A stretch of DNA of 63,700 bases, filler included, from Folioceros fuciformis (lineage: Eukaryota), in assembly GCA_049999805.1 (NCBI GenBank). It is 13 parts of 13 records of this genome, joined end to end, with 100 filler letters (N's around TTAATTAATTAA, not from the genome) between each part and the next. Parts side by side here need not be neighbours in the genome. Positions count along the whole stretch, not along the records: positions 53,471 to 59,871 come from JBNGIO010004380.1; 12 more parts are not named here. One strand, 5' to 3'. Shown in pieces: positions 1 to 63,700 of this stretch. Positions within the stretch are counted from its first letter, which is position 1. Every line of letters begins with the position of its first letter. The notes below the pieces were generated by a model. That model was not told the origin of the DNA. It did not search any database and saw only the letters and a program-made list of their open reading frames with translations. The position numbers and the translations under genes were made by a program.

Positions 1-997
1 GGACGACTTGATACTCGCATGTAACAGTCCCTCCTTTATCACAAAAATTAATGGCCTCCTATCCAAGAAGTTCGATATGTCAAACTTAGGAGCTTTACAA
101 AGCTGCCTTGGCATTCATATTCAGAGAGATCGAAAGAAAAGAGTTTTAACTCTCACTCAACCAAGATACCTTCTTGATAGCGTAGACCAGCTTGGACTCA
201 AGGATGCAAAGCCTGCAGTCACACCTCTACCAAGTGGACTTAAGCTCAGCAAATCCATGAGCCCACAAACGCAAGCTGAAAAGGACAAAATGCTTCCTAT
301 CCCTTACCGCAAGGCAGTAGGAAAGCTCATATATGCAGCAAACACTACTCGTCCTGAAGTGGCATATTCCACAAGTGTGCTCTCACAATACTTGGAAAAC
401 CCTGCACAGGAGCACTGGACTTGTGTTAAGAGGGTATTTCGATACTTAAAGGGGACAGCACAGTATGGAATCGTTTACAAATACAAACCTGATGCCTCCC
501 TTGAACTGGATGTATATACCGATTCAGACTACGCTGGTGACATAGACAGTAGAAGATCTGTCTCTGGATATATCGTCATGTTTGCTGGGGGACCAATCTG
601 TTGGTCCAGCAAGAAGCAACCAACGGTTGCTCTTTCAAGCACAGAAGCCGAGTACCGTGTCCTCACAGCCGCTTCTAAAGAAATTGCTTGGTGCAAGCTG
701 CTTTTCAATGAACTCGGACTACCTCTCCCCACCTGCACAGTGATCAAAACAGACAGTCAGGGTTCTATAAACCTTGCACAAAACCCTGTGCATCACTCAC
801 GGACAAAACACGTTGAGGTGGAGTATCATTTCATCAGAGACTTGATTAAGAGTGGACAGGTTATACTTGAGTATGTGCCAACAGCAGAAAATCCAGCAGA
901 TATTATGACAAAAGCCCTAGGTAGGGAGCTGCACGAGAGGCACATGAAATGTTTAGGAATGGGGAAGCCGAATGACTTCCTCAGTCCTGCAGTTTAG
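1..997 (+). CDS. copia Pol C-terminal part (end of RT + RNase H), 5'-partial
   Basis: YTDSDYAGD, SSTEAEY, HSRTKHVEVEYHFIRD and NPADIMTKAL RNase H motifs; identical to 6926-7922. Confidence 0.96.
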   Translation, partial: DDLILACNSPSFITKINGLLSKKFDMSNLGALQSCLGIHIQRDRKKRVLTLTQPRYLLDSVDQLGLKDAKPAVTPLPSGLKLSKSMSPQTQAEKDKMLPIPYRKAVGKLIYAANTTRPEVAYSTSVLSQYLENPAQEHWTCVKRVFRYLKGTAQYGIVYKYKPDASLELDVYTDSDYAGDIDSRRSVSGYIVMFAGGPICWSSKKQPTVALSSTEAEYRVLTAASKEIAWCKLLFNELGLPLPTCTVIKTDSQGSINLAQNPVHHSRTKHVEVEYHFIRDLIKSGQVILEYVPTAENPADIMTKALGRELHERHMKCLGMGKPNDFLSPAV

Positions 998-1006
998 TGA
1001 CCCAAA

Positions 1007-1865
1007 CTACCAGTCTACGCTGTTTTCTTCCACACTATTTACAGCCACACTTGCACGACTGCCAAAGGAATCAGGCTCAGAGGAATCAGGATCATGTTCG
1101 GAAGGAGTGGTGAAGCTCTCATCCGATCTTGGAGAGTTTCTCTTCCTACGCTCCACGTAGGAGATCCTCTCCTCAGTCTCAAGGCTGTGCTCTTCCTCCA
1201 GCCTTAGTTCAGATCCTGCAGGGCAAGTGGGAGCTTGTTAGAGAACTGTGAGAAGAAAGCAATGGGGATGCTGACATAAAAGTAGACAGGGAACACTTGC
1301 TGTAAAAGCTGACCACATGGCGCTGATACTCGCGGCAGTGCTCTATCCTCACTCGTATCATCTTCAGATGGGTGTAAGGGCACTTATACCACAGAGGGGT
1401 ACAAGGAATAGCAAAAGAACCAAGGCTCACAATCTTGGTTTCCTCATCAGAGTGTGTAGGAACTGGAAATCTTATCGGCACAGTAGGCCTATAGTCAGAA
1501 TCAGCATACGCGAACTCACCAGCTTTGAAGCGGAACTTGGCACTTTGATCCCTTGAAAGAGACTTCTCTTTAGGGGTAGCCGTCTTGCGGGGAGCTGCCT
1601 TAAACGCAACAGCAGCCTTTGTCTTATAGGCTGTAGTCTCTGACGAGCGCCGCTGATCAAGAAAAGCTTTGGTGGTGCCGCGCGGCCTCCCTCGCGAACG
1701 CCTTCCGCCGCTGCCACCTTGAGCAGCAGGAGCAGGCATCTTTGCCGATCCTTGCTGCTGAGAGGAGGCGGCTGTTCTAGTCGGCTTGCTCACAAACCGC
1801 CCTAGCTTGTCACGATGGCAGACACGGCGCTTTGCAGGAGGGGAGTCAGTAGCTGAAGACGACAT
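1007..1865 (-). CDS. Putative spliced antisense accessory gene of the copia element (exons 1865-1520 and 1215-1007; ~184 aa; basic AT-hook/NLS N-terminus, acidic C-terminus)
   Basis: ATG at 1865. Consensus donor G|GTGAGT at 1520/1519. CTAAC branch site and TGCAG acceptor at 1216. Phases match and open a second exon (GSELRLEEEHSLETEERISYVERRKRNSPRSDESF...VDW*) ending 9 nt from the pol stop. The unspliced ORF 1209-1949 is also open. Confidence 0.6.
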
Positions 1866-2127
1866 CTTGAGCTCAGAGATCCTACGCTCCAACAGCTTAC
1901 AAATAAAGGACTTGAAGCGAGGAGGGATGCTATAAGGGTCGCGACGCACCTGCTACCTAAGTTTGTGCAGATACGCTCCATCGCGTTTCTTTAAAGGCAA
2001 AGGTGTCGGCGCAACCCAGTACATGCACACAGCGGAGCTTTCAGCTCAGCTCACAGTCTCACACTCGACCCGTGTTAGAGAAGGCGAAGAGGAGACGTCC
2101 GAATCGTCATAATCCAACAAGTGGGAG

Positions 2128-2359
2128 TGAAGGAGTATTGATGTTGGCATAATGAGATTAGGGTTATATTATATCCAGTTTCATATTGTGTGTATAGTTT
2201 AAAATGTCTTACCTCTTCGCTAGGGTTACGACTGTTAGTAATAGTCACACCCATTCATGAATAGTTAAGTTTAAGTTTTAATGTTTTACTAACTCTCTTT
2301 TTCTTGAATATATACAATGTTATTTTTATAATAAATCTACATCTGCATGTAATTTCTTA
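2128..2359 (+). repeat. LTR of the copia element (~230 nt; TG...TA)
   Basis: AT-rich segment between purine tract AAGTGGGAG (2119-2127) and the PBS at 2360. The 5' boundary could alternatively be 2136 (TATTG). Confidence 0.8.
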
Positions 2360-2371
2360 TGGTATCAGAGC
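2360..2371 (+). promoter_or_regulatory. Primer-binding site complementary to initiator tRNA-Met
   Basis: TGGTATCAGAGC, the canonical plant copia PBS; repeated at 9285-9296. Confidence 0.95.
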
Positions 2372-2719
2372 TTCTGATGTAGGTTACATTCAAATGAGTG
2401 TACATTAGATTGTGCATTTAATTTCATGCACAATCATGTCTCTTTTGCTTTCTTTCAAAAGGAAATTAGGTTTCTTTTTGAGAAAAGAAAAGAACATATT
2501 AAAATTCTTGTAGAAATTTTCTTTATATTTTATAAGGAGATGTGCTAAACCTGGATCTTGTTCCAGTGCATCTCTAGTCAGATTGCCTTAGGCAATTCTG
2601 GTAGAGGTACACTAGAACAACCGCCAGATCTTGCATACAGATTTCTGAAAATTATAGAGAATAGCTTACAGAAATGCATATAATTTGCATTTTACAAGCT
2701 TCTACAAATTTAGCCGTAA

Positions 2720-3428
2720 ATGGCTACCAATGGAAACAATGTCTGGCGCATTCCTGTTGAGCGTGCAAACAACAACAGGAGGCAGCAAAATGGAAATCAA
2801 AACAGGCACAATCTTGTTGAGTACATCCATCAACACATTGTGACATGGCTGTTGCGCAATCAAGATCTGCCTGATCTCTGCAGAAACCTACAGGAGGCCT
2901 TCAATACAATAGTGGAGACTCTCTACCCTGGTCAGAGATATTTGACTTTTGCTCCTTACTTTCCCAGACAGTCGATTCCACAAGTGGTGCGATTGCAGCG
3001 ATCTTCTGGTGGTAACCCTAATCATAGGGGACTTCTCACAACACATGCTGCATCAGACACAGGGATTTTTTCAGTTACTAACCAGGCTTGAATCATATCA
3101 AAACCACATAAAAAGAAATCATGGCAGTGTCATTCGACGCCTTATTGAGTCTAGTGCTGGTATTCAAAGTCTGAAAGAACAAATCTCTCACCTGAATTTC
3201 AAACTGTTGACTTTGTCGAGATCACATTTGCTTGCTAATTCCCCTCATTCTGGAGTATTACGCAGGCATACAAATAAGACAAACAGAAGTCACAGGTTTG
3301 ATGCACCCAATTGTTGCCCATCATACTCCACCCACGCAAACAATAAGTGGAAGATGAGGCATTTAAAACTAGAAAACAGTTCAACAGCAGCACAGTGCAG
3401 AGTTTCAAACCCTGTTTATGTTCTGTGA
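2720..3428 (+). CDS. Upstream sense accessory ORF(s) of the copia element (2720-3091 and overlapping 2949-3428), function unknown
   Basis: Two overlapping open frames in the 1.2-kb leader between PBS and gag, with helical/coiled-coil-like composition and no recognised motif. Confidence 0.45.
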
Positions 3429-3554
3429 TTGCTGATGTCTTCATGAACCAGGTATCATTTGTCCCCTAACATCTGTTCCTAGAACTCTGTTGTGATTAAC
3501 CTGCACAGCACAGGTTACAACTTCACACATTAGTGTCTGTTAAATCCTACAAAC

Positions 3555-5687
3555 ATGGGTGACGAAGATACCACACCCAAACTGTCCTATAACATAGGCA
3601 GTGACATGTTTAAGGAAAAGGACAGGTTCGGAGGGGAGAATTACGATATCTGGGTAATGAGGATGCAGGGTGCTCTTCAGAACAGAGGACTCTGGGATGT
3701 AACAACCGGAGATGATAAGTTAGATACAGATGATGCAGCAACTGTCAAGGCATGGACAGTCAGAAATGACGCAGCCATGTACATGATACGGTGTGGCCTA
3801 ACCTCTGAAATGTTGAGGCACACTTCAGGAGCAGTATCTGCATCAGATATCTGGTCTAGACTTCGTGAGCTTTACTCTGGTGGAAATTCAACCAGTCAGA
3901 TGGCAGCCCTCAAAAACCTTCAACTCTGCAAGATGCGAGATGGTGACTCAGTAGAAAAGCACATTGCTACTTTCAGACATCTTGTTTCTAAGTTGGAAGG
4001 AACAACACAGGAAGCCATCAAGGAAGATATGTTAGCACTTTATTTAATGCTTTCTTTACCTGCCTCCTGGTCGAATTTTGTGACTTCTTATAACACCTCA
4101 CAGGCACAAGCTCAGAAACTGGCATCTGCAGCCAGGATCAAGCTACCTCCCATGACCTTTTCTGAGTTAGTGGGAGCACTTCTTCAAGAAGAAGCCACGA
4201 GAGGTGGACCTAAGCATGGGAAACAGCAAGCACTCTACACCTCAAACAAGGGCAGAGGAAACAAACCATACCCTAGAGGCAAAAATACTACACCTATTGC
4301 AGGGAGCTCACAGGGAGCTTCCTCACAGAAGAAACCCAAGAAGACCGGGAAATGCAACTGGTGCAAAATTCCCGGCCATTGGGAAAACGAGTGTCGTAAG
4401 AAGCAGGCTGGCATACCTCGCAAGGAGGGCAATGCGAATGCTGAAACACACGTTGTAGTAAAGAAGCAATCCTCTCCTTCCGCCCTGACAGTAGGCGTAA
4501 GGGAGTTTTCTCAACCTCTAGTCTTTCCCACATGCTTATCTGCCATAGCAGAGTCTAGACCATTTCAAGAGTGGTACTTAGACACAGGTGCAACAGCGCA
4601 CATTTGCTTTGATAGAAGTGCCTTCTCCACCTACAGACAAGTAAAGGATCAGTTTGTCTATTTAGGTGATGACAGGGCATTGGTATCTCCAGGAAAGGGC
4701 ACAGTGTTCCTTCCTGTCCCTTCAGGGCTAAAACTGTCCCTTACCAATGTTTACTATGTGCCTGGAATGACTAGGAACCTCATTTCTGTCAGGCAACTGA
4801 ACATAGACAACAACAGTCACATTCTGTTTACCCCCACAGAGTGCCAGATCCTTGATGCATTTGATCATCGCAAGGTTTTAGCTTATGGATCTTCTGACCA
4901 TGATCTATTCCGACTTCACTTGCACAGTATCCCTGTGCAGTCCCACTTGACGTCACAAGGTGACCTCTCACCTTCACATCAAACAGACAAAGCCATATTA
5001 TGGCACAATAGGTTAGGTCATCCACATGGTGCTAAGCTGCAAAAACTGGCTACCAGTGACCTATACTATGATGGAAAGATTGGCACTCTTCCTACCTTAC
5101 CCCTGTGTGAAGCTTGTGTGTTATCTAAGCGTCACCAAGCAGCCTTCAAAAACAGGACCCCACACAGAGCCTCTGATGTCCTCGAGCTAGTCCACACTGA
5201 TATTTGTGGGCCACTGTCACAGCCTTCCATAGGTGGTGGCAAGTATTTCTTAACCTTCACTGATGACAAGACAAGGTTTGTCATGGCTTATATCTTGAAG
5301 GCCAAAAGTGAAGCCTTCTCTCAATTCAAAACTTATTTAAAATTTGTTGAGAGATGGACAGGACAACAGCTCAAGACCCTCCGCTCCGATAACGGAGGAG
5401 AATTCACATCTAACGAATTTCAAACATATTGTGCAGAGGAGGGTATTGGGCGCCAACTCACCGTCGTGTATACACCACAGCAAAATGGCGTTGCAGAGCG
5501 CCTGAATTTGACTTTGCAGGAGATGGTTTCCTCCTTGCTGCATCAGGCTACCTTACCATTGCCCTATTGGGCTGAGGCCCTAATGACAGCTGTGTATTTA
5601 CGAAATAGATTACCTACCACTGCAGTTGTCGGTCAGACGCCATATGAGGCTTTCTTTGGCAGGAAACCGTCTATCCTTCATCTTTGA
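3555..5687 (+). CDS. copia Gag-protease-integrase
   Basis: Gag N-terminus FGGENYDIW; zinc knuckle CNWCKIPGHWENEC; protease WYLDTGAT; integrase WHNRLGH...CEAC, HTDICGP, LRSDNGGEF, NGVAER. Ends at an in-frame TGA in place of the usual Arg of HLRTFGC. Confidence 0.96.
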   Translation: MGDEDTTPKLSYNIGSDMFKEKDRFGGENYDIWVMRMQGALQNRGLWDVTTGDDKLDTDDAATVKAWTVRNDAAMYMIRCGLTSEMLRHTSGAVSASDIWSRLRELYSGGNSTSQMAALKNLQLCKMRDGDSVEKHIATFRHLVSKLEGTTQEAIKEDMLALYLMLSLPASWSNFVTSYNTSQAQAQKLASAARIKLPPMTFSELVGALLQEEATRGGPKHGKQQALYTSNKGRGNKPYPRGKNTTPIAGSSQGASSQKKPKKTGKCNWCKIPGHWENECRKKQAGIPRKEGNANAETHVVVKKQSSPSALTVGVREFSQPLVFPTCLSAIAESRPFQEWYLDTGATAHICFDRSAFSTYRQVKDQFVYLGDDRALVSPGKGTVFLPVPSGLKLSLTNVYYVPGMTRNLISVRQLNIDNNSHILFTPTECQILDAFDHRKVLAYGSSDHDLFRLHLHSIPVQSHLTSQGDLSPSHQTDKAILWHNRLGHPHGAKLQKLATSDLYYDGKIGTLPTLPLCEACVLSKRHQAAFKNRTPHRASDVLELVHTDICGPLSQPSIGGGKYFLTFTDDKTRFVMAYILKAKSEAFSQFKTYLKFVERWTGQQLKTLRSDNGGEFTSNEFQTYCAEEGIGRQLTVVYTPQQNGVAERLNLTLQEMVSSLLHQATLPLPYWAEALMTAVYLRNRLPTTAVVGQTPYEAFFGRKPSILHL

Positions 5688-7922
5688 ACCTTTGGTTGTA
5701 TCGCTTATGCTTTCATCCCGAAGGAGAAGCGTAAGAAGCTATCTGCAAAAGCCAGAAAACTCCTTATGATAGGCTACACTGAGGGCATAAAAGCTTATAA
5801 ACTGTATGATGTCCCTCAGAACAAGGTGGTATATGCACGAAGCGTTACCTTTGACGAAGGACGTGTTTGGACGCCAGTGGGAACACCTCCCACTCCAGAT
5901 GATAGTGATGATCTGTCTGTTCTCCCCAATATCACTTTCTTTGATGACTCAACACCTGAGGAGATTGCTCCTGCAGGGGGGGATGAGCATGATAATCAAG
6001 ATAATCAAGTTAATCAAGTTGACCCAGCAGAGGACGATGCTTTTGCTGACCTTGATGAGCAGCAGCAGCAACCTCCCATTGCTGTTGAGCTACAACCAGA
6101 ACCGGACATACTAGATCCAGATTATGATGACGTTGCAGACGATGCAGCCGTTGTTCTGGACAGTGATGATGATGCTGATGCAGTTGAACAGCTACCACAT
6201 CCTGAACCCCCACCTGAACGTCGATACCCTGCAAGAGAAAGACATGCACCTGATTACTATCAATCACATGATTTCAGGTCAAGTTCAGCACGTGCTAATG
6301 CTATGAGTCTGGACCCTACAGAGCCTCGCACCTATGAAGAAGCTATGAGTAGGCCAGATGCTGCAGAGTGGAAAAAGGCCGTTCAGTCTGAGTATGACAG
6401 CCTCATCAAGAATGGCACTTGGGAACTCGCAAACTTACCTCCTGGACGCAAAATGGTGTCCTGTAAATGGGTATTTAAACTCAAGGTTAAAGCAGATGGT
6501 ACCTTTGATAGGTACAAAGCCAGACTCGTTGCTCGTGGCTTCTCCCAAGTACCAGGTCTGGATTATCTGGAAACTTATGCTCCTGTGGTGAAGCTAGCCA
6601 CGTTTCGTGTTCTCTGCGCAGTAGCAGCACACCATGACTATGAGTTGGAAATGTTTGACGTCAAAACAGCCTTCTTACATGGCAAGCTGGATACTGAAAT
6701 CTATATGCAGCAACCAATGGGCTACGTAGTAAAGGGAAAAGAGGACCATGTTCTTCGCCTAATCAAGACCCTGTATGGTTTAAAACAGTCAGCTCTTGAA
6801 TGGAATGCAGTCTTAGATGAGGAACTGCGAGCTTTAGGCTTCATCAAATGTGTTTCAGACAGTAGCCTGTATGTCTATAGGGCTGGAGACACTGTATGTT
6901 ACCTTGCTGTGTATGNNNNNNNNNNGGACGACTTGATACTCGCATGTAACAGTCCCTCCTTTATCACAAAAATTAATGGCCTCCTATCCAAGAAGTTCGA
7001 TATGTCAAACTTAGGAGCTTTACAAAGCTGCCTTGGCATTCATATTCAGAGAGATCGAAAGAAAAGAGTTTTAACTCTCACTCAACCAAGATACCTTCTT
7101 GATAGCGTAGACCAGCTTGGACTCAAGGATGCAAAGCCTGCAGTCACACCTCTACCAAGTGGACTTAAGCTCAGCAAATCCATGAGCCCACAAACGCAAG
7201 CTGAAAAGGACAAAATGCTTCCTATCCCTTACCGCAAGGCAGTAGGAAAGCTCATATATGCAGCAAACACTACTCGTCCTGAAGTGGCATATTCCACAAG
7301 TGTGCTCTCACAATACTTGGAAAACCCTGCACAGGAGCACTGGACTTGTGTTAAGAGGGTATTTCGATACTTAAAGGGGACAGCACAGTATGGAATCGTT
7401 TACAAATACAAACCTGATGCCTCCCTTGAACTGGATGTATATACCGATTCAGACTACGCTGGTGACATAGACAGTAGAAGATCTGTCTCTGGATATATCG
7501 TCATGTTTGCTGGGGGACCAATCTGTTGGTCCAGCAAGAAGCAACCAACGGTTGCTCTTTCAAGCACAGAAGCCGAGTACCGTGTCCTCACAGCCGCTTC
7601 TAAAGAAATTGCTTGGTGCAAGCTGCTTTTCAATGAACTCGGACTACCTCTCCCCACCTGCACAGTGATCAAAACAGACAGTCAGGGTTCTATAAACCTT
7701 GCACAAAACCCTGTGCATCACTCACGGACAAAACACGTTGAGGTGGAGTATCATTTCATCAGAGACTTGATTAAGAGTGGACAGGTTATACTTGAGTATG
7801 TGCCAACAGCAGAAAATCCAGCAGATATTATGACAAAAGCCCTAGGTAGGGAGCTGCACGAGAGGCACATGAAATGTTTAGGAATGGGGAAGCCGAATGA
7901 CTTCCTCAGTCCTGCAGTTTAG
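5688..7922 (+). CDS. copia integrase C-terminus, reverse transcriptase and RNase H (same frame as the upstream ORF)
   Basis: TFGCIAYA...IGY, KWVFKLK, RYKARLVARGF, DVKTAFL, LYGLKQS, YxDD and RNase H motifs. Confidence 0.96.
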   Translation, partial: TFGCIAYAFIPKEKRKKLSAKARKLLMIGYTEGIKAYKLYDVPQNKVVYARSVTFDEGRVWTPVGTPPTPDDSDDLSVLPNITFFDDSTPEEIAPAGGDEHDNQDNQVNQVDPAEDDAFADLDEQQQQPPIAVELQPEPDILDPDYDDVADDAAVVLDSDDDADAVEQLPHPEPPPERRYPARERHAPDYYQSHDFRSSSARANAMSLDPTEPRTYEEAMSRPDAAEWKKAVQSEYDSLIKNGTWELANLPPGRKMVSCKWVFKLKVKADGTFDRYKARLVARGFSQVPGLDYLETYAPVVKLATFRVLCAVAAHHDYELEMFDVKTAFLHGKLDTEIYMQQPMGYVVKGKEDHVLRLIKTLYGLKQSALEWNAVLDEELRALGFIKCVSDSSLYVYRAGDTVCYLAVYXXXXDDLILACNSPSFITKINGLLSKKFDMSNLGALQSCLGIHIQRDRKKRVLTLTQPRYLLDSVDQLGLKDAKPAVTPLPSGLKLSKSMSPQTQAEKDKMLPIPYRKAVGKLIYAANTTRPEVAYSTSVLSQYLENPAQEHWTCVKRVFRYLKGTAQYGIVYKYKPDASLELDVYTDSDYAGDIDSRRSVSGYIVMFAGGPICWSSKKQPTVALSSTEAEYRVLTAASKEIAWCKLLFNELGLPLPTCTVIKTDSQGSINLAQNPVHHSRTKHVEVEYHFIRDLIKSGQVILEYVPTAENPADIMTKALGRELHERHMKCLGMGKPNDFLSPAV

Positions 7923-7931
7923 TGACCCAAA

Positions 7932-8790
7932 CTACCAGTCTACGCTGTTTTCTTCCACACTATTTACAGCCACACTTGCACGACTGCCAAAGGAATCAGG
8001 CTCAGAGGAATCAGGATCATGTTCGGAAGGAGTGGTGAAGCTCTCATCCGATCTTGGAGAGTTTCTCTTCCTACGCTCCACGTAGGAGATCCTCTCCTCA
8101 GTCTCAAGGCTGTGCTCTTCCTCCAGCCTTAGTTCAGATCCTGCAGGGCAAGTGGGAGCTTGTTAGAGAACTGTGAGAAGAAAGCAATGGGGATGCTGAC
8201 ATAAAAGTAGACAGGGAACACTTGCTGTAAAAGCTGACCACATGGCGCTGATACTCGCGGCAGTGCTCTATCCTCACTCGTATCATCTTCAGATGGGTGT
8301 AAGGGCACTTATACCACAGAGGGGTACAAGGAATAGCAAAAGAACCAAGGCTCACAATCTTGGTTTCCTCATCAGAGTGTGTAGGAACTGGAAATCTTAT
8401 CGGCACAGTAGGCCTATAGTCAGAATCAGCATACGCGAACTCACCAGCTTTGAAGCGGAACTTGGCACTTTGATCCCTTGAAAGAGACTTCTCTTTAGGG
8501 GTAGCCGTCTTGCGGGGAGCTGCCTTAAACGCAACAGCAGCCTTTGTCTTATAGGCTGTAGTCTCTGACGAGCGCCGCTGATCAAGAAAAGCTTTGGTGG
8601 TGCCGCGCGGCCTCCCTCGCGAACGCCTTCCGCCGCTGCCACCTTGAGCAGCAGGAGCAGGCATCTTTGCCGATCCTTGCTGCTGAGAGGAGGCGGCTGT
8701 TCTAGTCGGCTTGCTCACAAACCGCCCTAGCTTGTCACGATGGCAGACACGGCGCTTTGCAGGAGGGGAGTCAGTAGCTGAAGACGACAT
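7932..8790 (-). CDS. Second copy of the putative spliced antisense accessory gene
   Basis: Same as 1007-1865, offset by 6925. Confidence 0.6.
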
Positions 8791-9052
8791 CTTGAGCTCA
8801 GAGATCCTACGCTCCAACAGCTTACAAATAAAGGACTTGAAGCGAGGAGGGATGCTATAAGGGTCGCGACGCACCTGCTACCTAAGTTTGTGCAGATACG
8901 CTCCATCGCGTTTCTTTAAAGGCAAAGGTGTCGGCGCAACCCAGTACATGCACACAGCGGAGCTTTCAGCTCAGCTCACAGTCTCACACTCGACCCGTGT
9001 TAGAGAAGGCGAAGAGGAGACGTCCGAATCGTCATAATCCAACAAGTGGGAG

Positions 9053-9284
9053 TGAAGGAGTATTGATGTTGGCATAATGAGATTAGGGTTATATTATATC
9101 CAGTTTCATATTGTGTGTATAGTTTAAAATGTCTTACCTCTTCGCTAGGGTTACGACTGTTAGTAATAGTCACACCCATTCATGAATAGTTAAGTTTAAG
9201 TTTTAATGTTTTACTAACTCTCTTTTTCTTGAATATATACAATGTTATTTTTATAATAAATCTACATCTGCATGTAATTTCTTA
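9053..9284 (+). repeat. LTR, second copy
   Basis: Same as 2128-2359, followed by the PBS at 9285. Confidence 0.8.
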
Positions 9285-9644
9285 TGGTATCAGAGCTTCT
9301 GATGTAGGTTACATTCAAATGAGTGTACATTAGATTGTGCATTTAATTTCATGCACAATCATGTCTCTTTTGCTTTCTTTCAAAAGGAAATTAGGTTTCT
9401 TTTTGAGAAAAGAAAAGAACATATTAAAATTCTTGTAGAAATTTTCTTTATATTTTATAAGGAGATGTGCTAAACCTGGATCTTGTTCCAGTGCATCTCT
9501 AGTCAGATTGCCTTAGGCAATTCTGGTAGAGGTACACTAGAACAACCGCCAGATCTTGCATACAGATTTCTGAAAATTATAGAGAATAGCTTACAGAAAT
9601 GCATATAATTTGCATTTTACAAGCTTCTACAAATTTAGCCGTAA

Positions 9645-10353
9645 ATGGCTACCAATGGAAACAATGTCTGGCGCATTCCTGTTGAGCGTGCAAACAACAA
9701 CAGGAGGCAGCAAAATGGAAATCAAAACAGGCACAATCTTGTTGAGTACATCCATCAACACATTGTGACATGGCTGTTGCGCAATCAAGATCTGCCTGAT
9801 CTCTGCAGAAACCTACAGGAGGCCTTCAATACAATAGTGGAGACTCTCTACCCTGGTCAGAGATATTTGACTTTTGCTCCTTACTTTCCCAGACAGTCGA
9901 TTCCACAAGTGGTGCGATTGCAGCGATCTTCTGGTGGTAACCCTAATCATAGGGGACTTCTCACAACACATGCTGCATCAGACACAGGGATTTTTTCAGT
10001 TACTAACCAGGCTTGAATCATATCAAAACCACATAAAAAGAAATCATGGCAGTGTCATTCGACGCCTTATTGAGTCTAGTGCTGGTATTCAAAGTCTGAA
10101 AGAACAAATCTCTCACCTGAATTTCAAACTGTTGACTTTGTCGAGATCACATTTGCTTGCTAATTCCCCTCATTCTGGAGTATTACGCAGGCATACAAAT
10201 AAGACAAACAGAAGTCACAGGTTTGATGCACCCAATTGTTGCCCATCATACTCCACCCACGCAAACAATAAGTGGAAGATGAGGCATTTAAAACTAGAAA
10301 ACAGTTCAACAGCAGCACAGTGCAGAGTTTCAAACCCTGTTTATGTTCTGTGA
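9645..10353 (+). CDS. Upstream sense accessory ORF(s), second copy
   Basis: Same as 2720-3428. Confidence 0.45.
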
Positions 10354-10479
10354 TTGCTGATGTCTTCATGAACCAGGTATCATTTGTCCCCTAACATCTG
10401 TTCCTAGAACTCTGTTGTGATTAACCTGCACAGCACAGGTTACAACTTCACACATTAGTGTCTGTTAAATCCTACAAAC

Positions 10480-13400
10480 ATGGGTGACGAAGATACCACA
10501 CCCAAACTGTCCTATAACATAGGCAGTGACATGTTTAAGGAAAAGGACAGGTTCGGAGGGGAGAATTACGATATCTGGGTAATGAGGATGCAGGGTGCTC
10601 TTCAGAACAGAGGACTCTGGGATGTAACAACCGGAGATGATAAGTTAGATACAGATGATGCAGCAACTGTCAAGGCATGGACAGTCAGAAATGACGCAGC
10701 CATGTACATGATACGGTGTGGCCTAACCTCTGAAATGTTGAGGCACACTTCAGGAGCAGTATCTGCATCAGATATCTGGTCTAGACTTCGTGAGCTTTAC
10801 TCTGGTGGAAATTCAACCAGTCAGATGGCAGCCCTCAAAAACCTTCAACTCTGCAAGATGCGAGATGGTGACTCAGTAGAAAAGCACATTGCTACTTTCA
10901 GACATCTTGTTTCTAAGTTGGAAGGAACAACACAGGAAGCCATCAAGGAAGATATGTTAGCACTTTATTTAATGCTTTCTTTACCTGCCTCCTGGTCGAA
11001 TTTTGTGACTTCTTATAACACCTCACAGGCACAAGCTCAGAAACTGGCATCTGCAGCCAGGATCAAGCTACCTCCCATGACCTTTTCTGAGTTAGTGGGA
11101 GCACTTCTTCAAGAAGAAGCCACGAGAGGTGGACCTAAGCATGGGAAACAGCAAGCACTCTACACCTCAAACAAGGGCAGAGGAAACAAACCATACCCTA
11201 GAGGCAAAAATACTACACCTATTGCAGGGAGCTCACAGGGAGCTTCCTCACAGAAGAAACCCAAGAAGACCGGGAAATGCAACTGGTGCAAAATTCCCGG
11301 CCATTGGGAAAACGAGTGTCGTAAGAAGCAGGCTGGCATACCTCGCAAGGAGGGCAATGCGAATGCTGAAACACACGTTGTAGTAAAGAAGCAATCCTCT
11401 CCTTCCGCCCTGACAGTAGGCGTAAGGGAGTTTTCTCAACCTCTAGTCTTTCCCACATGCTTATCTGCCATAGCAGAGTCTAGACCATTTCAAGAGTGGT
11501 ACTTAGACACAGGTGCAACAGCGCACATTTGCTTTGATAGAAGTGCCTTCTCCACCTACAGACAAGTAAAGGATCAGTTTGTCTATTTAGGTGATGACAG
11601 GGCATTGGTATCTCCAGGAAAGGGCACAGTGTTCCTTCCTGTCCCTTCAGGGCTAAAACTGTCCCTTACCAATGTTTACTATGTGCCTGGAATGACTAGG
11701 AACCTCATTTCTGTCAGGCAACTGAACATAGACAACAACAGTCACATTCTGTTTACCCCCACAGAGTGCCAGATCCTTGATGCATTTGATCATCGCAAGG
11801 TTTTAGCTTATGGATCTTCTGACCATGATCTATTCCGACTTCACTTGCACAGTATCCCTGTGCAGTCCCACTTGACGTCACAAGGTGACCTCTCACCTTC
11901 ACATCAAACAGACAAAGCCATATTATGGCACAATAGGTTAGGTCATCCACATGGTGCTAAGCTGCAAAAACTGGCTACCAGTGACCTATACTATGATGGA
12001 AAGATTGGCACTCTTCCTACCTTACCCCTGTGTGAAGCTTGTGTGTTATCTAAGCGTCACCAAGCAGCCTTCAAAAACAGGACCCCACACAGAGCCTCTG
12101 ATGTCCTCGAGCTAGTCCACACTGATATTTGTGGGCCACTGTCACAGCCTTCCATAGGTGGTGGCAAGTATTTCTTAACCTTCACTGATGACAAGACAAG
12201 GTTTGTCATGGCTTATATCTTGAAGGCCAAAAGTGAAGCCTTCTCTCAATTCAAAACTTATTTAAAATTTGTTGAGAGATGGACAGGACAACAGCTCAAG
12301 ACCCTCCGCTCCGATAACGGAGGAGAATTCACATCTAACGAATTTCAAACATATTGTGCAGAGGAGGGTATTGGGCGCCAACTCACCGTCGTGTATACAC
12401 CACAGCAAAATGGCGTTGCAGAGCGCCTGAATTTGACTTTGCAGGAGATGGTTTCCTCCTTGCTGCATCAGGCTACCTTACCATTGCCCTATTGGGCTGA
12501 GGCCCTAATGACAGCTGTGTATTTACGAAATAGATTACCTACCACTGCAGTTGTCGGTCAGACGCCATATGAGGCTTTCTTTGGCAGGAAACCGTCTATC
12601 CTTCATCTTTGAACCTTTGGTTGTATCGCTTATGCTTTCATCCCGAAGGAGAAGCGTAAGAAGCTATCTGCAAAAGCCAGAAAACTCCTTATGATAGGCT
12701 ACACTGAGGGCATAAAAGCTTATAAACTGTATGATGTCCCTCAGAACAAGGTGGTATATGCACGAAGCGTTACCTTTGACGAAGGACGTGTTTGGACGCC
12801 AGTGGGAACACCTCCCACTCCAGATGATAGTGATGATCTGTCTGTTCTCCCCAATATCACTTTCTTTGATGACTCAACACCTGAGGAGATTGCTCCTGCA
12901 GGGGGGGATGAGCATGATAATCAAGATAATCAAGTTAATCAAGTTGACCCAGCAGAGGACGATGCTTTTGCTGACCTTGATGAGCAGCAGCAGCAACCTC
13001 CCATTGCTGTTGAGCTACAACCAGAACCGGACATACTAGATCCAGATTATGATGACGTTGCAGACGATGCAGCCGTTGTTCTGGACAGTGATGATGATGC
13101 TGATGCAGTTGAACAGCTACCACATCCTGAACCCCCACCTGAACGTCGATACCCTGCAAGAGAAAGACATGCACCTGATTACTATCAATCACATGATTTC
13201 AGGTCAAGTTCAGCACGTGCTAATGCTATGAGTCTGGACCCTACAGAGCCTCGCACCTATGAAGAAGCTATGAGTAGGCCAGATGCTGCAGAGTGGAAAA
13301 AGGCCGTTCAGTCTGAGTATGACAGCCTCATCAAGAATGGCACTTGGGAACTCGCAAACTTACCTCCTGGACGCAAAATGGTGTCCTGTAAATGGGTATT

Positions 13401-13840
13401 TAAACTCAAGGTTAAAGCAGATGGTACCTTTGATAGGTACAAAGCCAGACTCGTTGCTCGTGGCTTCTCCCAAGTACCAGGTCTGGATTATCTGGAAACT
13501 TATGCTCCTGTGGTGAAGCTAGCCACGTTTCGTGTTCTCTGCGCAGTAGCAGCACACCATGACTATGAGTTGGAAATGTTTGACGTCAAAACAGCCTTCT
13601 TACATGGCAAGCTGGATACTGAAATCTATATGCAGCAACCAATGGGCTACGTAGTAAAGGGAAAAGAGGACCATGTTCTTCGCCTAATCAAGACCCTGTA
13701 TGGTTTAAAACAGTCAGCTCTTGAATGGAATGCAGTCTTAGATGAGGAACTGCGAGCTTTAGGCTTCATCAAATGTGTTTCAGACAGTAGCCTGTATGTC
13801 TATAGGGCTGGAGACACTGTATGTTACCTTGCTGTGTATG
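10480..13840 (+). CDS. copia Gag-Pol, second copy (TGA at 12610-12612; truncated in RT by the scaffold end)
   Basis: Translation identical to 3555-6915. Confidence 0.95.
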
Positions 13841-13940
13841 NNNNNNNNNNNNNNNNNNNNNNNNNNNNNNNNNNNNNNNNNNNNTTAATTAATTAANNNN
13901 NNNNNNNNNNNNNNNNNNNNNNNNNNNNNNNNNNNNNNNN
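13841..13940. other. Artificial scaffold-joining spacer N44-TTAATTAATTAA-N44 (also ~15769, 18096, 22540, 27857, 29447, 36349, 40349, 46409, 49236, 53371, 59872)
   Basis: Identical 100-nt cassette with stops in all six frames recurring 12 times; flanking sequences are unrelated. Confidence 0.98.
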
Positions 13941-14884
13941 TCCTGCATGCAATGCAGAATTGTGTACCGGGAAATCTGCCAGTTTCTCGTTGCAGAATCC
14001 ACCAGAATGGCTGCATTTTTGTGGCAGATGGAGAGCAAAAGAGGGGCACCGCTGGTTGTGGTCACTGGTTGATAAGTCTCTACAACATCGAAGCAGATCT
14101 GTGTCGCTAGAATTGGACCATGGTTGACCAGCACTCCTTGCTGAAAATTGAGAATTCGATGTTAAATTTGGGGNNNNNNNNNNNNNNNNNNNNNNNNNNN
14201 NNNNNNNNNNNNNNNNNNNNNNNNNNNNNNNNNNNNNNNNNNNNNNNNNNNNNNNNNNNNNNNNNNNNNNNNNCTTGGGCGCCGATGATAATCCAAAACC
14301 TCGAGCAGAATTGCGATTTGCCGAACGTGAACGGGTTGCCTGATCGTGCTTCCTCCTTGCCTCAGCATGGTTGCATCGTTGTTTGCGACCCATAGTTCTT
14401 GTGCTTGAAGATTAAAAGGCTAAAAGCAAAAGCAAAAGTAGGCAGATTGCTTAGAAGAATGTAGGAAAAAATGATGCTATTCTTAAGCAAAATTAACCTA
14501 TAAAAGGCCCAATGACTAGGCCTTATAGAATCACAAGAACTAGAAGGGTGGCTAGATTCCATAACCAATCAATATAGAAAAATTGGTTTGGTTTGATGGA
14601 AATTGAACTAATGAAAATAATCAATAAAGTAGCTATGATAATTACTTTACTTAGAAAGTTCTAAGCTAATTATTTTCACTTAGCAATGGTATGATGGGCA
14701 ACATGAGTTTCTACATGTCTGTAAAACTAGTGGATGCTGCGTATGATACAGATGATAGTTTGCTATCGGAAATGCATATCAAAATGCATTTTCATCAACT
14801 AAAATTGGGTATGAGGTTGCTAGCTTATCTTCCTAAGTTGATTAGGGAAGAAAATTAGCAACAAAGTCATTGAAATATCACATG

Positions 14885-15121
14885 GCTCTGATACCAAGTT
14901 AGAGATGCATATGCGGAAGCGTCTTGCATCAATCAAATGCTTTATTAACAAAACAATATGTTTGGCTCATAGGTGGGCTTATAAAGGATGGTTACGAAGG
15001 GGTGCGCCTTTCACTAGGCTGCTAGTTAACTAACTACCAACTAACTGAGTCTAGTTTGACTAATCCACATTGGGTCTGGTCTAGTCGACCTTAACCAACG
15101 CAGTTTGCACTATTTCTAACT
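14885..15121 (-). mobile_element. 5' LTR (~225 nt) and tRNA-Met PBS of a minus-strand LTR element
   Basis: GCTCTGATACCA (14885-14896) is the reverse complement of the PBS. The adjacent segment is bounded by inverted AGTTAG...CTAACT. Confidence 0.7.
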
Positions 15122-15868
15122 TTGGGTAGTGGATGCCTGTGCAGGATCCGAATCATTCCTTTAGGCTACAATTCAGAGAGGAAGGCATGTAGTCGCGATG
15201 GACGTCGATATACGATGCATGACTTACATGATGCAAAGAGTGAATGGCCTTGGATCTTTTCCATACACTGATGAAGAGATCAGCACAGACACCTTCTCTC
15301 ATAGGCCCACAAAGTTGAAGTTATTACGCACTCAGACGACCGACCAGCTGAAGACCTGTATGCGCTGACCATTTGGGATGAGAATGGCACACTTCCACCT
15401 CAAACAGTGGACGATCCACATTTCTCGGTACTGGAGGTGGAAGGAGACGACTTCGGCAACACAGAGGGCCAACATCTTAGAGATGTAGAGATAGTTGTCG
15501 ATTCTGAGGCCATCCTGGACGTCCATGACTTGATCTAAAGAAGTAGATTGAAAGTGCTTGCAGTTTGTGGTACAATATGCCTTTATTTAAATTTGACTGG
15601 TAAAGGTTTTTTATTCATAGCATGCACATAGCCAGATTGATTTAGTGAAACACACTGTTCAGTGCGCCGGTAGACCGGCGCACTCGAAGGACGATTTGGA
15701 TTTTTGTCGAAAAGTTTTCAATCTTCTACTTCATGTTTCAGTACGCATGTGGTGTTTTAGTTATTTATNNNNNNNNNNNNNNNNNNNNNNNNNNNNNNNN
15801 NNNNNNNNNNNNTTAATTAATTAANNNNNNNNNNNNNNNNNNNNNNNNNNNNNNNNNNNNNNNNNNNN

Positions 15869-16129
15869 AATAAGACTTGGACCCTAATTAGTCTACCTAA
15901 GGATAGAAAATTAGTGGACTCTAAGTGGACTTTTAAAATTAAGTTAAATGGTGATGGTAGCATAGAAAGATATAAAGCTAGACTAGTGGCAAAGCGATAT
16001 TCTCAAAAGTACGGATTTGATTATGATGAAACTAGTCATATACTTAAGATAACCTCACTTAGGATTCTTGTAGCTTTAGCATCTCACCATGACTATGAAT
16101 TAATGCAACTTGACATCAAGACAGCATTT
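15869..16129 (+). pseudogene. copia RT fragment interrupted by an LTR insertion
   Basis: KWTFKIK, RYKARLVAK and DIKTAF, then an abrupt switch to TGTTAG. Confidence 0.88.
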
Positions 16130-16392
16130 TGTTAGAAATCAAGCTCTAACTGAATTGTTATTAAGAGCATACAACACTTACGATAGTGTAGATTATCCCA
16201 TATTGAACTCGTAGTTATCTACCACCTAAGTGATACCAGGTTATACCAGGATATTGCACCCTCGAGACTAAGGCTTGCCTTGTCAAGGGTTGCCCCACCT
16301 AAAGGCTATATATGTAGCATCCTGTGCACCATAAGGAATGTACTGTGGAGTCCATCTTAGCTTGTGGTGCTTTTTCAACATGGTATCAGAGC
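16130..16392 (+). mobile_element. 5' LTR (TGTTAG...TCAACA, 251 nt) and PBS
   Basis: Canonical termini; TGGTATCAGAGC at 16381-16392. Shares GATAGTGTAGATTATCCCATATTGAAC with the LTR-like repeats at ~35160-35190 (-) and ~49380. Confidence 0.88.
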
Positions 16393-16679
16393 TAGAGAGA
16401 GCGTTGGCGGCCATGGTGGCTATGGCGGGGGTTTGAGGCTATGACTGTGAGCGTGAAGGTGGCTGGCAATGCAAGCCATTAAGAGGCGCAGGAGGTGCAG
16501 CAGCGTAGGTGGCATAGGAAGCCGCAACAGGTGCCACAGACACAAGAGCGTGTGAGAGGCGCAAGAGGGAGAGAGACTCAGGAGGAGCAGTAACTACTGG
16601 AGGCAATCAGGCCGTGGAAGCCACAACAGGCCCAGGATTTGCGAGGAGGAAGGGCTAGTGTGTGCTTGATGTAAACTAG

Positions 16680-17290
16680 CAGCAAAGACACAATTTTTTT
16701 ACCCATACATGGTACGTGAAGGACATTATGCAATAGAAGTTGACTTGAATTACATCTGAGAACTGCATGCCCTACCCTAGTTATGGAGAGGTCATGGTCA
16801 TCACTCAAGATGATAGACTTAGGTTAACCGTTGGTTGGGGAATAAGATTCAAAAACATTTTTTGTTGTAGCATATGTGTGAAGTAGTTCGACTATCAAGG
16901 TACCAGCGAGGGTCAAAAGGCTTGGATAAAGCCAAACATATAGTGAGAGCTGATGGTGTTGCCATAGATTGTCTCTTGATAGCAACATGTGCTCAAGGTG
17001 GCGCCTCTTTCCTAGGCTTATCATTTTTCTTCTTTCTTTAGTCCTTCTCCATGTGGTTTGGGATTTTGCAGCAATTACATATGATACCACTCTTCTTATT
17101 ACCTTTTGTGCGTGTGGAAGACGATACGATATCTCTAATAATGGACACAACTAGATGCATTCTTGAAAANNNNNNNNNNGATGCATTCTTGAAAATGTGA
17201 GACAAGTTGTTTAGAGAAGAGAGAGGGCATCAACATGCCAACGCTATTTCTCTTCTCTAATATTATGAGGCATTGGAATTGTATGCTTAA
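16680..17290 (-). pseudogene. Decayed copia gag/protease remnant
   Basis: DDHDLSITRVG...LHNVLHVPCMGKKIVS resembles the copia protease C-terminal half; frameshifted. Confidence 0.65.
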
Positions 17291-17391
17291 ACATGCTCAC
17301 AATGATTTCTAAATACATGAGTCCAGTTATTCATGCGGCCATGCAAAAGCCATTGTGTCATAGTATTGAGCATCACTTCAAGTATAACATT

Positions 17392-17793
17392 GTGTGCAAT
17401 TGGGCCATACAAGGGCATCAAAATACTGAAATCTATATACAATTGGGCCGTACAAGGATGTTAACATACTCAACGCTATGCACAATTGGGCCATATTAGG
17501 GTGTCAACATACCGAACACCCTGTACAACTGGGCCATATTAGGGCATCAACATGTTGAACACTATGCACAATTGGGTGATATAAGGACCGCAGCATGACG
17601 AACACTATGCGCAATTGGGTGATACAAGGACCTCAGCAGCGTGCTGAACACTATGCGCAATTGGGTGATACAAGGACCTCAGCAGCGTGCGCAATTGGGT
17701 GATACAAGGACCTAAGCATGAGGAAAACTATATGCAATTGGGCCATTTTAGGGTGAAAACATGCTAAACACTATCTACAATTGGGTCATACAA
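17392..17793. repeat. Minisatellite, ~43-nt unit, ~10 diverged copies
   Basis: Recurring core CAATTGGG(C/T)(C/G)ATA..AGG...AACACTATG. Confidence 0.9.
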
Positions 17794-18195
17794 GAAAGGG
17801 AGCAAGTTGGCCAAAGAATTCAAAACAAAACTAAAACAATTCACATTTTTTGAGAAATGGTGCACATAAGTTCATGTCATCTCTCAATCAAAAAGAGAGA
17901 GGAATAAATTTTTTAATTTTCTTTATTTTAAATATTTTTAAAAAGTTTTTGTACCTTTAAGACTATTTTTTATCATTTTCAACTCATTTGGTACAAATAT
18001 GAACTCATCTTGGCTATTCCTTAGAAATTCATCTTTATTAGTCCTCACCTTTTTTCTGGTGATGTAAACCATAAATAATGTGATGTAAACCATAANNNNN
18101 NNNNNNNNNNNNNNNNNNNNNNNNNNNNNNNNNNNNNNNTTAATTAATTAANNNNNNNNNNNNNNNNNNNNNNNNNNNNNNNNNNNNNNNNNNNN

Positions 18196-18690
18196 CTGAA
18201 ATCCCTGTTGTGCTATTCAGGTAACATACTGGGTCCATGCATCTCGATGCTGCTCAACACCATCAATCTCTGACCCAGTGGGCCATCCCCGAACAGCGGA
18301 GACCAGGACAGTGTTGTCCCTTTGCTGGGAACGAGGCACCTCAGCCTCAAGCTCGCCAAAGAACTGAATCTGACGGCTTCCGACTACGCCGTCTGGTTTG
18401 TGGACAAGCAGGTGAGGATGGCAATGGCCGACGCAGATTGAATGTCTCTTCCAATCGGCAGTGCGGACAGCATGCCCCCGACCAGATGAAATGACATCTG
18501 ACAGCGCTGATGGAAAATCGGGACGCAGGTGGCTGGATGGAGACAGATTTTCGGAACCAAAAACAACCTGACATTTGCAACCGTGAGGGGAGCAGCTCAC
18601 ATGGTCCCGCTCACCCAACCGGCCCGAGCACTGCAGTTGTTTGTCTCTTTCCTTGCTCACGAGCCTTTGCCGACCACTCCTCCGTTTTAG
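18196..18690 (+). CDS. Serine carboxypeptidase-like (peptidase S10) gene, last three exons (<18196-18220, 18297-18411, 18529-18690)
   Basis: Splicing GT-AG introns 18221-18296 (76 nt) and 18412-18528 (117 nt) gives IPVVLFSGDQDSVVPLLGT...WFVDKQVAGW...LTFATVRGAAHMVPLTQPARAL, with catalytic Asp and His motifs. Not visible in the ORF track. Confidence 0.93.
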
Positions 18691-20320
18691 CCTTCAATCC
18701 CAACAGCGAAACGAAACTCTCAAGAAATGGTTGACGACCGCTTACAGAACCTGCAGATACGTTTAGGCTGGGACGTTCCATCAACCACGGATTTCAACTT
18801 GAGTGTTTGTGCGGCGCCCAAATCGCTCGCTGTAGGAATTTCTCAAATTCATAAGTTCTCTCATCGACCAAAAGATTGAACCAAACTTGGGTTGAGTGTC
18901 TATTTCATTTGCCACTCTAAAGTATGTGTGCCTCTTTGGAGGGGAGTTGTCTTCTAGTTGCTTTGATTTGTCTTGATCTCGGACTTCTTGTGAATGAAAG
19001 AGAAAACCTGGCATAGCACTTGTGGCCAGATGTTTGAGCGTATGGATTGGAAGGAATTTTGAGGAATGTGGTTGAAATGAGGTGACGTATGAATAACTAG
19101 ACTTGGTAAAATTGAAGCTAAGAGCAGCACAGTACAAGGAACTTTGCAATATAGTAAGGCTAAAAGTTAGAACAGGATATAAATTCTTGGTAAGAGGTAG
19201 GGAAGGCCATTCTAGCACCCTATGTTCTACTCTCTAGTTGTAACTCTCTAGTTGTAAGACATAGGGTTTGAGGTAGGGTGGCATACCACCACCCTATCTC
19301 GAACTGTATTATACTTCAAAAGTGCACTTCAAGTAAAGTATCATGGATTTGGACTTAAACCTTTTCTTCCCACCCTACCTCAAACCCTAATGTCACCAAA
19401 AGTCTATTGTGCTACCTCAAATCATATTATTACCAAAAGACTGTTACCTTACCTCAAATTCTATTATCATCAAAAGCCTCTTCTAAGTAAAGTATGAAGG
19501 GATTCCTTTGTTAAGGTAAGAACTTAACTCATCAATCAATTTTATTTATGTGTAATAGAAAAAAACGTTCACTACCCTATCTCAAACTCTATTATCATCA
19601 AAAGGTTACTTCTAAGTAAAGTAAGGTAGGATTTAAACTCAAAACTGTTTTTAGCTCAGTTAGGAACTTAGCCAATGAATCAATTTTATTTATGTCCAAT
19701 AGAAAAACCATCATGGGATAAAAATTGTACTAAATGGAAGGAAGTAGCTCTTTGTTATAGACATATAAGTAGAGAGACTAAAACTATGTAATTTGCTTTA
19801 AAGACAAGACCAAAGGAGGAGATTGTAAAAACTTATAAAGGGTCTAGTTGACATCGTCGATAATTAAGAAGTTCAAAGAGGCATATGCCGGTAAGCTTAG
19901 GAATATGAAAGGAGAACAAAATGATGTAGAGAGAAACATCAACACACTCAACTAAACTCACTATATATTGTATCGTAGGAACATTATCAACTTATAAAAA
20001 CTTTTAAGAAGCAATTGTCTTTGAAGAAAGTAGGCTTATATAAAATCATGATCGAGAGGAACATGGGCATGTTAGCTTTCCATGGAAAGAGTCTTCCTTA
20101 GGGGGAAGAATGCTAGTTTGGAAAGCCACCATTCAATTAACCCTAAATGCCTCTAAAGTTGTCATTCATTCAATAGAACTTTTGGTCCAACTCTAAATTC
20201 TAGACTTGTAGAAGCTTGCTAGCTCTAAATTCTACACTTGTGCAAGCTTTGCTAGTACCCATCGATTTGGGCATTGTTCAACCAGAAATAACACCTACAC
20301 CTTATGAACTTGAAACAAAG

Positions 20321-20408
20321 GTTATCAACCTTATGAACTTGAAACNNNNNNNNNNTATGAACTTGAAACAAAGGTTATCAACCTTATGAACTTGAAACAA
20401 AGATTATC
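20321..20408. repeat. 29-nt tandem repeat spanning a gap
   Basis: CCTTATGAACTTGAAACAAAGGTTATCAA repeated. Confidence 0.75.
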
Positions 20409-21229
20409 ACATGTCCGTTTGTTAACAAAGCTAAAAAGATGGATGGCCAAGATCTAGAGGGTGCATGCACCTACTTGCAGCACTGAGATGGAGGTAGGGT
20501 TTCAAGTAATTTTTCCTTGCATTTCATCCCTATTTGGAAGTGTCCTAATGTGCAAACATCGCAATGAGTTGATTCCCTTATCTTATATCCCCTTCTTCAC
20601 ACATGTGCAAAACTGCCATCTTTTGCATGTACCTTTAAGCAAGTAAGGGAGCAGGATATGGTAATTGAACCTAGGCATCCTCGTGATCGAGGAGGATAGG
20701 TCACCTTTACCCATATTACTTCATGGCGACAAACAACTATGATATTGTGAAAGTCGCTCTAATTTTATTATCATTTTTCCAATTACATTCCTTAAACACA
20801 TTGCATTTGACACCCATTGGGAGGCCTCTTCCATGAACATTTATCCATGAGGTCCCTTTGTGCATATTAAGCCCTTTAAAAACTCATGGTGTGAACATGA
20901 TAATTTGCAAAGGGTTTAATATACCAACTCCTTAGAAGACAACAAGACCTATTTCTCCTTAAATTGCACCTATCAGAAACTATATTTTAGAGCATAACTT
21001 TTGGTTACCTAGCCTTATTTTTTGATACCCTTGAGGCCAAACACAATAAACATAGGTAGTGGAGATAGAAGAAGGGAGGGGTTTTTGGTCAATCAGTGCT
21101 TGCTCTCATCCTCCATATTCATGGGTTCATGGGTTTAGGAAGTTCATTAGTGGAATCCCTCTTTTCGCAAATCTTAGTTTATTTAGCAGTGCACAAGGTA
21201 GCTTACAACATTAACATAGTCCCAAAATA

Positions 21230-21440
21230 AAGGTCTCCTTAGAAGAGAGAACATGAAGACTTTATTAAAAAAAAAAGAGATGGAAGTTCCATCCAAAACA
21301 AGGTCTCCTTAGAAGAGAGAACATGAAGACTTTATTAAAAAAAAGAGATGGAAGTTCCATCCAAAACAAGGTCAACAAGGTCTCCTTAAAAGAGAAAACA
21401 TGAAGATTTTATTAAAAAAAATATATGAAAGTTCCATCTA
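21230..21440. repeat. ~68-70-nt tandem repeat, 3 copies
   Basis: AAGGTCTCCTTAGAAGAGAGAACATGAAGACTTTATTAAAA...GATGGAAGTTCCATC. The downstream flank resembles 46975-47050. Confidence 0.85.
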
Positions 21441-22007
21441 CCACGTGACTAGAGGAACAACCGGCAATGGGGAAAAGCCAAGAAAGAGGGCCTAACCCCC
21501 TCGTCCCTAGAAGTAGAGAATGAGCTCACTTTTCAGAGATGGCCAAAAAAACCATCCGAAAAGTTATATTTCACGATGAAGAAAGCAATATCAATATCAC
21601 CTAACCCTCTCGTCAATATCTACCAAATATATTCAGCTATTTCATAGTTTCTCTTAGATGGATACTTATGCATTAGGTGACCATTGAAACCATCCCTATT
21701 TTTCTATATCACATATGAATGTCTCATTTTTTATTGTATATTCAGTTTTCAGTATTGTTTTTTCAAATTTAGTGATTATATTTGTATTTTCTATTTTTCT
21801 CACTAATTCATCAAAACATGCAAATTCACGATTTTTGAAGGATATGTATCAATGTTTTCCTTACAAGACAGGAGACTAGAAGTCATTTCTACTTTATAAG
21901 AGACCTTGTTCCAAATCCTCCTACTTGTCTACAAAACATGCTGGCTTGGTAAGTCTATTTGCGTAAAACACCTTCAATTTCTCACAATCTAGATATGCAC
22001 GACTAAT

Positions 22008-22117
22008 ATTGAAGAACCATGCAGCCTAAAGGAAACAATAAAAAGCCCATGGATGAAGAAATGGAAAGAAGCTATAGAGAATGAGTATATTTCTCTCATA
22101 AAGAACAAAGCATCATG
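22008..22117 (+). pseudogene. Short copia RT N-terminal relic
   Basis: IEEPCSLKETIKSP...KWKEAIENEYISLIKNK. Confidence 0.6.
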
Positions 22118-22639
22118 AACTATCACTCTCTATTTATTGGAACTCTTCAAAAAAAGAGCATAGGGTCGCGACACTGGGAAGAAAGATTCTACGATGAGAG
22201 TTAGGAGTCAATTCTTGGTAAATATTTAATTTTAATCTCAAAGAAACATCTGAAGTTTAGCAATTTGCTAGCTACGATTAAGTGAGGAAGACTTTTATGT
22301 CATTAAATGGGTTGAATAAGAGAGTTTGAAATCTTGGGAGTTTGTGCTTAGAACCTAAAAATTTATTCCAGAGATATACATAATAATGTCATGATCGGTG
22401 CAATGTTCACCCTTATCGAACTACAGCCATGCTTCAAGGCTATATATGTATGTATGGAGTACAATTCTGATGCATTGATCTCTTCTTCCCGGCATGATCA
22501 CTGCACATATCCACAGGTCACAGCTCAGGACGTACATCANNNNNNNNNNNNNNNNNNNNNNNNNNNNNNNNNNNNNNNNNNNNTTAATTAATTAANNNNN
22601 NNNNNNNNNNNNNNNNNNNNNNNNNNNNNNNNNNNNNNN

Positions 22640-22844
22640 AATCTGCTCTGAAGACGTGAGCCGTTGGTGTTTCCTTCCAATCAACCTTAGTGCTGGCTAC
22701 TGCACTTGCATCCCTCGCCAAAGAACGAGCAGGAGTCCGCTCGGCCAGTCCAAAGCTTTCGAAAGGGTCCCACAGCCGGTGGAAAGCTGACGGTTCCCAT
22801 ACATCGTCATTGCCCAGGCGTGAGAAGAAAGGAGCAAGCTCCAT
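22640..22844 (-). CDS. Class I cytosolic small heat-shock protein (HSP20/alpha-crystallin family), 3'-partial
   Basis: LWDPF motif and ASAVASTKVDWKETPTAHVFRAD, the start of the plant class I sHSP alpha-crystallin domain. Confidence 0.9.
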
Positions 22845-23124
22845 CTACAACGCACGCTTCACCGTAGATCGTCGAAACCCGGCACACCACTTCTGCTGCC
22901 ACAAGATGGAAATCGTCAGCCGCCACAAGATCGCCTCCTTCAGCTGCCACTGGCTGGCCTTCCTCAGCCGCCACTAGATCGCCTCCTTCAACTGCCACTG
23001 GATTGCCTTCCTCAGCTGCCACTAGATCGTCTTCTTCAGCTGCTACCGTATACCTGATTGCCTGTAAAGAACTGAGCGATGCCATGGTTTCGGCAATGCG
23101 CTCCTTAAGGACTCCGAGCACCAT

Positions 23125-23182
23125 ATTCGGGAACTTTCTAGCCGAGACCACTAGGATACTCTCGCCCTCCTTCTAGAAGTTG
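23125..23182 (-). promoter_or_regulatory. Candidate heat-shock elements upstream of the sHSP gene
   Basis: GGAACTTTCT (~23130) and CTTCTAGAAG (~23171) match nGAAnnTTCn / nTTCnnGAAn. Confidence 0.5.
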
Positions 23183-23464
23183 GACGGCTACACTGCAGCG
23201 AAACTACCACTGTGGTTCGGTCCCGATGCGTCTGTCAAAGAGTTCAGACCTTGCACACGTATATTGAATTCCTAAAGTTCCAAAAAGGCTGTAAACTGGT
23301 CTGAATTTTCTTAAAATAGCTGGAATGGGAATGAACCCTTGGCACGGATGGGATCCTTCCACCCGACCTCTTCAATGTTTATATATACCAAATCATTTTC
23401 CATTGCTCTTAAACAATTTGGCTTACGACAAGGAACGGGTCTATGGAATATCAATACGGATAAG

Positions 23465-26400
23465 GGCTCTTTCACACAAACTGGCGGTATACAGTTCAAA
23501 TATTTTGGACATAACGTATGTGCCCGCTTCGATCCTAGGGCACAAAGTAGGTGCCCGGGACACCTACTTTATTTTATCTCTCACGTTCTGGTCCGTCTCC
23601 TCCACTCACACCTTTTCACTTTTTTTTAGTTAGCGTTAGGGCTTGTGGGCTGAGCATCCTTCCTTCGGACCTCAACATTCACCGACCNNNNNNNNNNGCT
23701 TGTGGGCTGAGCATCCTTCCTTCGGACCTCAACATTCACCGACCTCAGCGTTTCACAGTTGTATGGTGTGCACACATGTGTCGCCTCCATGCACACCCCT
23801 AACCTCATGCACTAGACTGAAACCAAAAATTGTAAACGAGCCCTCACAGCGATGTCAATCGGGAGCCTAAACCGCCGTGTCAATCGGGAGCCCTCGCGGT
23901 GGTGGCAATCGGGAGCCCTCACGCACAGTAGTGTGAATCGGGAGGAATCTTAAAACACTATGTCAATCGGGACGAATCTTAAAACACTGTGTGTATGAAC
24001 CGAAATAAAGAACAAACGATGTGTCCCTTTTGGTCCACATATAAGTTAGAGGTAGAAGTTGGATAACATGGCGAGGTTGAGTACAGGAATATTCTATAGA
24101 TACCACCATATATCCTCATAAAAAATAAGTATTCCAAAAAAGAAATATCAATGTGTAATCCCTGTCCTTCTCAGTATTCTATACTAGAGCCATGTGCCGA
24201 CATATCCTTATGAGATTGGCAAGAATAAATATGAATATAGAGATAGGACAAGGAACCCGGGAGGCCCATCGCCAACTCGATTCAAAGATAATGACCATGC
24301 CGTCATGCGAGAAACTTAGCTTTGCTTCATTTCGTTAATACTAGTTTGTCATGCAGTGTCATATTTCCAACACACCAAAAGGGCTGTGAGCTCAAGCGCA
24401 TTAAGTAAGAACCCTAATGGAATGTGTCTAAACATGCGTGCATCATGCACGATACGAATACTAATGGGCTCATCTAGCGCGCATCGTTCACACTACATCC
24501 ACTAATGGGACACAGCTTGCAACCCTCAATTTTGATAGGTGCAACAACGAGTAACTACATGAATCACAACAAGCAGAGGACGGTTGTGCAAATCAACAAG
24601 GTGGCAACATGTGGAGAGTTCAAGGATAGTCTCGCATATGCCTTGTCCTAGCAATCTTACATTTGAAGAACAACTGCATGAAACAGAAAGTGAGTCAAGG
24701 TCATAAGAGCAAGCCTCATACATTAGCATCTACTACCCAAGCCTCACTCCCTCTCCCTAGCAAACCTACGTATCATATACTAGCCCTCCCTCGCATAGCC
24801 ACGCCTAGCCAACTCAAGGAACTGCACAACTGGCCTCACCCTTCGGTGTGAGTTGCTGCACCCTCTCCTTCAAGTTGCCTAGCTCAGTCCGCATGCTATC
24901 CTTTAGTGAGTTCAAGCACTCCAAGAGCCCTCATGGCAAGCTTTCCACATATGTGTCCCCAATCGGTCCATGTGTCGAAAGGAGTGGGGGAATGTGAAGA
25001 TTATAGATGCTATTGAAGCGAGAATAGTGATGCGGGCATGTAGAACACAAGCATATAGTGGACACCCTTCCATATATTTTCATCATGAGTAGGTTTCATA
25101 GCAGAATTAGATGATAGGGAGGCCACTATGTGAATGGCTCGTGCACAAGGGAGCATCGCGGAAGGGCATCGTGAAGTCCTACACATCCTAGACCCTAGTA
25201 CGCAAGGGCAGAGGCAGGCAGGTTGGTCGAAAGGCAATTGGCCCTTGGTGGTCTAGAGATGGTGAACCTCATGAGCTTTCCAGGAAGCGGGTATTATGAG
25301 ATTGCTAGTGTATTACCATACGATGTTACGTTGGATACCTTGCATGGAATGTGGTGTAAGTGTGTGGTTGCCTTAATGCTCTAGCGATAAAAATATGACT
25401 TTGTTGTGAACCTATAAGAGCAGCTGTAATTGCTGAGGTGGATAATTCTTTGCACCATGTTGTCCAAAAGGCAAAAGTGGATGGTAGGGTGGGACACAAA
25501 CGCCGGGCATTTTCTTCGCCAAATGGTGTAGTGTGGAACGTCCATTACGCACATTGTTGCAAAGGGGTAGACCTCACATTGCATGGTGTACGAGGAGAAA
25601 CCCTAAAGAGCACACTTCCAAGAACGATAAGGATAGTGGAAGGACACGTTGATGTGTGCATAAGAAAAAAATAGTATGATACAATCGGTTTTGTCACCAT
25701 AGGGACCCCTAGATGGCGCACGACGACCAAAATGGGGCAGATTTGTGGCCCAAAACATTGGACCGTACACCGCCGCGCAAAACTTTAAGTTCCACATGGC
25801 ATCACCATATTGGTATTCCATGGAACATACCCCAAGATGCCTGTCAACCCTAAACTGCTTTAGGAATCACCAACAAGTGTCCCAATGTAGCCATACAGGC
25901 ACCTGGAGGTTGCACACAGTTCCCGTGCTTGCTGAACCTAGCCGCGTCATCGGACTAATCTATACAACGTATAGGGATTTTTTTTCTATCACTCTAACGG
26001 GCATGTGGACCGAAAGGGACATGTGGTTTGTTTTTTATTTGGGTTCATGGACCCTCATCATAAAAAATCAAGATGAAATATGTCAATGGTTGGCAAGGGT
26101 TAGGATTTGGCAGTGTTTCAAAGATGCACCAATTAACACCACCGTGATACCCTCACATTGAGCGAGAGATGGTTGTCTGCCATGGGCTAAACCTCGTCAT
26201 GGACACCCAGGGGCGAAACCTCGCCGTGGACACCCAAGGGCTAAACCTCGCTGTGTTTAAACCCCCCTCAACTACATAGGAGAACAATTCACAGTAGGAG
26301 AGCTCGCACCGCCTAACCCTAAACCCTCCTTGTTGGCGGGATGCTCAACCCGGAACTTCGACCCTAAACCCTAACCCCGCTGGCCGTCTTGATCTGCACC

Positions 26401-26586
26401 ATTGCTTGGGGTACCCCGACTATTATCACACGTAACGGGTCTAAACGTGAGGGATAAAATAAGGGCACAAAGTAGGTGACCCGATTAGGACACCTTCTTT
26501 GTGCATACTACGACCGAAGTGGGCACATTTGTTACGTATAAAATGTTTGGATTGTATATCGCCCTGGTAAAGTTTGTGTGAAAGCC
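23465..26586. mobile_element. ~3.1-kb DNA element with long (~120-140 nt) imperfect terminal inverted repeats, Mutator/foldback-like, internal coding decayed
   Basis: 23465-23590 is the reverse complement of 26441-26586 (e.g. TTCACACAAACT/AGTTTGTGTGAA, TGTGCCCGCTTCG/CGAAGTGGGCACA, ATTTTATCTCTCACGTT/AACGTGAGGGATAAAAT). Telobox-like AACCCTAA lies subterminally. No TSD found. Confidence 0.65.
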
Positions 26587-27465
26587 AGTTACGCGACGTA
26601 TGCTTTTGTGGTCAACCCTAAACCAGAATGGGAAAGGTGATTTTGACACTTCAGGGTTTGCTGCGCAATAAATAAGGTCTGCCAATCCGTGAGGCAAGAC
26701 ATATACCAAGCCACTATGAGAGTCATCATGTATTGCACACGGGATCGAGGCCATGAAGGCGGATTCCATTTCTACCAAAGTCGAATGATGTACATTATCA
26801 TAGTATGTAGCATGCATATACATTATCACAATATGTAGCAATGCATGATGAGCAGGTGTTTCACTTCCATGCTATATATGTCGCCATGAGTACGCATATT
26901 CTGAAATCTTATGTAGATATTTATATATTTATGTAGCTATCTATCTATATACCTACATGTCAAAACATGAGAATATAGTATCGGTGGCATTTGTGGGAGG
27001 AAAGGGGTATTATTGAAGAATTTTCGAGAACCACAAAAACGGGCAAGGGGCATACTGTATATAAACGGCGAGCATTATTATACGCGGCCAGTGTAGGCAA
27101 TATGAAGGGTACTAAAATTATCCCTCTTACTGGCAATCAGTGGGGGTATAGTGGATTTGGGTGATGGGGTAGAGTAGCGGGGTTTGGGGGGTATATGGAA
27201 AGGGGCCAAATGCGTGGACCCCTTGGATTTAAAAAACTGGAGAGGTGGGGATGTTGCATCCACGGGCCCTGCAATTGATGCATGCCATTGTTTACAAAAT
27301 CCTTCTGGTGCTGACCGATGGACAACCGGAAGGAAGCCATCGTGGCTGAGCATATTGTGCATGGGGTGTTGCGATAGAGAAACATAGCAACTTGCAATGC
27401 CAATTGTCGTGAGCATGTGAAGCGCAGAGGAAGGTTGGACATTGCAGTGTTAGTCGCTGCATCGG

Positions 27466-27715
27466 GTGAAATGCGCAGTGGATGAATGCAATACAACAGA
27501 TGGGCCTATTGAAGTGGGAGCAGTCGGCGCTGCCATCGATACATCAAAATCCTTGGTATACCACGGATGCAGTGTTTGCTGCACAAGCAAGGACACAGTG
27601 TGGTGCAAAAGGTGCGAGGGCTGGTGCGGGAGGTCATTGACATTCCGAGCACGCATTTTGCTCCAGGATGGCACTTGTCGGGTTTGGGCAACAGCAATGC
27701 CACAACCTGGAAATT
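27466..27715 (+). pseudogene. RPA70 C-terminal OB-fold/zinc-ribbon-like fragment (Helitron-type cargo)
   Basis: VYHGCSVC...WCKRC...FRARILLQDGTCRVWAT resembles the RPA1 DBD-C pattern YxxCxxC...CxxC...R.L...DxTG..W.T. Confidence 0.55.
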
Positions 27716-27956
27716 GCAAGTACAGCAGGTTGGGCTACTTGAGCATACAAAAATTCCTTGTCTTGCTTCAGGGGCAATTCCCCCTTTTGTACATGTGTGG
27801 GGGTGGTGGCCAAGAAGGTTGCACCCAACTACTCATCTGCCTAAACTATTTCCAGTNNNNNNNNNNNNNNNNNNNNNNNNNNNNNNNNNNNNNNNNNNNN
27901 TTAATTAATTAANNNNNNNNNNNNNNNNNNNNNNNNNNNNNNNNNNNNNNNNNNNN

Positions 27957-29446
27957 CTACTCCACCATCCAGTCAGGTTCAACTACCACCTTCATATATT
28001 GACCTGTCAGATGATGATGAAGAACCAAGTGAGTTTCCTAACAATGAGAATGACAATGATGAGCCAATCTCCTCGGACTCGGTGCACAATGCGGGCGATG
28101 GTGAGGAAGAGCAGCAACATACTAAAGCTGTAGTGGAAAGTGTACGAGTTGAGGAACCTACACTCACAAGAAGCAGTCGGGTTNNNNNNNNNNNNNNNNN
28201 NNNNNNNNNNNNNNNNNNNNNNNNNNNNNNNNNNNNNNNNNNNNNNNNNNNNNNNNNNNNNNNNNNNNNNNNNNNNNNNNNNNCCTCAGTCTTATCAAGA
28301 GGCTATAAACTCACCTGATAGAACGAAATGGAAAGAAGCCATTGAGTCTGAATATAAATCCATTATGGATAACAAAACATGGGTTCTCGAGGATCTCCCT
28401 GTAGGAAGGAAGGCTGTTACATGCAAATGGGTCTTCAAGACCAAGCTGGCAGCAGATGGGTCCATAGCCCGAAATAAAGCACGACTGGTAGCACGAGGCT
28501 ATAGTCAGGTAGAAGGGTTAGATTATATCGAGACCTTCTCCCAAGTTGTGAGGGCTACATCTGTTCGAGCACTATTGGCCTTGGCCGCGCAGCATGATTT
28601 CCTGTTACAGCACATGGACGTCAAAACGGCATTCCTAAATGAAACACTAGAAGAAACTGTTTTTATATGAAACAACCAGAAGGTTATGTGGATCCTAAGC
28701 ACCCACAGAAAGTCTGTCGGCTTGTCAAAACTATCTATGGACTTAAACAGTCCCCTAGAGAATGGTATAAACGCATCAATACATACATGAAGAAATGTGG
28801 CTTCGTGCAAAGCGAGGTTGACTCTAATGTATATAAGTTACATGACAAGGATGGTGTTGTATACCTTGCTTTATATGTTGATGATGCTGTCATCATGGCC
28901 AATGGCCCAAAGCACATGGCAATAGTAAAAGGTTTTCTAACCTCGGAGTTCTCCATGTCAGACTTGGGTCAGCTGACATTCTTCCTTGGGATACAGATCC
29001 TACAAAACCTTGCAACACACACAATATTTATACATTAGTCGACGTTTGTTCAGCACACACTGGTCAGATTCAGAATGCAGCATGCAAAGCCAGTAGCCAC
29101 GCCTATGGCTGTTGGAGATAAGCTAACTCTTGCATAATGTTCTAAGACAGAAAAAGAAAGGCAGGAGATGGAATCCGTACCGTACAGGTCGGTAGTGGGA
29201 GTATGCATATACTTCAAGAATTGGACATGTCCAGAACTTTCACATGCTGTTGGAGTTACTTCACAATTCCTGTCGAATTATGGTTCTGCTCACTGGCATG
29301 CTGTACAACGGATACTACGCTATCTCGGCACCACACCAAAGTTAGGATTACTATATACAAAAAGACCCGAGAACTTGTTGCTCACCTGCTACTGTGACAC
29401 AGACCGGGCATCTGATGCTGACAGTAGAAGATCTATCTCAGCTCAT
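27957..29446 (+). pseudogene. copia RT/RNase H pseudogene
   Basis: KWVFKTK, KARLVARGY, DVKTAFL, YGLKQSP, YVDD and YCDTD, with stops and a frameshift. Confidence 0.93.
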
Positions 29447-29546
29447 NNNNNNNNNNNNNNNNNNNNNNNNNNNNNNNNNNNNNNNNNNNNTTAATTAATT
29501 AANNNNNNNNNNNNNNNNNNNNNNNNNNNNNNNNNNNNNNNNNNNN

Positions 29547-29840
29547 CCCCTGCCTCTAGCTCTAGCTAGGGCATGGCCTCCACAGCCGTTCATGCCAGCC
29601 AAGCAATCAGCCAGCCTATCATCAGACCCTGACCCCTGACACTGACACACCCAGATACCCCTTCCTATGTTCAAACCATTATTATATTATTTTTATTATT
29701 TTTATTATTATTTTATTATTATTTAATCATTTACTATTATATATCTTTAATTAATATTAAACAAATCACCCAACCCTATGGCCTGGTACCGAACCTAAAC
29801 CTTCCCAGCTCTGGGACCAAACCTATACCCACTCTTATAA
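29547..29840 (-). repeat. Fragment of an LTR-like repeat family (same as 59348-59871), with a (TTA)n microsatellite
   Basis: 29764-29840 is the reverse complement of 59794-59870. Confidence 0.75.
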
Positions 29841-29940
29841 NNNNNNNNNNNNNNNNNNNNNNNNNNNNNNNNNNNNNNNNNNNNNNNNNNNNNNNNNNNN
29901 NNNNNNNNNNNNNNNNNNNNNNNNNNNNNNNNNNNNNNNN

Positions 29941-32900
29941 TATCAGGTCTGGTCCATCCACTCAACCATAGCAGGGAACCTACAAGAACCCTGTAAGGTA
30001 TAATCTCCATCTCCTTTTGCTCAGCAGGTGTCTTGGGGCACTGATCTTGTGTCAGGGTAGTCCCCACTGCAGCTGGAGTTGTTGCCGACTTCACATTTTG
30101 CATGTTGAACTTCTCAAGTAATTTGTTCACATAATGCTGCTCGTGGAGAAACACACTTCCCGTCATTGGGTTCATGAGTGCTTGGACACCTAGGAAGAAT
30201 TTGCAAGGGCCCGAATCTGTCATTTTGAATTCTGATGACAAGATACGCTTTACCTCTTTTATCATGCCATCATCGGACCCAAAAATTATTGTGTCGTTGA
30301 CGTACACCGCTAGGTAAGCAGTTCACCCTTTCTTCTTATATACATACACACTGCCATCAGCATCTGATTGCTTAAACCCTCTCCTTACAAGGTATGCATG
30401 TAGCCTCAAGTTCCACCCACGATTTGATTGTTTGAGGCCGTACTACATCTTCTTCAGCCTACAAACCTTGCTTGGGTGCTTGGCATCAATGTAACCTTCA
30501 GGTTGTATCATGTATACCTCTTCTTCAAGGAGGCCATTAAGGAATGCCGTTTGTACATCCATCTGGTGGACATGATAACCTTGCAGGGCAGCGATGGCCA
30601 TGAGTGCTCTTAGTGATGACGCGCGCACAACGGGGGAAAAGGTCTCATTATAATCTATCCCTTCTCTCTGGGAAAATCCACGCACCACTAGTCTAGCCTT
30701 GAACCTAGCTGTAGTGCCATCAGGGTTGAGTTTCCTTTTGAACACCCATTTGTTTGAAATCGGGCTCCTTCCATGAGGTAAATCAACTAATTCCCACGTC
30801 TCGTTCTCAATGAGAGAATCATACTCTGATTGGATCGCTGCCTGCCACTGCTCCTTCTCCGGTGAGTTGATGGCTTCTTTGTAGGATGCTGGTTCACCAA
30901 GGTCTTGGGTTGCTATGAGTATTTGAGCTAGCATGGCATTCGTGTTTACATTCGGCCGTATGTGCCCTTCCATGGCAAGTGGCACTTGACTCCATTCCAG
31001 GGGAGAGCTTGTGTGGTGTATCGCTGACCTCCTAAGCGTAGCAAGCTGACCAGGTTCACGCTGTGTTGGTACATTGGTATCAGCTTCACCCTCACTTGCA
31101 TTGGCCTCAAATGTATCATCAACATCAGTGTCAACTTGTATGCCCTGAGCTGAAGTATGGCGTGGGGCTTGTGGTAGAGCTGCTTGTGGCTGACTCATAC
31201 TTGGAATTATTTGCTCAAATTCAGAGTCACTATCGCTATGGAGTTCAGCAACCTGAGAGTCAGGCATCAGATCCTTCCTCCCCACCTCTCGGGCACAAGC
31301 GGCAACCAACAAGCTGTGTTCATCAAATATACCAACACGAGTGTGAGTAACATGGCCGGAGTTAGGGTCATATACCTTATACCCTTTGATACCCTCAGTA
31401 TATCCAATGAAGGTCATAGCACGGGCCTGGTAATCCAGCTTCCTCTGTTGGGTCTTTGGAATGTGCATATACACACGGCTGCCAAATATTTTCAGATGTG
31501 AAATGGATGGTTTACGACCAGGCCACCGCTCATATGGGGTAGCTCCTATGAAAGAAGAAGTGGGCAAACGATTTTGCACATATGTTGCAGTTTGTACTGC
31601 ATCTGCCCAATAGTGCTTGGATAAACCGGATTGATATAGCATGGCCTTGGCTGCTTCTTGGAGGTATCTGTTTTTCGCCTCTGCCAATGGGATTTGGCTG
31701 GATGTGTGCGAGGAAGTCAGTTGGCGGGCAATGCCAAGGGAACGACAATATGATTGAAAATCGCCGCTAATAAATTCGCCCCCATTATCAGTCCTAAGCA
31801 CCTTGAGAGTTTTCCCGGTTTGTTGTTGAGAAAAATCCACATATTGTTTGAATATTTCTAGAGCCTCACTCTTATGTCGCAAAAAATATGTGACAGTATA
31901 TCTGCTGTAGTCATCAATGACAGCCATAAAGTAAAGGGAACCACCAAGAGATGGTGTTGACATGGGTCTACAAAGATCCGTATGGATCATTTCCAGTAGG
32001 TCAGAGGCACGGTTCTGCTCACCGTTCTTAGGCTTCTTCTTGACCATTTTACTATGGATACAGGCGCCACATAATACATGTGTATCAGTAACCTTCCAAT
32101 CGAGTTTCTCACGGTACAGCTCCTGCTCTGTCATCCGTCTCATCTTTGTGAAGTTTTGATGTGCAAGCCTTGAATGCCACAGGAGCTGAGGATCATCATG
32201 TGTAAGACGTTTGGCCAACATGGCTTGAGATGTTGAATTGGCTTGTGGATTTCCAGCAGGGGATGTGATACAGTCCAGCTTGTATAAATCAGCTTGCAGG
32301 GTACCAAGGGCCAGGATGTGGTCTGTCTGCGTCTCTCGCAGCTCACAGTGGTTTTCGCTGAAAGGGATATTAACCATCCAGTCCTTGCAAAGATGCTGAA
32401 CTGACATTAGATTTTTACACATCTGTGGAACGTGTAGCACTTGGTGAAGCAAGCGGGTGGATCCATCTTGCAGCTGAATTTGCTGGGTGGATCCATCTTG
32501 CAGCTGAATTTGCTGGGTGGATCCATCTTGCAGCTGAATTTGCTCGGTGCCGCAGCCAGCAATTGCAAGTCCACTCCCATCTCCAAGTAGGACAAACTGT
32601 CCAGGTGCATAGGTGTTATAGTTGATAAAGCCTTCTCGCATGTAGCATATGTGCGCGGAGGCACCTGAGTCGACAAACCAATGATCTTGATCAGCCTTGG
32701 TGTGTGCGAGGAACACAGGAAGGATGGTGTTTGGATTTGTCGTTTTGGCCCGGGCAGCAACATGAGCCTCCAATGCTCTCCTCGGCTCCTCGGCCTTTTT
32801 CTTTCTGCAATCGGCATCTATGTGTCCTACAAGACGGCACCAATTACAGGTGAGTTTCCTATGGTTGGGGTTTGGCGGAGCTCGACCTTCATGTGTCTTG

Positions 32901-34947
32901 CCTCTGCCCTGCGATGGTGGTCGTGTGGGAAAGCAGCCACCGCGACCCCGTCTTCCTCCTCTGCCAGCATAAAGGACTTGGCTGTGCGAACCTTAGCCTC
33001 CCCGGCTTGAGTGCATGGTCGCTTCCTCCTCGAGCAAAGCACCAATTGTGTTGGATAAAGACACAGTAGCAGCAGTAGCAGTCCTCAAGCTGCTGTTTTG
33101 TGTGCTGACAAATACCCGGTATTTGTCTGGCAATGACATGAGCAAAGCCACCGAAGCCTGCAACTCCGTGACTGTCGTACCTGCGGATGCCAGCTTCTGT
33201 CTAAGATGGCGACGTGACTGTCGTACCTGCGGATGCCAGCTTCTGTCTAAGATGGCGAAATCGCATCACGTGCTCCTCAACGCTGTCCGTGTCTTTCATC
33301 TTGCAATTCCAAAAAGATCTAGTGGCATGTACCAGGGAGGATTGATTTGTAGTCGCAAACATTCGTGACAAAGCTGTCCATGCCATGTGAGATTCAAATG
33401 CATCATCAATGTGGTGGATCATCGAACTGTCAATGGTAGCCTCCAGTATGGCCCTGACTCTGAGATCTTTCTTGGTCCATGCTGCAACATCGGCCTGCGG
33501 TGCGTTGGCACCTGGCTTAGAAGTTGACCCTACGAGCCCAGACGTCATAATTTGCCCCTGAAAACCTATCCTTGTCCTTGAAATCAAGGCGTGTCACACT
33601 CGCCATGGTAACCCCTTGGATGCGCTGATATGCTGGTGGTTGAGTCAACCAGGTAGGCAGCGTCCCTTGGAGCCACTGCCTTGAGATTGTGAATTTCGAA
33701 GGTGGTGATTTGGAGCGGGCTCTCACAGACGGGGTACTCGAGCGTGGCCCTCTGCTTCTGCCTTGAGGCCTCTCAGCTGAAAGTGATCTCTTCGGAGGCA
33801 TCAAACATGGCCCCAATTTGCATGATGCAGCCCTGGACGGGCAATAATCTGCCGCTCCATGCCTGGTTTTCTGCTTCGTGTGTCAAACTTTGTTTGAGTG
33901 AGGATCTTGGGGTTCCGAGTGTAGGGGCATGGTCACGGCATCCTGCCGGCATGGTTGCTATGGTTGCCCTTCCTCCCACACAGATCAGAAGGGTCGCCAC
34001 GGCCTGCTCTAGCATCAGATGCCGCCGCGGCGCACATCCAAATCACACTGCCGCGCTGCAGCAGCCAGGGGTTGCACCTTGCCTCAGATTGATACCACCG
34101 CGGCCTGCTCCAGCCTTCAATTTCTGCCACTGCTGTTGCAATCTCGGCGTGTGCCTACCAAGGATTGCTGCCACGCCGCTGCAGGGTCTGATCCTGCCAT
34201 GGATTACTGTCGCGCCGCTGCAGGGCCTGATCCAATCATGGATTATTGTCGCGATGCAGTCGCCGTGGCCAGGTCCTGCTTCATCCTTGTGATTCGGCAG
34301 CCTGGAAGCGTTCCTGCCTCCGGAACATCAGGTTGGGCTCACCACGCTTCCGCTGCTGCGGGTTTCTGCCTCAAAAATGCATCTCGTGTCTCAGGGTCTC
34401 AGGGAGCGGGGTGCAAACTGCCATGCCGCACCATACTACGGCAGGCCGTGCTGTGACGCTGTTACAGGGAATGGAATTTCCCTAAATCACACGGCCACGG
34501 CCACAGCCACGGCACCGCGCCCACGGCTCATTGCCGTGCTGCACAATGCCTTCACCATGTCAGGATCTCACCCTGCAGATGCCAGACTCGATGCATTCCC
34601 AAGAATTTGCTGCCTACATTTTCCTTTCTTTCTTCTAAAAAAAAATTAAAGGATCGCAATCTCCTTTAGAGCATCCTGGCGGTAGTGGCTATGCTTGCAG
34701 CGATGCATGGCATCGCTTACCACCTCAGCTCTGATACCATACAAAATTAGGAGAAGCATTTTGCTTGAGAAGAATAATTCATGATACACACATACAAGGT
34801 CTTATGGTTTCGTGCCATATGCAATGGCGGTTAGGTTTGATAATTGAGTCCTTTCACACTAGGCTAACTAGCCCTAGCTATAACTTATTTAACTTAGCTT
34901 AGCTATTAAATGATTGACGCTAGACTACTTCTAAGCTTCACTCAACA
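29941..34947 (-). mobile_element. Ty1/copia element: 5' LTR (34740-34947), PBS (34728-34739), long GC-rich leader, frameshifted gag and PR-IN-RT
   Basis: PBS reverse complement GCTCTGATACCA; FKDKDRFSGANYDVW; WFVDSGAS; HTDLC; RTDNGGEF; KARLVVRGF; DVQTAFL; YVND. Confidence 0.94.
30443..32773 (-). CDS. copia protease-integrase-RT open segment
   Basis: 776-aa open frame with the motifs above and a 10-aa triplication QIQLQDGSTQ. Confidence 0.85.
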   Translation of the reverse strand: MEAHVAARAKTTNPNTILPVFLAHTKADQDHWFVDSGASAHICYMREGFINYNTYAPGQFVLLGDGSGLAIAGCGTEQIQLQDGSTQQIQLQDGSTQQIQLQDGSTRLLHQVLHVPQMCKNLMSVQHLCKDWMVNIPFSENHCELRETQTDHILALGTLQADLYKLDCITSPAGNPQANSTSQAMLAKRLTHDDPQLLWHSRLAHQNFTKMRRMTEQELYREKLDWKVTDTHVLCGACIHSKMVKKKPKNGEQNRASDLLEMIHTDLCRPMSTPSLGGSLYFMAVIDDYSRYTVTYFLRHKSEALEIFKQYVDFSQQQTGKTLKVLRTDNGGEFISGDFQSYCRSLGIARQLTSSHTSSQIPLAEAKNRYLQEAAKAMLYQSGLSKHYWADAVQTATYVQNRLPTSSFIGATPYERWPGRKPSISHLKIFGSRVYMHIPKTQQRKLDYQARAMTFIGYTEGIKGYKVYDPNSGHVTHTRVGIFDEHSLLVAACAREVGRKDLMPDSQVAELHSDSDSEFEQIIPSMSQPQAALPQAPRHTSAQGIQVDTDVDDTFEANASEGEADTNVPTQREPGQLATLRRSAIHHTSSPLEWSQVPLAMEGHIRPNVNTNAMLAQILIATQDLGEPASYKEAINSPEKEQWQAAIQSEYDSLIENETWELVDLPHGRSPISNKWVFKRKLNPDGTTARFKARLVVRGFSQREGIDYNETFSPVVRASSLRALMAIAALQGYHVHQMDVQTAFLNGLLEEEVYMIQPEGYIDAKHPSKVCRLKKM

Positions 34948-35285
34948 CACAACGTTGAGAGACTGTAACCTACGGTGTTGCCATGGCATGTGTGTCAATA
35001 GGATCTACTCCAATCTACGTGCAAGTGTAGGAGAGGAGAGGAGAGAAGAGAGGGTGGTATTGGTGATCACAACCATGAAAACAATACACATCACCACTGT
35101 CTTACTATGGAGGTCCGAGGTCTCCATTTAAGTAGTACATTTAGGGCTACACAACTTCCAGGTTCAATATGGGATAATCTACACTATCCTAAGTTCACTA
35201 ATAACTAGAACTAGTCTAGTATGAACCCAACTGGGATAACTAACACCACATGAGTTTAGCTCATATAGAGCTCGATAACTCAACA
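34948..35285 (-). repeat. LTR fragment (starts TGTTGAG at 35285) inserted into a gypsy RT and itself interrupted by the copia element
   Basis: Matches 49336-49510 in reverse complement; truncates the gypsy RT at DTVA. Confidence 0.75.
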
Positions 35286-35726
35286 CAGCAACCGTGTCCA
35301 GCACACTGTCCATGAAAGGGAGTGGATGATGGACTTTCTTGGTCACCTCATTGAGCTTCTTGAAGTCCTGGCAAACCCTCACCTTGCCAGCTTGCTTCTT
35401 AGACACCACCACAATTGGAGTTTCCCACTCACTAGTTAGGACATGATAGATAACTCCAGCCTCCAAGTGCTGGTCCAATTGCTCCTTCACAACCATGGAG
35501 TACTTTGGGTTCAGCCGGTATTGCTTCACCCAAACCGGTGTGCTTCCCTCCTTGAGGTTTATCCAGTGAACACCCAGTTCCTCCGGAACACTTGTCATGC
35601 CTATCACCTTGAAGGCAAACACATCCAAGTATTCAGTTAACAGTGCCTTCAAATCTACCCTCTCCTTAGGTGTGAGGTACTTGGACACCTTGACCTTCTT
35701 CCCTAGGGCCAATTCCATGTCCTCCA
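35286..35726 (-). pseudogene. Ty3/gypsy reverse transcriptase N-terminal fragment
   Basis: KQYRLNP...SEWETPIVVVSKK..GKVRVCQDFKKLNEVTKK..HPLPFMDSVLD. Confidence 0.9.
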
Positions 35727-35922
35727 TGTTATTTGATGCATTTGTTTAAGGATTATTTTGACAAAGAATACTTGAGACAATGCAGCAAAAGAACTTAATT
35801 AAATTAATACAAAATTGTAGCTTTTATAGTGTCAAGTTTGTTAAACCCAAAAGTCATGTGTTTAATCGAGTTAGGTTAATCTAACCCATGGTTATCTAAA
35901 TAACCTTAACACCCCCTCTTAA
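35727..35922 (-). mobile_element. 3' LTR (35727-35911, TGTTA...TAACA) with PPT of another minus-strand element
   Basis: Inverted termini; CCCCCTCTT (PPT on the minus strand) directly adjacent. Confidence 0.75.
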
Positions 35923-36448
35923 CCTGACGAGGTTAAAGTAAATGCTTAAACCCTAACGGGCCATAAACTTCGTCACCCCCTCATGATGAAGCAGGCGTGC
36001 AAAGTTGTTGTGTGGCACAAGTGGGAAAATCATGCAAGGAGCATGACAGGCGATCCAACTTCAGGCAAGGACATACATGAAGGCTCAAGGCAAGTTGAAG
36101 ATGGAGCTGGGCGCCTTTCTCTCATGGTACCAAGGCTAAGAATAGCCACTCCAAGGGGAGTTCTGGTTCTTTTGTGTTCTGTTGCAATAAGGAATGGCAC
36201 GCAAGAGGGGTGGCGGCTTGAGTTGCCAGAAGCATCCAGGTGCCAGATACCCGGGCACTGGGAACGACGTGGCTGTAGAAAGAAGAGAGCTAGAGAGCCC
36301 AAAAAGATTGTTAGATCAGAGGCTCATGTTTCATCCAAGGGAGGAGTCNNNNNNNNNNNNNNNNNNNNNNNNNNNNNNNNNNNNNNNNNNNNTTAATTAA
36401 TTAANNNNNNNNNNNNNNNNNNNNNNNNNNNNNNNNNNNNNNNNNNNN

Positions 36449-37589
36449 GGGGCTTGCCCCTAGCTCTTGATTGTAAAGAGTGTGTCTTTCTCTCAACCTG
36501 TCCACTCTTGTTCCTTGCTTGGTCAAGTGCTGTAGGCCGGCCATGTCTCATGGCGTCTGGTAAGGTTGTGGGGAGGAGATACCCAAGAGGGGAGTGTGTT
36601 CCCTTCTTCCTTTTGTTTGGGGTTAGTCTAGTGACTCTTGCCGGGTAGGAGGAGTCCGTAGGGAAGTGTAGAAGGTAGTGGCGTCGTTGCTGGTTGCTGG
36701 TAGTTGTTCGTGTTGGTGCTGGAGTAAGAGAGTGAGTGAAGTGAGTGAGGGAAGTCGCAGATCTGAGAGGTTNNNNNNNNNNNNNNNNNNNNNNNNNNNN
36801 NNNNNNNNNNNNNNNNNNNNNNNNNNNNNNNNNNNNNNNNNNNNNNNNNNNNNNNNNNNNNNNNNNNNNNNNTGCTTGGTCTAGGACCTGCAGTGTGTTG
36901 CCGGCTGTGCAACGTCTGGTAGGATCGCAAGCCGTGTGTTGCCGGTTGTATAGTGTCTGGTAGGATCACAAGGTGTAATGACCAGGGTGTAGGGGCTTGC
37001 CCCTAGCTCTTGATTGTAAAGGGTGTGTCTTTCTCTCAACCTGTCCACTCTTGTTCCTTGCTTGGTCAAGTGCTGTAGGCCGGCCATGTCTCATGGCGTC
37101 TGGTAAGGTTGTGGGGAGGAGATACCCAAGAGGGGAGTGTGTTCCCTTCTTCCTTTTGTTTGGGGTTAGTCTAGTGACTCTTGCCGGGTAGGAGGAGTCA
37201 GTAGGGAAGTGTAGAAGGTAGTGGTGTCGTTGCTGGTTACTGGTAGTTGTTGGTGTTGGTGCTGGAGCGAGAGAGTGAGTGAAGTGAGTGGAGGAAGTTG
37301 CAGATCTGAGAGGTTAGAGTCGTTGTAGTGACTGGAGTAAGTTTGTGGGCACCGAGAGAGGTGCAGCTGACCGCCGGACAGCGAGGCCTGTCCTACGCCT
37401 GATCGGAGCTGGAGGGGAGCCCTCGAATCCATCATCGAGTTGATCAAGTCCGACCCTCCATCCACAGCAGCAAGGAACCCCATCGCTCCTTCGTGGGAAC
37501 GAAACCCAATGTCTCAACGACAGTGGGATAAGTGTGGCCACTAAAGGTGGAACCCGTCGGCAATCAGTGCCCGGGGTTTTGCCTCCACA
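36449..37589. repeat. Long LTR-like repeat ending TCCACA, internally duplicated (36449-36772 = 36992-37313); second locus at 59972-60536
   Basis: Near-identical copies with different flanks after TCCACA. Confidence 0.85.
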
Positions 37590-38905
37590 TCTGGATCCTT
37601 CCCAACCAACCAAGCATTCTGGAAAGGAACCTCAGGGAGATGAAGCTTTGTGGCAAGGAAGTCAGATACAACCTTTTGTGGAGTTCTTGAACCTTGCAAA
37701 CCTATTATCCAAAGGTTAAGTGAGTGCCTCAATCATTCTTGGGATTCCATGATAGTTGCATTGATTGTATTAGAAGGCGAGGCAAACAATCCCTGGGAAT
37801 TGGAAACGTCAAGCGGAGTTGAGGGCTGGACCTATTTCTTGATGAACTTGCTGACCTCTTGTTGCACAATCATTTTTGTCGCGGAGATGTGATATGCAAC
37901 TTCAAGCTTTGAGACCGCCAATCTGCCAGTCATTGTCTTCAGTTCTTTGTGTACAAATTGCTTTAAAGCTGCGCATTTGGCATCCACAGAGGTGGAGGCT
38001 CTTTGCATGATGTCATCCCGTAATATGGGGACATCCTTGTTGAGCATACACTCGGCTGATAACTCCTTCTTCACAGAGTCCATAATGCCCTTCCGCAATT
38101 CTGGGATGTCCGTCTTGAGCATACAAGTTGTGGACAAGTCATTTTGACGGCAATTCATCTGTTCCTCGTGATGTTCTCATAGATTCGATCGAATTTGAGG
38201 GAGATAAAGCTTGGGAACAAATGTCGGCAGCTGCTTCTAGATAGACTTAATCTGGTACCTATTTTGCCTGATATCAACCCATATTATTGGGAATTCCATT
38301 GCATGCACTTGCCTCAAGTCATCAATCTCTTTCTGTTGCGATTGAATTTTATCCTCATACTGTTGCTTTGAATTCTAAAATGTCAACTGGAGTTCTTGTA
38401 ATTCATCCCGAGAGGTCTTTAGGTCTCATTGAAGCTGCTTGATGTCTATCACCAAGGACTTGAACATTCGCTCTAGCTTATATTTGGTCCTTGCCAATTT
38501 GGATATTGGGGCTTGTGACTCAGAGTATGATAAGGAATCTGTAAATACGAGATCCTGCTCAATCGCTTGGGGTCCTGAAGTACTTGCCTTGAACTCGGTA
38601 GTTGGCATATTGAGAAACAAAATTCCTAGATAGCACAAGAAAATCCGACGTCCTAGATGGGACAAGAAAATCCCACAGAAAATCCGTCTTGCAGCTAGAA
38701 CCCCCACATTCCACCAAGTTCGCTGGCCCGTGGCGTCGAGCACAACATGGTGACCACAATGTTTGCAATTTGTTGCCCACAGACTTGGATTGCCACCTCG
38801 CGTTCCGAGTGTTCCCAATGGGTAAGGCCCCGCAATCCATGAATTTCGGCCCCCCGGCAGGTTCAAGCACAACCTTGCAACCACAACCATAGTCTGTAAA
38901 TTCAC
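37590..38905 (-). pseudogene. LINE ORF1p-like relic (long coiled coil + RRM start), cut by the LTR at 37589
   Basis: Heptad-rich segments followed by LNLWIIGL...VVSDFLATKLHL...NAWLVGK, resembling the ORF1p RRM pattern NLRIxGL...AxRVGK; several stops. Confidence 0.6.
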
Positions 38906-38926
38906 CGCTCACAGCCTTAGACTACC

Positions 38927-39157
38927 ACCCTGCCACCCTGCACTCAATCCCGCTACCACCGATCACCTTCCCGCCCTGCACTCAATCTCGCTACCATCGA
39001 TCACCCTATCTCCCTGCACTCAATCCCGCTACCACCGATCACCCTACCGCCTTGCACTCAATCCCGCTACCATCGATCACCCTGCCGCCTTGCACTCAAT
39101 CCCACTACCACCGATCACCCTGCCGCCCTGTACTCAATCCCACTACCACTGATCACA
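38927..39157. repeat. 38-nt tandem repeat, 6 copies
   Basis: (C/T)ACTCAAT at 38941, 38979, 39017, 39055, 39093 and 39131. Confidence 0.93.
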
Positions 39158-40513
39158 ACCACAGATTGCAGCCCCATTACCCCGTGCTCTTGGCAGGCTT
39201 GAATCCCAGCCCTGCCCGTACCGCACCCCTGGCCGGGCTGCCTCCTAGCCGGAGCTCGTAGTCTTGGTCCGGCTCGCTCCTATCTGCAGCGCGCGGTCTT
39301 GGCAGGGGTGGCAACCCAACCCGCATCTCTGCTCTTGGCAGGGGATCGAGATCGAAGGACAAGGATCGAGGGACAAGGTATAGCATAGCAATGGCTGTAG
39401 GAATGGCAAGTAACGTGGGCTAATGCTACCACTAACTCTTACCTAAGTCAGGACTCATCCATTGCCGTCCCTACTACCTACTAGCTCTACTACTACTATC
39501 GCCAGTTAGCTCAGCTACCACGGACCCTACTCTACAACTGCGGTCTTATGAGATGCTTTCCACACTTGCAAACGCCGATCCTTGCAGAACAAGTCCTCAC
39601 GGATCAGCCACACTCCCTCACACACTCACACCAGTCCCATCACACTATGGTGCGCATTCATTTTTCACAAGCCTTGTCTAGAGGTCTCCAATCCTCTAGC
39701 GATGTCCACGAAAGTCATGACCCACCCCGTTGCTATCCATCTCCTTGGCCAGATCCTTCCCTCCAATCATGCCCATCCAAGCAATTGCCCACCTCTTAGA
39801 TCCCACAGCGCTGCAGGAGAGCCCTGCCGCTGTTGTCTAGTCGCTGATTCAGCCGCACCACCGCCCGATGCTAGGCAATCCAGTCCTCCCCGCCGCCGCC
39901 CGTGGATCCGTAATCTAGACCCAAGCCCCGCTGCCGCTGCTGTGGTCCAACCCGCAGCGCCACCACGGTGCTGCGGTGATTTCTTCCCCCCTTCTCCAAC
40001 CCACTCCTTCGCCATCCCGCCTCTTCCTCCATTCAGTGAACAGGCTATGAACGTGGAAGTTTGATAGAGATGAAAACAAAGATGAATTAAGAGAGGATTA
40101 TTTTCTATTTTGAGGGTTATTTTTCTGGATTTAATTCCATAATTCCATTTCAACTCCGTTTCACCTGCTTTCTTTTCCTCTTAGTTCAAGGCCTCCCCCA
40201 GCACCTCGGGGTCAGTCTTCCATGGCCGACGAACCATTTCGGCTGGAAGCTGATTCCGCTGAATAAGCTATTGTTTTCAGGCCAGGTTCCGGCTGCTGAT
40301 CCCACTCCTTCCCACCTCTTCTCTATCTTTCCCATTGCTCATGCTCCTNNNNNNNNNNNNNNNNNNNNNNNNNNNNNNNNNNNNNNNNNNNNTTAATTAA
40401 TTAANNNNNNNNNNNNNNNNNNNNNNNNNNNNNNNNNNNNNNNNNNNNCATCTACACAAGAAAATTGAATTGCTCACTACTACATCCTTACACCACAATA
40501 AACAAAAAATGTC

Positions 40514-41129
40514 TCATGGCCGAAAAGATCTCATTCCTCTTTGTTGTATATCACTCGGAGGTGCAGGTACGTTAGGACAAGTATCTAGCTGAGATGAAGT
40601 AGAAAACTTAAAATAACAATCTTGTACAAGAATGGATCCTTCACTAGGTGTTCCTATGCAAAGGAGATAAAGAAGGCGTTGCCCTATAGTATTCAAACAT
40701 GTTAGACAATCTACCCAAGTCGCCATGGAAACACCGTCTTTGTAGCAAGTAACAACCCCCCAAAACGTAGGACCATTCGGCAACAAGGGAGTTCTGAAAG
40801 ATCTGTAGTGAGGAAGNNNNNNNNNNNNNNNNNNNNNNNNNNNNNNNNNNNNNNNNNNNNNNNNNNNNNNNNNNNNNNNNNNNNNNNNNNNNNNNNNNNN
40901 NNNNNNNNNNNNNNNNGTCCTTAAGTTTCAAAGTAACCATTGTAAGCTCGTTGAATGCTGCTTGAACAAAATCTCTTTCAACTTTTGATGTCAGTGGAGG
41001 CTCTCCACAGTAATGCTCAATTAAGGTTATGATAGGCACTCCCTGACCTTGTAGAGAAGAGAAATAGATTATCAATGGCATTACGTATATAAAGTTGATA
41101 GAATATATAATCTTGGTTTTATTCCTCAT
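40514..41129 (-). CDS. Secreted cysteine-rich DUF26/Gnk2-like protein, paralog 1 (spans N gap 40817-40916)
   Basis: Hydrophobic N-terminus; HYC; GVVTCYKDGVSMATWVDCLTCL...LC...G.ILVQDCYFKFS; clearly paralogous to 42692-43162. Confidence 0.75.
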
Positions 41130-42691
41130 ATTTCTAAGTAATATGAGACACCACTCTTCTTGCCACTAAAACACTAGGAAAACTGACCTTTACGATTTCA
41201 ATTTTGCATTACCATACAAAATTCGTAGATGGTTTTAATGTAAGCGTTGAGACACTTACATTAAAACAAATCACATATTTCTTCCGAAAACAAAAACAAT
41301 TCTACTTCTATGATTTATTCTTGGAGAAAAACAATAATTAACAAAATATAAGCGATATCACATAAAATTCTATCACACAATAAAATATATGTATCAAAGG
41401 TTGGTTCAATATATGTATGTCGAAACATAAATTACTATGCAATGTTCGTTTTGCCTTAGGTTATATTCCTCTTATTGTCATAATTTTTTCATAAAAAATT
41501 GAAAAGAATCTTTTGATTTTTTGTAAAAGAATATTTTAAGTGGAAGAATAATAATTTTAAAATAAAATTCCTTAGAAGTAAGTGAAGTTTTACTTCTTAT
41601 TTTTTTCTAGGGTATATAGGTCCTTTCAAGTTGGTTGGGACTCATTTTTTGGTCACATATTTAAGATTAAATATAAAGTTATATACATAGGTTGGCAAAG
41701 AGAGACGGTGTCAACAACTCTAGTGGTAGGTAGACCTTTTTCTTTTGGATTATGATATTTTAATCTTCTTTTCAATTATGATATTTATATGTGCTATTGG
41801 TAGTCATTAGGTTTCAAAAGGTTGGCCCCTAGTGTCCCTATTATGATTTATCTCCTTCTTTTGATTATGATATTTTATGTGCTATTGGTAGTTTTTAGGT
41901 TTCAAGAGTTAGCCCCTAAGGTCCCAATTATGATTTATCTCCTTTGTAATGGTAGATAGGTAATAAGAGTATCGCCCTATCCCTATTACTCTTCGCCCTC
42001 TTTATCAAGGTACGGACACATTATCGACTATTTTTTTTTAATTCCTGAAATTGACCCATAAATCTCATTGACCATTTTAATCTATCTTATGATTTTGTGG
42101 TCACAAAATAGACACTTTTCAAAAATCTTTGAGAACTTGGTTGTTTGGTTGGATTCACTTCAAGCACATTGTGCCTTACATATAAGAGAAGCCAAGGCAA
42201 GATGGATTGTGGTTTGCATCCTTTTTCACCTATGAGAATTTGTTACTAATATCTCCTCATTTTCCTAATAAAAAAGATAGAGGGATTAATTACTCTTTCT
42301 ACTTTACGCACCTAGTAGAACAAATGTGTGTACTTATCCATTTGTGCATTTTGGGTTTATGGAGCTTTTGGTTGCTAGTATTGTGATGCGATTCTAATCT
42401 CAAACTTATCAAAAACTTATGAGTGACATTAGACAAATGTTTAGTGACATTGCTGCAATAAGATAAGAAAAAAGGCAAGAACTAATGAATGATTCCAGTT
42501 GTGGGCTTACTAATGCGTCTCCTTCCTTTGTTGATAACTCAATGTCTCATACAAGGACATAAAAATTATAATTTTTCATACCTCTAACCTTCTCTCATAG
42601 TAGTTGTTGATTAGTGTAAGCTATTAGCTTACTGGATCAATAAGCTTTTTGAAACTATTAAAATATCTCTAAAGATAAAGGGATTGTAGCT

Positions 42692-43162
42692 TTAAGGTGG
42701 GTCGGGAACATATGGACAACTCTCCAATTCACCCAAAGAATAGTGGATGTAGCAATCCATCACAAGATTTGAACCTGCATGTGGGATTCCTCGACATAGT
42801 TGGTACAACAGCTCCATCTTGATTAGATTCAAGCAATAGAAACAATCAGCCCATTGACTCATAGTGATATGATTCTTGTAACAAGTAACCACACCCACCA
42901 CCTTTGGAATGAATGTCGATTCTGGAGCTATGTAGGCTTCGTAAAATGGTAGACCATTTGGCCTTTCGAATGCTGGTCTAGCATTTTTTATCAGTTGATT
43001 CAATGCAATTGGGATGAACAAGCGAACCGCAGGAGTAGTAACAATTGGGAGCTCACAATTATGGTGAACGCGTTTCATATTAGGTGATGCATTCACTGGA
43101 CTAATGTAACATAGTAGCGATAACATTGAAACGTAGCTATAGATGAGATGGAAGCTTATCAT
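42692..43162 (-). CDS. Secreted cysteine-rich DUF26/Gnk2-like protein, paralog 2 (156 aa from ATG 43162)
   Basis: Signal-peptide-like MISFHLIYSYVSMLSLLCYISPVNA; GVVTC-X12-C-X2-CL...LC...G....DCYIHYS follows the Gnk2 cysteine layout with a longer first loop. Confidence 0.78.
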   Translation of the reverse strand: MISFHLIYSYVSMLSLLCYISPVNASPNMKRVHHNCELPIVTTPAVRLFIPIALNQLIKNARPAFERPNGLPFYEAYIAPESTFIPKVVGVVTCYKNHITMSQWADCFYCLNLIKMELLYQLCRGIPHAGSNLVMDCYIHYSLGELESCPYVPDPP

Positions 43163-43715
43163 TCTTTTGGAGATGTAGACCGTGTTTAGGGATGAAAAGT
43201 AATGGGCGACCTGATGGAAACTGCATTTGTCTCCCGGACTTAGGGTCGTCTCGAAGTTTGTCCAGCATGAACGAGGAATGAGCACCTAGAATCAAACGCA
43301 AGGCTGGCCGGTAGGAAGAGTCCAGCCCGGACAGATACAGGAAGAAAGTATCAAATGAATAATATTGAATGCCTCGGTTTGTTTTTAGCGAATTCACTGT
43401 AGGTTTAATTGTGGAGACGGCTCGAGTCCCGACATCCATGGTGCATCGTCTCCTACTTTGCACTACCTACCCCCGACCTGCCATCAAATTCTGTACTCGT
43501 CCTCAGTCTTGGGTTGTGGGTCTTGAAGGTGCTAGGAAGTGGGAAGGGTCTGCTCCGTTGTCAGATCTCTCAGGCCTCTTTGAAGCAAGTATTTGTAGTT
43601 CGTGTTCACTGCTCTGTTTTGCAGACCTGTGGCAGGGTGCGGGAGGCTTACAGGTGTGCTTGCGATCGTCACTCAAGGAGCTGCTGTTCTCGTTCTGTTT
43701 GATTCACATGTAGTG

Positions 43716-46408
43716 ATGAAGAAGGCCTCTGCGTTGCACGGTAGGGAAGGGCGGCTTGTGCATTGCAATTTTGGTGGTGGTGCAGCCTTGTGGATGTGCG
43801 TGTTGCTCACGATCACTTCGCTGGGAAGCAAGGTCGGTGCAGAACTCTCTCCCGATGGACGGCACCTGCTGAATTTTCTACAAGACAACACTTTAGTTCT
43901 GGACCATAGCTTGGCCTTCGCAAGCTGGAATGCGAGCGAGGATACGCCGTGTGATTGGGTACGGGTATTCTGTAACCCCGAGTCCGCTGTGCGCAGGCTC
44001 GATCTTTCCTCCTGCACTGTGTCGGCGTTGCCCGACCCGGACCCGTCGCTTTCGTTTTTTGTCAGGAATCTCAATCTATCCCAGTTGGGCTATCTTCGAA
44101 GCCTTCAAGAACTGGACATGTCGTCCAACCGTGAAGTGGGTGGCAACGGTGATGACTTCCAGTCCTTGACTGGGCTCACATGGCTGGATCTTTCCGGATC
44201 TTATTTTCGCGTAGGGGGGTATTCAGATATCCTACCCGCCCTTCCCAGCCTCCAGTATCTGCATGCGGACGAGACCGCATGGAGTGGGGTTTTCATCCAG
44301 AGCTTCGGCGGGATGCGGGAGCTGCTGGTGGTCTCTCTTGCAAACAATTTCGAGGGAGACACCATACCTAAGGAAGTGGGGAATCTGACCCAACTCAAGA
44401 ACCTGGATCTGTCTAGTAATTCCTTCATTGGAGGGATCCCCAGTTTGGAGGGACTTACACGCCTCACCCAACTCTCTATACGCAGGAACCAGCTTAGCGG
44501 GGATGTTCCCACTGCACCCAATCTGCAATACCTGGACGCGGCTGAAAACAATCTCTCGAGCTTGACGCATTCCTTCTTCCAGATGTCCGCTCTGAAGCAG
44601 GTGAATCTTTCCCGGAATCAATTTGTGGGACAACTACCGGACATGAGGCTCAAGCTCAAGCTTCTTGATGTGTTGGATCTGTCCTGGAACGGTCTGCAGG
44701 GTCCCATCCCGTCCGGATTGGGGAACGTGACGCACCTGGACCTGTCTCACAACAACTTGTCTGGCCCCATCCCTCAGGATATCCGTACTTACCCCCTCTC
44801 GAATGTGTACGGATCGGTAGATCTTTCTGGGAATGCGCTGAATGGCAGCATTCCTGCCAGTTTGCTATATGGAGCACACTTCCTGAATCTTTCAAGAAAT
44901 TCTCTGGCTGGCAACATACCAGGTGCTCCGGGAGGTTTGGAGGTTGGACTATACGGTCATGTTGATCTGAGTGACAATCAGCTTGATGGCCCTCTTACTC
45001 TCTCTTTCCTCAGACTTGCTCCACGAGTGCTGTGGCTTCAAAACAACAGCTTCTCTGGTGACTTGATCATCCCTCTCACCCAGGCTTCGATGTACAACTT
45101 CAATCCCAATACTATCCGAGTACAAGGCAACAGTTTCACTGGGGACATCACTCAGTTGCTGAGCAACTCTGGGATGCGGCTGCATTCCTATCTCATGACA
45201 GTTTTTGACTTGAGCCACAACCGTTTGAACATGACACCTTCACACGAGTTCCCCGATCCTTTGCGGAGCCTGCTGGACATGTTCTGTGGGGATAAGGCAC
45301 CTATAATGGAATTTCGGCTGGCAGGCAGCGATCTCATGGGCCAACAATTTCCGGATAGCTTCCAATGTCCCACCCTGCTCCGATTCCTCCAGATCTTGGA
45401 TCTTGCGTCTTTGCAACATGAGCGGACCATTTCCACCTTACGCGTTTCCAATGTCGAGTCCAGCCTGACGTTTCTCAACATGTCCAACAACAGGCTGTCT
45501 GGACCCCTTCCTGAAATGTTACCCGACACCATCACCGTACTGGATCTGAGTAACAACAATTTGGTTTCCGAGGGAGGGATGCCACCTGACCTTTTTACAG
45601 GGCTCCGAAACTTGGTGCATTTCAATGCATCCACCAACAGGCTATCCGGCCCCATTCCAGGAACCTTTCCTCCCACTCTCCGAGTCTTGGACCTTAGCCA
45701 CAACAATCTGACAGGACCGATACCCGGTAATGTTTTCTATGCTTTTCTTCACTTGGAATACATCAACCTGTCAGGCAACAATCTCTCAGGAGTCCTTCCA
45801 GACGACCTGTCTCCGGCTGTCTTTAACGCACGCTCCTTTGCGGACAATCCGGGACTCTGCGGCGGACCTCTTCCCGCGTGTGCCCCCCCAACCCCTCTAC
45901 CTCCTACCAGTCGGATCAATGTGCGGCTGCTTGTGGCAGTAGTAGTTGTCGCTGTATTGGTTTCTACGGGAAGTTGCTTGCTCCTGGTCTGGACATGGAG
46001 AGTGTACTCCAAAAAGCACCAGCAAGATGCGGACTTGATTGCCACGCTGCTGGAGAGGGAAACGGTGACAGTGATGCCCCTTCGCCAGCTCCGCAGACCC
46101 ACCTCCAACTTTTCAGAGTCGGCCCAGATTGGAGTGGGCGGCTTCGGCACAGTCTACACTGGCAAGCTCGCTGACGGCACACGGGTAGCCATCAAGAAGG
46201 GCAAGCGGGAGGGCTCCCCCGAGTACAAGCAGCAGTTTCTCAACGAGGTCAAGATTCTGTCCGGAGTGAATCACAGGCACTTGGTGAAGCTGCTGGGCTG
46301 TTCCATGGAGAACAAAATCGCTCTCCTCGTCTTCGAGTTTGTCCCCAACGGCACACTGCTGGAACATCTCCAGGGGAAAAGAGAAGGATTTTCCCCGCTC
46401 ACTTGGAG
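43716..46408 (+). CDS. Leucine-rich repeat receptor-like kinase, intronless, 3'-partial
   Basis: Signal region; N-cap SWNASEDTPCDWVRVFC; ~20 plant LRRs (LxxLDLSxNxLSGPIP); C-cap FADNPGLCGGPLPAC; TM VRLLVAVVVVAVLVSTGSCLLLVW; kinase IGVGGFGTVY, VAIKK, NHRHLVKLLGC. Confidence 0.96.
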
Positions 46409-47052
46409 NNNNNNNNNNNNNNNNNNNNNNNNNNNNNNNNNNNNNNNNNNNNTTAATTAATTAANNNNNNNNNNNNNNNNNNNNNNNNNNNNNNNNNNNN
46501 NNNNNNNNTATTGCCTCCAAATTTTATACCAAACCATCTTTGTCTTAGCATCGTACTAACTCCATGGATGCTTTCCTAGATACAACTCCCATCACTTTCT
46601 CTAGTGCTTGAGTTCCCTTGCCAAAACTTCATTGCTTTGACATCCCTCCAATCCAAGGGGTTTGGTAATAGATGGCATTGAGCACCCTAACATGAGACAT
46701 GAAACACAAGGGCACCAAAAAGCTTGTAGATACATGCATTTAAAACTTGTAGTTTCCATCTACAAATATACGCATAAATATATATGGACAAAAAAAAGCC
46801 TTGAACCCATTCCCTTCCCCTNNNNNNNNNNNNNNNNNNNNNNNNNNNNNNNNNNNNNNNNNNNNNNNNNNNNNNNNNNNNNNNNNNNNNNNNNNNNNNN
46901 NNNNNNNNNNNNNNNNNNNNNAAAAATTGCTTTCTTGCCTTCTAGACTAAGAAGGCGGGGGTATTTTCCATGATTGAAAAAGAGATGGAAAGTCCCATCT
47001 ACTCCAAAGATTGGAGGAACAACCCCATTAGAGCCAAAGGCAAAAAGAGGTA

Positions 47053-47378
47053 TGTGGACTCCACATCCTGAATAGGTCCTTGGAAAATGGTAGGATATCT
47101 CTTTTTGGGAATCTCTAAGTGAACCCTGTGGTGAAATAGTTAGAAGATTAGTAAAGATTAGTAGCTAGATTAATGGGGAGGTGAGATGTGTCTTTGAAGG
47201 GTTGCTGGAATGATCTGAAAGAAGGGATGGAATGATTTGAGAGAGGAGGGAGAGGGTTGAGAGGCACTGACCATTTTGGTAGTCTTGAGAGGTTGGTCAA
47301 TTTTGGTAAGGGCACCCAGTGGTGTCCATGGGACACAACCCCTTTCAGGTCAAAACTAGGTTTGGGTCAAAGTTAGGG
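47053..47378 (+). repeat. 5' part of a gypsy LTR (TGTGGACTCCACA...), target of an inverted same-family insertion
   Basis: Near-perfect reverse complement of ~48352-48676. Confidence 0.88.
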
Positions 47379-49235
47379 TGTGGAGTGAAACTTGCACCCA
47401 AGAACCACCAAGGGGCCACACTTCCCCTTATTATCGTTGCAGTCTTATGATTCGCTCCCAAGGGAGTGAACTAATGTCAAGGTTACCTACATCTCCCTAA
47501 TCTCACCCTATCTATCAGCATATACCAAGTGCTACAGCAATAGGTCAGAAGTCTCGGTCCTGTCTTCAGCTCCTACCACAACACCAACCCCAGCCTCAAC
47601 AAAATGAGAACTCCAGCATTGTCTTCAGCCTTCATTTCCAGCTCCAAGTATCAATCACTTCAGTGCTAAGAGGAGGCTCCAGCCCCAAGTCTGGCCTTCA
47701 ACTCTCAGCACCTAGTGCTAGCTACCTCCGCAGCTGAACGAGAACCTCAGCTTCAGCTAGCTCCTCACTCCAGCTCCAACACTTCATTCCACCACTTCAG
47801 CACTTCACTTGAGCACTTCAGTCCTTCACTTTAGCACTTCAATCCTTCACTTCAGCTCAACTCCTCACTTCAACACTTCCACTTCCAAAATCTGCAACTT
47901 CTCTAAACCCTTCTCTCCTGCAATTTGGAACACAACAGCCTTCCCTCTTGCAGCCTTCAAGGCAAAGGCAAGGCCTAGGGCTGGGTAGCCTCCTTGGCTC
48001 ACGGCCCTGCAACCTCACCTCAGCCAGTATGCAAGGTGGTCAGCCATTGCGGATCCGGCCACACGAATCTTGGCAGTCTTGGGATCCTCCACGTTCCCCT
48101 AGTGGCAAGGGAAATCAAGACCTTGGTTTAGTCTCAACCAGCTCAGCGCCCTAAGCCAGGAGTTCTGCACCCAAGGTCTAGGGAAATCGCACCGTAGACA
48201 GCCCCCTCCTCAATGGCAGGTCTAGCCTCTTATACTACCTTGGCCCAAACCTCCATCTCTATCTATTAGGGTTAGCCTCAGTCAACCACCCAGCAATCTC
48301 TCTCTGACCTAAGCCGGCCCTAATTCTGACCTAAACCTAACTCTGACCTAACCCTAACTTTGACCCAAACCTAGTTCTGACCTGAAGGGGGTTGTGTCCC
48401 ATGGACACCACTGGGTGCCCTTACCAAAATTGACCAACCTCTCAAGACTACCAAAATGGTCAGTGCCTCTCAACCCTCTCCCTCCTCTCTCAAACATTCC
48501 ATCCCTTCTCTTAGATCATTCCAGCCACCCTTCAAAGACACATCTCACCTCACCATTAATCTAGCTACTAATCTTTCCTAATCTTTTAACTATTTCACCA
48601 TAGGGTTCACTTAGAGATTCCCAAAAAGAGAAATCCTACCATTTTCCAAGGACCTATTCAGGATGTGGAGTCCACATACTCCCCTTCTCATTTGTTGGCG
48701 TTCTCGCCAACTACTGATAATATTTCTTCACCCGCCAGCCATTAACCCTAGTTGGCAAGTTAGGGCCGTTGAGGTGCTGCAGTTGGATGGACCCATTCTC
48801 ATACACTTCCAGCACCCTCTAAGGTCCCATCCATCTCAAGTGCAGCTTACCTGGAAAGTGCATGTACCTATTGTCATATAACAAGGCTAAATCTCCAGGC
48901 ACAACATACTCTTGTTTACGCAACTTCTGGTCGTGCCACTTCTTCCTCCTCTCCTGAACATCAAGGAAAACAGCCAAGGCCCGTTCCCTGTCCTCATCAT
49001 GCTGCACAAAACTGGTTAGCCTCTCCAGCTGGCTCTCCTCCACAGGCAATCGATTGCTCTCCTGCATTCTCAAGGTAGGTACCTCAAATTCGATAGGCAT
49101 GATCGGTGAGTGTCCATAGGTGAGGTAATAAGGGGTCTGCTGGGTAGTAACCTTCTCAGCAGTCCTGTATGCCCACAAGGCTGAGTGGAGTTTCCTATCC
49201 CAGTCATGAGCATAGGTGACGGTGAGTTTGCTGAG
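47379..49235 (-). mobile_element. Ty3/gypsy 3' end: integrase C-terminus, PPT and complete ~1.3-kb 3' LTR (47379-48676)
   Basis: WAYRT...TPYYLTYG...GKLHLRWMGP (GPY/F region); PPT GAGAAGGGGAG on the minus strand next to 48676; termini TGTGGA...TCCACA. Confidence 0.9.
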
Positions 49236-49519
49236 NNNNNNNNNNNNNNNNNNNNNNNNNNNNNNNNNNNNNNNNNNNNTTAATTAATTAANNNNNNNNN
49301 NNNNNNNNNNNNNNNNNNNNNNNNNNNNNNNNNNNAGTTGGGTTCATACTAGACTAGTTCTAGTTATTAGTGAACTTAGGATAGTGTAGATTATCCCATA
49401 TTGAACCTGGAAGTTGTGTAGCCCTAAATGTACTACNNNNNNNNNNATACCACCCTCTCTTCTCTCCTCTCCTCTCCTACACTTGCACGTAGACTGGAGT
49501 CGATCCTATTGACGTGCAT

Positions 49520-50170
49520 GTGGTCATAGCAAAACGTTTTGAAAGCATTGACCTGGTGTTTTCTATTATAGACTTAGAATTGGACATAAGTACTATGTCA
49601 TCTACATATACGTCAAGAAGAATGAAGTGGCTGTCTAATCTATTGATATAGATATGGCTATTAGACTCTAACCTGGAAAATCCTAGTGCTGCTAAGGTTT
49701 TATCTAACTTGGCATACCACTCCATAGCACTTTGTTTTAATCCATAAAGTGACTTCAATAATAAACAAGTATTATATAGTTTCCTGTCAACCTTTTACCC
49801 TTCAGGTATCTCCATATATCTGTTGGAGGTCACCATAGAGAAAGGCAGTTTTTATATCTAATTGCATGAGCTCATAATCATGGTGAGAAGCTAGTGCTAT
49901 GAGGGTTCTAAGTGAGGTGATCTTAAATACTGGACTAAATGTCTCATCATAGTCAAATCCGTACTTTTGTGAGTAACCCTTAGCGACTAATCTAGCTTTA
50001 TACCTTTCTATGCTACCATCCGCGTTTAACTTGATTTTAAATGTCCACTTAGACCCTACACGTTTTCTTCCTAGTGGTAAGGTGGTAAGAGTCCAAGTTT
50101 TATTGGCTTTTAAGGAGTCTAACTCTGATTTGATTGCTATCTTCCAATTTTCTCTTTCTGGCATGTGATG
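49520..50170 (-). pseudogene. copia RT pseudogene, interrupted by an LTR-like repeat (49336-~49519)
   Basis: RYKARLVAKGY, DIKTAFL, LYGLKQS and YVDD. Confidence 0.9.
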
Positions 50171-50370
50171 GCTTTCTGATAGTTAGCTAGGACAAACTAA
50201 TCGATTACAGCAAATAGGCAGTAAGCTAAACTGTTCTTATGATCCCTCCAATTAGTGGGTGAGTATCTATGGATCTAACCTGCATTGCTACATTGAGTGC
50301 GTCTTCCTCTTGTGTGAAAAATATTCAATGGCTATATTGCATTTGCATCCAAGTCCTTAGAGTTGATGTC

Positions 50371-53330
50371 TGTTGAATGCTGAAAAAGTGAGATGTTGGA
50401 GAAGATGATGAGAAGTCATGATGAGATGAAGAGATGAGTCTGAAGTGTGCAGGTATGTGTTGAGAGCACGAGACACGGGTTGCTGCTGGCGATGTGCTGA
50501 TCGCACTCAAGTATGCGTGCGCGAGGAGTCTGTGCGCGCTTGCGATGAAGTTGCTGTAGGGTTATTAAAGCCCAATGTGCTTAGACTAATGTGTTTAGTC
50601 TAAGATTAGTGTCTAGTTAAGTATCATTTGTTTAGATTAGCTTAAGCTAATCTTTAGGAAGCTTCTTGCGCAGCTTCTTGTGAGCTTCTTGTGAAGCTTC
50701 CTTGGGAGCTTTTCTAGAAGGTATAAATACCCTCTTGAGCTCCCTTGCAAGTGAGACAGACCTTTCTTTCTTCTCTCCTCCTTCATCATGTAGCTCCCCT
50801 AACGATCCTTCAATTGGTATCAAAACTGAGGTTATGAAGCAAGAGGGTGATGGCTGTAGGTGTTGCAACCAAGATGCACAAAGGCGCAACAAGGCCGTGA
50901 GGAAGGCACCGGAGTGAGGGCAGCATCCTGGGGGCCCATGTGCGGCAACCCTGCTGCCCGTGCTCGCGCGCGGGCCGCGACAGCGACAGCACGAGGTGCT
51001 TGCCCTAGCGCGAGGCACTAGGCCCCCCCTTAGCACGGGGCGTAGGGCGCGAGGTGCCGAGGTGCCTGCCCCAGCGCGGGGAGGGGGGGTGTCTCGCACC
51101 CCCCTTAGCGTAGGGTGCAGGCACCTGCGAGGGTGCCGTCGTGCCTTTCGGGGCACCCGCTTGAGCTGTGCGAGCGCCAGGTGGGGCGCAGGACAGAGGC
51201 CGCACCGTGTAGGGGGATGGCAGCCCCGTCGCACTAGGCGCAAGAAGGCGGGCGCAGCGAGGCATCAGCCGCAGGAGGGTGCCAGGCCGTCTAAACCCTG
51301 GTGCGTGGATCGCAGTGATCGGAACGCTAGGTCGCCGCGGTGTAGACAGCGAGGCGTTAAATTGCGTTGCACCGAGGGTAGCCAGAGTCGCAGGACAGTC
51401 CACGCCGCGAAGAAGGAAGGCTGTTACAGGGTTCCGAACACTGCGAAGCAGCAAGAATAGTGCATTTGGCCGTGACAAGAACGGTGGTGCTGATCGTCGA
51501 GATTGTGGACAGACTCTTGCGATGGTTTGAGGTCTACAAGTTGTGTTAGCCGATGCGAAACAAGGCGTGATTACCATAAGGGTAACTTTCAGAATCTACA
51601 TTATATTCAGACCGTTTCTAACTAGCCTTTGTTTGATTTGCATCGATTTTAAAGGATGACGTCCTCAAAAAACATAATGTTCAATATCGAGAAGTTAGAT
51701 GGTACTAACTTCCCATTCTAGAAAGAACAAGTGTATAATGTTTTAGCGCAGAAAAAGCAGATCAAACCCATAAAGTTGCTGGGTGTGAAACCTATTAGCA
51801 TGACTCAGGATGAGTAGCAGGATCTAGATGAGCTTGCTAGATATGCCATCATGCTAACATTGTCGAAGTCGGTCTACTTCAATGTGAAAGACAAGACCAC
51901 AAGTTACGAGCTATAGCAGAAGTTGTGTGACCTGTACGAGAAGCAAAGTGCGGCTTCTCAAGTGTACTGGTTGAAACAGCTGGTGGACTTGAAGATGAAA
52001 TAAGGGACGAGGATATCCGATCATTTGAATGAGTTCAATACCATTTTCGACCAGCTCTCATCTCAAGGTATCTTGTTCTCAAATTCCGTGAGAGCTATGT
52101 TTCTGTTGGTCACCTTACCAGAGAGTTGGGACACCTTTCGTACAGCTCTAAGTAATTCCGCTCCTGCTAGTGGTCTCACCATTGTAAATGTAGAAGGTAG
52201 CCTGTTAATAGCAGAGGAGAACAGGAAGAATATGGAACCTTTGAAAGGTTCCAATGCTCTCATGGTGAGAGGATGTCCACTTCAAAGGGGAAGCAAAAGG
52301 AGCAAAGCCTTTCTCGTAGCAAATCTCATAGTCGTAAAAATGTTGAGTGTTATCATTGTCACAAAAAGGGTCACATCAGAAGGGACTGCAAGAAGTTCAA
52401 GAGGGATAAAGGAAAGGAGAAGAAGCAGAACGACAACAAGGCAAGTCCGAGTATCAAGTCTGACGAGGTGAATTTTGTTGATGATGGAGATGTTTTTATC
52501 TCTTCTTTCTTAGATTCTGTACAATTGGTAGCCTTGGATAGTCACTTATTCTCTAATTGGATAATTGACTCTAGAGCATCTTTCAGAGGGAGCGGTTTAG
52601 CACCTATGATGCTACTAGGAAAGGATGTGTTCGGCTTGGAAATAACTATGCATGCAAGATTGCAGGCGTTGGTGATGTGCAGTTAAAGTTTGACAATGGA
52701 TCTTCATTCATATTGAAGGATGTTAGGCATGTTCTGAAGTTGACCAAAAGCATGATTAGCGCAGGGTAGTTGGATGACCACTGTTGGTTTGGGAATCATT
52801 CTTGGAAGATCTCCAAAGGTTCTCTTATTTTAGCTCGTGGATCGAAGTGTGGCACTTTGTACTCACTTTAGATAACCACTGTCAAGGATCATGTGATTTT
52901 TGTAACAAAACAGCCAAATGTTTCCTTGTGGCATTGTCAGTTAGGACATCTCTCTCAAAAAGGAATGAAGATCTTATCTCGTTTTGGTTACGTCTCTGCT
53001 TTTGACTTCTCCGATTTCTCCATGTGTGAGCATTGTTTGTATGGGAAACATACGAAATCTCCACATGGAGCAAGAGGTAAACACAAAAGTATACCTCTTG
53101 AATTGGTTCACAGTGACGTTTGTGGACCTATGCCCACTACATCATTATGCAGTGCATCCTATTTTCATAGATGATTTCTCACGCAAGGTTTGGGTTTATC
53201 CTTTGAGGAAAAAGGACGATATTCTGACAGTGTTTCAAAAATTCATCACCCTTGTGGAGAATCAGTCTAGCCTCCGACTAAAGTGTCTTAGGACAGACAA
53301 TGGTGGAGAGCATGTTTCGAAGGCTGATGA
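50371..53330 (+). mobile_element. Decayed Tnt1/Tork-like copia: 5' LTR 50371-50812, mutated PBS 50815-50826, GC-rich leader, gag-PR-IN from ~51656
   Basis: TGTTG...TTCA; TGGTATCAAAAC; IEKLDGTNF; LPESWDTF; CYHCHKKGHIRRDC; WIIDSRAS; WHCQLGH; HSDVCGP; RTDNGGE; many TAG stops. Confidence 0.92.
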
Positions 53331-53470
53331 AATATATTAGGTATAGGGCACTATTCACTAGGGCACCTTTNNNNNNNNNNNNNNNNNNNNNNNNNNNNNN
53401 NNNNNNNNNNNNNNTTAATTAATTAANNNNNNNNNNNNNNNNNNNNNNNNNNNNNNNNNNNNNNNNNNNN

Positions 53471-56155
53471 AATGTCTGTTGGGTTTGCAGCTGTTGGCAC
53501 ATACTCCAAATCAATCTGTCCAGATTTGATCAAGTCAAGCCACCAGGACTTGGCCCCGATCTGCTCCCGTCAACCCGGCTAGACGGTCAGCCAGGCTTTC
53601 CAGATCCGCCAACAACCCGCCTGCTCATCGACCAGCTAGCCGTCTGCCCGATCTCTGCTAGTCCTCGAGCTGTCTGCCTGGCTTGGGTCCAGCGCCGCCC
53701 CTGGCTTGGGTCCAGCGCCGCCCCTGGCTTGGCTTGCAGCCTGATCCGCTGGCTGGCCGCTGATGGCCGGCTCAGCCTCTGCTACCTGGCCCAAGTCCAC
53801 CCCGGCCAGCTCCTGCAAGCCGGGCGGCTTGCCTGCTAGCAGCCCAACTTGGCCAGCCGCCATGGGCTCCTCCATCCCCAGAGGCCGCAAACCGGCCTCT
53901 TGCCTGCCGGAATCCGCCAGCGTGCTCCCGAATCATGTAGCTACTGAGCCACCTGCCGGCCTGCCGATTCAGTCTCGGCTGCCTAGCAGTCGAGCGCTTG
54001 CCCAAGGGTCGCCTGCCCACCACGACCCAGGCCAGTCTGCCTGGCTGCTTGGGTTCCTGCAGCCAGTGACTGCCTGGCTTACCCGGCCGCCTTGCTGCCT
54101 GATTGATCGTGCCCGCCTCTTGGATCCGGCAGCCTTGCCTGGCTGCCTGGCCGGGCAGGGCTGCCTGGCCGGCAGGGCTGCCTGATCCTCAACCAGCTGC
54201 TGCTAGGCCAGCAACTTGTGAGGATCCCTCCCCGGCCTGGACTTCCCCCAGCTGGCCGCCTACCAAAGGCCGCAAGCTAGCCTGCTCTCCTTCCAGATCC
54301 GGTCAGGCAGCCAACCTGCTCGGCCTGGCAGCTTGCTTGATCCGTCCGCCAAGAGCCAACCCCTCTACACATCCCCTGATCCAGCCAGGGGGCCACCTGA
54401 GCCCACTGGCTAGCTAGATTCGGCTGGGAAGTCAGCCAAACCTGGCAAGCCCCCCCCTTGCCAACGTGCTCGTGTGCCTAGGCTTGCCTACTGGCTAGCC
54501 CGACCTGGATCTGGCTAGGCAGCCAGCCCACAGGGCGGCCTTCTTCTCCCGCACCTGGTTAGGTAGCCGTCTTGCACTAGCCCGCTTGCGCGATTCCCCT
54601 GGCCATCGCCCGCTGGCCGAGGCCGTCTAGCCAGAGGCCGCTAGCTGGCCTCCGGACTCTAGATCTTGCCAGGCAGCCAGCCTGCTCGGCCTGGCTGCTT
54701 GCTGGATCCACCTGCCTAGAGACCAGGCTAGCCTGCCTGGCTGCTTGGGCTCCTGCAGCCAGGCCGGTGCTTGGCTTCCGGATCCAGTAGGTAGCCGGCC
54801 TGCCGATCGACACCCCTCCGGCCAGGACTCCCCTGGCCAATCTGCCACCCTAGGCGACTGCCCGGCTGCCTGGATCCGCCTGCAGGCTGCCCTTGCCGCT
54901 GGGGCGCCGGCCAGCTCCTCAGCAGCCGCTGCCAAGCTACCTAGCGACTGCCTGGATGCCTGGCCGAAATCGCCTGCTTCTGGCCTGCCCGCTTGCTGGC
55001 TGGCGATCCGGCCAGCGCCTGTCTGGGTCCGCTGTGACGAGTCGTCATGACCCAGCCCCTGTCCAGCCAGCCTTCTGGTTGCTTGGTCCAGTTGCAACCA
55101 GCCCGGCTCCAGAATCGGGCGGGCAGCCGTCATCTGCCGCCGCTCGTTAGATCTCTCCACCGCCAGCCACCCCACCGACCGGATTTTGGCCTACCCACCT
55201 GCTTGGCTAGNNNNNNNNNNNNNNNNNNNNNNNNNNNNNNNNNNNNNNNNNNNNNNNNNNNNNNNNNNNNNNNNNNNNNNNNNNNNNNNNNNNNNNNNNN
55301 NNNNNNNNNNCCAGCCAGGCAGCCCGCCTGCTTGGCCTGGCTTCCTGCTGAGCCGCCTGGCTCCTACAGCCAGGCACTTCACCCCCGAGTCCTCCCAATC
55401 AGCTCCCCGCGCTGCAGCCATCAACTGCCCGACTCAAGCCCACCCCGGCCAGCTCCTTGCAAGCCAGGCGCCTTCCTGCTATCAGCCCGACTTGACCAGC
55501 CGCCATGCCTGATCCACTCAGGCAGCCGGCTTGCTGGCCTGCCTACCTTCGTCCCGGCCCACTCTTGTGGTCGGTCCGACTCCTAGTTCCCTGACCCTGT
55601 TGCCAGCCCAACCGGCCCTGGCTGCGGCTTGCATGCAGCTGGCCAACCTGGCTGCTGGTCAGGTTCCTCAGCACCCAGGGGGCCCCTGGCTTGCTTGTGC
55701 TACCTATTCAAATGGGCTGGGCTAGGCTGTCTAGCGTTCCGGCCAAACCCGCTTGGATCGCTTGCCGGGCGACCTGCCCCTCAGCACCCGCTGCCATCCA
55801 TTACCGCTTGGATCAGCCCAAGGCCCGTCTGGCCTGGATCTAGCGCCGCCTCAGGCTGCCTGCCTGACCACCTCTAGCTGCAGCCAGCCAGCGGCCGCAT
55901 GGCGATCCGACCAGGCCCACCTACCAGGATCTGCCCAACCAGCCGCCCGTTCTGCTCCCCCGTTACCTTATCCCGAGGAACCAGAGCCCGTGCCCTATCT
56001 ACCACACAACCTACCTACTCTATCGACTCACCATAAATCTAGCTACTATTCTAGCCTAATCCCCCAACCTTTCCTCTACAACACTCACTCACAGATCCAA
56101 AAAAAAAGAAAACCTATCCTTAACCCAGGGGTCTGTTCAGCATGTGGAGTCCACA
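53471..56155 (-). repeat. Very GC-rich low-complexity LTR-like region ending in the TGTGGAGTCCACA terminus
   Basis: TTCAG.ATGTGGAGTCCACA at ~56136-56155 matches the gypsy LTR terminus at ~48657-48676 and abuts a copia RT. ORFs here are compositional artefacts. Confidence 0.6.
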
Positions 56156-57169
56156 CTGATATTTGCCCTAAGCAGCTGAGTATACTACAGCAGATGGATG
56201 TCTGCACTGCTTTCCTCCATGGCATCCTTGAGGAAGAGCTGTATATGGAACAACCTAAAGGATATGCCGATCCTGCACATCCCGATTACGTGTGTCAGTT
56301 AATCAAATGCTTATATGGGCTGAAGAAAAGTGCAGAACGCTGGTATAAGTGTTGTGACAAAGCTCTAAAAGGCCTTGGCTTTTGCCAATGCCAAGCAGAC
56401 TCAAATGTGTGTGTGTTGCAAAAAGGGGATACTTACGCGATTCTTGCTCTTTATGTAGACGATGTGATACTTGCAGCCAATGACACATCCCTGCTCACAC
56501 ACGTTAAGGACATGTTAAGGGAAACATTTGAGATGACTGACAGTGGAGATCTCCTATTCTGCCTTGGTATTCAGGTGTTAAGGGTCCACTTTGAGGGACT
56601 GCTCAATACACCAGCATAAATACATAACAGAGATTCTACACAAGTTCAACATGGGCCATGCACATCCAGCAGCTACTCCAGGTGCAGTAGGTGCCAAGCT
56701 CACGAGATATTAATGTGCCACAACTGAAGCTGACCAGCTGGACATGCAGGACGTTCCATATCATCACGCTGTGGGTAGTCTAATCTTTGTTAGTAACTGG
56801 ACACAACCCGATATCCAGCACTCAATCAGCACTTTTTCACAGTTCTTAGAGCACCCTAGCCGTGCACACTGGACTGCAGTGAAGAAAATATTTCGATACT
56901 TGAAAGGGACTCGCCATATAGGCCTATGCTACACATGTAGTAATAAGAGGCACTTATCTCTGCAAGGGTTCACCGACGCTGACTGGGCTTCTGACAGCGA
57001 CTCCAGAAAAAGCCTCTCCACGTATGCTTTCCTCTTGTCCCAAGCAGCTGTTAACTGGAGCTGCAAGAAGCAAACCATTATAGCCCTCTCCAGCACTGAG
57101 GCTGAATATAAGTCTCTTACAGATGCCACAAAGGAAGTTGAATGGGAGCGTGCGTTCTCAAAGGATATA

Positions 57170-57429
57170 TGTTACGAAATGGATAATCTGCCCGTAACCC
57201 TGCTGACCAGCTAGTTACCGTAGACCGTAATTAATAGTATTTAATAATTACAAATTGGTGTGCCTCTTCGGAAGAGACACGCAGTGACGCTATTTAAGAC
57301 ACACTTTGTATACACTTTGTAGAGACTAAAACGAAATATCTCTCTGAGCATTGCATCTTGATCATGCTAGACTAGATGCAATCCTAATCATGCTAGATTA
57401 GATGCAATCCTACTACTAGGATTTTAACA
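57170..57429. mobile_element. Solo LTR (260 nt, TGTTA...TAACA) with 5-bp TSD ATATA inside copia RNase H
   Basis: ATATA at 57165-57169 and 57430-57434; excision restores ...KDIGETQDGPTNLFCDNQSAI. Confidence 0.92.
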
Positions 57430-57684
57430 ATATAGGAGAGACACAGGATGGTCCCACTAACCTCTTTTGTGACAACCAGTCTGCGATTGCCATGGTGGCT
57501 AACCCCTGCTTCCATGCACGGACGAAACATATTGAGATCCACCATCACTATGTTAGGGATGTAGCTGAGAGGGGAATTGATAAGATCCTCTATGTGCCTA
57601 CAGATGGCAAACAGCTGACATCCTAACAAAGGCCTTGCCCAAAGACAAACATGAGAAACATATGGATGGCCTTGGACTGTTTAA

Positions 57685-58279
57685 TTACAGCCAGTACTTC
57701 AAAGCACAGTGAGAGGGGGTCTTACGGGTGAGGACATAGTCCTCTGATGTTGTTGTTACAATTGTTTTGTTTGTTTCCAGCCTGGTGTCTCCTGTTTCTG
57801 CAAACACTTACAGTCATGAGACAGGGAGGGTTACATAGCAGCAGCGTGCTCAGTAGTAGTAGACTGTTAAGCAGCAGTATCTCAATACCAGCTGCAAGTG
57901 GATGAAGCCCCACGTTTTTTAAACTGACCTGGATGCTGGAAGATCACCTCTCCCCCTCCTGCCTCTCTTTGAGCAAATGAAGCAGCTTCGCTGCTTTGTG
58001 AAGTGGTTTGAGCAAGCAAGCGCTATCTCCCACATCTGTTGGCAGGACGCAACTCTCCTCCACCCTCACGGGCTTGCTCCAGCATAATTTAACTTCAAGG
58101 GAAATCTTCCACCTACTCATAGTCACACTCGAGCCCAGGACATGGTGTTCATCCCACTCCTCAGCCCTTAGGGGAACAGGTCGTGGCAGCTGTCTTTTTA
58201 GCCTCCCTCTTCCTTTCCTGCCCTGCTCACACATAGGGCTAGCAGTCTTCCCGCCTCCTGCTTCACGCTTGGGAGCCAT
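57685..58279 (-). pseudogene. Putative antisense accessory gene in the 3' region of the copia element at 56156-58491
   Basis: ATG 58279 (MAPKREAGGG...GRKGRGRLKR); candidate upstream intron 58356-58299; candidate last exon 57797-57685 ending beside the pol end. Confidence 0.4.
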
Positions 58280-58491
58280 GGTTGTCATCAGCAACAGTCT
58301 GAGGATTTGCACGCAAGTGCAAATTGTGATGAAGGTAGCGTAAACTGCCGCGATACTTGTAGCCATCCCTGCCAGCTCGGGCTCACAAGTGCACTCTCAA
58401 TGATAGTTGTTGGGCATAATTGCCTGCTGCCCACTCCTCGTGATTGACCTTTAGATGCCTCCCCAAGCTCGTACGCTTAAGGGAGGGTGTT

Positions 58492-59347
58492 TGTTCACAT
58501 ATTAAAATGTGTTCTACACATACATCCAGGAAGAATAGAATTGAAAAGGTAGTGTCTAGTCCTTACACAAGTCTCAAAATGGGACTGGCAGTTGTAACTG
58601 CTAATCTAATCTAACTATCTAAGTTACTAGCCCTAAGCATAGCAATGTTAATTAACTACTCAACACTCCCACTCATTGCAAAGTGCTTAGGTACTTTATA
58701 AACTTTCATTAATCGGACTGAACTTAAATGTTCGCCAGCGCAGCACGAACACGAGGAGTCACAAACAAGTACTTCAGCTCCCAGTCGCGCATGTCAGCAT
58801 CAAATCCCTTGCTTAAATTCACTGCTCAGGAACAGAAGACGCCAGCTTTTGTTTCAGGTTCCAAGAGCTCGACGAGATGGTTTTGTCTGGAGCTACGCTA
58901 GGGTCTTCGAGTCAGCCATCTGCGGCGCTAGGTTCCAGCTCCGAGCTCGGTCCGCCCACTGTAGAGAAGTCTGAAGGCCCTAGTCATACTGCTGTTGCTA
59001 TGGCGGTTGCTTGCACTACTCCTTCAACAGTTGCTCTTGTCGAAGACGGTGCTCCTGCACAAGCTGCCACACTCGACTGTCTAGATGCTGCGCCTCTCCG
59101 CCTTCGTCACGGCCGCGCTTCAAGTGGACTAAGACGGGTTAAGCGCGAGGCCACACCCTGCGATGCACACTGGATGAAGAAACTCCGGTAGATGGAGAAG
59201 CGTGAAGCTCTCCTCACTCACAGAATTTCTGCTATGGCAACTTCAGGCTTCTTATGTTCCAGCTGCAAGCTCAGGCGTTTCGCCGTGTGCTCCCGCTCCT
59301 CCAGCACATACTCCCACTGAACAAGGTTGCTATTCGCCTTTAAGTCC
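58492..59347 (-). mobile_element. 3' LTR (58492-58665), PPT and 3' region of a minus-strand LTR element carrying an antisense ORF (58877-59191, + strand)
   Basis: TGTT...AACA termini; CTCCCACTC (PPT GAGTGGGAG on the minus strand) at 58666-58674. Confidence 0.7.
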
Positions 59348-59871
59348 TGTGGGGTTAAAATATGGTACCCGGGGGTACCGCGAGGTCCACACAAGCCCTC
59401 TATGTCGTTGTAGCTCTGGGATTCGATGGCAAGGGAATGATTTGTGTTAAACTACACAGGTTAGCTTCTAAAGTCAGCCAACACCTAAAACTCGACTGAC
59501 CCACACACACGCGTCCAGTGCTCGGAGCTTACCAAGCCCCCTTACTTCTTCCTCTAGGCGACTCCCCTACCACTCGGTCTCTCCAGGGACTACCTCCCCC
59601 TGGACTACTCTTGGTTGCTGTGAACCTCCAAAGTTTGGGGTAGTAGTTTGTTTTGGTTGAAAAAGGGTTAATAGTGGTATGGTTTGGTTTTCTTTTTCAA
59701 CTTATTTTTCCTAATTTTCCTTGATTTTCTGGTCATTTTTCCTATTTTTCTTTGTGCTAATTGGGTTAATTGACCAGGAAATAGTGGGTTTGGTTATAAG
59801 AGTGGGTATAGGTTTGGTCCCAGAGCTGGGAAGGATTAGGTTCGGTACCGGGCCATAGGGTTGGGTGATTA
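59348..59871 (+). repeat. LTR-like repeat beginning TGTGG
   Basis: Abrupt composition change; shares sequence with 29764-29840. Confidence 0.6.
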
Positions 59872-59971
59872 NNNNNNNNNNNNNNNNNNNNNNNNNNNNN
59901 NNNNNNNNNNNNNNNTTAATTAATTAANNNNNNNNNNNNNNNNNNNNNNNNNNNNNNNNNNNNNNNNNNNN

Positions 59972-60536
59972 GGGTGTGTCTTTCTCTCGACCTGTCCACT
60001 CTTGTTCCTTGCTTGGTCCAGTGTTGTAGGCCATGTCTCATGGCATCTGGTAAGGTTGTGGGGAGGAGATACCCAAGAGGGGAGTGTGTTCCCTTTGTCC
60101 TTTTGTTTGGAGTTAGTCTAGTGACTCTTGCCGGGTAGGAGGAGTCAGTAGGGAAGTGTAGAAGGTAGTGGTGTCGTTGCTGGTTGCTAGTAGTTGCTGG
60201 TGTTGGTGCTGGAGTGAGAGAGTGAGTGAAGTTTGTGAGGGAAGACGCAGATCTGAAAGGTTAGAATCGTTGTAGTGACTGGAGTGAGTTTGTGGGCACC
60301 GAGAGAGGTGCAGCTGACCGGTGGACAGCGAGGCTTGTCCTACGCCTGATTGGAGCTGGAGGGGAGCCCTCGAATCCATCATCGAGTCGATCAAGTCCGA
60401 CCCTCCATCCACAGCAGCAAGGAACCCCATAGCTCCTTCGTGGGAACGAAACCCAATGTCTCAACGACAGTGGGATAAGTGTGGCCACTAAAGGTGGGAC
60501 CCGTCGGCAATCAGTGCCCGGGGTTTTGCCTCCACA
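59972..60536. repeat. Copy of the LTR-like repeat at 36449-37589
   Basis: Near identity to 37021-37589; ends TCCACA. Confidence 0.88.
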
Positions 60537-61142
60537 CTTCTTGCTTCCACTCTTTCTGGCTTCCTTTTTGCATTCGCTCTTACCCACTACTCGGCCACTC
60601 ACTTCTCCTCCTTCTCACACACACGCACTCTCGCGCTCTCGTTTCTCCAGTTCTTTAGTGTTCTTTCTCAGCGATGCTCCTCCTGGGCTCCTATTAACGT
60701 TGAGGAATGGTGAGGTACCGGGGCTAAGGGAAGAGGAGTCCCTTCCACTCCGAACTCGCGGATTCGGCCCCGACATCGGCACCACCTCACGTGACCACCT
60801 CGAGGATAGCTGGGGAGCTTCTCTCCCACTCGGCGAGGCTCCTCCTCCCGATTCGTCCCCGAACCTGATCACGGAGTGCCCACCACCTACACCCGCACCC
60901 TAGGTTGCTACGTGCGCTCGCTTGCCTAGACCTCCTGTCCAACAACGGTGTTCAGCAACGGCCATCGCTAGGTCCTTGCACGGTCGTTTGTTCAGCTAGT
61001 TCTTGCTGATTTCTTAGGCCTTCAAACCGGCCTCTTGTACACGGGGATGGCGGTTTTTTCCGCCATAAAGTCTGTCAGGCAAGGGAGCTGCGCTCTTAAA
61101 TTCTGAGCGACTTAGGTCCAAATAAAGCACGCTAAAAAAATC

Positions 61143-63700
61143 CTATTCTAGCCTGCATTTACTATCGCCCTTTCCCACACCGCTAGTGGCTTCCTCTTGG
61201 CCTTCGCGCGTCACCCCTTGCTGCTCCCCCTCTTGCTCTTCTGCCCCTCCGTTGGTCCGGCAAATCCTCCAAGAGGATCTCCACATCACTGCTGCTGCTG
61301 CTGGACCTGGCTGGCGGCGCAAGTGGGTCCTGCCACTGTGGTCCACCACTCCTCCTGTTTCTCTGGTTGCTGAGGACAACCATAGGCTCCCGTTCTACCC
61401 AGCGCTGGGCCTCCTCTTTTGTCTATTCCTCCAGAACTGTCTCCGCATAGCAGTGGGGCCGTCCTGTCACCCACCAGCTGTAGTGGTAGAGTCCCAGGCG
61501 CGTCCTCAACTGTAGGCCGTAGCCCCGCGTCCCTCCTGTGCCCATATGTACATACAAAACAGCTTCAGAACCCTGGCCCCTTCTACATACAGGCCTGGCA
61601 CATAGGAGGCCTCCTCCTCATACTGAAGCACAATCCGCCTTCTGTCATAACAGAGGTGCTTACCCTGTCCTCCCTTGGGCTACCTCGGGTTGCCTGCTTC
61701 CCCTCCTGCTGGGGTACCTCAAGGTTCTCTGCCTGCCCAGCTGTTGCCTCCTCCGGCTCTGTTCTCCTAGTACGGGTCACCCTCCTGGAGTGCCTAGGGG
61801 CAGGCGCCCCTACTGCTTCCTCCTTCGTTTCCAGGGTTGGTTCTTCAGCTATCCTGGGCCTTGCAAAGGCCATCGGTAGCCCCGTCGGCTACCCGACTAC
61901 TAGTAGTCCCGTGGACTACCGGACTACTAGTAGTCCCCTCGACTACCGTTCCCCTGGTTTTGCTACCGGTAGCCCCTTCTGCTACCGGGGTCGCCAACTG
62001 ACTCGGATGCCCAGCCTTGCCCTTCCCCTTCACTCTCTCTCTGGCCTCATCCCGCTCCCGCTTGCATCTGTCAGCCAACTTTTGAGCCTGCTCCACAGCG
62101 GCTATCTCCATCTCCTGTGCCTTGGCCATTTCCTGTTGCATCTCCAGGTTAGTCTCGTGAGCCTCCCTCACCTAAGCTAGCAAGGTCCCCTGTTGCTCTT
62201 TCAGTACCTGCACTTTAGCCCTCGCCTCGTGCGCCTCTTCCTCGGCTTGAGCCTTCTCCCTGTCCAGGACCCGCTGCTTCTCTTCCAGCAGTTGTCACGC
62301 CGTCTCTGACTCCGCCAGTTGCCTCCTTGCTTCAGCCTCACGAGCCTTCTCCTCCTTTCCTCGAGCCTCGGCCTCTCGCTCCTCTTGTACACTTAACCAA
62401 GTCAGGGCCCTAGCAGCCTGATCCAGGAGGTATGCTTGGGCTTGCACCATCGCAGCAGTCAGCCCGGGTAGGTCCACCTCCTGCACCCCTCCGATGCCCA
62501 TTCCTCTCGCCGTGATTTGTCTGCCCAGGAATTCTTGCAACTTGTCCAGGTCCCCCACTTGCAACCTGTCTCTGTGAGGACGACACCTGAAAATGTCCTT
62601 CCACCTTGAGAAACCCTCTTGTGCTGGAACGTGCCCTAACTTATCCTCCTATCTGGAGGAAACTGTGTCGGCTGCCATCACCTGATCCTGTGGCTCCTCG
62701 GGTCTTGTCTCACCCTGACCTTGCTCCTCCAACCTTCAGTCCTTGATTCCCTAGACAGCTGGTTGTCATTCTGCATGCTGCTGGCCCGTCTGCTCCAGGG
62801 CTGTCCCCCCTTCCTCCTGATCAGCCCCCATGCTCACACTTTGTCCTCTGGTCCTTTTCCTCTTGGCATGAGTCTTCTTTTGTGGCGCCATCCTCTTCCT
62901 GGGCTTGACTGGGGTTTCCTCCTGCGAGCTATTCCCACTGTTAGCTTCCCAACTGCTGGAGGCAGCCCTTGCTGGCTCAGCGGGCTTCCACTTCACATTG
63001 CGAACTGCCTTCCACAGGTGCAGCGAGGCCAGCATTTCTAGCTCAGTGACCACGTTAGCGTAACTGTACANNNNNNNNNNNNNNNNNNNNNNNNNNNNNN
63101 NNNNNNNNNNNNNNNNNNNNNNNNNNNNNNNNNNNNNNNNNNNNNNNNNNNNNNNNNNNNNNNNNNNNNNGGGGACTTGCCATGTCGCGCACCAGCCACC
63201 CGTTCGCTTCCTTTCTCATACTTGCCTTGAGTAGCGTTTTCGCGGCTCCCGTTCCGCCACGCTTCTTTAGGGACTCCAGCACCAGTCCCCCTTCCTCCTG
63301 TTGGTCGCGCCCGTAGACCCTCCTGATCAACTCCAGGTTCCATTCCTGGGGTCTGCCTCTTATCCCCTCCTCGCGTACAGGCTCTATCAGCCTCAGGGCG
63401 CACTCCCTGACCAGCTGCGGTGCTGCATGGTTCCACTTCTGGGTCATAAAGTTCAGACCTAGCTCTGCCACCAACTTTTCTGCCCTGACCCTCCAGTGCT
63501 CCATATTGGGCCACAGGAGTAGGTCGATTCGGGGGATAGGAGGTCCCCCCTCTTGTCTAGAGGCTGCTGCTCCAAGGATCAGTTCAGGCCACGACCTCAT
63601 CCTTCATGTCCTCCTCCCCTCACGCTCGGGCTCGGAACTCTTCTGTGCTGGTCGCGCTCTGGCTCTTCCTCTATTCGCCCAGCTCTCTCCACCGCTCGCG
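61143..63700 (-). pseudogene. Decayed large retrotransposon accessory ORF (plant-mobile-domain/Athila-type N-terminus, coiled coil, possible degenerate zinc knuckle)
   Basis: LVRECALRL...IRGRPQEWNLELIRRVYG resembles the LVREF...VRG...I...G pattern of gypsy accessory proteins; E/A/R-rich coiled coil at 61845-62564; frameshifts. Confidence 0.5.

Follow-up and report, generated by a model that had tools for sequence, protein, structure and literature searches.

A putative antisense accessory gene with splice signals in the pol–polypurine tract spacer of a Ty1/copia retrotransposon from Folioceros fuciformis

The window analyzed here is a 63,700-nt stretch of Folioceros fuciformis DNA (GCA_049999805.1). 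Its first part contains a Ty1/copia element whose 1.1-kb spacer between pol and the polypurine tract (PPT) contains a statistically unusual antisense ORF. Features are as follows:

2–997, plus strand: 3'-terminal portion of copia pol, covering the end of RT and RNase H, an open frame with stop TAG at 995–997
1007–1215, minus strand: proposed exon 2, frame 1, open over 1237–1010, encoding an acidic tail; stop at 1009–1007
1212–1865, minus strand: unspliced antisense ORF, 218 aa; ATG at 1865, stop at 1211–1209
1216–1519, minus strand: proposed intron, 304 nt, with GTGAGT donor, CTAAC branch site, pyrimidine tract, and CAG acceptor
1520–1865, minus strand: proposed exon 1, 346 nt, phase 1, joining 1215
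1882–1949, minus strand: candidate 5'UTR intron, 68 nt, called from sequence; its one support is a donor that passes the 6-of-7 filter
2120–2135, plus strand: PPT, a purine-rich sequence assigned from the adjoining TG at 2142
2142–2359, plus strand: single LTR of about 218 bp in a collapsed contig, its ends placed from the PPT and primer binding site only
2360–2371, plus strand: candidate primer binding site, TGGTATCAGAGC
2720–3428, plus strand: two overlapping sense open frames (2720–3091 and 2949–3428) in the 1.2-kb leader upstream of gag
3555–6915, plus strand: gag–protease–integrase–RT, continuing at position 1 via the contig joint
7932–8790, minus strand: antisense ORF region repeated without differences, every coordinate shifted by +6925

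Domain order and Pfam matches place the element in Ty1/copia, as a sequence-only reading of this DNA had stated. Retrotran_gag_2, Pol_BBD, gag_pre-integrs, and rve lie within 3555–5684, and RVT_2 with the YVDD motif continues across the joint into 2–997, giving a copia-type gag, an integrase ahead of the reverse transcriptase, and one polyprotein. The gag–pol frame has a single in-frame stop (5685–5687), and YVDD is restored at the joint (6915 to 1) with one T inserted. Residues 1–76 of the 3' pol fragment form the RVT_2 match, and similarity to P0002 (71% identity), a protein encoded on a 2509-nt contig, extends to the C terminus. Positions 1–6915 recur at 6926–13840 with 100% identity. The purine tract at 2120–2135 and TGGTATCAGAGC bracket a 218-bp stretch whose boundaries are inferred; because the contig contains one LTR copy only, these ends stand without a check against a second copy. 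We take TGGTATCAGAGC to match the 3' end of initiator tRNA-Met. Excerpts of PMC6317226 give the tRNA-Met 3' end as the primer for most copia elements. An Rfam scan returned no match and a tRNA scan none. The element is a very abundant plant retrotransposon; the other copia fragment in the window (55735–57214) was too broken for comparison.

Re-inspection of the spacer recovered every sequence feature that the earlier reading had described, each in its place. A minus-strand frame runs uninterrupted from 1952 to 1212, 247 codons from stop to stop; it sits between the pol stop (997) and the PPT (2120) on the strand opposite gag–pol, the position of an aORF-3R. A longest open frame of at least 247 codons, in any of six frames, arose in one of 2000 dinucleotide-preserving shuffles of 998–2142 (1145 nt), and the longest sense ORF in that interval is 79 aa. 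Tandem repeats do not account for the ORF, the scan finding only a 15-nt unit present twice in exon 2, and tblastn of the window with both antisense frames matched the duplicate copy alone. Downstream on the minus strand, the first 500 nt contain no AATAAA. Among 12 relatives judged to have true LTR pairs, 11 have a pol-to-LTR distance of 0–270 nt, and we therefore regard the pol–PPT spacer as an added module. One long ORF split by an assembly error at 1212–1237 was considered and rejected: Contigs from DNA runs X1 and X2 list no indel there, which makes the change of frame genuine in the dominant form.

Such a stretch could also be a non-coding 3' spacer in an untranslated genomic RNA, its ORF and splice-like motifs fortuitous and kept by recent amplification from a single master. 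We consider this rather unlikely. A frame this long in only one of 2000 shuffles speaks against it, as does the ordinary structure of the sense-strand spacer RNA (z = −0.31 and −1.06), on which values structured sense RNA was itself rejected as the spacer's explanation.

The proposed splice signals are where the earlier reading had placed them. The donor CTG/GTGAGT (GT at 1519–1518) is the sole strong donor within the ORF, and the acceptor CTAAC...CCCTGCAG/G, ending at 1216, has a branch site and a pyrimidine tract. Donor 1520/1519 and acceptor 1216 agree in phase, constitute the best available pair, and lead into a second exon, for a predicted spliced product of 184 aa whose stop (1009–1007) lies 9 nt from the pol stop. 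The pattern CTAAC-N(10–30)-YYYTGCAGG, expected 0.10 times per window, was seen only at the acceptor site and at its duplicate (8140–8166); strong donor-like sites in the 6.9-kb unit number six on the minus strand and none on the plus strand. Both splice-site filters were devised after the site had been seen, so their results are biased upward, a point in favor of fortuitous motifs in a non-coding spacer, whereas the coincidence in phase of donor, branch site, pyrimidine tract, and acceptor argues against them. The sequence of the candidate 68-nt 5'UTR intron is present, from CAG/GTGCGT (GT at 1949–1948) to TAG (1884–1882). For the optional 69-nt middle exon that had also been suggested, an open frame exists (frame 2, 1383–1207), but its donor, G/GTCAGC, is weak by inspection.

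Good splice signals, and six strong donor-like sites on one strand of the unit with none on the other, would also suit a spliced non-coding antisense RNA that regulates the element, through dsRNA formed with the genomic RNA or through transcriptional interference, with its ORF left untranslated. Antisense non-coding transcripts of micropia, TART, and IAP, and a role for dsRNA, are discussed in excerpts of PMC7264820. A regulatory RNA, however, needs neither a 247-codon open frame nor codon-position composition within the open frames, and we hold this explanation to be very unlikely.

We scored codon-position composition with a position-specific model trained on the element's gag–pol and used without null calibration. 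In this uncalibrated model exon 1 scored +2.3 in frame 0 vs. −13.2 and −16.6, and exon 2 scored +5.7 in its proposed frame, each the best of six frames; the exon margins resemble those of gag (+4.5) and RNase H (+6.8) controls. The proposed intron as a whole carries a coding signal in no frame, and at a GC content of 47.7% it is richer in T (31%) than the two exons (20% and 22%), as an intron would be. Gag–pol-like composition in two separate frames, exactly where each is open, argues against a non-coding spacer; the first half of exon 1 (1865–1690), where an uncalibrated sliding window finds no frame signal, is what such a spacer would give. The proposed intron is also open in frame 0 over all 101 codons, and the strongest coding-like signal of the same uncalibrated sliding window, +6.6, falls in that frame within the first ~125 nt of the intron, which fits a plain intron poorly. 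The exact exon structure is for that reason provisional.

The predicted product combines a basic exon 1 part (pI 11.85, low hydrophobicity) with an acidic exon 2 tail (pI 4.45). PPAKRR, RDKLGRFV, and RSRGRPR all occur in the exon 1 translation; as the chromatin-protein hallmarks they had been taken for, they are present but span only 4–8 residues and are backed by no Pfam family (E ≤ 10). The AT-hook-like core RSRGRPR, at residues 56–62, gave no Pfam AT_hook match at E ≤ 10 in a scan that serves very short models poorly. A CCT domain comprises ~43 residues, of which GRF is the end only; here, 17 residues precede KLGRFV, and neither CCT nor NF-YA was matched in Pfam at E ≤ 10.

Searches for relatives of the product were broad. 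Pfam returned no family of any kind at E ≤ 1 or E ≤ 10. The 218-aa ORF, searched against 5.8 billion clusters, yielded 240 word-sharing candidates, none significant; the exon-2 frame (76 aa) gave no significant match; and exhaustive phmmer over 1.84 billion representatives gave one spurious tandem-repeat match only. That match, P0001 (E 2.6e-6), was rejected because the matched protein translates a tandem repeat of 98 residues and the score adds up four copies of one 32–38 residue match at 24–31% identity. A designed ankyrin, the best PDB match (E 0.066, with nothing lower), was set aside as likewise summed over repeats. No plant or other protein in these databases, whose entries come in part from NCBI nr, UniRef, and EukProt, resembles either exon. 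In the ESM Atlas the whole ORF and exon 1 had no match, with recognition values (1447 and 1358) far under the 2300 typical for known families and in the range common among shuffled sequences. The structure prediction proposed with the earlier reading supplied no fold: AlphaFold2 in single-sequence mode returned a disordered model with a mean pLDDT of 42. Both frames were also compared by tblastn with 80 distant metagenome copia loci, where nothing fell below E 0.26 and no similar ORF was found. Candidates set aside were a 291-aa antisense ORF at L021, which is a UDP-glycosyltransferase beside a false LTR pair and hence not an element gene, and a sense frame at L002, which proved to be gag in a contig that had collapsed. 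The lack of any homologue, domain, or fold, the shuffle-like recognition value, and the disordered, low-complexity protein all weigh toward a non-coding spacer.

Alternatively, the stretch could descend from a host gene: A fragment with two exons and their intron would have been captured in antisense at the DNA level and would now persist as a relic passenger without function for the element. An exon–intron–exon arrangement with real-looking splice signals and coding-like exons is what host genomic DNA would be expected to contribute, the leader holds a second unexplained insert of 1.2 kb, and plant LTR retrotransposons are on record as capturing gene fragments (Bs1; rice and sorghum surveys; excerpts of PMC7264820). 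Yet no protein resembles either exon, even with nr, UniRef, and EukProt entries included; the ORF starts at an ATG of its own, ends at a stop of its own, and is neatly accommodated by the pol–PPT spacer; and captures usually reach one or a few copies according to the same excerpts, vs. a dominant high-depth form here. We judge such a capture quite improbable.

Variation among the DNA runs concerns the putative gene and the non-coding spacer alike. Against the dominant X1/X2 contigs, the window contig shows nine listed substitutions and two indels (after 1009 and at 3066). The dominant high-depth form retains both antisense frames, with no indel in 1010–1865; its 12 extra bases after 1009 are, by inspection, in frame and ahead of the stop, and its differences within the ORF are one substitution synonymous in frame 0 and one F88C. 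Because so few differences leave no time for decay, conservation is unreadable from them, which suits a non-coding spacer: A young high-copy family would retain any master-copy ORF without selection. Run X5, an RNA run by guesswork only, leaves 925–2079 uncovered and shows only matches of at most 95% to other copia pol; it counts neither way.

The earlier reading's statement that antisense 3' ORFs are known mainly from gypsy elements agrees with the literature examined: Excerpts of PMC7264820 report them in Grande, RIRE2, Retand, and pvRetro, all gypsy. We found no similarity to the aORFs of Grande/RIRE2 or Retand or to pvRetro ORF2 in libraries that may lack those aORFs. The best studied aORF-3R is gene23 of Grande, a maize Ty3/gypsy element of Tat type, with a nuclear product and its own promoter reported in those excerpts. 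Like the ORF here, gene23 occupies the interval from pol to the 3' LTR, is encoded opposite to pol, and resembles no known protein (excerpts of PMC7264820); it differs in its gypsy host with a very long 3' internal region, compared with a Ty1/copia element and a 1.1-kb spacer, and our searches with the ORF, which is known from sequence alone, recovered no sequence similarity to it. ORF2 of common bean and the Retand/RIRE2 ORFs share position and orientation and encode heterogeneous proteins (excerpts of PMC4093653 and PMC7264820). Those proteins, however, are 211–939 aa, mutually similar, in some cases with an SMC-like region, and confined to one gypsy clade (PMC4093653, in part), whereas the product here is a 184–218 aa orphan in a copia element; in the same excerpts, antisense ORFs occur in 15 gypsy families and in 0 of 65 copia families of common bean.

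Extra ORFs in plant Ty1/copia elements are already recorded as a class, the eORFs of Neumann et al. 2019, and excerpts of that study (PMC6317226) give only the sense eORF-3'F of SIRE as a lineage trait, leave splicing out, and use a cut-off slightly above the 247-codon frame here. The env-like ORF of SIRE/Sirevirus elements likewise adds a reading frame downstream of copia pol and ahead of the 3' LTR, but runs in sense, whereas the longest sense frame in the present spacer is 79 aa, which does not fit a SIRE-type ORF. HBZ of HTLV-1, an animal retrovirus, is a spliced antisense gene transcribed from the 3' LTR side and encodes a nuclear basic bZIP protein. The parallel with HBZ is a functional analogy only, with no sequence relation, HBZ being a bZIP protein of an animal retrovirus. 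An HTLV antisense promoter is mentioned in excerpts of PMC7264820.

Our preferred reading, put forward tentatively from the sequence features above, is that the pol–PPT stretch carries a putative element-borne antisense gene of the aORF-3R or eORF-3'R kind. The antisense ORF may be an accessory gene, and a copia counterpart of the gypsy antisense ORFs is plausible, if unproven. What the sequence itself shows is the ORF, its excess length over shuffled sequence, the quality of its splice signals, and the frame-specific composition; we infer transcription, splicing, translation, localization, and function of such a gene along the following lines. Minus-strand transcription would be driven by a promoter on the 3' LTR side, either within the LTR or immediately internal to it. 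The product would be a small orphan protein with a strongly basic, disordered N-terminal part bearing an NLS-like stretch and an RGRP core; its C-terminal part would be an acidic tail if spliced (184 aa) and hydrophobic if unspliced (218 aa). The antisense intron would stay in the sense genomic RNA and be copied along in each round of retrotransposition. Antisense-intron reporters follow the same established logic, an intron antisense to the genomic RNA escaping removal. By analogy with Grande gene23, the most likely role for the antisense product would be that of a nuclear nucleic-acid-binding accessory factor modulating the element's own expression or integration; the anti-silencing, targeting, and copy-number control roles offered earlier are speculation. 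It is doubtful, and in our estimate distinctly unlikely, that the whole of a more ambitious scheme applies, namely that the element evolved or acquired an intron-bearing antisense gene, expressed from its 3' end, whose nuclear, AT-hook-like, basic/acidic protein aids its very high abundance, for example by counter-silencing or by guiding integration, and that together with the second extra frame in the leader this gives a copia element with a retrovirus-like accessory gene set.

Antisense accessory ORFs are a long-standing unexplained trait of plant Ty3/gypsy elements, with no function assigned in the excerpts of the literature examined. A compact two-exon copia case, if true, would demonstrate an independent origin of the trait in the other superfamily, would provide a gene small enough (about 0.9 kb) to be tractable for probing what such ORFs do, and would strengthen the call to annotate antisense and spliced transposon transcripts. 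Should the ORF instead be a product of chance or a relic, it would illustrate how gene-like features can appear in a young high-copy family in the absence of selection.

The overlapping sense frames of the 1.2-kb leader (2720–3428) match no Pfam family, and the dominant X1/X2 form is one base shorter at 3066, within their overlap.

The window consists of small scaffolds strung together by linkers of the form N44-TTAATTAATTAA-N44. Its first scaffold (1-13840) holds two identical copies of a 6915-bp contig with ten N between them, and the contig represents a Ty1/copia element in circularly permuted form, with only one LTR.

Layout of the element in the 6915-bp contig
2-997, plus strand: 3' end of pol
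between the pol 3' end and the purine tract: spacer of 1.1 kb
2120-2135: purine tract
2142 onward: predicted LTR of ~218 bp, beginning with TG
2360-2371: TGGTATCAGAGC, directly after the LTR
2372-3554: unusually long leader of 1.2 kb, from the PBS up to the gag ATG
3555-6915, continuing into position 1: gag-protease-integrase-RT

In contigs of two DNA runs, the joint from 6915 to 1 carries one extra T and the RT motif YVDD is restored. We read nothing biological into the circle, because assemblers make such joints of a repeated LTR element; the duplicated one-LTR circle is probably an assembly or scaffolding artefact of a high-copy element, not a tandem or circular form. Depth figures (~150-260 for window-identical contigs and ~7-27 for diverged ones, in small runs of ~0.3 billion letters) fit a very abundant, young family but are not copy numbers. 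The integrase part of gag-pol has a single in-frame stop at 5685-5687 (SILHL-stop-TFGC), after which the frame is unchanged.

All the features that the sequence-only reading had placed in the spacer are present, among them a candidate short intron on the 5' side (1949-1882) and an optional 69-nt exon in frame 2. The minus-strand frame is open from 1952 to 1212 (247 codons) and gives 218 residues from the ATG at 1865. Across any of six frames in dinucleotide-preserving shuffles of 998-2142 (n = 2000), the longest open frame averaged 107.5 codons and 247 was reached once in 2000; no tandem repeats accounted for the frame. The observation is confirmed, and at the ORF level it is not a chance pattern. 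The most likely reading, which we hold tentatively, is that the element bears an antisense gene of aORF-3R type, a class of opposite-strand ORFs located in the interval from pol to the 3' LTR of plant LTR retrotransposons.

The proposed donor (CTG/GTGAGT, GT at 1519-1518, minus strand) closes a 346-nt exon 1 in phase 1, and the acceptor (CTAAC-N18-CAG/G, minus strand) ends at 1216. Joining exon 1 to 1215 adds 68 codons and gives a product of 184 residues; its stop codon (1009-1007) is nine bases away from that of pol. Between the ATG and 1010 lie 44 GT and 76 AG, and the proposed donor is the only GT with at least 6/7 donor consensus. There are 1411 GT-AG pairs with a donor inside the open frame; 285 lead to the stop at 1009, and just two of these, both using donor 1519, join a good donor to an acceptor rich in pyrimidines. 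With acceptors defined as CAG/G with at least 12/15 pyrimidines and a CTRAY branch site, none was found elsewhere in the window on either strand, and the expected number of occurrences of the literal pattern in a window is 0.10; these filters were written after the site was seen, so the figures flatter it. Plant introns are T-richer and GC-poorer than exons, and composition here runs in that direction (T, 31% in the intron vs 20% and 22% in the exons; GC, 47.7% vs 57.4% in exon 1). No minus-strand AATAAA occurs within 500 nt past the antisense stop, and TATA-like words on that strand (2330 and 2314) lie inside the LTR; neither decides anything.

Over 1-6915, donor-like sites (at least 6/7 consensus) fall at 6438, 5461, 4971, 3191, 1949, and 1519 on the minus strand and nowhere on the plus strand, a bias that could reflect donor avoidance in genomic RNA. 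Folding of the sense-strand spacer did not surpass that of shuffled sequence (z = -0.31 and -1.06).

Coding signal was scored with a codon-position nucleotide model trained on the element's own gag-pol.

Log-likelihood scores in bits (proposed frame: the open one for antisense segments, the true one for controls)
Exon 1 (1865-1521): proposed +2.3; same strand -13.2, -16.6; reverse complement -19.3, -0.4, -10.0
Exon 2 (1213-1010): proposed +5.7; same strand -9.6, -13.4; reverse complement -3.6, -6.5, -5.1
Proposed intron (1520-1212): proposed -5.0; same strand -11.7, -7.0; reverse complement -6.4, -9.3, -9.0
Control gag: true +4.5; same strand -14.4, -18.7; reverse complement all negative
Control RNase H: true +6.8; same strand -13.6, -18.7; reverse complement all negative

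In each exon the proposed frame ranks first of the six, and every frame of the proposed intron scores below zero. These segment scores favour an exon-intron-exon layout. A spliced antisense RNA that is non-coding is an unlikely but live alternative. The two-exon structure stands as the best single gene model, but evidence on its intron conflicts. In a 120-nt sliding window, whose scores are uncalibrated against background, frame 0 is flat across 1865-1690 and positive from 1692 down to 1393, peaking (+6.6) at 1512-1393, entirely within the proposed intron; frame 2 follows (+3.2 at 1392-1273, the optional exon), and frame 1 is positive from ~1300 to 973. The intron is also stop-free in frame 0 (101 of 101 codons; ~1% by chance, by our calculation assuming equal codon use), which sits uneasily with a plain intron; the frame closes five bases beyond the acceptor. 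Unspliced (218 aa) plus spliced (184 aa) products, a donor downstream of 1519, and noise are all possible. A simple assembly frameshift is excluded: contigs of runs X1 and X2, in which high-depth element contigs dominate, have no indel in 1010-1865.

The dominant X1/X2 form of the spacer differs from the window by three single-base differences and one insertion.

Spacer differences in the dominant form
1958 T>C: upstream of the antisense ATG
1603 A>C: F88C
1299 G>A: synonymous in frame 0; a frame-2 stop, only past the optional exon
12-base insertion after 1009: four in-frame codons added right before the antisense stop

These differences are compatible with coding and far too few for a test. 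That the ORF is a chance or relic feature of a young family is a possible, if somewhat unlikely, account. The insertion at 1009/1010 is at full depth in X1/X2, and a read of X3, a run from a second sample, ends at 1012 in similar extra letters; the window's shorter form may be a minority variant.

In Grande, RIRE2, Retand, pvRetro13, and Boty, antisense ORFs are described in the stretch that separates pol from the 3' LTR, none similar to known proteins in that account; the Grande product is nuclear and has its own promoter, and the review calls antisense and spliced transcripts worth attention (PMC7264820). In common bean, such ORFs are reported in 15 gypsy families and in 0 of 65 copia families (PMC4093653). 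Neumann et al. 2019 report 582 copia elements, in 45 groups, that carry extra ORFs with a minimum length of 250 codons; these are classed by position and orientation, the text giving only the SIRE sense ORF as a lineage trait and the supplements the copia orientation breakdown (PMC6317226). Among the papers that our searches listed, we found no described copia antisense ORF, which does not prove absence.

The exon-1 part of the product is strongly basic in composition (pI 11.85; 28 K+R in 115 residues; 13% hydrophobic) and the exon-2 part acidic (pI 4.45). Of the chromatin-protein hallmarks claimed earlier, PPAKRR, KLGRFV, and RSRGRPR are there but are recognised by no family model, and only 17 residues precede the GRF motif, too few for a CCT domain. 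The term therefore describes composition, not classification, and a chromatin function would be predicted from composition and short motifs only. AlphaFold2 without an alignment gave pLDDT 42, with only residues ~10-30 (PPAKRRVCHRDKLGRFVSK) at ~70, as a small hairpin.

A word-indexed search with the antisense protein returned 240 candidates, none significant; the exon-2 frame had no match in protein search, nor did the antisense protein in Pfam, PDB, or both Atlas searches. Exhaustive phmmer against 1.84 billion representatives gave a single match, P0001, which we judged spurious, a tandem-repeat artefact. This database protein is a 398-aa translation of a 98-residue tandem repeat, and a PC(A/T)P(I/L)W(Y/F) stretch is common to it and antisense residues 138-175. 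As a coverage control, RT-RNase H matched 2161 proteins at E<=1e-20, of which a single one, P0002 (71%), exceeds 49% identity; it lies on a Logan contig of 2509 nt. Sampling of the family is therefore poor, which makes the blank for the antisense ORF weak evidence. Capture of a host fragment is an unlikely but live alternative source of the ORF.

No similar ORF was found in 80 metagenome copia loci (35-47% identity). In 65 loci the pol stop is followed by 300 nt or more, and 19 of these loci have a direct-repeat pair by our own criteria; six of these pairs are perfect 122-139-nt contig-end overlaps, i.e., assembly overlaps, closing units of only 4.5-5.1 kb vs 6.9 kb in the window element. The pair in locus L021 is false, and its antisense ORF is a host glycosyltransferase. 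From pol stop to LTR, 11 of the remaining 12 loci measure 0-270 nt and one, L057, 1440 nt. Given such short gaps in relatives, the 1.1-kb spacer is an added module; the 1.2-kb leader is another. The L057 spacer (~1440 nt past the pol stop) holds a 369-codon sense frame and a 192-codon antisense frame, and may encode an env-like or other extra ORF.

The leader holds two overlapping sense frames (2720-3091 and 2949-3428, plus strand) with no Pfam family. The dominant X1/X2 form is one base shorter at 3066, within the overlap, which puts both in register and may give the element another extra ORF, ahead of gag. Elsewhere in the window (13841-63700), an LRR receptor kinase with a plant-type LRRNT_2 cap (43602-46406, plus strand) points to a land plant as the most likely source. 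That part also holds a further copia polyprotein fragment (30446-32773, minus strand) and a decayed copia RT (55735-57214, plus strand).

Follow-up and report, generated by a model that had tools for sequence, protein, structure and literature searches.

Divergent DUF26-fold genes in tandem beside an LRR receptor kinase with a WAK-type kinase domain in Folioceros fuciformis

In Brassica, the gene of SCR, a secreted Cys-rich protein, adjoins the gene of a receptor kinase, SRK. SCR is a defensin-like ligand and SRK an S-domain receptor, and their linkage, co-evolving haplotypes and binding have all been shown. On a 5.96-kb scaffold of Folioceros fuciformis, too, a receptor kinase gene has a Cys-rich gene as its neighbour, which raises the question of whether the two form a linked recognition module or are neighbours from unrelated families. 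Here, we analysed the scaffold, the fold and family of the small proteins, the ancestry of the kinase, and the neighbourhoods of homologous genes in Marchantia polymorpha (M. polymorpha).

Organization and integrity of the locus

The window, the whole stretch of 63,700 nucleotides that was analysed, is composed of 13 separately assembled pieces split by 12 identical 100-nt spacers. An exact 6.9-kb duplicate is present elsewhere in it. One piece holds all three genes, with the following features:
40349..40448, scaffold-joining spacer, left boundary of the piece
40514..41129, minus strand, gene B, tandem paralogue of gene A, about 179 aa from ATG 41129 or shorter from ATG 41081
41749..41944, direct repeat of about 100 nt, its copies 85% alike, within the A+T-rich stretch that separates A from B
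42692..43162, minus strand, gene A, intronless ORF of 156 aa (P0001)
43163..43715, divergent intergenic stretch of 553 nt, 49% G+C, bridged by X1 contig 42986-44194
43716..46408, plus strand, receptor kinase (P0002), 897 codons, then the scaffold end; the covered part is intronless
43842..45899, plus strand, LRR ectodomain, residues 43-728
45924..45995, plus strand, transmembrane helix, about residues 737-760, from hydropathy
46113..46408, plus strand, start of the kinase domain, with Gly-rich loop and VAIK lysine, to about subdomain V
46409..46508, scaffold-joining spacer, right boundary, which cuts off the receptor

This layout agrees with an earlier note on this DNA in that two paralogous Cys-rich genes on the minus strand share a scaffold with a plus-strand LRR receptor kinase, and in the 553 nt that separate the nearest ATGs, 43162 (A) and 43716 (receptor). 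The same note had both small genes head-to-head with the receptor, which is true of A only; B does not face the receptor and follows A in tandem at a distance of about 1.5 kb. Its TE-rich region was dropped as an artefact of scaffold joining: all transposon ORFs of the window are on other pieces joined by the spacers, and none was found on the piece that carries A, B and the receptor. The direct repeat has a high X1 contig depth, which suggests a dispersed repeat.

Two sequencing runs gave contigs that match the scaffold: X1, a DNA run that may be the window's own assembly sample and is then not independent of it, and X3, a run from another study whose RNA origin is a guess, none of the runs listed being recorded as RNA. 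X1 contig 42986-44194 joins, free of errors, the start of A, the intergenic stretch and the start of the receptor, and X3 contig 43713-46307 covers the receptor with 0 differences. Gene B has a 100-N gap at 40817-40916, which an X3 contig spans with 24 letters, and the frame stays open. Among the contigs listed, none matched the connection between B and A (41046-41575) exactly. Runs X5 and X6, from other organisms, had 0 contigs matching the scaffold, a result that may be false. The ORFs of A and B have a G+C of 41-42% (GC3 0.29-0.39) versus 53% for the receptor (GC3 0.62), which fits separate histories. This G+C step across the junction could also be read as the mark of an assembly chimera, as could the fragmented assembly with its gaps and exact 6.9-kb duplicate, and X1 is perhaps not independent of the assembly. 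However, two X1 contigs, 41575-43000 and 42986-44194, overlap each other, together span gene A and the junction, and show 0 differences, and we regard a chimeric adjacency as very improbable.

A and B belong to a divergent DUF26-fold subfamily

The product of gene A is one DUF26/Gnk2-fold domain behind a hydrophobic N-terminus. The AF2 model of A (pLDDT 92.6) aligned to Gnk2 (4xre) with a Z-score of 14.8 and an RMSD of 1.9 Å over 107 residues, the next unrelated structure having a Z-score of 4.6, and Foldseek matched the model to Gnk2 with an E-value of 8.9e-07. A profile made from a 29-row alignment, comprising A, B and 27 further members, matched Gnk2, PDLP5 and PDLP8 with E-values of 1e-10 to 2e-08 (2e-08 for Gnk2). 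A and B are thus tied to Gnk2 both by its alpha/beta fold and by DUF26 sequence homology, and the earlier DUF26/Gnk2-like assignment is borne out by fold and profile match, with an identity to Gnk2 of 19-23%. Other routes returned little. Pfam PF01657 did not match gene A, and the C-terminal part of gene B, scanned without its N-terminal part, reached 17.4 bits, below the cut-off of 25. A word-index search with A matched 0 of 4 candidates, that with the 29-row alignment found only 2 proteins, both already among the rows, and a 3-row profile had 0 matches in the PDB. Atlas leads for A (fungal and ribonuclease-like, <0.9) were dropped in view of the fold search, whose result is DUF26; for P0047 the Atlas gave nothing usable.

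A and B are 48% identical over 87 aa (E-value 7e-28) and represent an old tandem duplicate within a divergent single-domain DUF26-fold subfamily. Tandem clusters are the usual arrangement of DUF26 genes according to the available part of PMC6368629, and the catalogued single-DUF26 genes of M. polymorpha are likewise a tandem pair. The subfamily has at least 27 further members, at less than about 50% identity and with a median identity of 25%; they remain from 29 search matches after P0051 and P0062, repetitive partial matches, were removed before aligning. PF01657 matched 18 of the 29 members at E ≤0.1 (best 4.5e-06), and none of the 20 members looked up, out of 27, has a named record.

Like Gnk2 and the single-domain CRRSPs (DUF26, PF01657), A and B have a single domain, probably of secreted type, the same fold and six aligned cysteines. 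They differ from these proteins in cysteine spacing: the canonical core C-X8-C-X2-C is found in 0 of the 29 rows, while 26, A and B included, read C-X12-C-X2-C, so that A and B are variants and not canonical members of DUF26. The catalogued DUF26 pair of M. polymorpha reads C-X7, and C-X7 in two Marchantia members indicates that the core spacing is loose in bryophytes. The C-X12-C subfamily is modestly new. In 26 of its 29 rows there is also a seventh cysteine, which in A (C36, C94, C107, C110, C123, C137) is the extra C149. Assigned by homology to the disulfide pairs of Gnk2, A would have the same three disulfides, C36-C123, C94-C107 and C110-C137. The conserved seventh cysteine would be unpaired and most likely joins two subunits.

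The mannose site of Gnk2, made up of Asn11, Arg93 and Glu104, corresponds in A to E37, S131 and S142. The Asn is kept in 0 of 28 rows, the Arg in 0 of 29 and the Glu in 1 of 29; judged from the alignment, the mannose residues of Gnk2 are lost in the subfamily. The analogy to mannose-binding Gnk2 that had been drawn before holds for the fold and is weakened by the replaced binding residues. In precursor numbering, the available part of PMC6368629 gives mannose residues of Gnk2 as Glu130/Arg132.

Residues 1-25 or so of A are likely a signal peptide. The signal peptides of both proteins were judged by eye; in A the N-terminus is hydrophobic, and it is helical in the structure model. No 19-residue window of A exceeds the hydropathy mark of 1.6, so there is no segment of membrane strength. 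A and B would both be secreted, and their ligand would not be mannose but either a glycan or a protein of microbial origin, as for other DUF26 proteins. OsRMC/CBMIP and maize AFP1, DUF26 proteins of the apoplast with fungal proteins or glycans as ligands, offer a functional model in the available part of PMC9521807. They have two domains per chain, compared with one each in A and B, and the same text reports that single OsRMC domains did not bind.

The receptor is a liverwort-type LRR protein with a WAK-type kinase

A domain search upheld the LRR receptor kinase call: the protein has an LRR ectodomain, one membrane helix and a kinase. The ectodomain has an N-cap (C79/C86), about 20 LRRs and a C-cap (C715/C722), and its model contains several low-confidence loops, the longest at about residues 554-603. 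The ORF ends at 46408, early in the kinase, with the catalytic loop beyond the scaffold end; the consensus of its relatives carries HRD in this loop. The top 17 of 32 homologous matches comprise 16 LRR kinases and one shorter record, and the named records among these 17 are all from Riccia, Marchantia or Calypogeia.

In a kinase tree of 112 columns, from which one of 39 kinase BLAST matches was omitted (L050, 69 aligned residues), the receptor lies within a clade of 30 rows that unites WAKs and the liverwort LRR members (support 92/90) and apart from the CRK and SD1 rows (98/93). Its kinase is 60-76% identical to liverwort-type LRR rows, 45-57% to WAKs and 40-43% to CRK/SD1. Six loci from a metagenome receptor scan (80 loci, best-segment identity 28-59%) were included in the tree, and all of them, L001-L005 and L030, fall outside the liverwort clade. 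On its sequence, then, the receptor is a liverwort-type LRR protein whose kinase is of the WAK type, and MpRLK-Pelle_WAK_LRK10L-6 is a relative. It shares with this protein and its Riccia and Calypogeia relatives the LRR ectodomain, the single membrane helix and the WAK-type kinase, and differs from MpRLK-Pelle_WAK_LRK10L-6 in a diverged ectodomain and in its gene neighbours. Ectodomains of the family are 29-39% identical versus 59-77% for the kinases; against the closest M. polymorpha homologue the values are 39% and 71%. In X1, 54 of 109 contigs matching the scaffold are less than 90% alike, and depth, about 10 over gene A, climbs over the kinase; together these indicate that the receptor family is expanded in this genome. 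The receptor would be one member of a liverwort family that has expanded and that couples an LRR ectodomain with a WAK-type kinase, and by LRR receptor biology it probably senses a protein or peptide ligand of its own. A literature search found no functional study of MpRLK-Pelle_WAK_LRK10L-6 or its Riccia and Calypogeia relatives, and the available parts of PMC10834447, PMC11906373, PMC12890914, bioRxiv 2022.12.28.521631, PMC9213367, PMC12512272 and PMC8076897 contain nothing on LRR-WAK receptors or the A/B subfamily.

The kinase tree also bears on the origin of CRKs, thought to combine a single-DUF26 gene with the membrane-spanning and kinase regions of an LRR kinase (available part of PMC6368629), a step of which this locus could be a relic from before the fusion. 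The tree largely refutes this reading, as it places the kinase among WAKs and away from the CRK/SD1 rows. Moreover, A and the receptor face away from each other, and a length-free search found a DUF26-kinase fusion in 0 of 29 matches. We consider such a relic barely credible.

Neighbours, shared promoter or recognition module

We think it probable that two tandem genes for divergent, apoplastic DUF26-fold proteins happen to adjoin a receptor of an expanded family. The locus would then hold two independently evolving cell-surface families side by side, and the head-to-head placement of A and the receptor would be incidental. In M. polymorpha, the closest receptor, Mapoly0042s0003, is flanked by a PEPC-related kinase and a gene annotated as UDP-glucuronate epimerase. 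The catalogued single-DUF26 tandem pair, Mapoly0130s0016/17, is about 1,100 gene numbers away (the genes flanking this pair were looked for and not found), and the DUF26 gene Mp1g00450 has DUF716 and ricin-B lectin genes on either side. By gene ids, the pairing is not seen in this species, a weak comparison between homologues that are not proven orthologues, its DUF26 genes not being of the C-X12 type. The chance that any receptor kinase is the divergent neighbour of one of 10-27 such genes is roughly 6-15%, and chance adjacency is plausible. Counting only a small LRR-WAK family (about 15 genes), the estimate falls to about 0.4-1%, which counts against incidental placement. So does the distance, 553 nt being short for two independent plant promoters and leaders, which makes some shared regulation plausible.

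Of the earlier proposal of a shared bidirectional promoter, the spacing stands, and the promoter was an inference from distance alone. Such a promoter, with A and the receptor co-induced in defence and their products acting separately, would agree with the divergent spacing, confirmed by the DNA contig, and with the link of both families to defence in other plants (available parts of PMC9521807 and PMC10868138). Against it, the intergenic stretch has no TATA-like match on the plus strand (the minus strand has one weak match), and gene ids do not reveal the pairing in M. polymorpha. Immediately ahead of the receptor's ATG, a pyrimidine-rich, acceptor-like AG end was noticed by eye, which suggests an intron in the leader. 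We rate co-induction from one promoter as unlikely. The X3 receptor contig starts at 43713, beside this AG, which is a lead only. X3 contigs lie over the receptor ORF and gene B, with 0 over gene A or the intergenic stretch, although contigs cannot show absence, strand or level.

A linked bait- or ligand-receptor module would go further: the LRR ectodomain would recognise the secreted DUF26-fold protein, be it by itself, in dimeric form or carrying a microbial molecule, and the WAK-type kinase would signal. The genes are physically linked, as in SCR/SRK, and the likeness ends with a Cys-rich gene beside a receptor kinase gene; the protein families differ. What favours the module is this adjacency, the small-family chance estimate of about 1%, the fast divergence of both parts (the DUF26-like median and the ectodomain identities given above) and the role of DUF26 proteins as baits for fungal proteins (available part of PMC9521807). 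Conversely, no conserved pairing appears in M. polymorpha by gene ids, and a profile search for a stand-alone DUF26-like gene had 0 matches in the 80 metagenome loci around plant receptor kinases, which are non-orthologues (2 of 80 held CRK ectodomains) and serve as background only. A linked DUF26/LRR-kinase pair was not found described in the titles and abstract beginnings of the papers that a text search listed. A complex prediction for mature A and the ectodomain, made without alignments and with an uncertain partner fold, scored 0.00 and is evidence neither way. Neither the ligand/decoy-receptor module nor the co-regulation of the earlier note gained positive evidence, and we judge a bait or ligand role of A towards this receptor improbable.

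In a related form, the locus would be the equivalent of a split CRK: dimers of the seven-Cys DUF26-fold proteins would bait a microbial glycan or enzyme, and the co-regulated, divergent LRR-WAK receptor would read them. Liverworts lack CRKs, and the disulfide dimers would possibly join A with B; an A-B dimer would copy the double-DUF26 unit on which binding depends in flowering plants. This form, too, is quite improbable. If a module were true, it would show how a bryophyte links a DUF26 sensor with a kinase while the two genes stay separate, and it would supply the first ligand of a liverwort receptor family that is so far unstudied.

Whatever the relation to the receptor, A and B share the Gnk2/DUF26 fold. 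In M. polymorpha, two single-DUF26 genes are catalogued and a third is annotated; the A/B subfamily comprises at least 27 further, fast-evolving members. With its own cysteine pattern and mostly weak Pfam scores, it broadens the diversity known for the DUF26 fold, and it raises the idea of dimerisation through the seventh cysteine.

Gene layout and the piece that carries it

The window's 13 separately assembled pieces are joined by 12 identical 100-nt spacers. Since these join unrelated scaffolds, claims on neighbourhood that span a spacer are void. Gene A, gene B and the receptor lie wholly on one piece.

13841-13940, 40349-40448 and 46409-46508: example spacers, joining unrelated scaffolds
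40449-46408: piece of 5,960 nt with all three genes
41129 (or 41081) to 40514, minus strand: gene B, from its ATG, with an internal 100-N gap
42692-43162, minus strand: gene A, an intronless ORF of 156 codons
43716-46408, plus strand: receptor ORF, cut at 46408

The earlier note, which described two DUF26-like genes and an LRR receptor kinase, had found real genes and named them correctly in broad terms. The head-to-head arrangement holds for gene A and the receptor, whose ATGs are the nearest at 553 nt, while gene B is a tandem neighbour of A. Contigs of X1, a DNA sequencing run possibly from the same sample as the assembly, match the window with zero differences at 41575-43000 and 42986-44194; they span the A/receptor junction, which is therefore present in reads, and an adjacency created by misassembly is very improbable. 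In X3, a run of a second study, a contig covers the receptor (43713-46307) with zero differences and no intron, and the gap in gene B is spanned with 24 letters, so that the reading frame stays open. Between A and B, a short direct repeat (41749-41944), at which X1 contig depth is 6-10 times that of the flanks, is probably a small dispersed element.

The transposon ORFs sit on pieces other than 40449-46408 and are uninformative for it, so the proposed 'TE-rich region' falls. A Ty1/copia-type element is present in two copies (1-6915 and 6926-13840), 100% identical over 6,915 nt with 10 N between, probably an assembly duplication; in each, the identical in-frame stop separates the integrase part from the reverse-transcriptase part, and the other strand holds an ORF of 247 codons. 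More broken or partial copia-type gag-pol ORFs are found on other scaffolds (30443-32992, 49477-50182, 52004-52686 and 55735-57214). Copies of an LTR-like repeat (~570 nt, 93-97% alike) lie on two scaffolds, one of which has two (36449-37589 and 59972-60536). The inverted repeat 47050-47379 / 48351-48679 (330 nt, 97% alike, ~1 kb apart) may mark the two termini of a non-autonomous DNA transposon.

Fold and subfamily of A and B

Gene A has no Pfam match, and the C-terminal part of gene B reaches 17.4 bits against PF01657 (cut-off 25). Over 87 residues, this part shares 48% identity with A, and the N-terminal parts of the two are alignable. Searching 1.84 billion representatives with a profile of A and the B pieces yielded 29 proteins at E ≤ 0.001; leaving out two repetitive partial matches, 27 were aligned with A and the C-terminal part of B in 29 rows. 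Identity look-ups for 20 of the 27 gave an unnamed single Logan record every time, and two more are of the same kind; these homologues may represent paralogues, relatives or a mixture. Median pairwise identity within the family is 25%. The 29-row profile matches PDLP8, PDLP5 and Gnk2 at E 1e-10 to 2e-08, and 18 of the 29 members match PF01657 (E up to 0.1). For the predicted structure of A (pLDDT 92.6), Gnk2 is the best match with Foldseek (E 8.9e-07) and with an exhaustive aligner (Z 14.8, rmsd 1.9 Å, 107 residues), followed in the latter by PDLPs and the fungal lectins Y3 and LDL. These profile and structure matches settle the predicted fold of A and B as that of Gnk2/DUF26. Their hydrophobic N-terminus suggests that both are secreted.

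Of the 29 rows, 26 have the core motif C-X12-C-X2-C and none has C-X8-C-X2-C; a seventh cysteine lies beyond the domain in 26/29. Because it lacks the defining motif, the A/B subfamily is set outside canonical DUF26, as a variant of that fold family. We take the mannose-site residues of Gnk2 to be Asn11, Arg93 and Glu104; the aligned residues of A are E37, S131 and S142, and across the alignment the Asn is found in 0/28, the Arg in 0/29 and the Glu in 1/29 rows. Glu130 and Arg132, the residues that PMC6368629 names for Gnk2 in precursor numbering, are kept in neither A nor B on our own residue mapping. Two single-DUF26 proteins, also a tandem pair, are catalogued in Marchantia polymorpha; unlike the A/B subfamily, that pair has C-X7-C-X2-C and lacks the seventh cysteine. 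Six of the aligned homologues (P0045, P0046, P0049, P0052, P0053 and P0056) form a subgroup that begins with 'PP.CG' and whose loop behind the fifth cysteine is lengthened. Our literature search found no description of the A/B subfamily; subscription papers or supplements may contain one.

The receptor and its family

In the receptor (P0002), ~20 LRRs are enclosed by an N-cap and a C-cap; one membrane helix follows, then the opening portion of a kinase. Residues 690-897, used as query, gave 32 proteins. The 17 best are LRR-type kinases that are unnamed or from liverworts, MpRLK-Pelle_WAK_LRK10L-6 among them, and most of the others are wall-associated kinases. The named homologues of the receptor assign the DNA to a liverwort. 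In a tree of 39 rows and 112 columns, these LRR kinases and WAKs form a 30-row clade (support 92/90) that includes the receptor's kinase, separate from a CRK and an S-domain kinase (98/93). Against 14 relatives, the ectodomain is 29-39% identical and the kinase 59-77%. Among the 109 aligned X1 contigs, 54 are <90% alike, and depth, near 10 over gene A, climbs over the kinase, indicating that the receptor family has many copies here. A search of the literature found no study of the LRR-WAK family, which subscription papers or supplements may hold; the receptor belongs to an annotated, apparently unstudied liverwort family.

Residues ~500-515 (~45215-45260) carry a non-LRR motif, M..E.PDP.R-like, conserved across liverwort LRR-WAK ectodomains, a candidate ligand- or co-receptor-contact island. 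The kinase is not of the type named as donor of CRKs in PMC6368629. That the locus is a pre-CRK relic is the least probable reading.

Adjacency and proposed working

The linked ligand/decoy-receptor module of the earlier note is a guess, with adjacency as its only evidence. Based on ~19,000 genes, a receptor kinase would by chance be divergent neighbour to one among 10-27 DUF26-like genes with a probability of roughly 6-15%, or 0.4-1%, again roughly, when only ~15 LRR-WAK genes are counted. The estimate used 234 receptor kinases, a figure from PMC10868138. Scanning many windows often turns up such chance adjacency. A/B and the receptor are probably incidental neighbours; a ligand or bait module, which the physical adjacency of the genes favours, is improbable. 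A shared promoter serving products that do not bind each other is somewhat less improbable, though still unlikely. Within the 553 intergenic nt, the plus strand shows no TATA-like match, and an acceptor-like sequence just ahead of the receptor may point to a leader intron. No head-to-head DUF26/receptor pair was found in the literature, judged on titles and abstract beginnings.

M. polymorpha was compared by gene ids, using homologues that may not be orthologues and DUF26 genes of another subtype. Its closest named receptor, Mapoly0042s0003, has id-neighbours annotated as PEPC-related kinase and UDP-glucuronate epimerase (PMC11799827, supplement). Scaffold 130 carries the DUF26 pair, an apparent ~1,100 gene numbers away judging by neighbouring ids, and a third DUF26 gene, Mp1g00450, has a DUF716 gene on one side and one for a ricin-B lectin on the other (PMC12890914, supplement). 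This id-based check is a weak one, blind to unannotated genes, and covers the neighbours of Mapoly0042s0003 and Mp1g00450. The lectin gene, Mp1g00460, is a pathogen-induced accessory gene according to the same supplement, a hint that secreted defence genes are loosely clustered in liverworts.

What the analysis shows is the fold, paralogy and cysteine pattern of A and B, the architecture of the receptor, and the adjacency of the genes. Beyond this, A and B would act as binding proteins of the apoplast, held by three disulfides, and their ligand would be something else than mannose. PMC9521807 reports binding of fungal enzyme modules by DUF26 proteins of rice; several such proteins bind neither these modules nor mannose, and OsRMC single domains bound neither ligand. 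The conserved unpaired seventh cysteine could join two single-domain chains and so supply the missing second domain. The receptor would most likely sense a peptide or protein ligand of its own.

Follow-up and report, generated by a model that had tools for sequence, protein, structure and literature searches.

Two antisense-type open reading frames of unequal standing in a pile-up of transposon remnants in Folioceros fuciformis

An earlier note on a contig of Folioceros fuciformis (JBNGIO010004380.1, assembly GCA_049999805.1) had proposed that two sequence-dissimilar LTR elements on it each carry a spliced antisense gene of the same layout as that of a third element, El1, an intact copia elsewhere in the window (the whole 63,700-nucleotide stretch that was analysed, filler included). 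As our best explanation, which we hold tentatively, dead transposon pieces are piled up in this stretch, and the two ‘antisense genes’ among them are unequally real. ORF B, to the right of an LTR-like unit, is most likely a coding exon, either genuine or recently dead, of the aORF-3R kind (additional ORFs that lie antisense in the region from pol to the 3’ LTR) and like the much stronger one of El1. ORF A, behind a decayed copia pol, is long but lacks a coding signature, and we take it for either an ORF that arose by chance or a relic that died long ago. The motifs that the note had listed for both elements could all be read off the sequence, and its interpretation as a whole is partly supported; both antisense-type ORFs and their motifs are there, but the look of a coding sequence was found for ORF B only. 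At present the two loci contribute no more than a single plausible new example (B) and a doubtful one (A), and the stronger case is the intact El1.

Results

Element A is a 5’-truncated Ty1/copia remnant (Table 1). The C-terminal part of pol consists of an RVT_2-type reverse transcriptase and then RNase H, as in Ty1/copia, and the reading frame ends ...ADILTKAL... before a TGA at 57710-57712. In a tblastn comparison with El1, the pol of A gave four collinear HSPs at 38-59% identity (frames 1, 2, 3 and 2), collinear with residues 320-733 of the 744 of El1 pol, and it carries four disabling lesions, namely two frameshifts, one in-frame stop and one insertion. The integrase part is absent because of the 5’ truncation at 56156, and the inverted-repeat element at 47050-48679 has a terminal repeat of which a copy adjoins the left edge. 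Since their pols are just 38-59% identical, El1 and A represent distinct lineages. The inserted repeat reached a word depth of 800-900 in one DNA run (X1), compared to about 100 alongside, and two contigs join 57164 directly to 57430. Tandem repeats were limited to two short arrays, within inserted repeats only, and a search of 55311-59871 against Rfam (E up to 0.1) gave 0 matches.

One diverged X1 contig holds the pol end of A together with matches to patches of the spacer (57922-58017, 58122-58166 and from 58426), and the spacer therefore belongs to A’s family. The pol-to-PPT spacers are all long, measuring 1121 nt in El1, 766 nt in A and at least 729 nt in B, and given the general structure of Ty1/copia elements such spacers are unusually long for copia.

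Table 1. Features of the two loci, in window coordinates
Feature	Position	Strand	Basis or detail
Element A, 5’-truncated pseudogenised Ty1/copia pol (RT and RNase H)	56156..57712	+	Pfam RVT_2, E 7e-33
Secondary insertion, high-copy repeat inside A’s RNase H region	57146..57422		gap between tblastn HSPs
Candidate last exon of A	57685..57797	-	acceptor TGCAG present before 57797
A spacer, 766 nt, pol stop to PPT-like run	57713..58478	+	sequence
ORF A, 150 aa stop-to-stop, basic patch GRKGRGRLKR	57947..58396	-	translation
Candidate 58-nt intron of A, CAA/GTATCG...CTCAG	58299..58356	-	motifs only; donor G at 58356, acceptor end 58299
PPT-like run AAGGGAGGG, placed for A’s polypurine tract	58479..58487	+	sequence
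LTR-like unit, 178 bp, TGTT...AACA (174 bp if start 58492)	58488..58665		sequence
PPT-like run, placed for B’s polypurine tract; minus strand AATGAGTGGGAG	58666..58677	-	sequence
Putative TATA-like motif TTTATAAA	58695..58702	+	sequence
Possible first coding exon of B, from ATG 58728	58728..58768	+	frame after candidate-intron removal
Candidate 89-nt intron of B, CAA/GTACTT...TTTGTTTCAG (TTTCAG)	58769..58857	+	motifs only
ORF B, 104 codons and TAG	58877..59191	+	ATG 58877; TAG 59189-59191
B frame past TAG, 42 codons more	59192..59320	+	translation; stop 59318-59320
Very high-copy repeats ending readable B: 223-bp block 59395-59617, then 59619-59871	59395..59871		X1 joint 59394 to 59618

ORF A lies on the strand opposite to gag-pol, between the pol stop at 57712 and the PPT-like run at 58479, which is the placement of an aORF-3R. 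It contains three in-frame ATGs (58366, 58288 and 58279); from the third, the one chosen in the earlier note, the minus-strand frame reads MAPKREAGGGKTASPMCEQGRKGRGRLKR... and stops at 57944-57946. Compared to 2000 dinucleotide shuffles the ORF is long, both stop-to-stop (150 aa, p=0.007) and from a methionine (140 aa, p=0.005). Its codon-usage z ranged from -0.13 to 0.32, which is no copia-like signal, with periodicity p values of 0.04-0.12. There was no Pfam match even at E up to 10, a homology search with a 111-aa query yielded no relative, and a metagenome scan returned pattern matches with 0 confirmed relatives. The sole match to the 150-aa ORF in an exhaustive phmmer search was a translated tandem repeat, with 10 matches to a 25-residue stretch, and was dismissed as an artefact. 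The Atlas recognition value of 1430 lies in the range usual for shuffled sequence and gave no usable match, and an AlphaFold2 model made without an alignment had a mean pLDDT of 56.5, too poor for a fold search.

The candidate 58-nt intron of A sits within the open 150-aa frame. Its removal throws ATG 58366 out of frame, and the nearest ATG past the acceptor is 10 nt off, not 19. The other copies of A carry a 3-nt insertion at 58323/58324, inside the candidate intron, and two copies show a net change of -81 at 58164-58246, in frame, that deletes the basic patch; both of the indel events in ORF A (2/2 among the indel rows listed, 12/21) are thus in multiples of three. Joints from 58163/58165 to 58247 in DNA contigs have non-canonical ends and correspond to indels between copies. 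A diverged subfamily of A matches in patches only (Logan contigs, one DNA run). Four sequencing runs were compared with the stretch, and the two loci were covered by DNA contigs of X1 only; X3, X5 (the one presumed to be RNA) and X6 gave no coverage of 57453-59288, the presumed RNA run gave none of 57453-59594, and no RNA run was listed for the locus. Part of the candidate last exon (57759-57797) falls in a stretch skipped by a related copy, which joins 57758 to 57922, and in which X1 depth is lowest (17.8); a minus-strand ORF at 57725-57943 that overlaps the same region had a codon z of -1.3. The 58-nt intron proposed in the earlier note is not supported; the candidate would cut a longer open frame in an ORF from which the codon signal is absent. 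If ORF A ever was coding, it is better read as unspliced from ATG 58366 than with the candidate intron.

The predicted product of ORF B is Ser/Ala/Gly-rich and then has a basic patch, RLRHGRASSGLRRVKRE. Its codon-usage z was 2.65-3.0 (p about 0.004) against composition-matched stop-free nulls, and it was the sole one with a codon p<0.05 among the 15 ORFs of at least 50 aa in 57700-59620. The codon test was trained on about 2,300 codons from three copia ORFs; among its controls, 3/5 copia positives reached p<0.05, as did 0/5 ORFs that had no Pfam match. The periodicity of ORF B was reached by 0/300 shuffles for the ORF taken from its methionine and by 2/300 for the 124-aa frame (p<0.01), in a test that is unspecific, with 4/7 control ORFs lacking a Pfam match also at p<0.05. 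GC1/2/3 was 0.67/0.62/0.43, GC3 being well under GC1/2, and the minus strand has no ORF longer than 58 aa in 58667-59394. What counts against ORF B as coding is a length no greater than chance (124 aa, p=0.14; 104 aa from the methionine, p=0.066; 2000 dinucleotide shuffles), together with the in-frame TAG. As with ORF A, there was no Pfam match to ORF B even at E up to 10, no relative in a homology search (124-aa query), and 0 confirmed relatives among the pattern matches of a metagenome scan.

Past the TAG, the frame of ORF B had a per-codon log-odds of -0.105, which is not coding-like. The sequence CG/GTAGAT at 59188 could serve as a donor that removes the TAG, and at least 8 other GT..AG models exist. 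At the 5’ end, taking out 58769-58857 brings ATG 58728 in frame and open with ATG 58877, 20 codons upstream, and this segment is the sole intron candidate for ATG 58877 under the loose pattern defined below. In one diverged copy of B, which covers 58890-59335, there are 5 gaps, and its length differs by a net +5. The repeats that end the readable part of B reached word depths of 5,000 to 113,000, compared to about 10 for single-copy contigs.

The LTR-like unit between the two ORFs could belong to either side. To its left, AAGGGAGGG is followed by TGTT at 58488 in the PPT-LTR order expected for A; to its right lies CTCCCACTC (58666-58674), and the unit may instead be that of a minus-strand element. 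X1 depth over the unit was about 168, compared to about 60 in both flanks. In minus orientation the unit begins TGTTGAGTAG, similar to the TGTTGAGTGA found in the 5’ LTR region of another copia, the one whose PBS lies at 34728. When the unit was aligned to three other copia LTRs, 5, 1 and 11 of 300 shuffles did as well in minus orientation and 92, 201 and 37 in plus; the matches consist of short TA-rich motifs, one of them palindromic. The orientation is weakly resolved, with minus slightly favoured. A 10-mer, AGTGGGAGTG, is common to the PPT-like run of B and the PPT/LTR junction of El1, albeit without significance (163/500 shuffles reach the score). The unit is not a plus-strand 5’ LTR, because no TGG-type PBS stands behind it, and a solo LTR was rejected, its flanks (GAGGG / CTCCC) forming no direct repeat.

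The unit and the mirror-image PPT-like run to its right probably form the 3’ end of another copia-like element, B, which would lie on the minus strand and would have inserted at or within 4 nt of A’s PPT/LTR junction. Neither pol nor another copia hallmark is visible right of 58666, and no ORF in 58666-59451 had a Pfam match even at E up to 10; B is therefore called an LTR element on the PPT-like run and the LTR-like unit, and its membership of copia, like its minus-strand orientation, is putative. Any pol of B would lie outside the window, because repeats cut off the readable part at 59395 and the contig stops at 59871. With pol out of sight and the unit’s orientation weakly resolved, ‘antisense in a copia’ is unproven for B.

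El1 has a strong antisense ORF at 7935-8877, between the pol stop and the PPT/3’ LTR. No shuffle in 2000 (dinucleotide) gave an ORF as long as its 247 aa, and its codon z was 2.2-2.5 (the ORFs of El1 scored 2.2-2.5 and 2.1). A homology search with the 247 aa yielded no relative, Atlas recognition was 1452, as low as that of A and with no usable match, and the AlphaFold2 model made without an alignment (mean pLDDT 42.2) was too poor for a fold search. Because the El1 ORF is clearly non-random and yet scores equally low, orphan status and low recognition do not speak against coding. Measured against shuffles, the ORFs are long in A and El1 but not in B, and a coding signature is seen in El1 and B, with a codon z near 0 in A.

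The three loci resemble each other in layout. The ATG lies 209, 212 and 262 nt inside the LTR boundary across the three elements, at 19 nt from the candidate acceptor in A, 19 nt in B and 16 nt in El1; A and B have the donor hexamer CAAGTA in common, and all three proteins have basic patches. We defined a loose pattern as a GTR..YAG intron of 50-120 nt that ends 15-22 nt before the first ATG. This pattern occurred in 32/116 control ORFs of at least 60 aa and 12/51 of at least 100 aa (24-28%), and its strict GTA..CAG form in 5/116 and 1/51 (2-4%). In B and El1, removal of the candidate intron gains an in-frame exon-1 ATG and both introns would be phase-2, but 14/38 control ORFs with an intron candidate show the same exon-1 ATG property, and the gain therefore carries little weight. 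Each region also allows at least 8 alternative in-frame GT..AG models. The ‘conserved gene structure’ claimed earlier does not follow from GT..AG motifs that are this frequent by chance in their loose form, and a common architecture of an intron and then an ATG about 19 nt on is not demonstrated for El1, A and B. On the other hand, ORF A could be a real member after all, because it has the CAAGTA donor and the 19-nt spacing in common with B and the strict pattern is rare in controls.

The proteins themselves fit the earlier description of rapid divergence, in that the three are mutually dissimilar orphans without a homologue. In pairwise protein shuffles the scores were reached in 46/1000 for El1 and A, driven by a Gly/Arg-rich stretch, 758/1000 for El1 and B, and 974/1000 for A and B; BLASTP among the three gave no significant similarity. 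Alignments of the 5’ regions had z values of 0.83 (A-B), 1.05 (A-El1) and 1.86 (B-El1), the last being a marginal global alignment of the PPT-to-ATG regions (45/1000 shuffles). Nothing significant emerged when the three 3’ regions were compared with each other as DNA and by tblastx, nor when 57700-59394 was set against the rest of the window. Stop-to-stop ORFs of at least 110 aa are common in the window, with 62 beyond position 13840, and 40/47 of those scanned had no Pfam match. A DUF1179 match at E 0.23, obtained when six ORFs were searched against Pfam at E up to 10, was ignored.

Discussion

One alternative is that nothing here is functional, the ORFs and intron-like motifs having arisen by chance in decayed non-coding tails and flanking repeats and the codon signal of ORF B being a composition artefact. 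It would fit the lack of any homologue of ORFs A and B in searches of 5.8 billion clusters and of 1.84 billion representatives (where the one match was the tandem-repeat artefact), the lack of Pfam matches, the shuffled-like Atlas recognition of A, the many long ORFs in the window that mostly lack a Pfam match, the frequency of the loose intron pattern in controls with several GT..AG models in every region, and the absence of significant likeness among the three proteins and 5’ regions. We nevertheless consider it unlikely, as it leaves aside the length of ORF A, the codon z of ORF B (2.7-3.0) in a test that no negative control passed, the clearly non-random El1 ORF and the unusual length of the pol-to-PPT spacers. 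A different doubt concerns the unit, which might be A’s own 3’ LTR in plus orientation, with flanking repeat DNA right of 58665; ORF B would then stem from some other plus-strand unit, such as an unknown transposon or a gene fragment, and would lie in flanking DNA, antisense to nothing. In favour are the order of pol, spacer, PPT-like run and TGTT, the similar size of LTRs in other copia of the window (about 200-235 bp in El1 and in the copia whose PBS is at 34728), the missing minus-strand pol and an X1 depth of about 168, put at roughly twice or more that of A’s pol (about 70-170). It requires, however, that chance has put a mirror-oriented run of 9 purines precisely on the opposite edge of the LTR; the minus terminus TGTTGAGTAG resembles copia LTR starts and the three copia LTRs align better in that orientation; and ORF B points away from the unit, starting 63-212 nt from it in a layout like that of El1. 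We regard this possibility as rather unlikely, and a second, minus-strand element B remains the preferred reading of the unit.

The full model of the earlier note holds that El1, A and B carry a homologous spliced antisense gene (a short 5’ exon, an intron of 58-89 nt and an ATG 16-19 nt past the acceptor), its structure conserved and its protein evolving fast under conflict with the host. The similar distance of the ATGs from the LTR boundary, the donor and spacing common to A and B in a form rare among controls, the basic patches, the separate lineages of A and El1 and the in-frame indels among copies of ORF A (2/2 among the indel rows listed) all point that way. Against it stand the missing codon signal of A and a candidate intron that breaks its longer ORF, the choice of A’s ATG from three, 5’ regions that are not significantly similar apart from the marginal B-El1 score, the merely putative identity of B as copia, and a ‘last exon’ of A part of which a related copy lacks. 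A lineage-wide trait is, moreover, beyond the reach of three loci in one window, which are too few for ‘lineage-wide’ or ‘arms race’ to be judged. Taken together, we find this model improbable, and a pile-up with one plausible and one doubtful antisense ORF describes the stretch better.

PMC7264820 describes aORF-3R from plant LTR retrotransposons, as additional ORFs that stand antisense behind pol and before the 3’ LTR, with maize Grande gene23, rice RIRE2 and Silene Retand as examples; the criterion in section 5 is that the ORF occurs in most copies of a family and is conserved about as well as gag-pol. The likeness lies in the position between the pol stop and the PPT/3’ LTR opposite to gag-pol, in orphan status, in a basic and perhaps nuclear product and in a promoter of its own proposed upstream of the ORF. 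The aORF-3R described there are, however, from Ty3/gypsy elements of the Tat/Retand type with long 3’ regions, and their ORFs are several hundred aa long and conserved in most copies (PMC7264820). Section 5 of the same source also mentions an antisense gene in the Ty3/gypsy element Boty of Botrytis cinerea and Sclerotinia, likewise a small accessory gene behind pol. In common bean, 15 Ty3-gypsy families, e.g., pvRetro13, carry ORF2, an extra ORF with no assigned function that sits in the same place, past the retrotransposase ORF and ahead of the 3’ LTR, and likewise in opposite transcriptional orientation (PMC4093653). The bean proteins differ in being mutually similar (E down to 1e-66), some with an SMC-type domain; all 15 families are gypsy, and the two bean copia with an extra ORF have a sense env-like ORF (PMC4093653). 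By comparison, the host elements in F. fuciformis are Ty1/copia (A; B putatively), the candidate ORFs A and B are 104-150 aa long, and the ORFs of El1, A and B have neither significant similarity to each other nor a Pfam domain.

Among retroviruses, HIV-1 has the antisense gene ASP, and HBZ is spliced. Retroviral antisense genes resemble the present layout in being minus-strand genes placed 3’ in an element that replicates by reverse transcription, with a start near or in the 3’ LTR and possibly a 5’ intron. They differ in having promoters inside the 3’ LTR, as PMC7264820 notes for the HTLV antisense promoter; the start proposed here is in the internal region beside the PPT, and there is no sequence relation. 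Antisense transcription from within Ty1/copia has precedents in apple Mdoryco1-1 and Arabidopsis AtRE1, which are cited for antisense promoter activity, not for an antisense protein-coding gene (PMC7264820).

If ORF B is coding, its transcript would run outward from a promoter of its own just inside the PPT, on the strand opposite to gag-pol, and a short intron may interrupt the gene near its 5’ end. It would encode an orphan protein that is small, basic and for the most part disordered and which, by analogy with maize Grande gene23, might work in the nucleus, either on expression of the element itself or on host silencing; another possibility is that the antisense RNA as such feeds dsRNA/siRNA control. 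A far bolder possibility, to which we give little credence, is that the copia of this genome, with pols about 40-60% identical, all keep a PPT-side promoter, a short phase-2 intron and an antisense gene whose product is a basic orphan protein that evolves fast; this would be a conserved Ty1/copia slot comparable to the retroviral antisense genes and possibly a counter-silencing factor. In the text that full-text literature searches brought up, no description of such a conserved copia antisense slot was found. Antisense accessory genes of LTR retrotransposons are already known, mainly from Ty3/gypsy elements. If several copia lineages of one genome did carry such genes with the same arrangement of exons and introns, this would imply an accessory function that is general and old, for which nuclear targeting, control of element expression and interference with host silencing are candidates, and orphan proteins as short as these could then be tested at little cost.

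Antisense and candidate antisense reading frames in the three elements

No case in the window is stronger than the antisense gene (7935-8906, minus) of El1, its first and intact copia element. The length of its antisense ORF was reached in none of 2000 dinucleotide shuffles and its three-base periodicity in none of 300, with a codon-usage log-odds z of 2.2 to 2.5. Three copia ORFs of the window that are intact served to train the codon score, with composition-matched, stop-free shuffles as the null. A second minus-strand ORF (7935-8162; codon z 2.1) has its end only 13 nt away from the stop codon of pol, and this coding-like frame near pol suggests that the El1 antisense gene has two coding exons. 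The GRRSRGRPRG of the antisense protein resembles an AT-hook core. El1 is present as an exact 6915-bp duplication (1-6915 = 6926-13840; 100% identical, 10 N between), as would arise if the assembler had closed an LTR element, with its internal region and a single LTR, into a circle and output it two times, so that El1 would be a single copy, not two. The El1 leader from the PBS to the gag ATG is unusually long (~1.2 kb; 9300-10480), and its 123- and 160-aa ORFs on the plus strand gave no coding signal (codon z 1.15 and -1.18).

Features of the three elements and their surroundings, with summed depth in sequencing run X1
Feature	Position	Strand	Details	X1 depth
El1 gag-pol	3534-7919		Retrotran_gag_2, rve, RVT_2 (Pfam)	
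El1 pol stop	7920-7922			
El1 antisense ORF	8137-8877	minus	247 aa	
El1 PPT	9044-9052			
El1 LTR	ends 9284			
El1 PBS	9285		TGGTATCAGAGC	
Further exact copia PBS sites	14885, 16381, 34728		TGGTATCAGAGC; 5' LTR ends of further copia fragments	
Insertion in A	57146-57422		in RNase H region	
A pol stop	57710-57712			
A spacer			766 nt, from pol stop to AAGGGAGGG (58479-58487), then TGTT	about 55-75
Part of A spacer	57759-57911			17.8
ORF A	57947-58396	minus	150-aa open frame	
LTR-like unit	58488-58665		178 bp, TGTT...AACA	about 168
B, right of unit		plus	in order: TTTATAAA; GT..AG pair with 89-nt spacing; ATG 58877, then 104 codons to TAG; 42 more open codons	drops from 60 to 23

The window consists of short eukaryotic contigs chained by N44-TTAATTAATTAA-N44 linkers and by gaps of 10 or 100 N, and a single N-free piece (55311-59871) holds both element A and the putative minus-strand element B. 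We found all motifs stated in the earlier note, and its assignment of A to copia was confirmed by a Pfam RVT_2 match (E 7e-33) and four collinear tblastn HSPs to El1 pol with 38-59% identity. A is dead: it carries one in-frame stop, two frameshifts and an insertion. The inserted 277 bp are a high-copy repeat with a 26-bp tandem duplication (X1 depth 800-900) and are missing from other genomic copies of A (X1 contig joint from 57164 to 57430). The left end of A (56156) adjoins a copy of another element's terminal repeat. This 129-bp stretch (56027-56155) is a relative, 72% identical, of the terminus of a 330-bp inverted-repeat pair (47050-47379 and 48351-48679; 96.7% identical, ~1.6 kb apart) that looks like a TIR element, and since it stops exactly where A begins, a TIR-like element probably truncated A.

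The antisense ORF of A and the plus-strand ORF of B gave opposite outcomes in the length and codon tests: ORF A is long but not coding-like, whereas ORF B is coding-like but not long. ORF length exceeded that in shuffled sequence for El1 and for A (p 0.007, M-start 0.005; 2000 shuffles) but not for B (p 0.14, M-start 0.066; 2000 shuffles). On the opposite strands (sense of A and El1, minus of B), ORF lengths were unremarkable. ORF A had a codon z of -0.13 to 0.32 and a periodicity p of 0.04 to 0.12, and is more likely a chance frame or a long-dead relic. ORF B had a codon z of 2.65 to 2.99 (p about 0.004), the only positive among 15 ORFs of at least 50 aa in 57700-59620, and a GC3 of 0.43 against 0.67 and 0.62 for GC1 and GC2. 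Its periodicity was reached by 0 and 2 of 300 shuffles, in a test that is unspecific because four of seven no-Pfam controls also pass; the codon test reached p<0.05 in 3/5 copia fragments and 0/5 ORFs without a Pfam match. ORF B probably represents a coding exon that is real or died recently; it has the position expected of an antisense additional ORF, and its layout resembles that of El1.

Protein homology searches with ORF A, ORF B and the El1 ORF, and metagenome scans with A and B, found no relatives; Pfam gave no match for these ORFs even at E up to 10. The one match from an exhaustive ORF A search was a translated tandem repeat and was rejected as an artefact. As the earlier note had it, the three elements are dissimilar, neither their proteins nor their DNA regions being significantly alike; among the PPT-to-ATG regions only those of B and El1 gave an alignment, a marginal one (z 1.86). 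Structure models from single sequences had low confidence.

Candidate introns and other genomic copies

A and B share CAA/GTA...CAG with 19 nt from acceptor to ATG, a coincidence that is not trivial, but the ATG proposed for A (58279) is one of three choices, preceded in frame by 58366 and 58288, and the candidate 58-nt intron of A falls within the open 150-aa frame. A loose pattern (a GTR..YAG intron of 50-120 nt whose acceptor lies 15-22 nt ahead of the first ATG) occurred in 32/116 control ORFs of >=60 aa and 12/51 of >=100 aa; the strict pattern GTA..CAG occurred in 5/116 and 1/51, respectively. Each region also allows eight or more alternative GT..AG models that are in frame. Removal of the candidate intron brings an exon-1 ATG in frame with the main ORF in B (58728) and in El1 (8906; 68-nt intron, 8874-8807), and both would be phase-2 introns; in A the effect is the opposite. 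This gain lends weak support, since 14 of the 38 control ORFs with an intron candidate show it too. A spliced architecture common to El1, A and B is unproven.

The sequencing runs gave DNA contigs over the locus, and the single-copy contigs of X1 have a depth of about 7-13. Among the differences listed, both indel events in ORF A are in frame: a net 81-nt deletion (58164-58246) removing the basic patch, in at least two contigs, and a 3-nt insertion at 58323/58324, in at least three. A more diverged contig with the pol end of A matched the spacer only in patches and skipped 57759-57921, the stretch holding the acceptor of the candidate 'last exon' of A. A diverged copy of B (58890-59335) had 57 differences and 5 gaps.

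Identity of the 178-bp unit

The 178-bp unit is either the 3' LTR of A itself or that of a minus-strand element inserted at the PPT/LTR junction of A, and we lean towards the minus-strand element. The right flank of the unit (CTCCCACTC) mirrors a PPT; a 10-mer common to this flank and the El1 PPT junction was not significant. Read in minus orientation, the unit starts with TGTTGAGTAG, resembling TGTTGAGTGA of another copia (PBS at 34728), where it lies in the 5' LTR region. Against three other copia LTRs it scores better in minus orientation, where 5, 1 and 11 of 300 shuffles did as well, compared to 92, 201 and 37 for the other orientation, the matches being short TA-rich motifs, one palindromic. 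No pol is visible for B between the unit and the high-copy repeats from 59395 to the contig end at 59871. A plus-strand 5' LTR was ruled out because a TGG-type PBS is absent behind the unit.

The repeats at 59395-59871 are extremely abundant (word depth 5,000-113,000 vs ~10 for single-copy contigs) and contain TGGTCCCAGAGC (59815), which differs from the copia PBS by two mismatches and recurs at 29808 (minus). The PBS at 34728 goes with a minus-strand gag-pol (30446-33593). A 188-aa ORF at 35182-35745 (minus) had no Pfam match at E 0.001; we take it to resemble the protease-to-RT linker of Ty3/gypsy pol (...LLTEYLDVFA...).

Relation to known antisense genes

In mechanism, the best analogy is the aORF-3R class, antisense additional ORFs between pol and the 3' LTR, and all functional steps of the present ORFs are putative. 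According to the sections of PMC7264820 considered here, such genes have their own promoter and are transcribed antisense to gag-pol; their products are orphan proteins, that of Grande being nuclear. They are suspected either to regulate retrotransposition or to act by way of their antisense RNA. The examples described there (Grande, RIRE2, Retand) are Ty3/gypsy, and for copia those sections cite antisense promoters alone (Mdoryco1-1, AtRE1). In bean, all 15 families with an antisense ORF2, including pvRetro13, belong to gypsy (PMC4093653), and the ORF2 proteins resemble one another, unlike those of El1, A and B. In our literature searches we came across no account of a copia antisense gene that is spliced, and in a term search of the plant LTR-retrotransposon survey PMC6317226 neither antisense nor extra ORF occurred (0 occurrences). 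At best, the present elements would add one more case of an already known kind of antisense ORF, and the interest lies mainly in El1.
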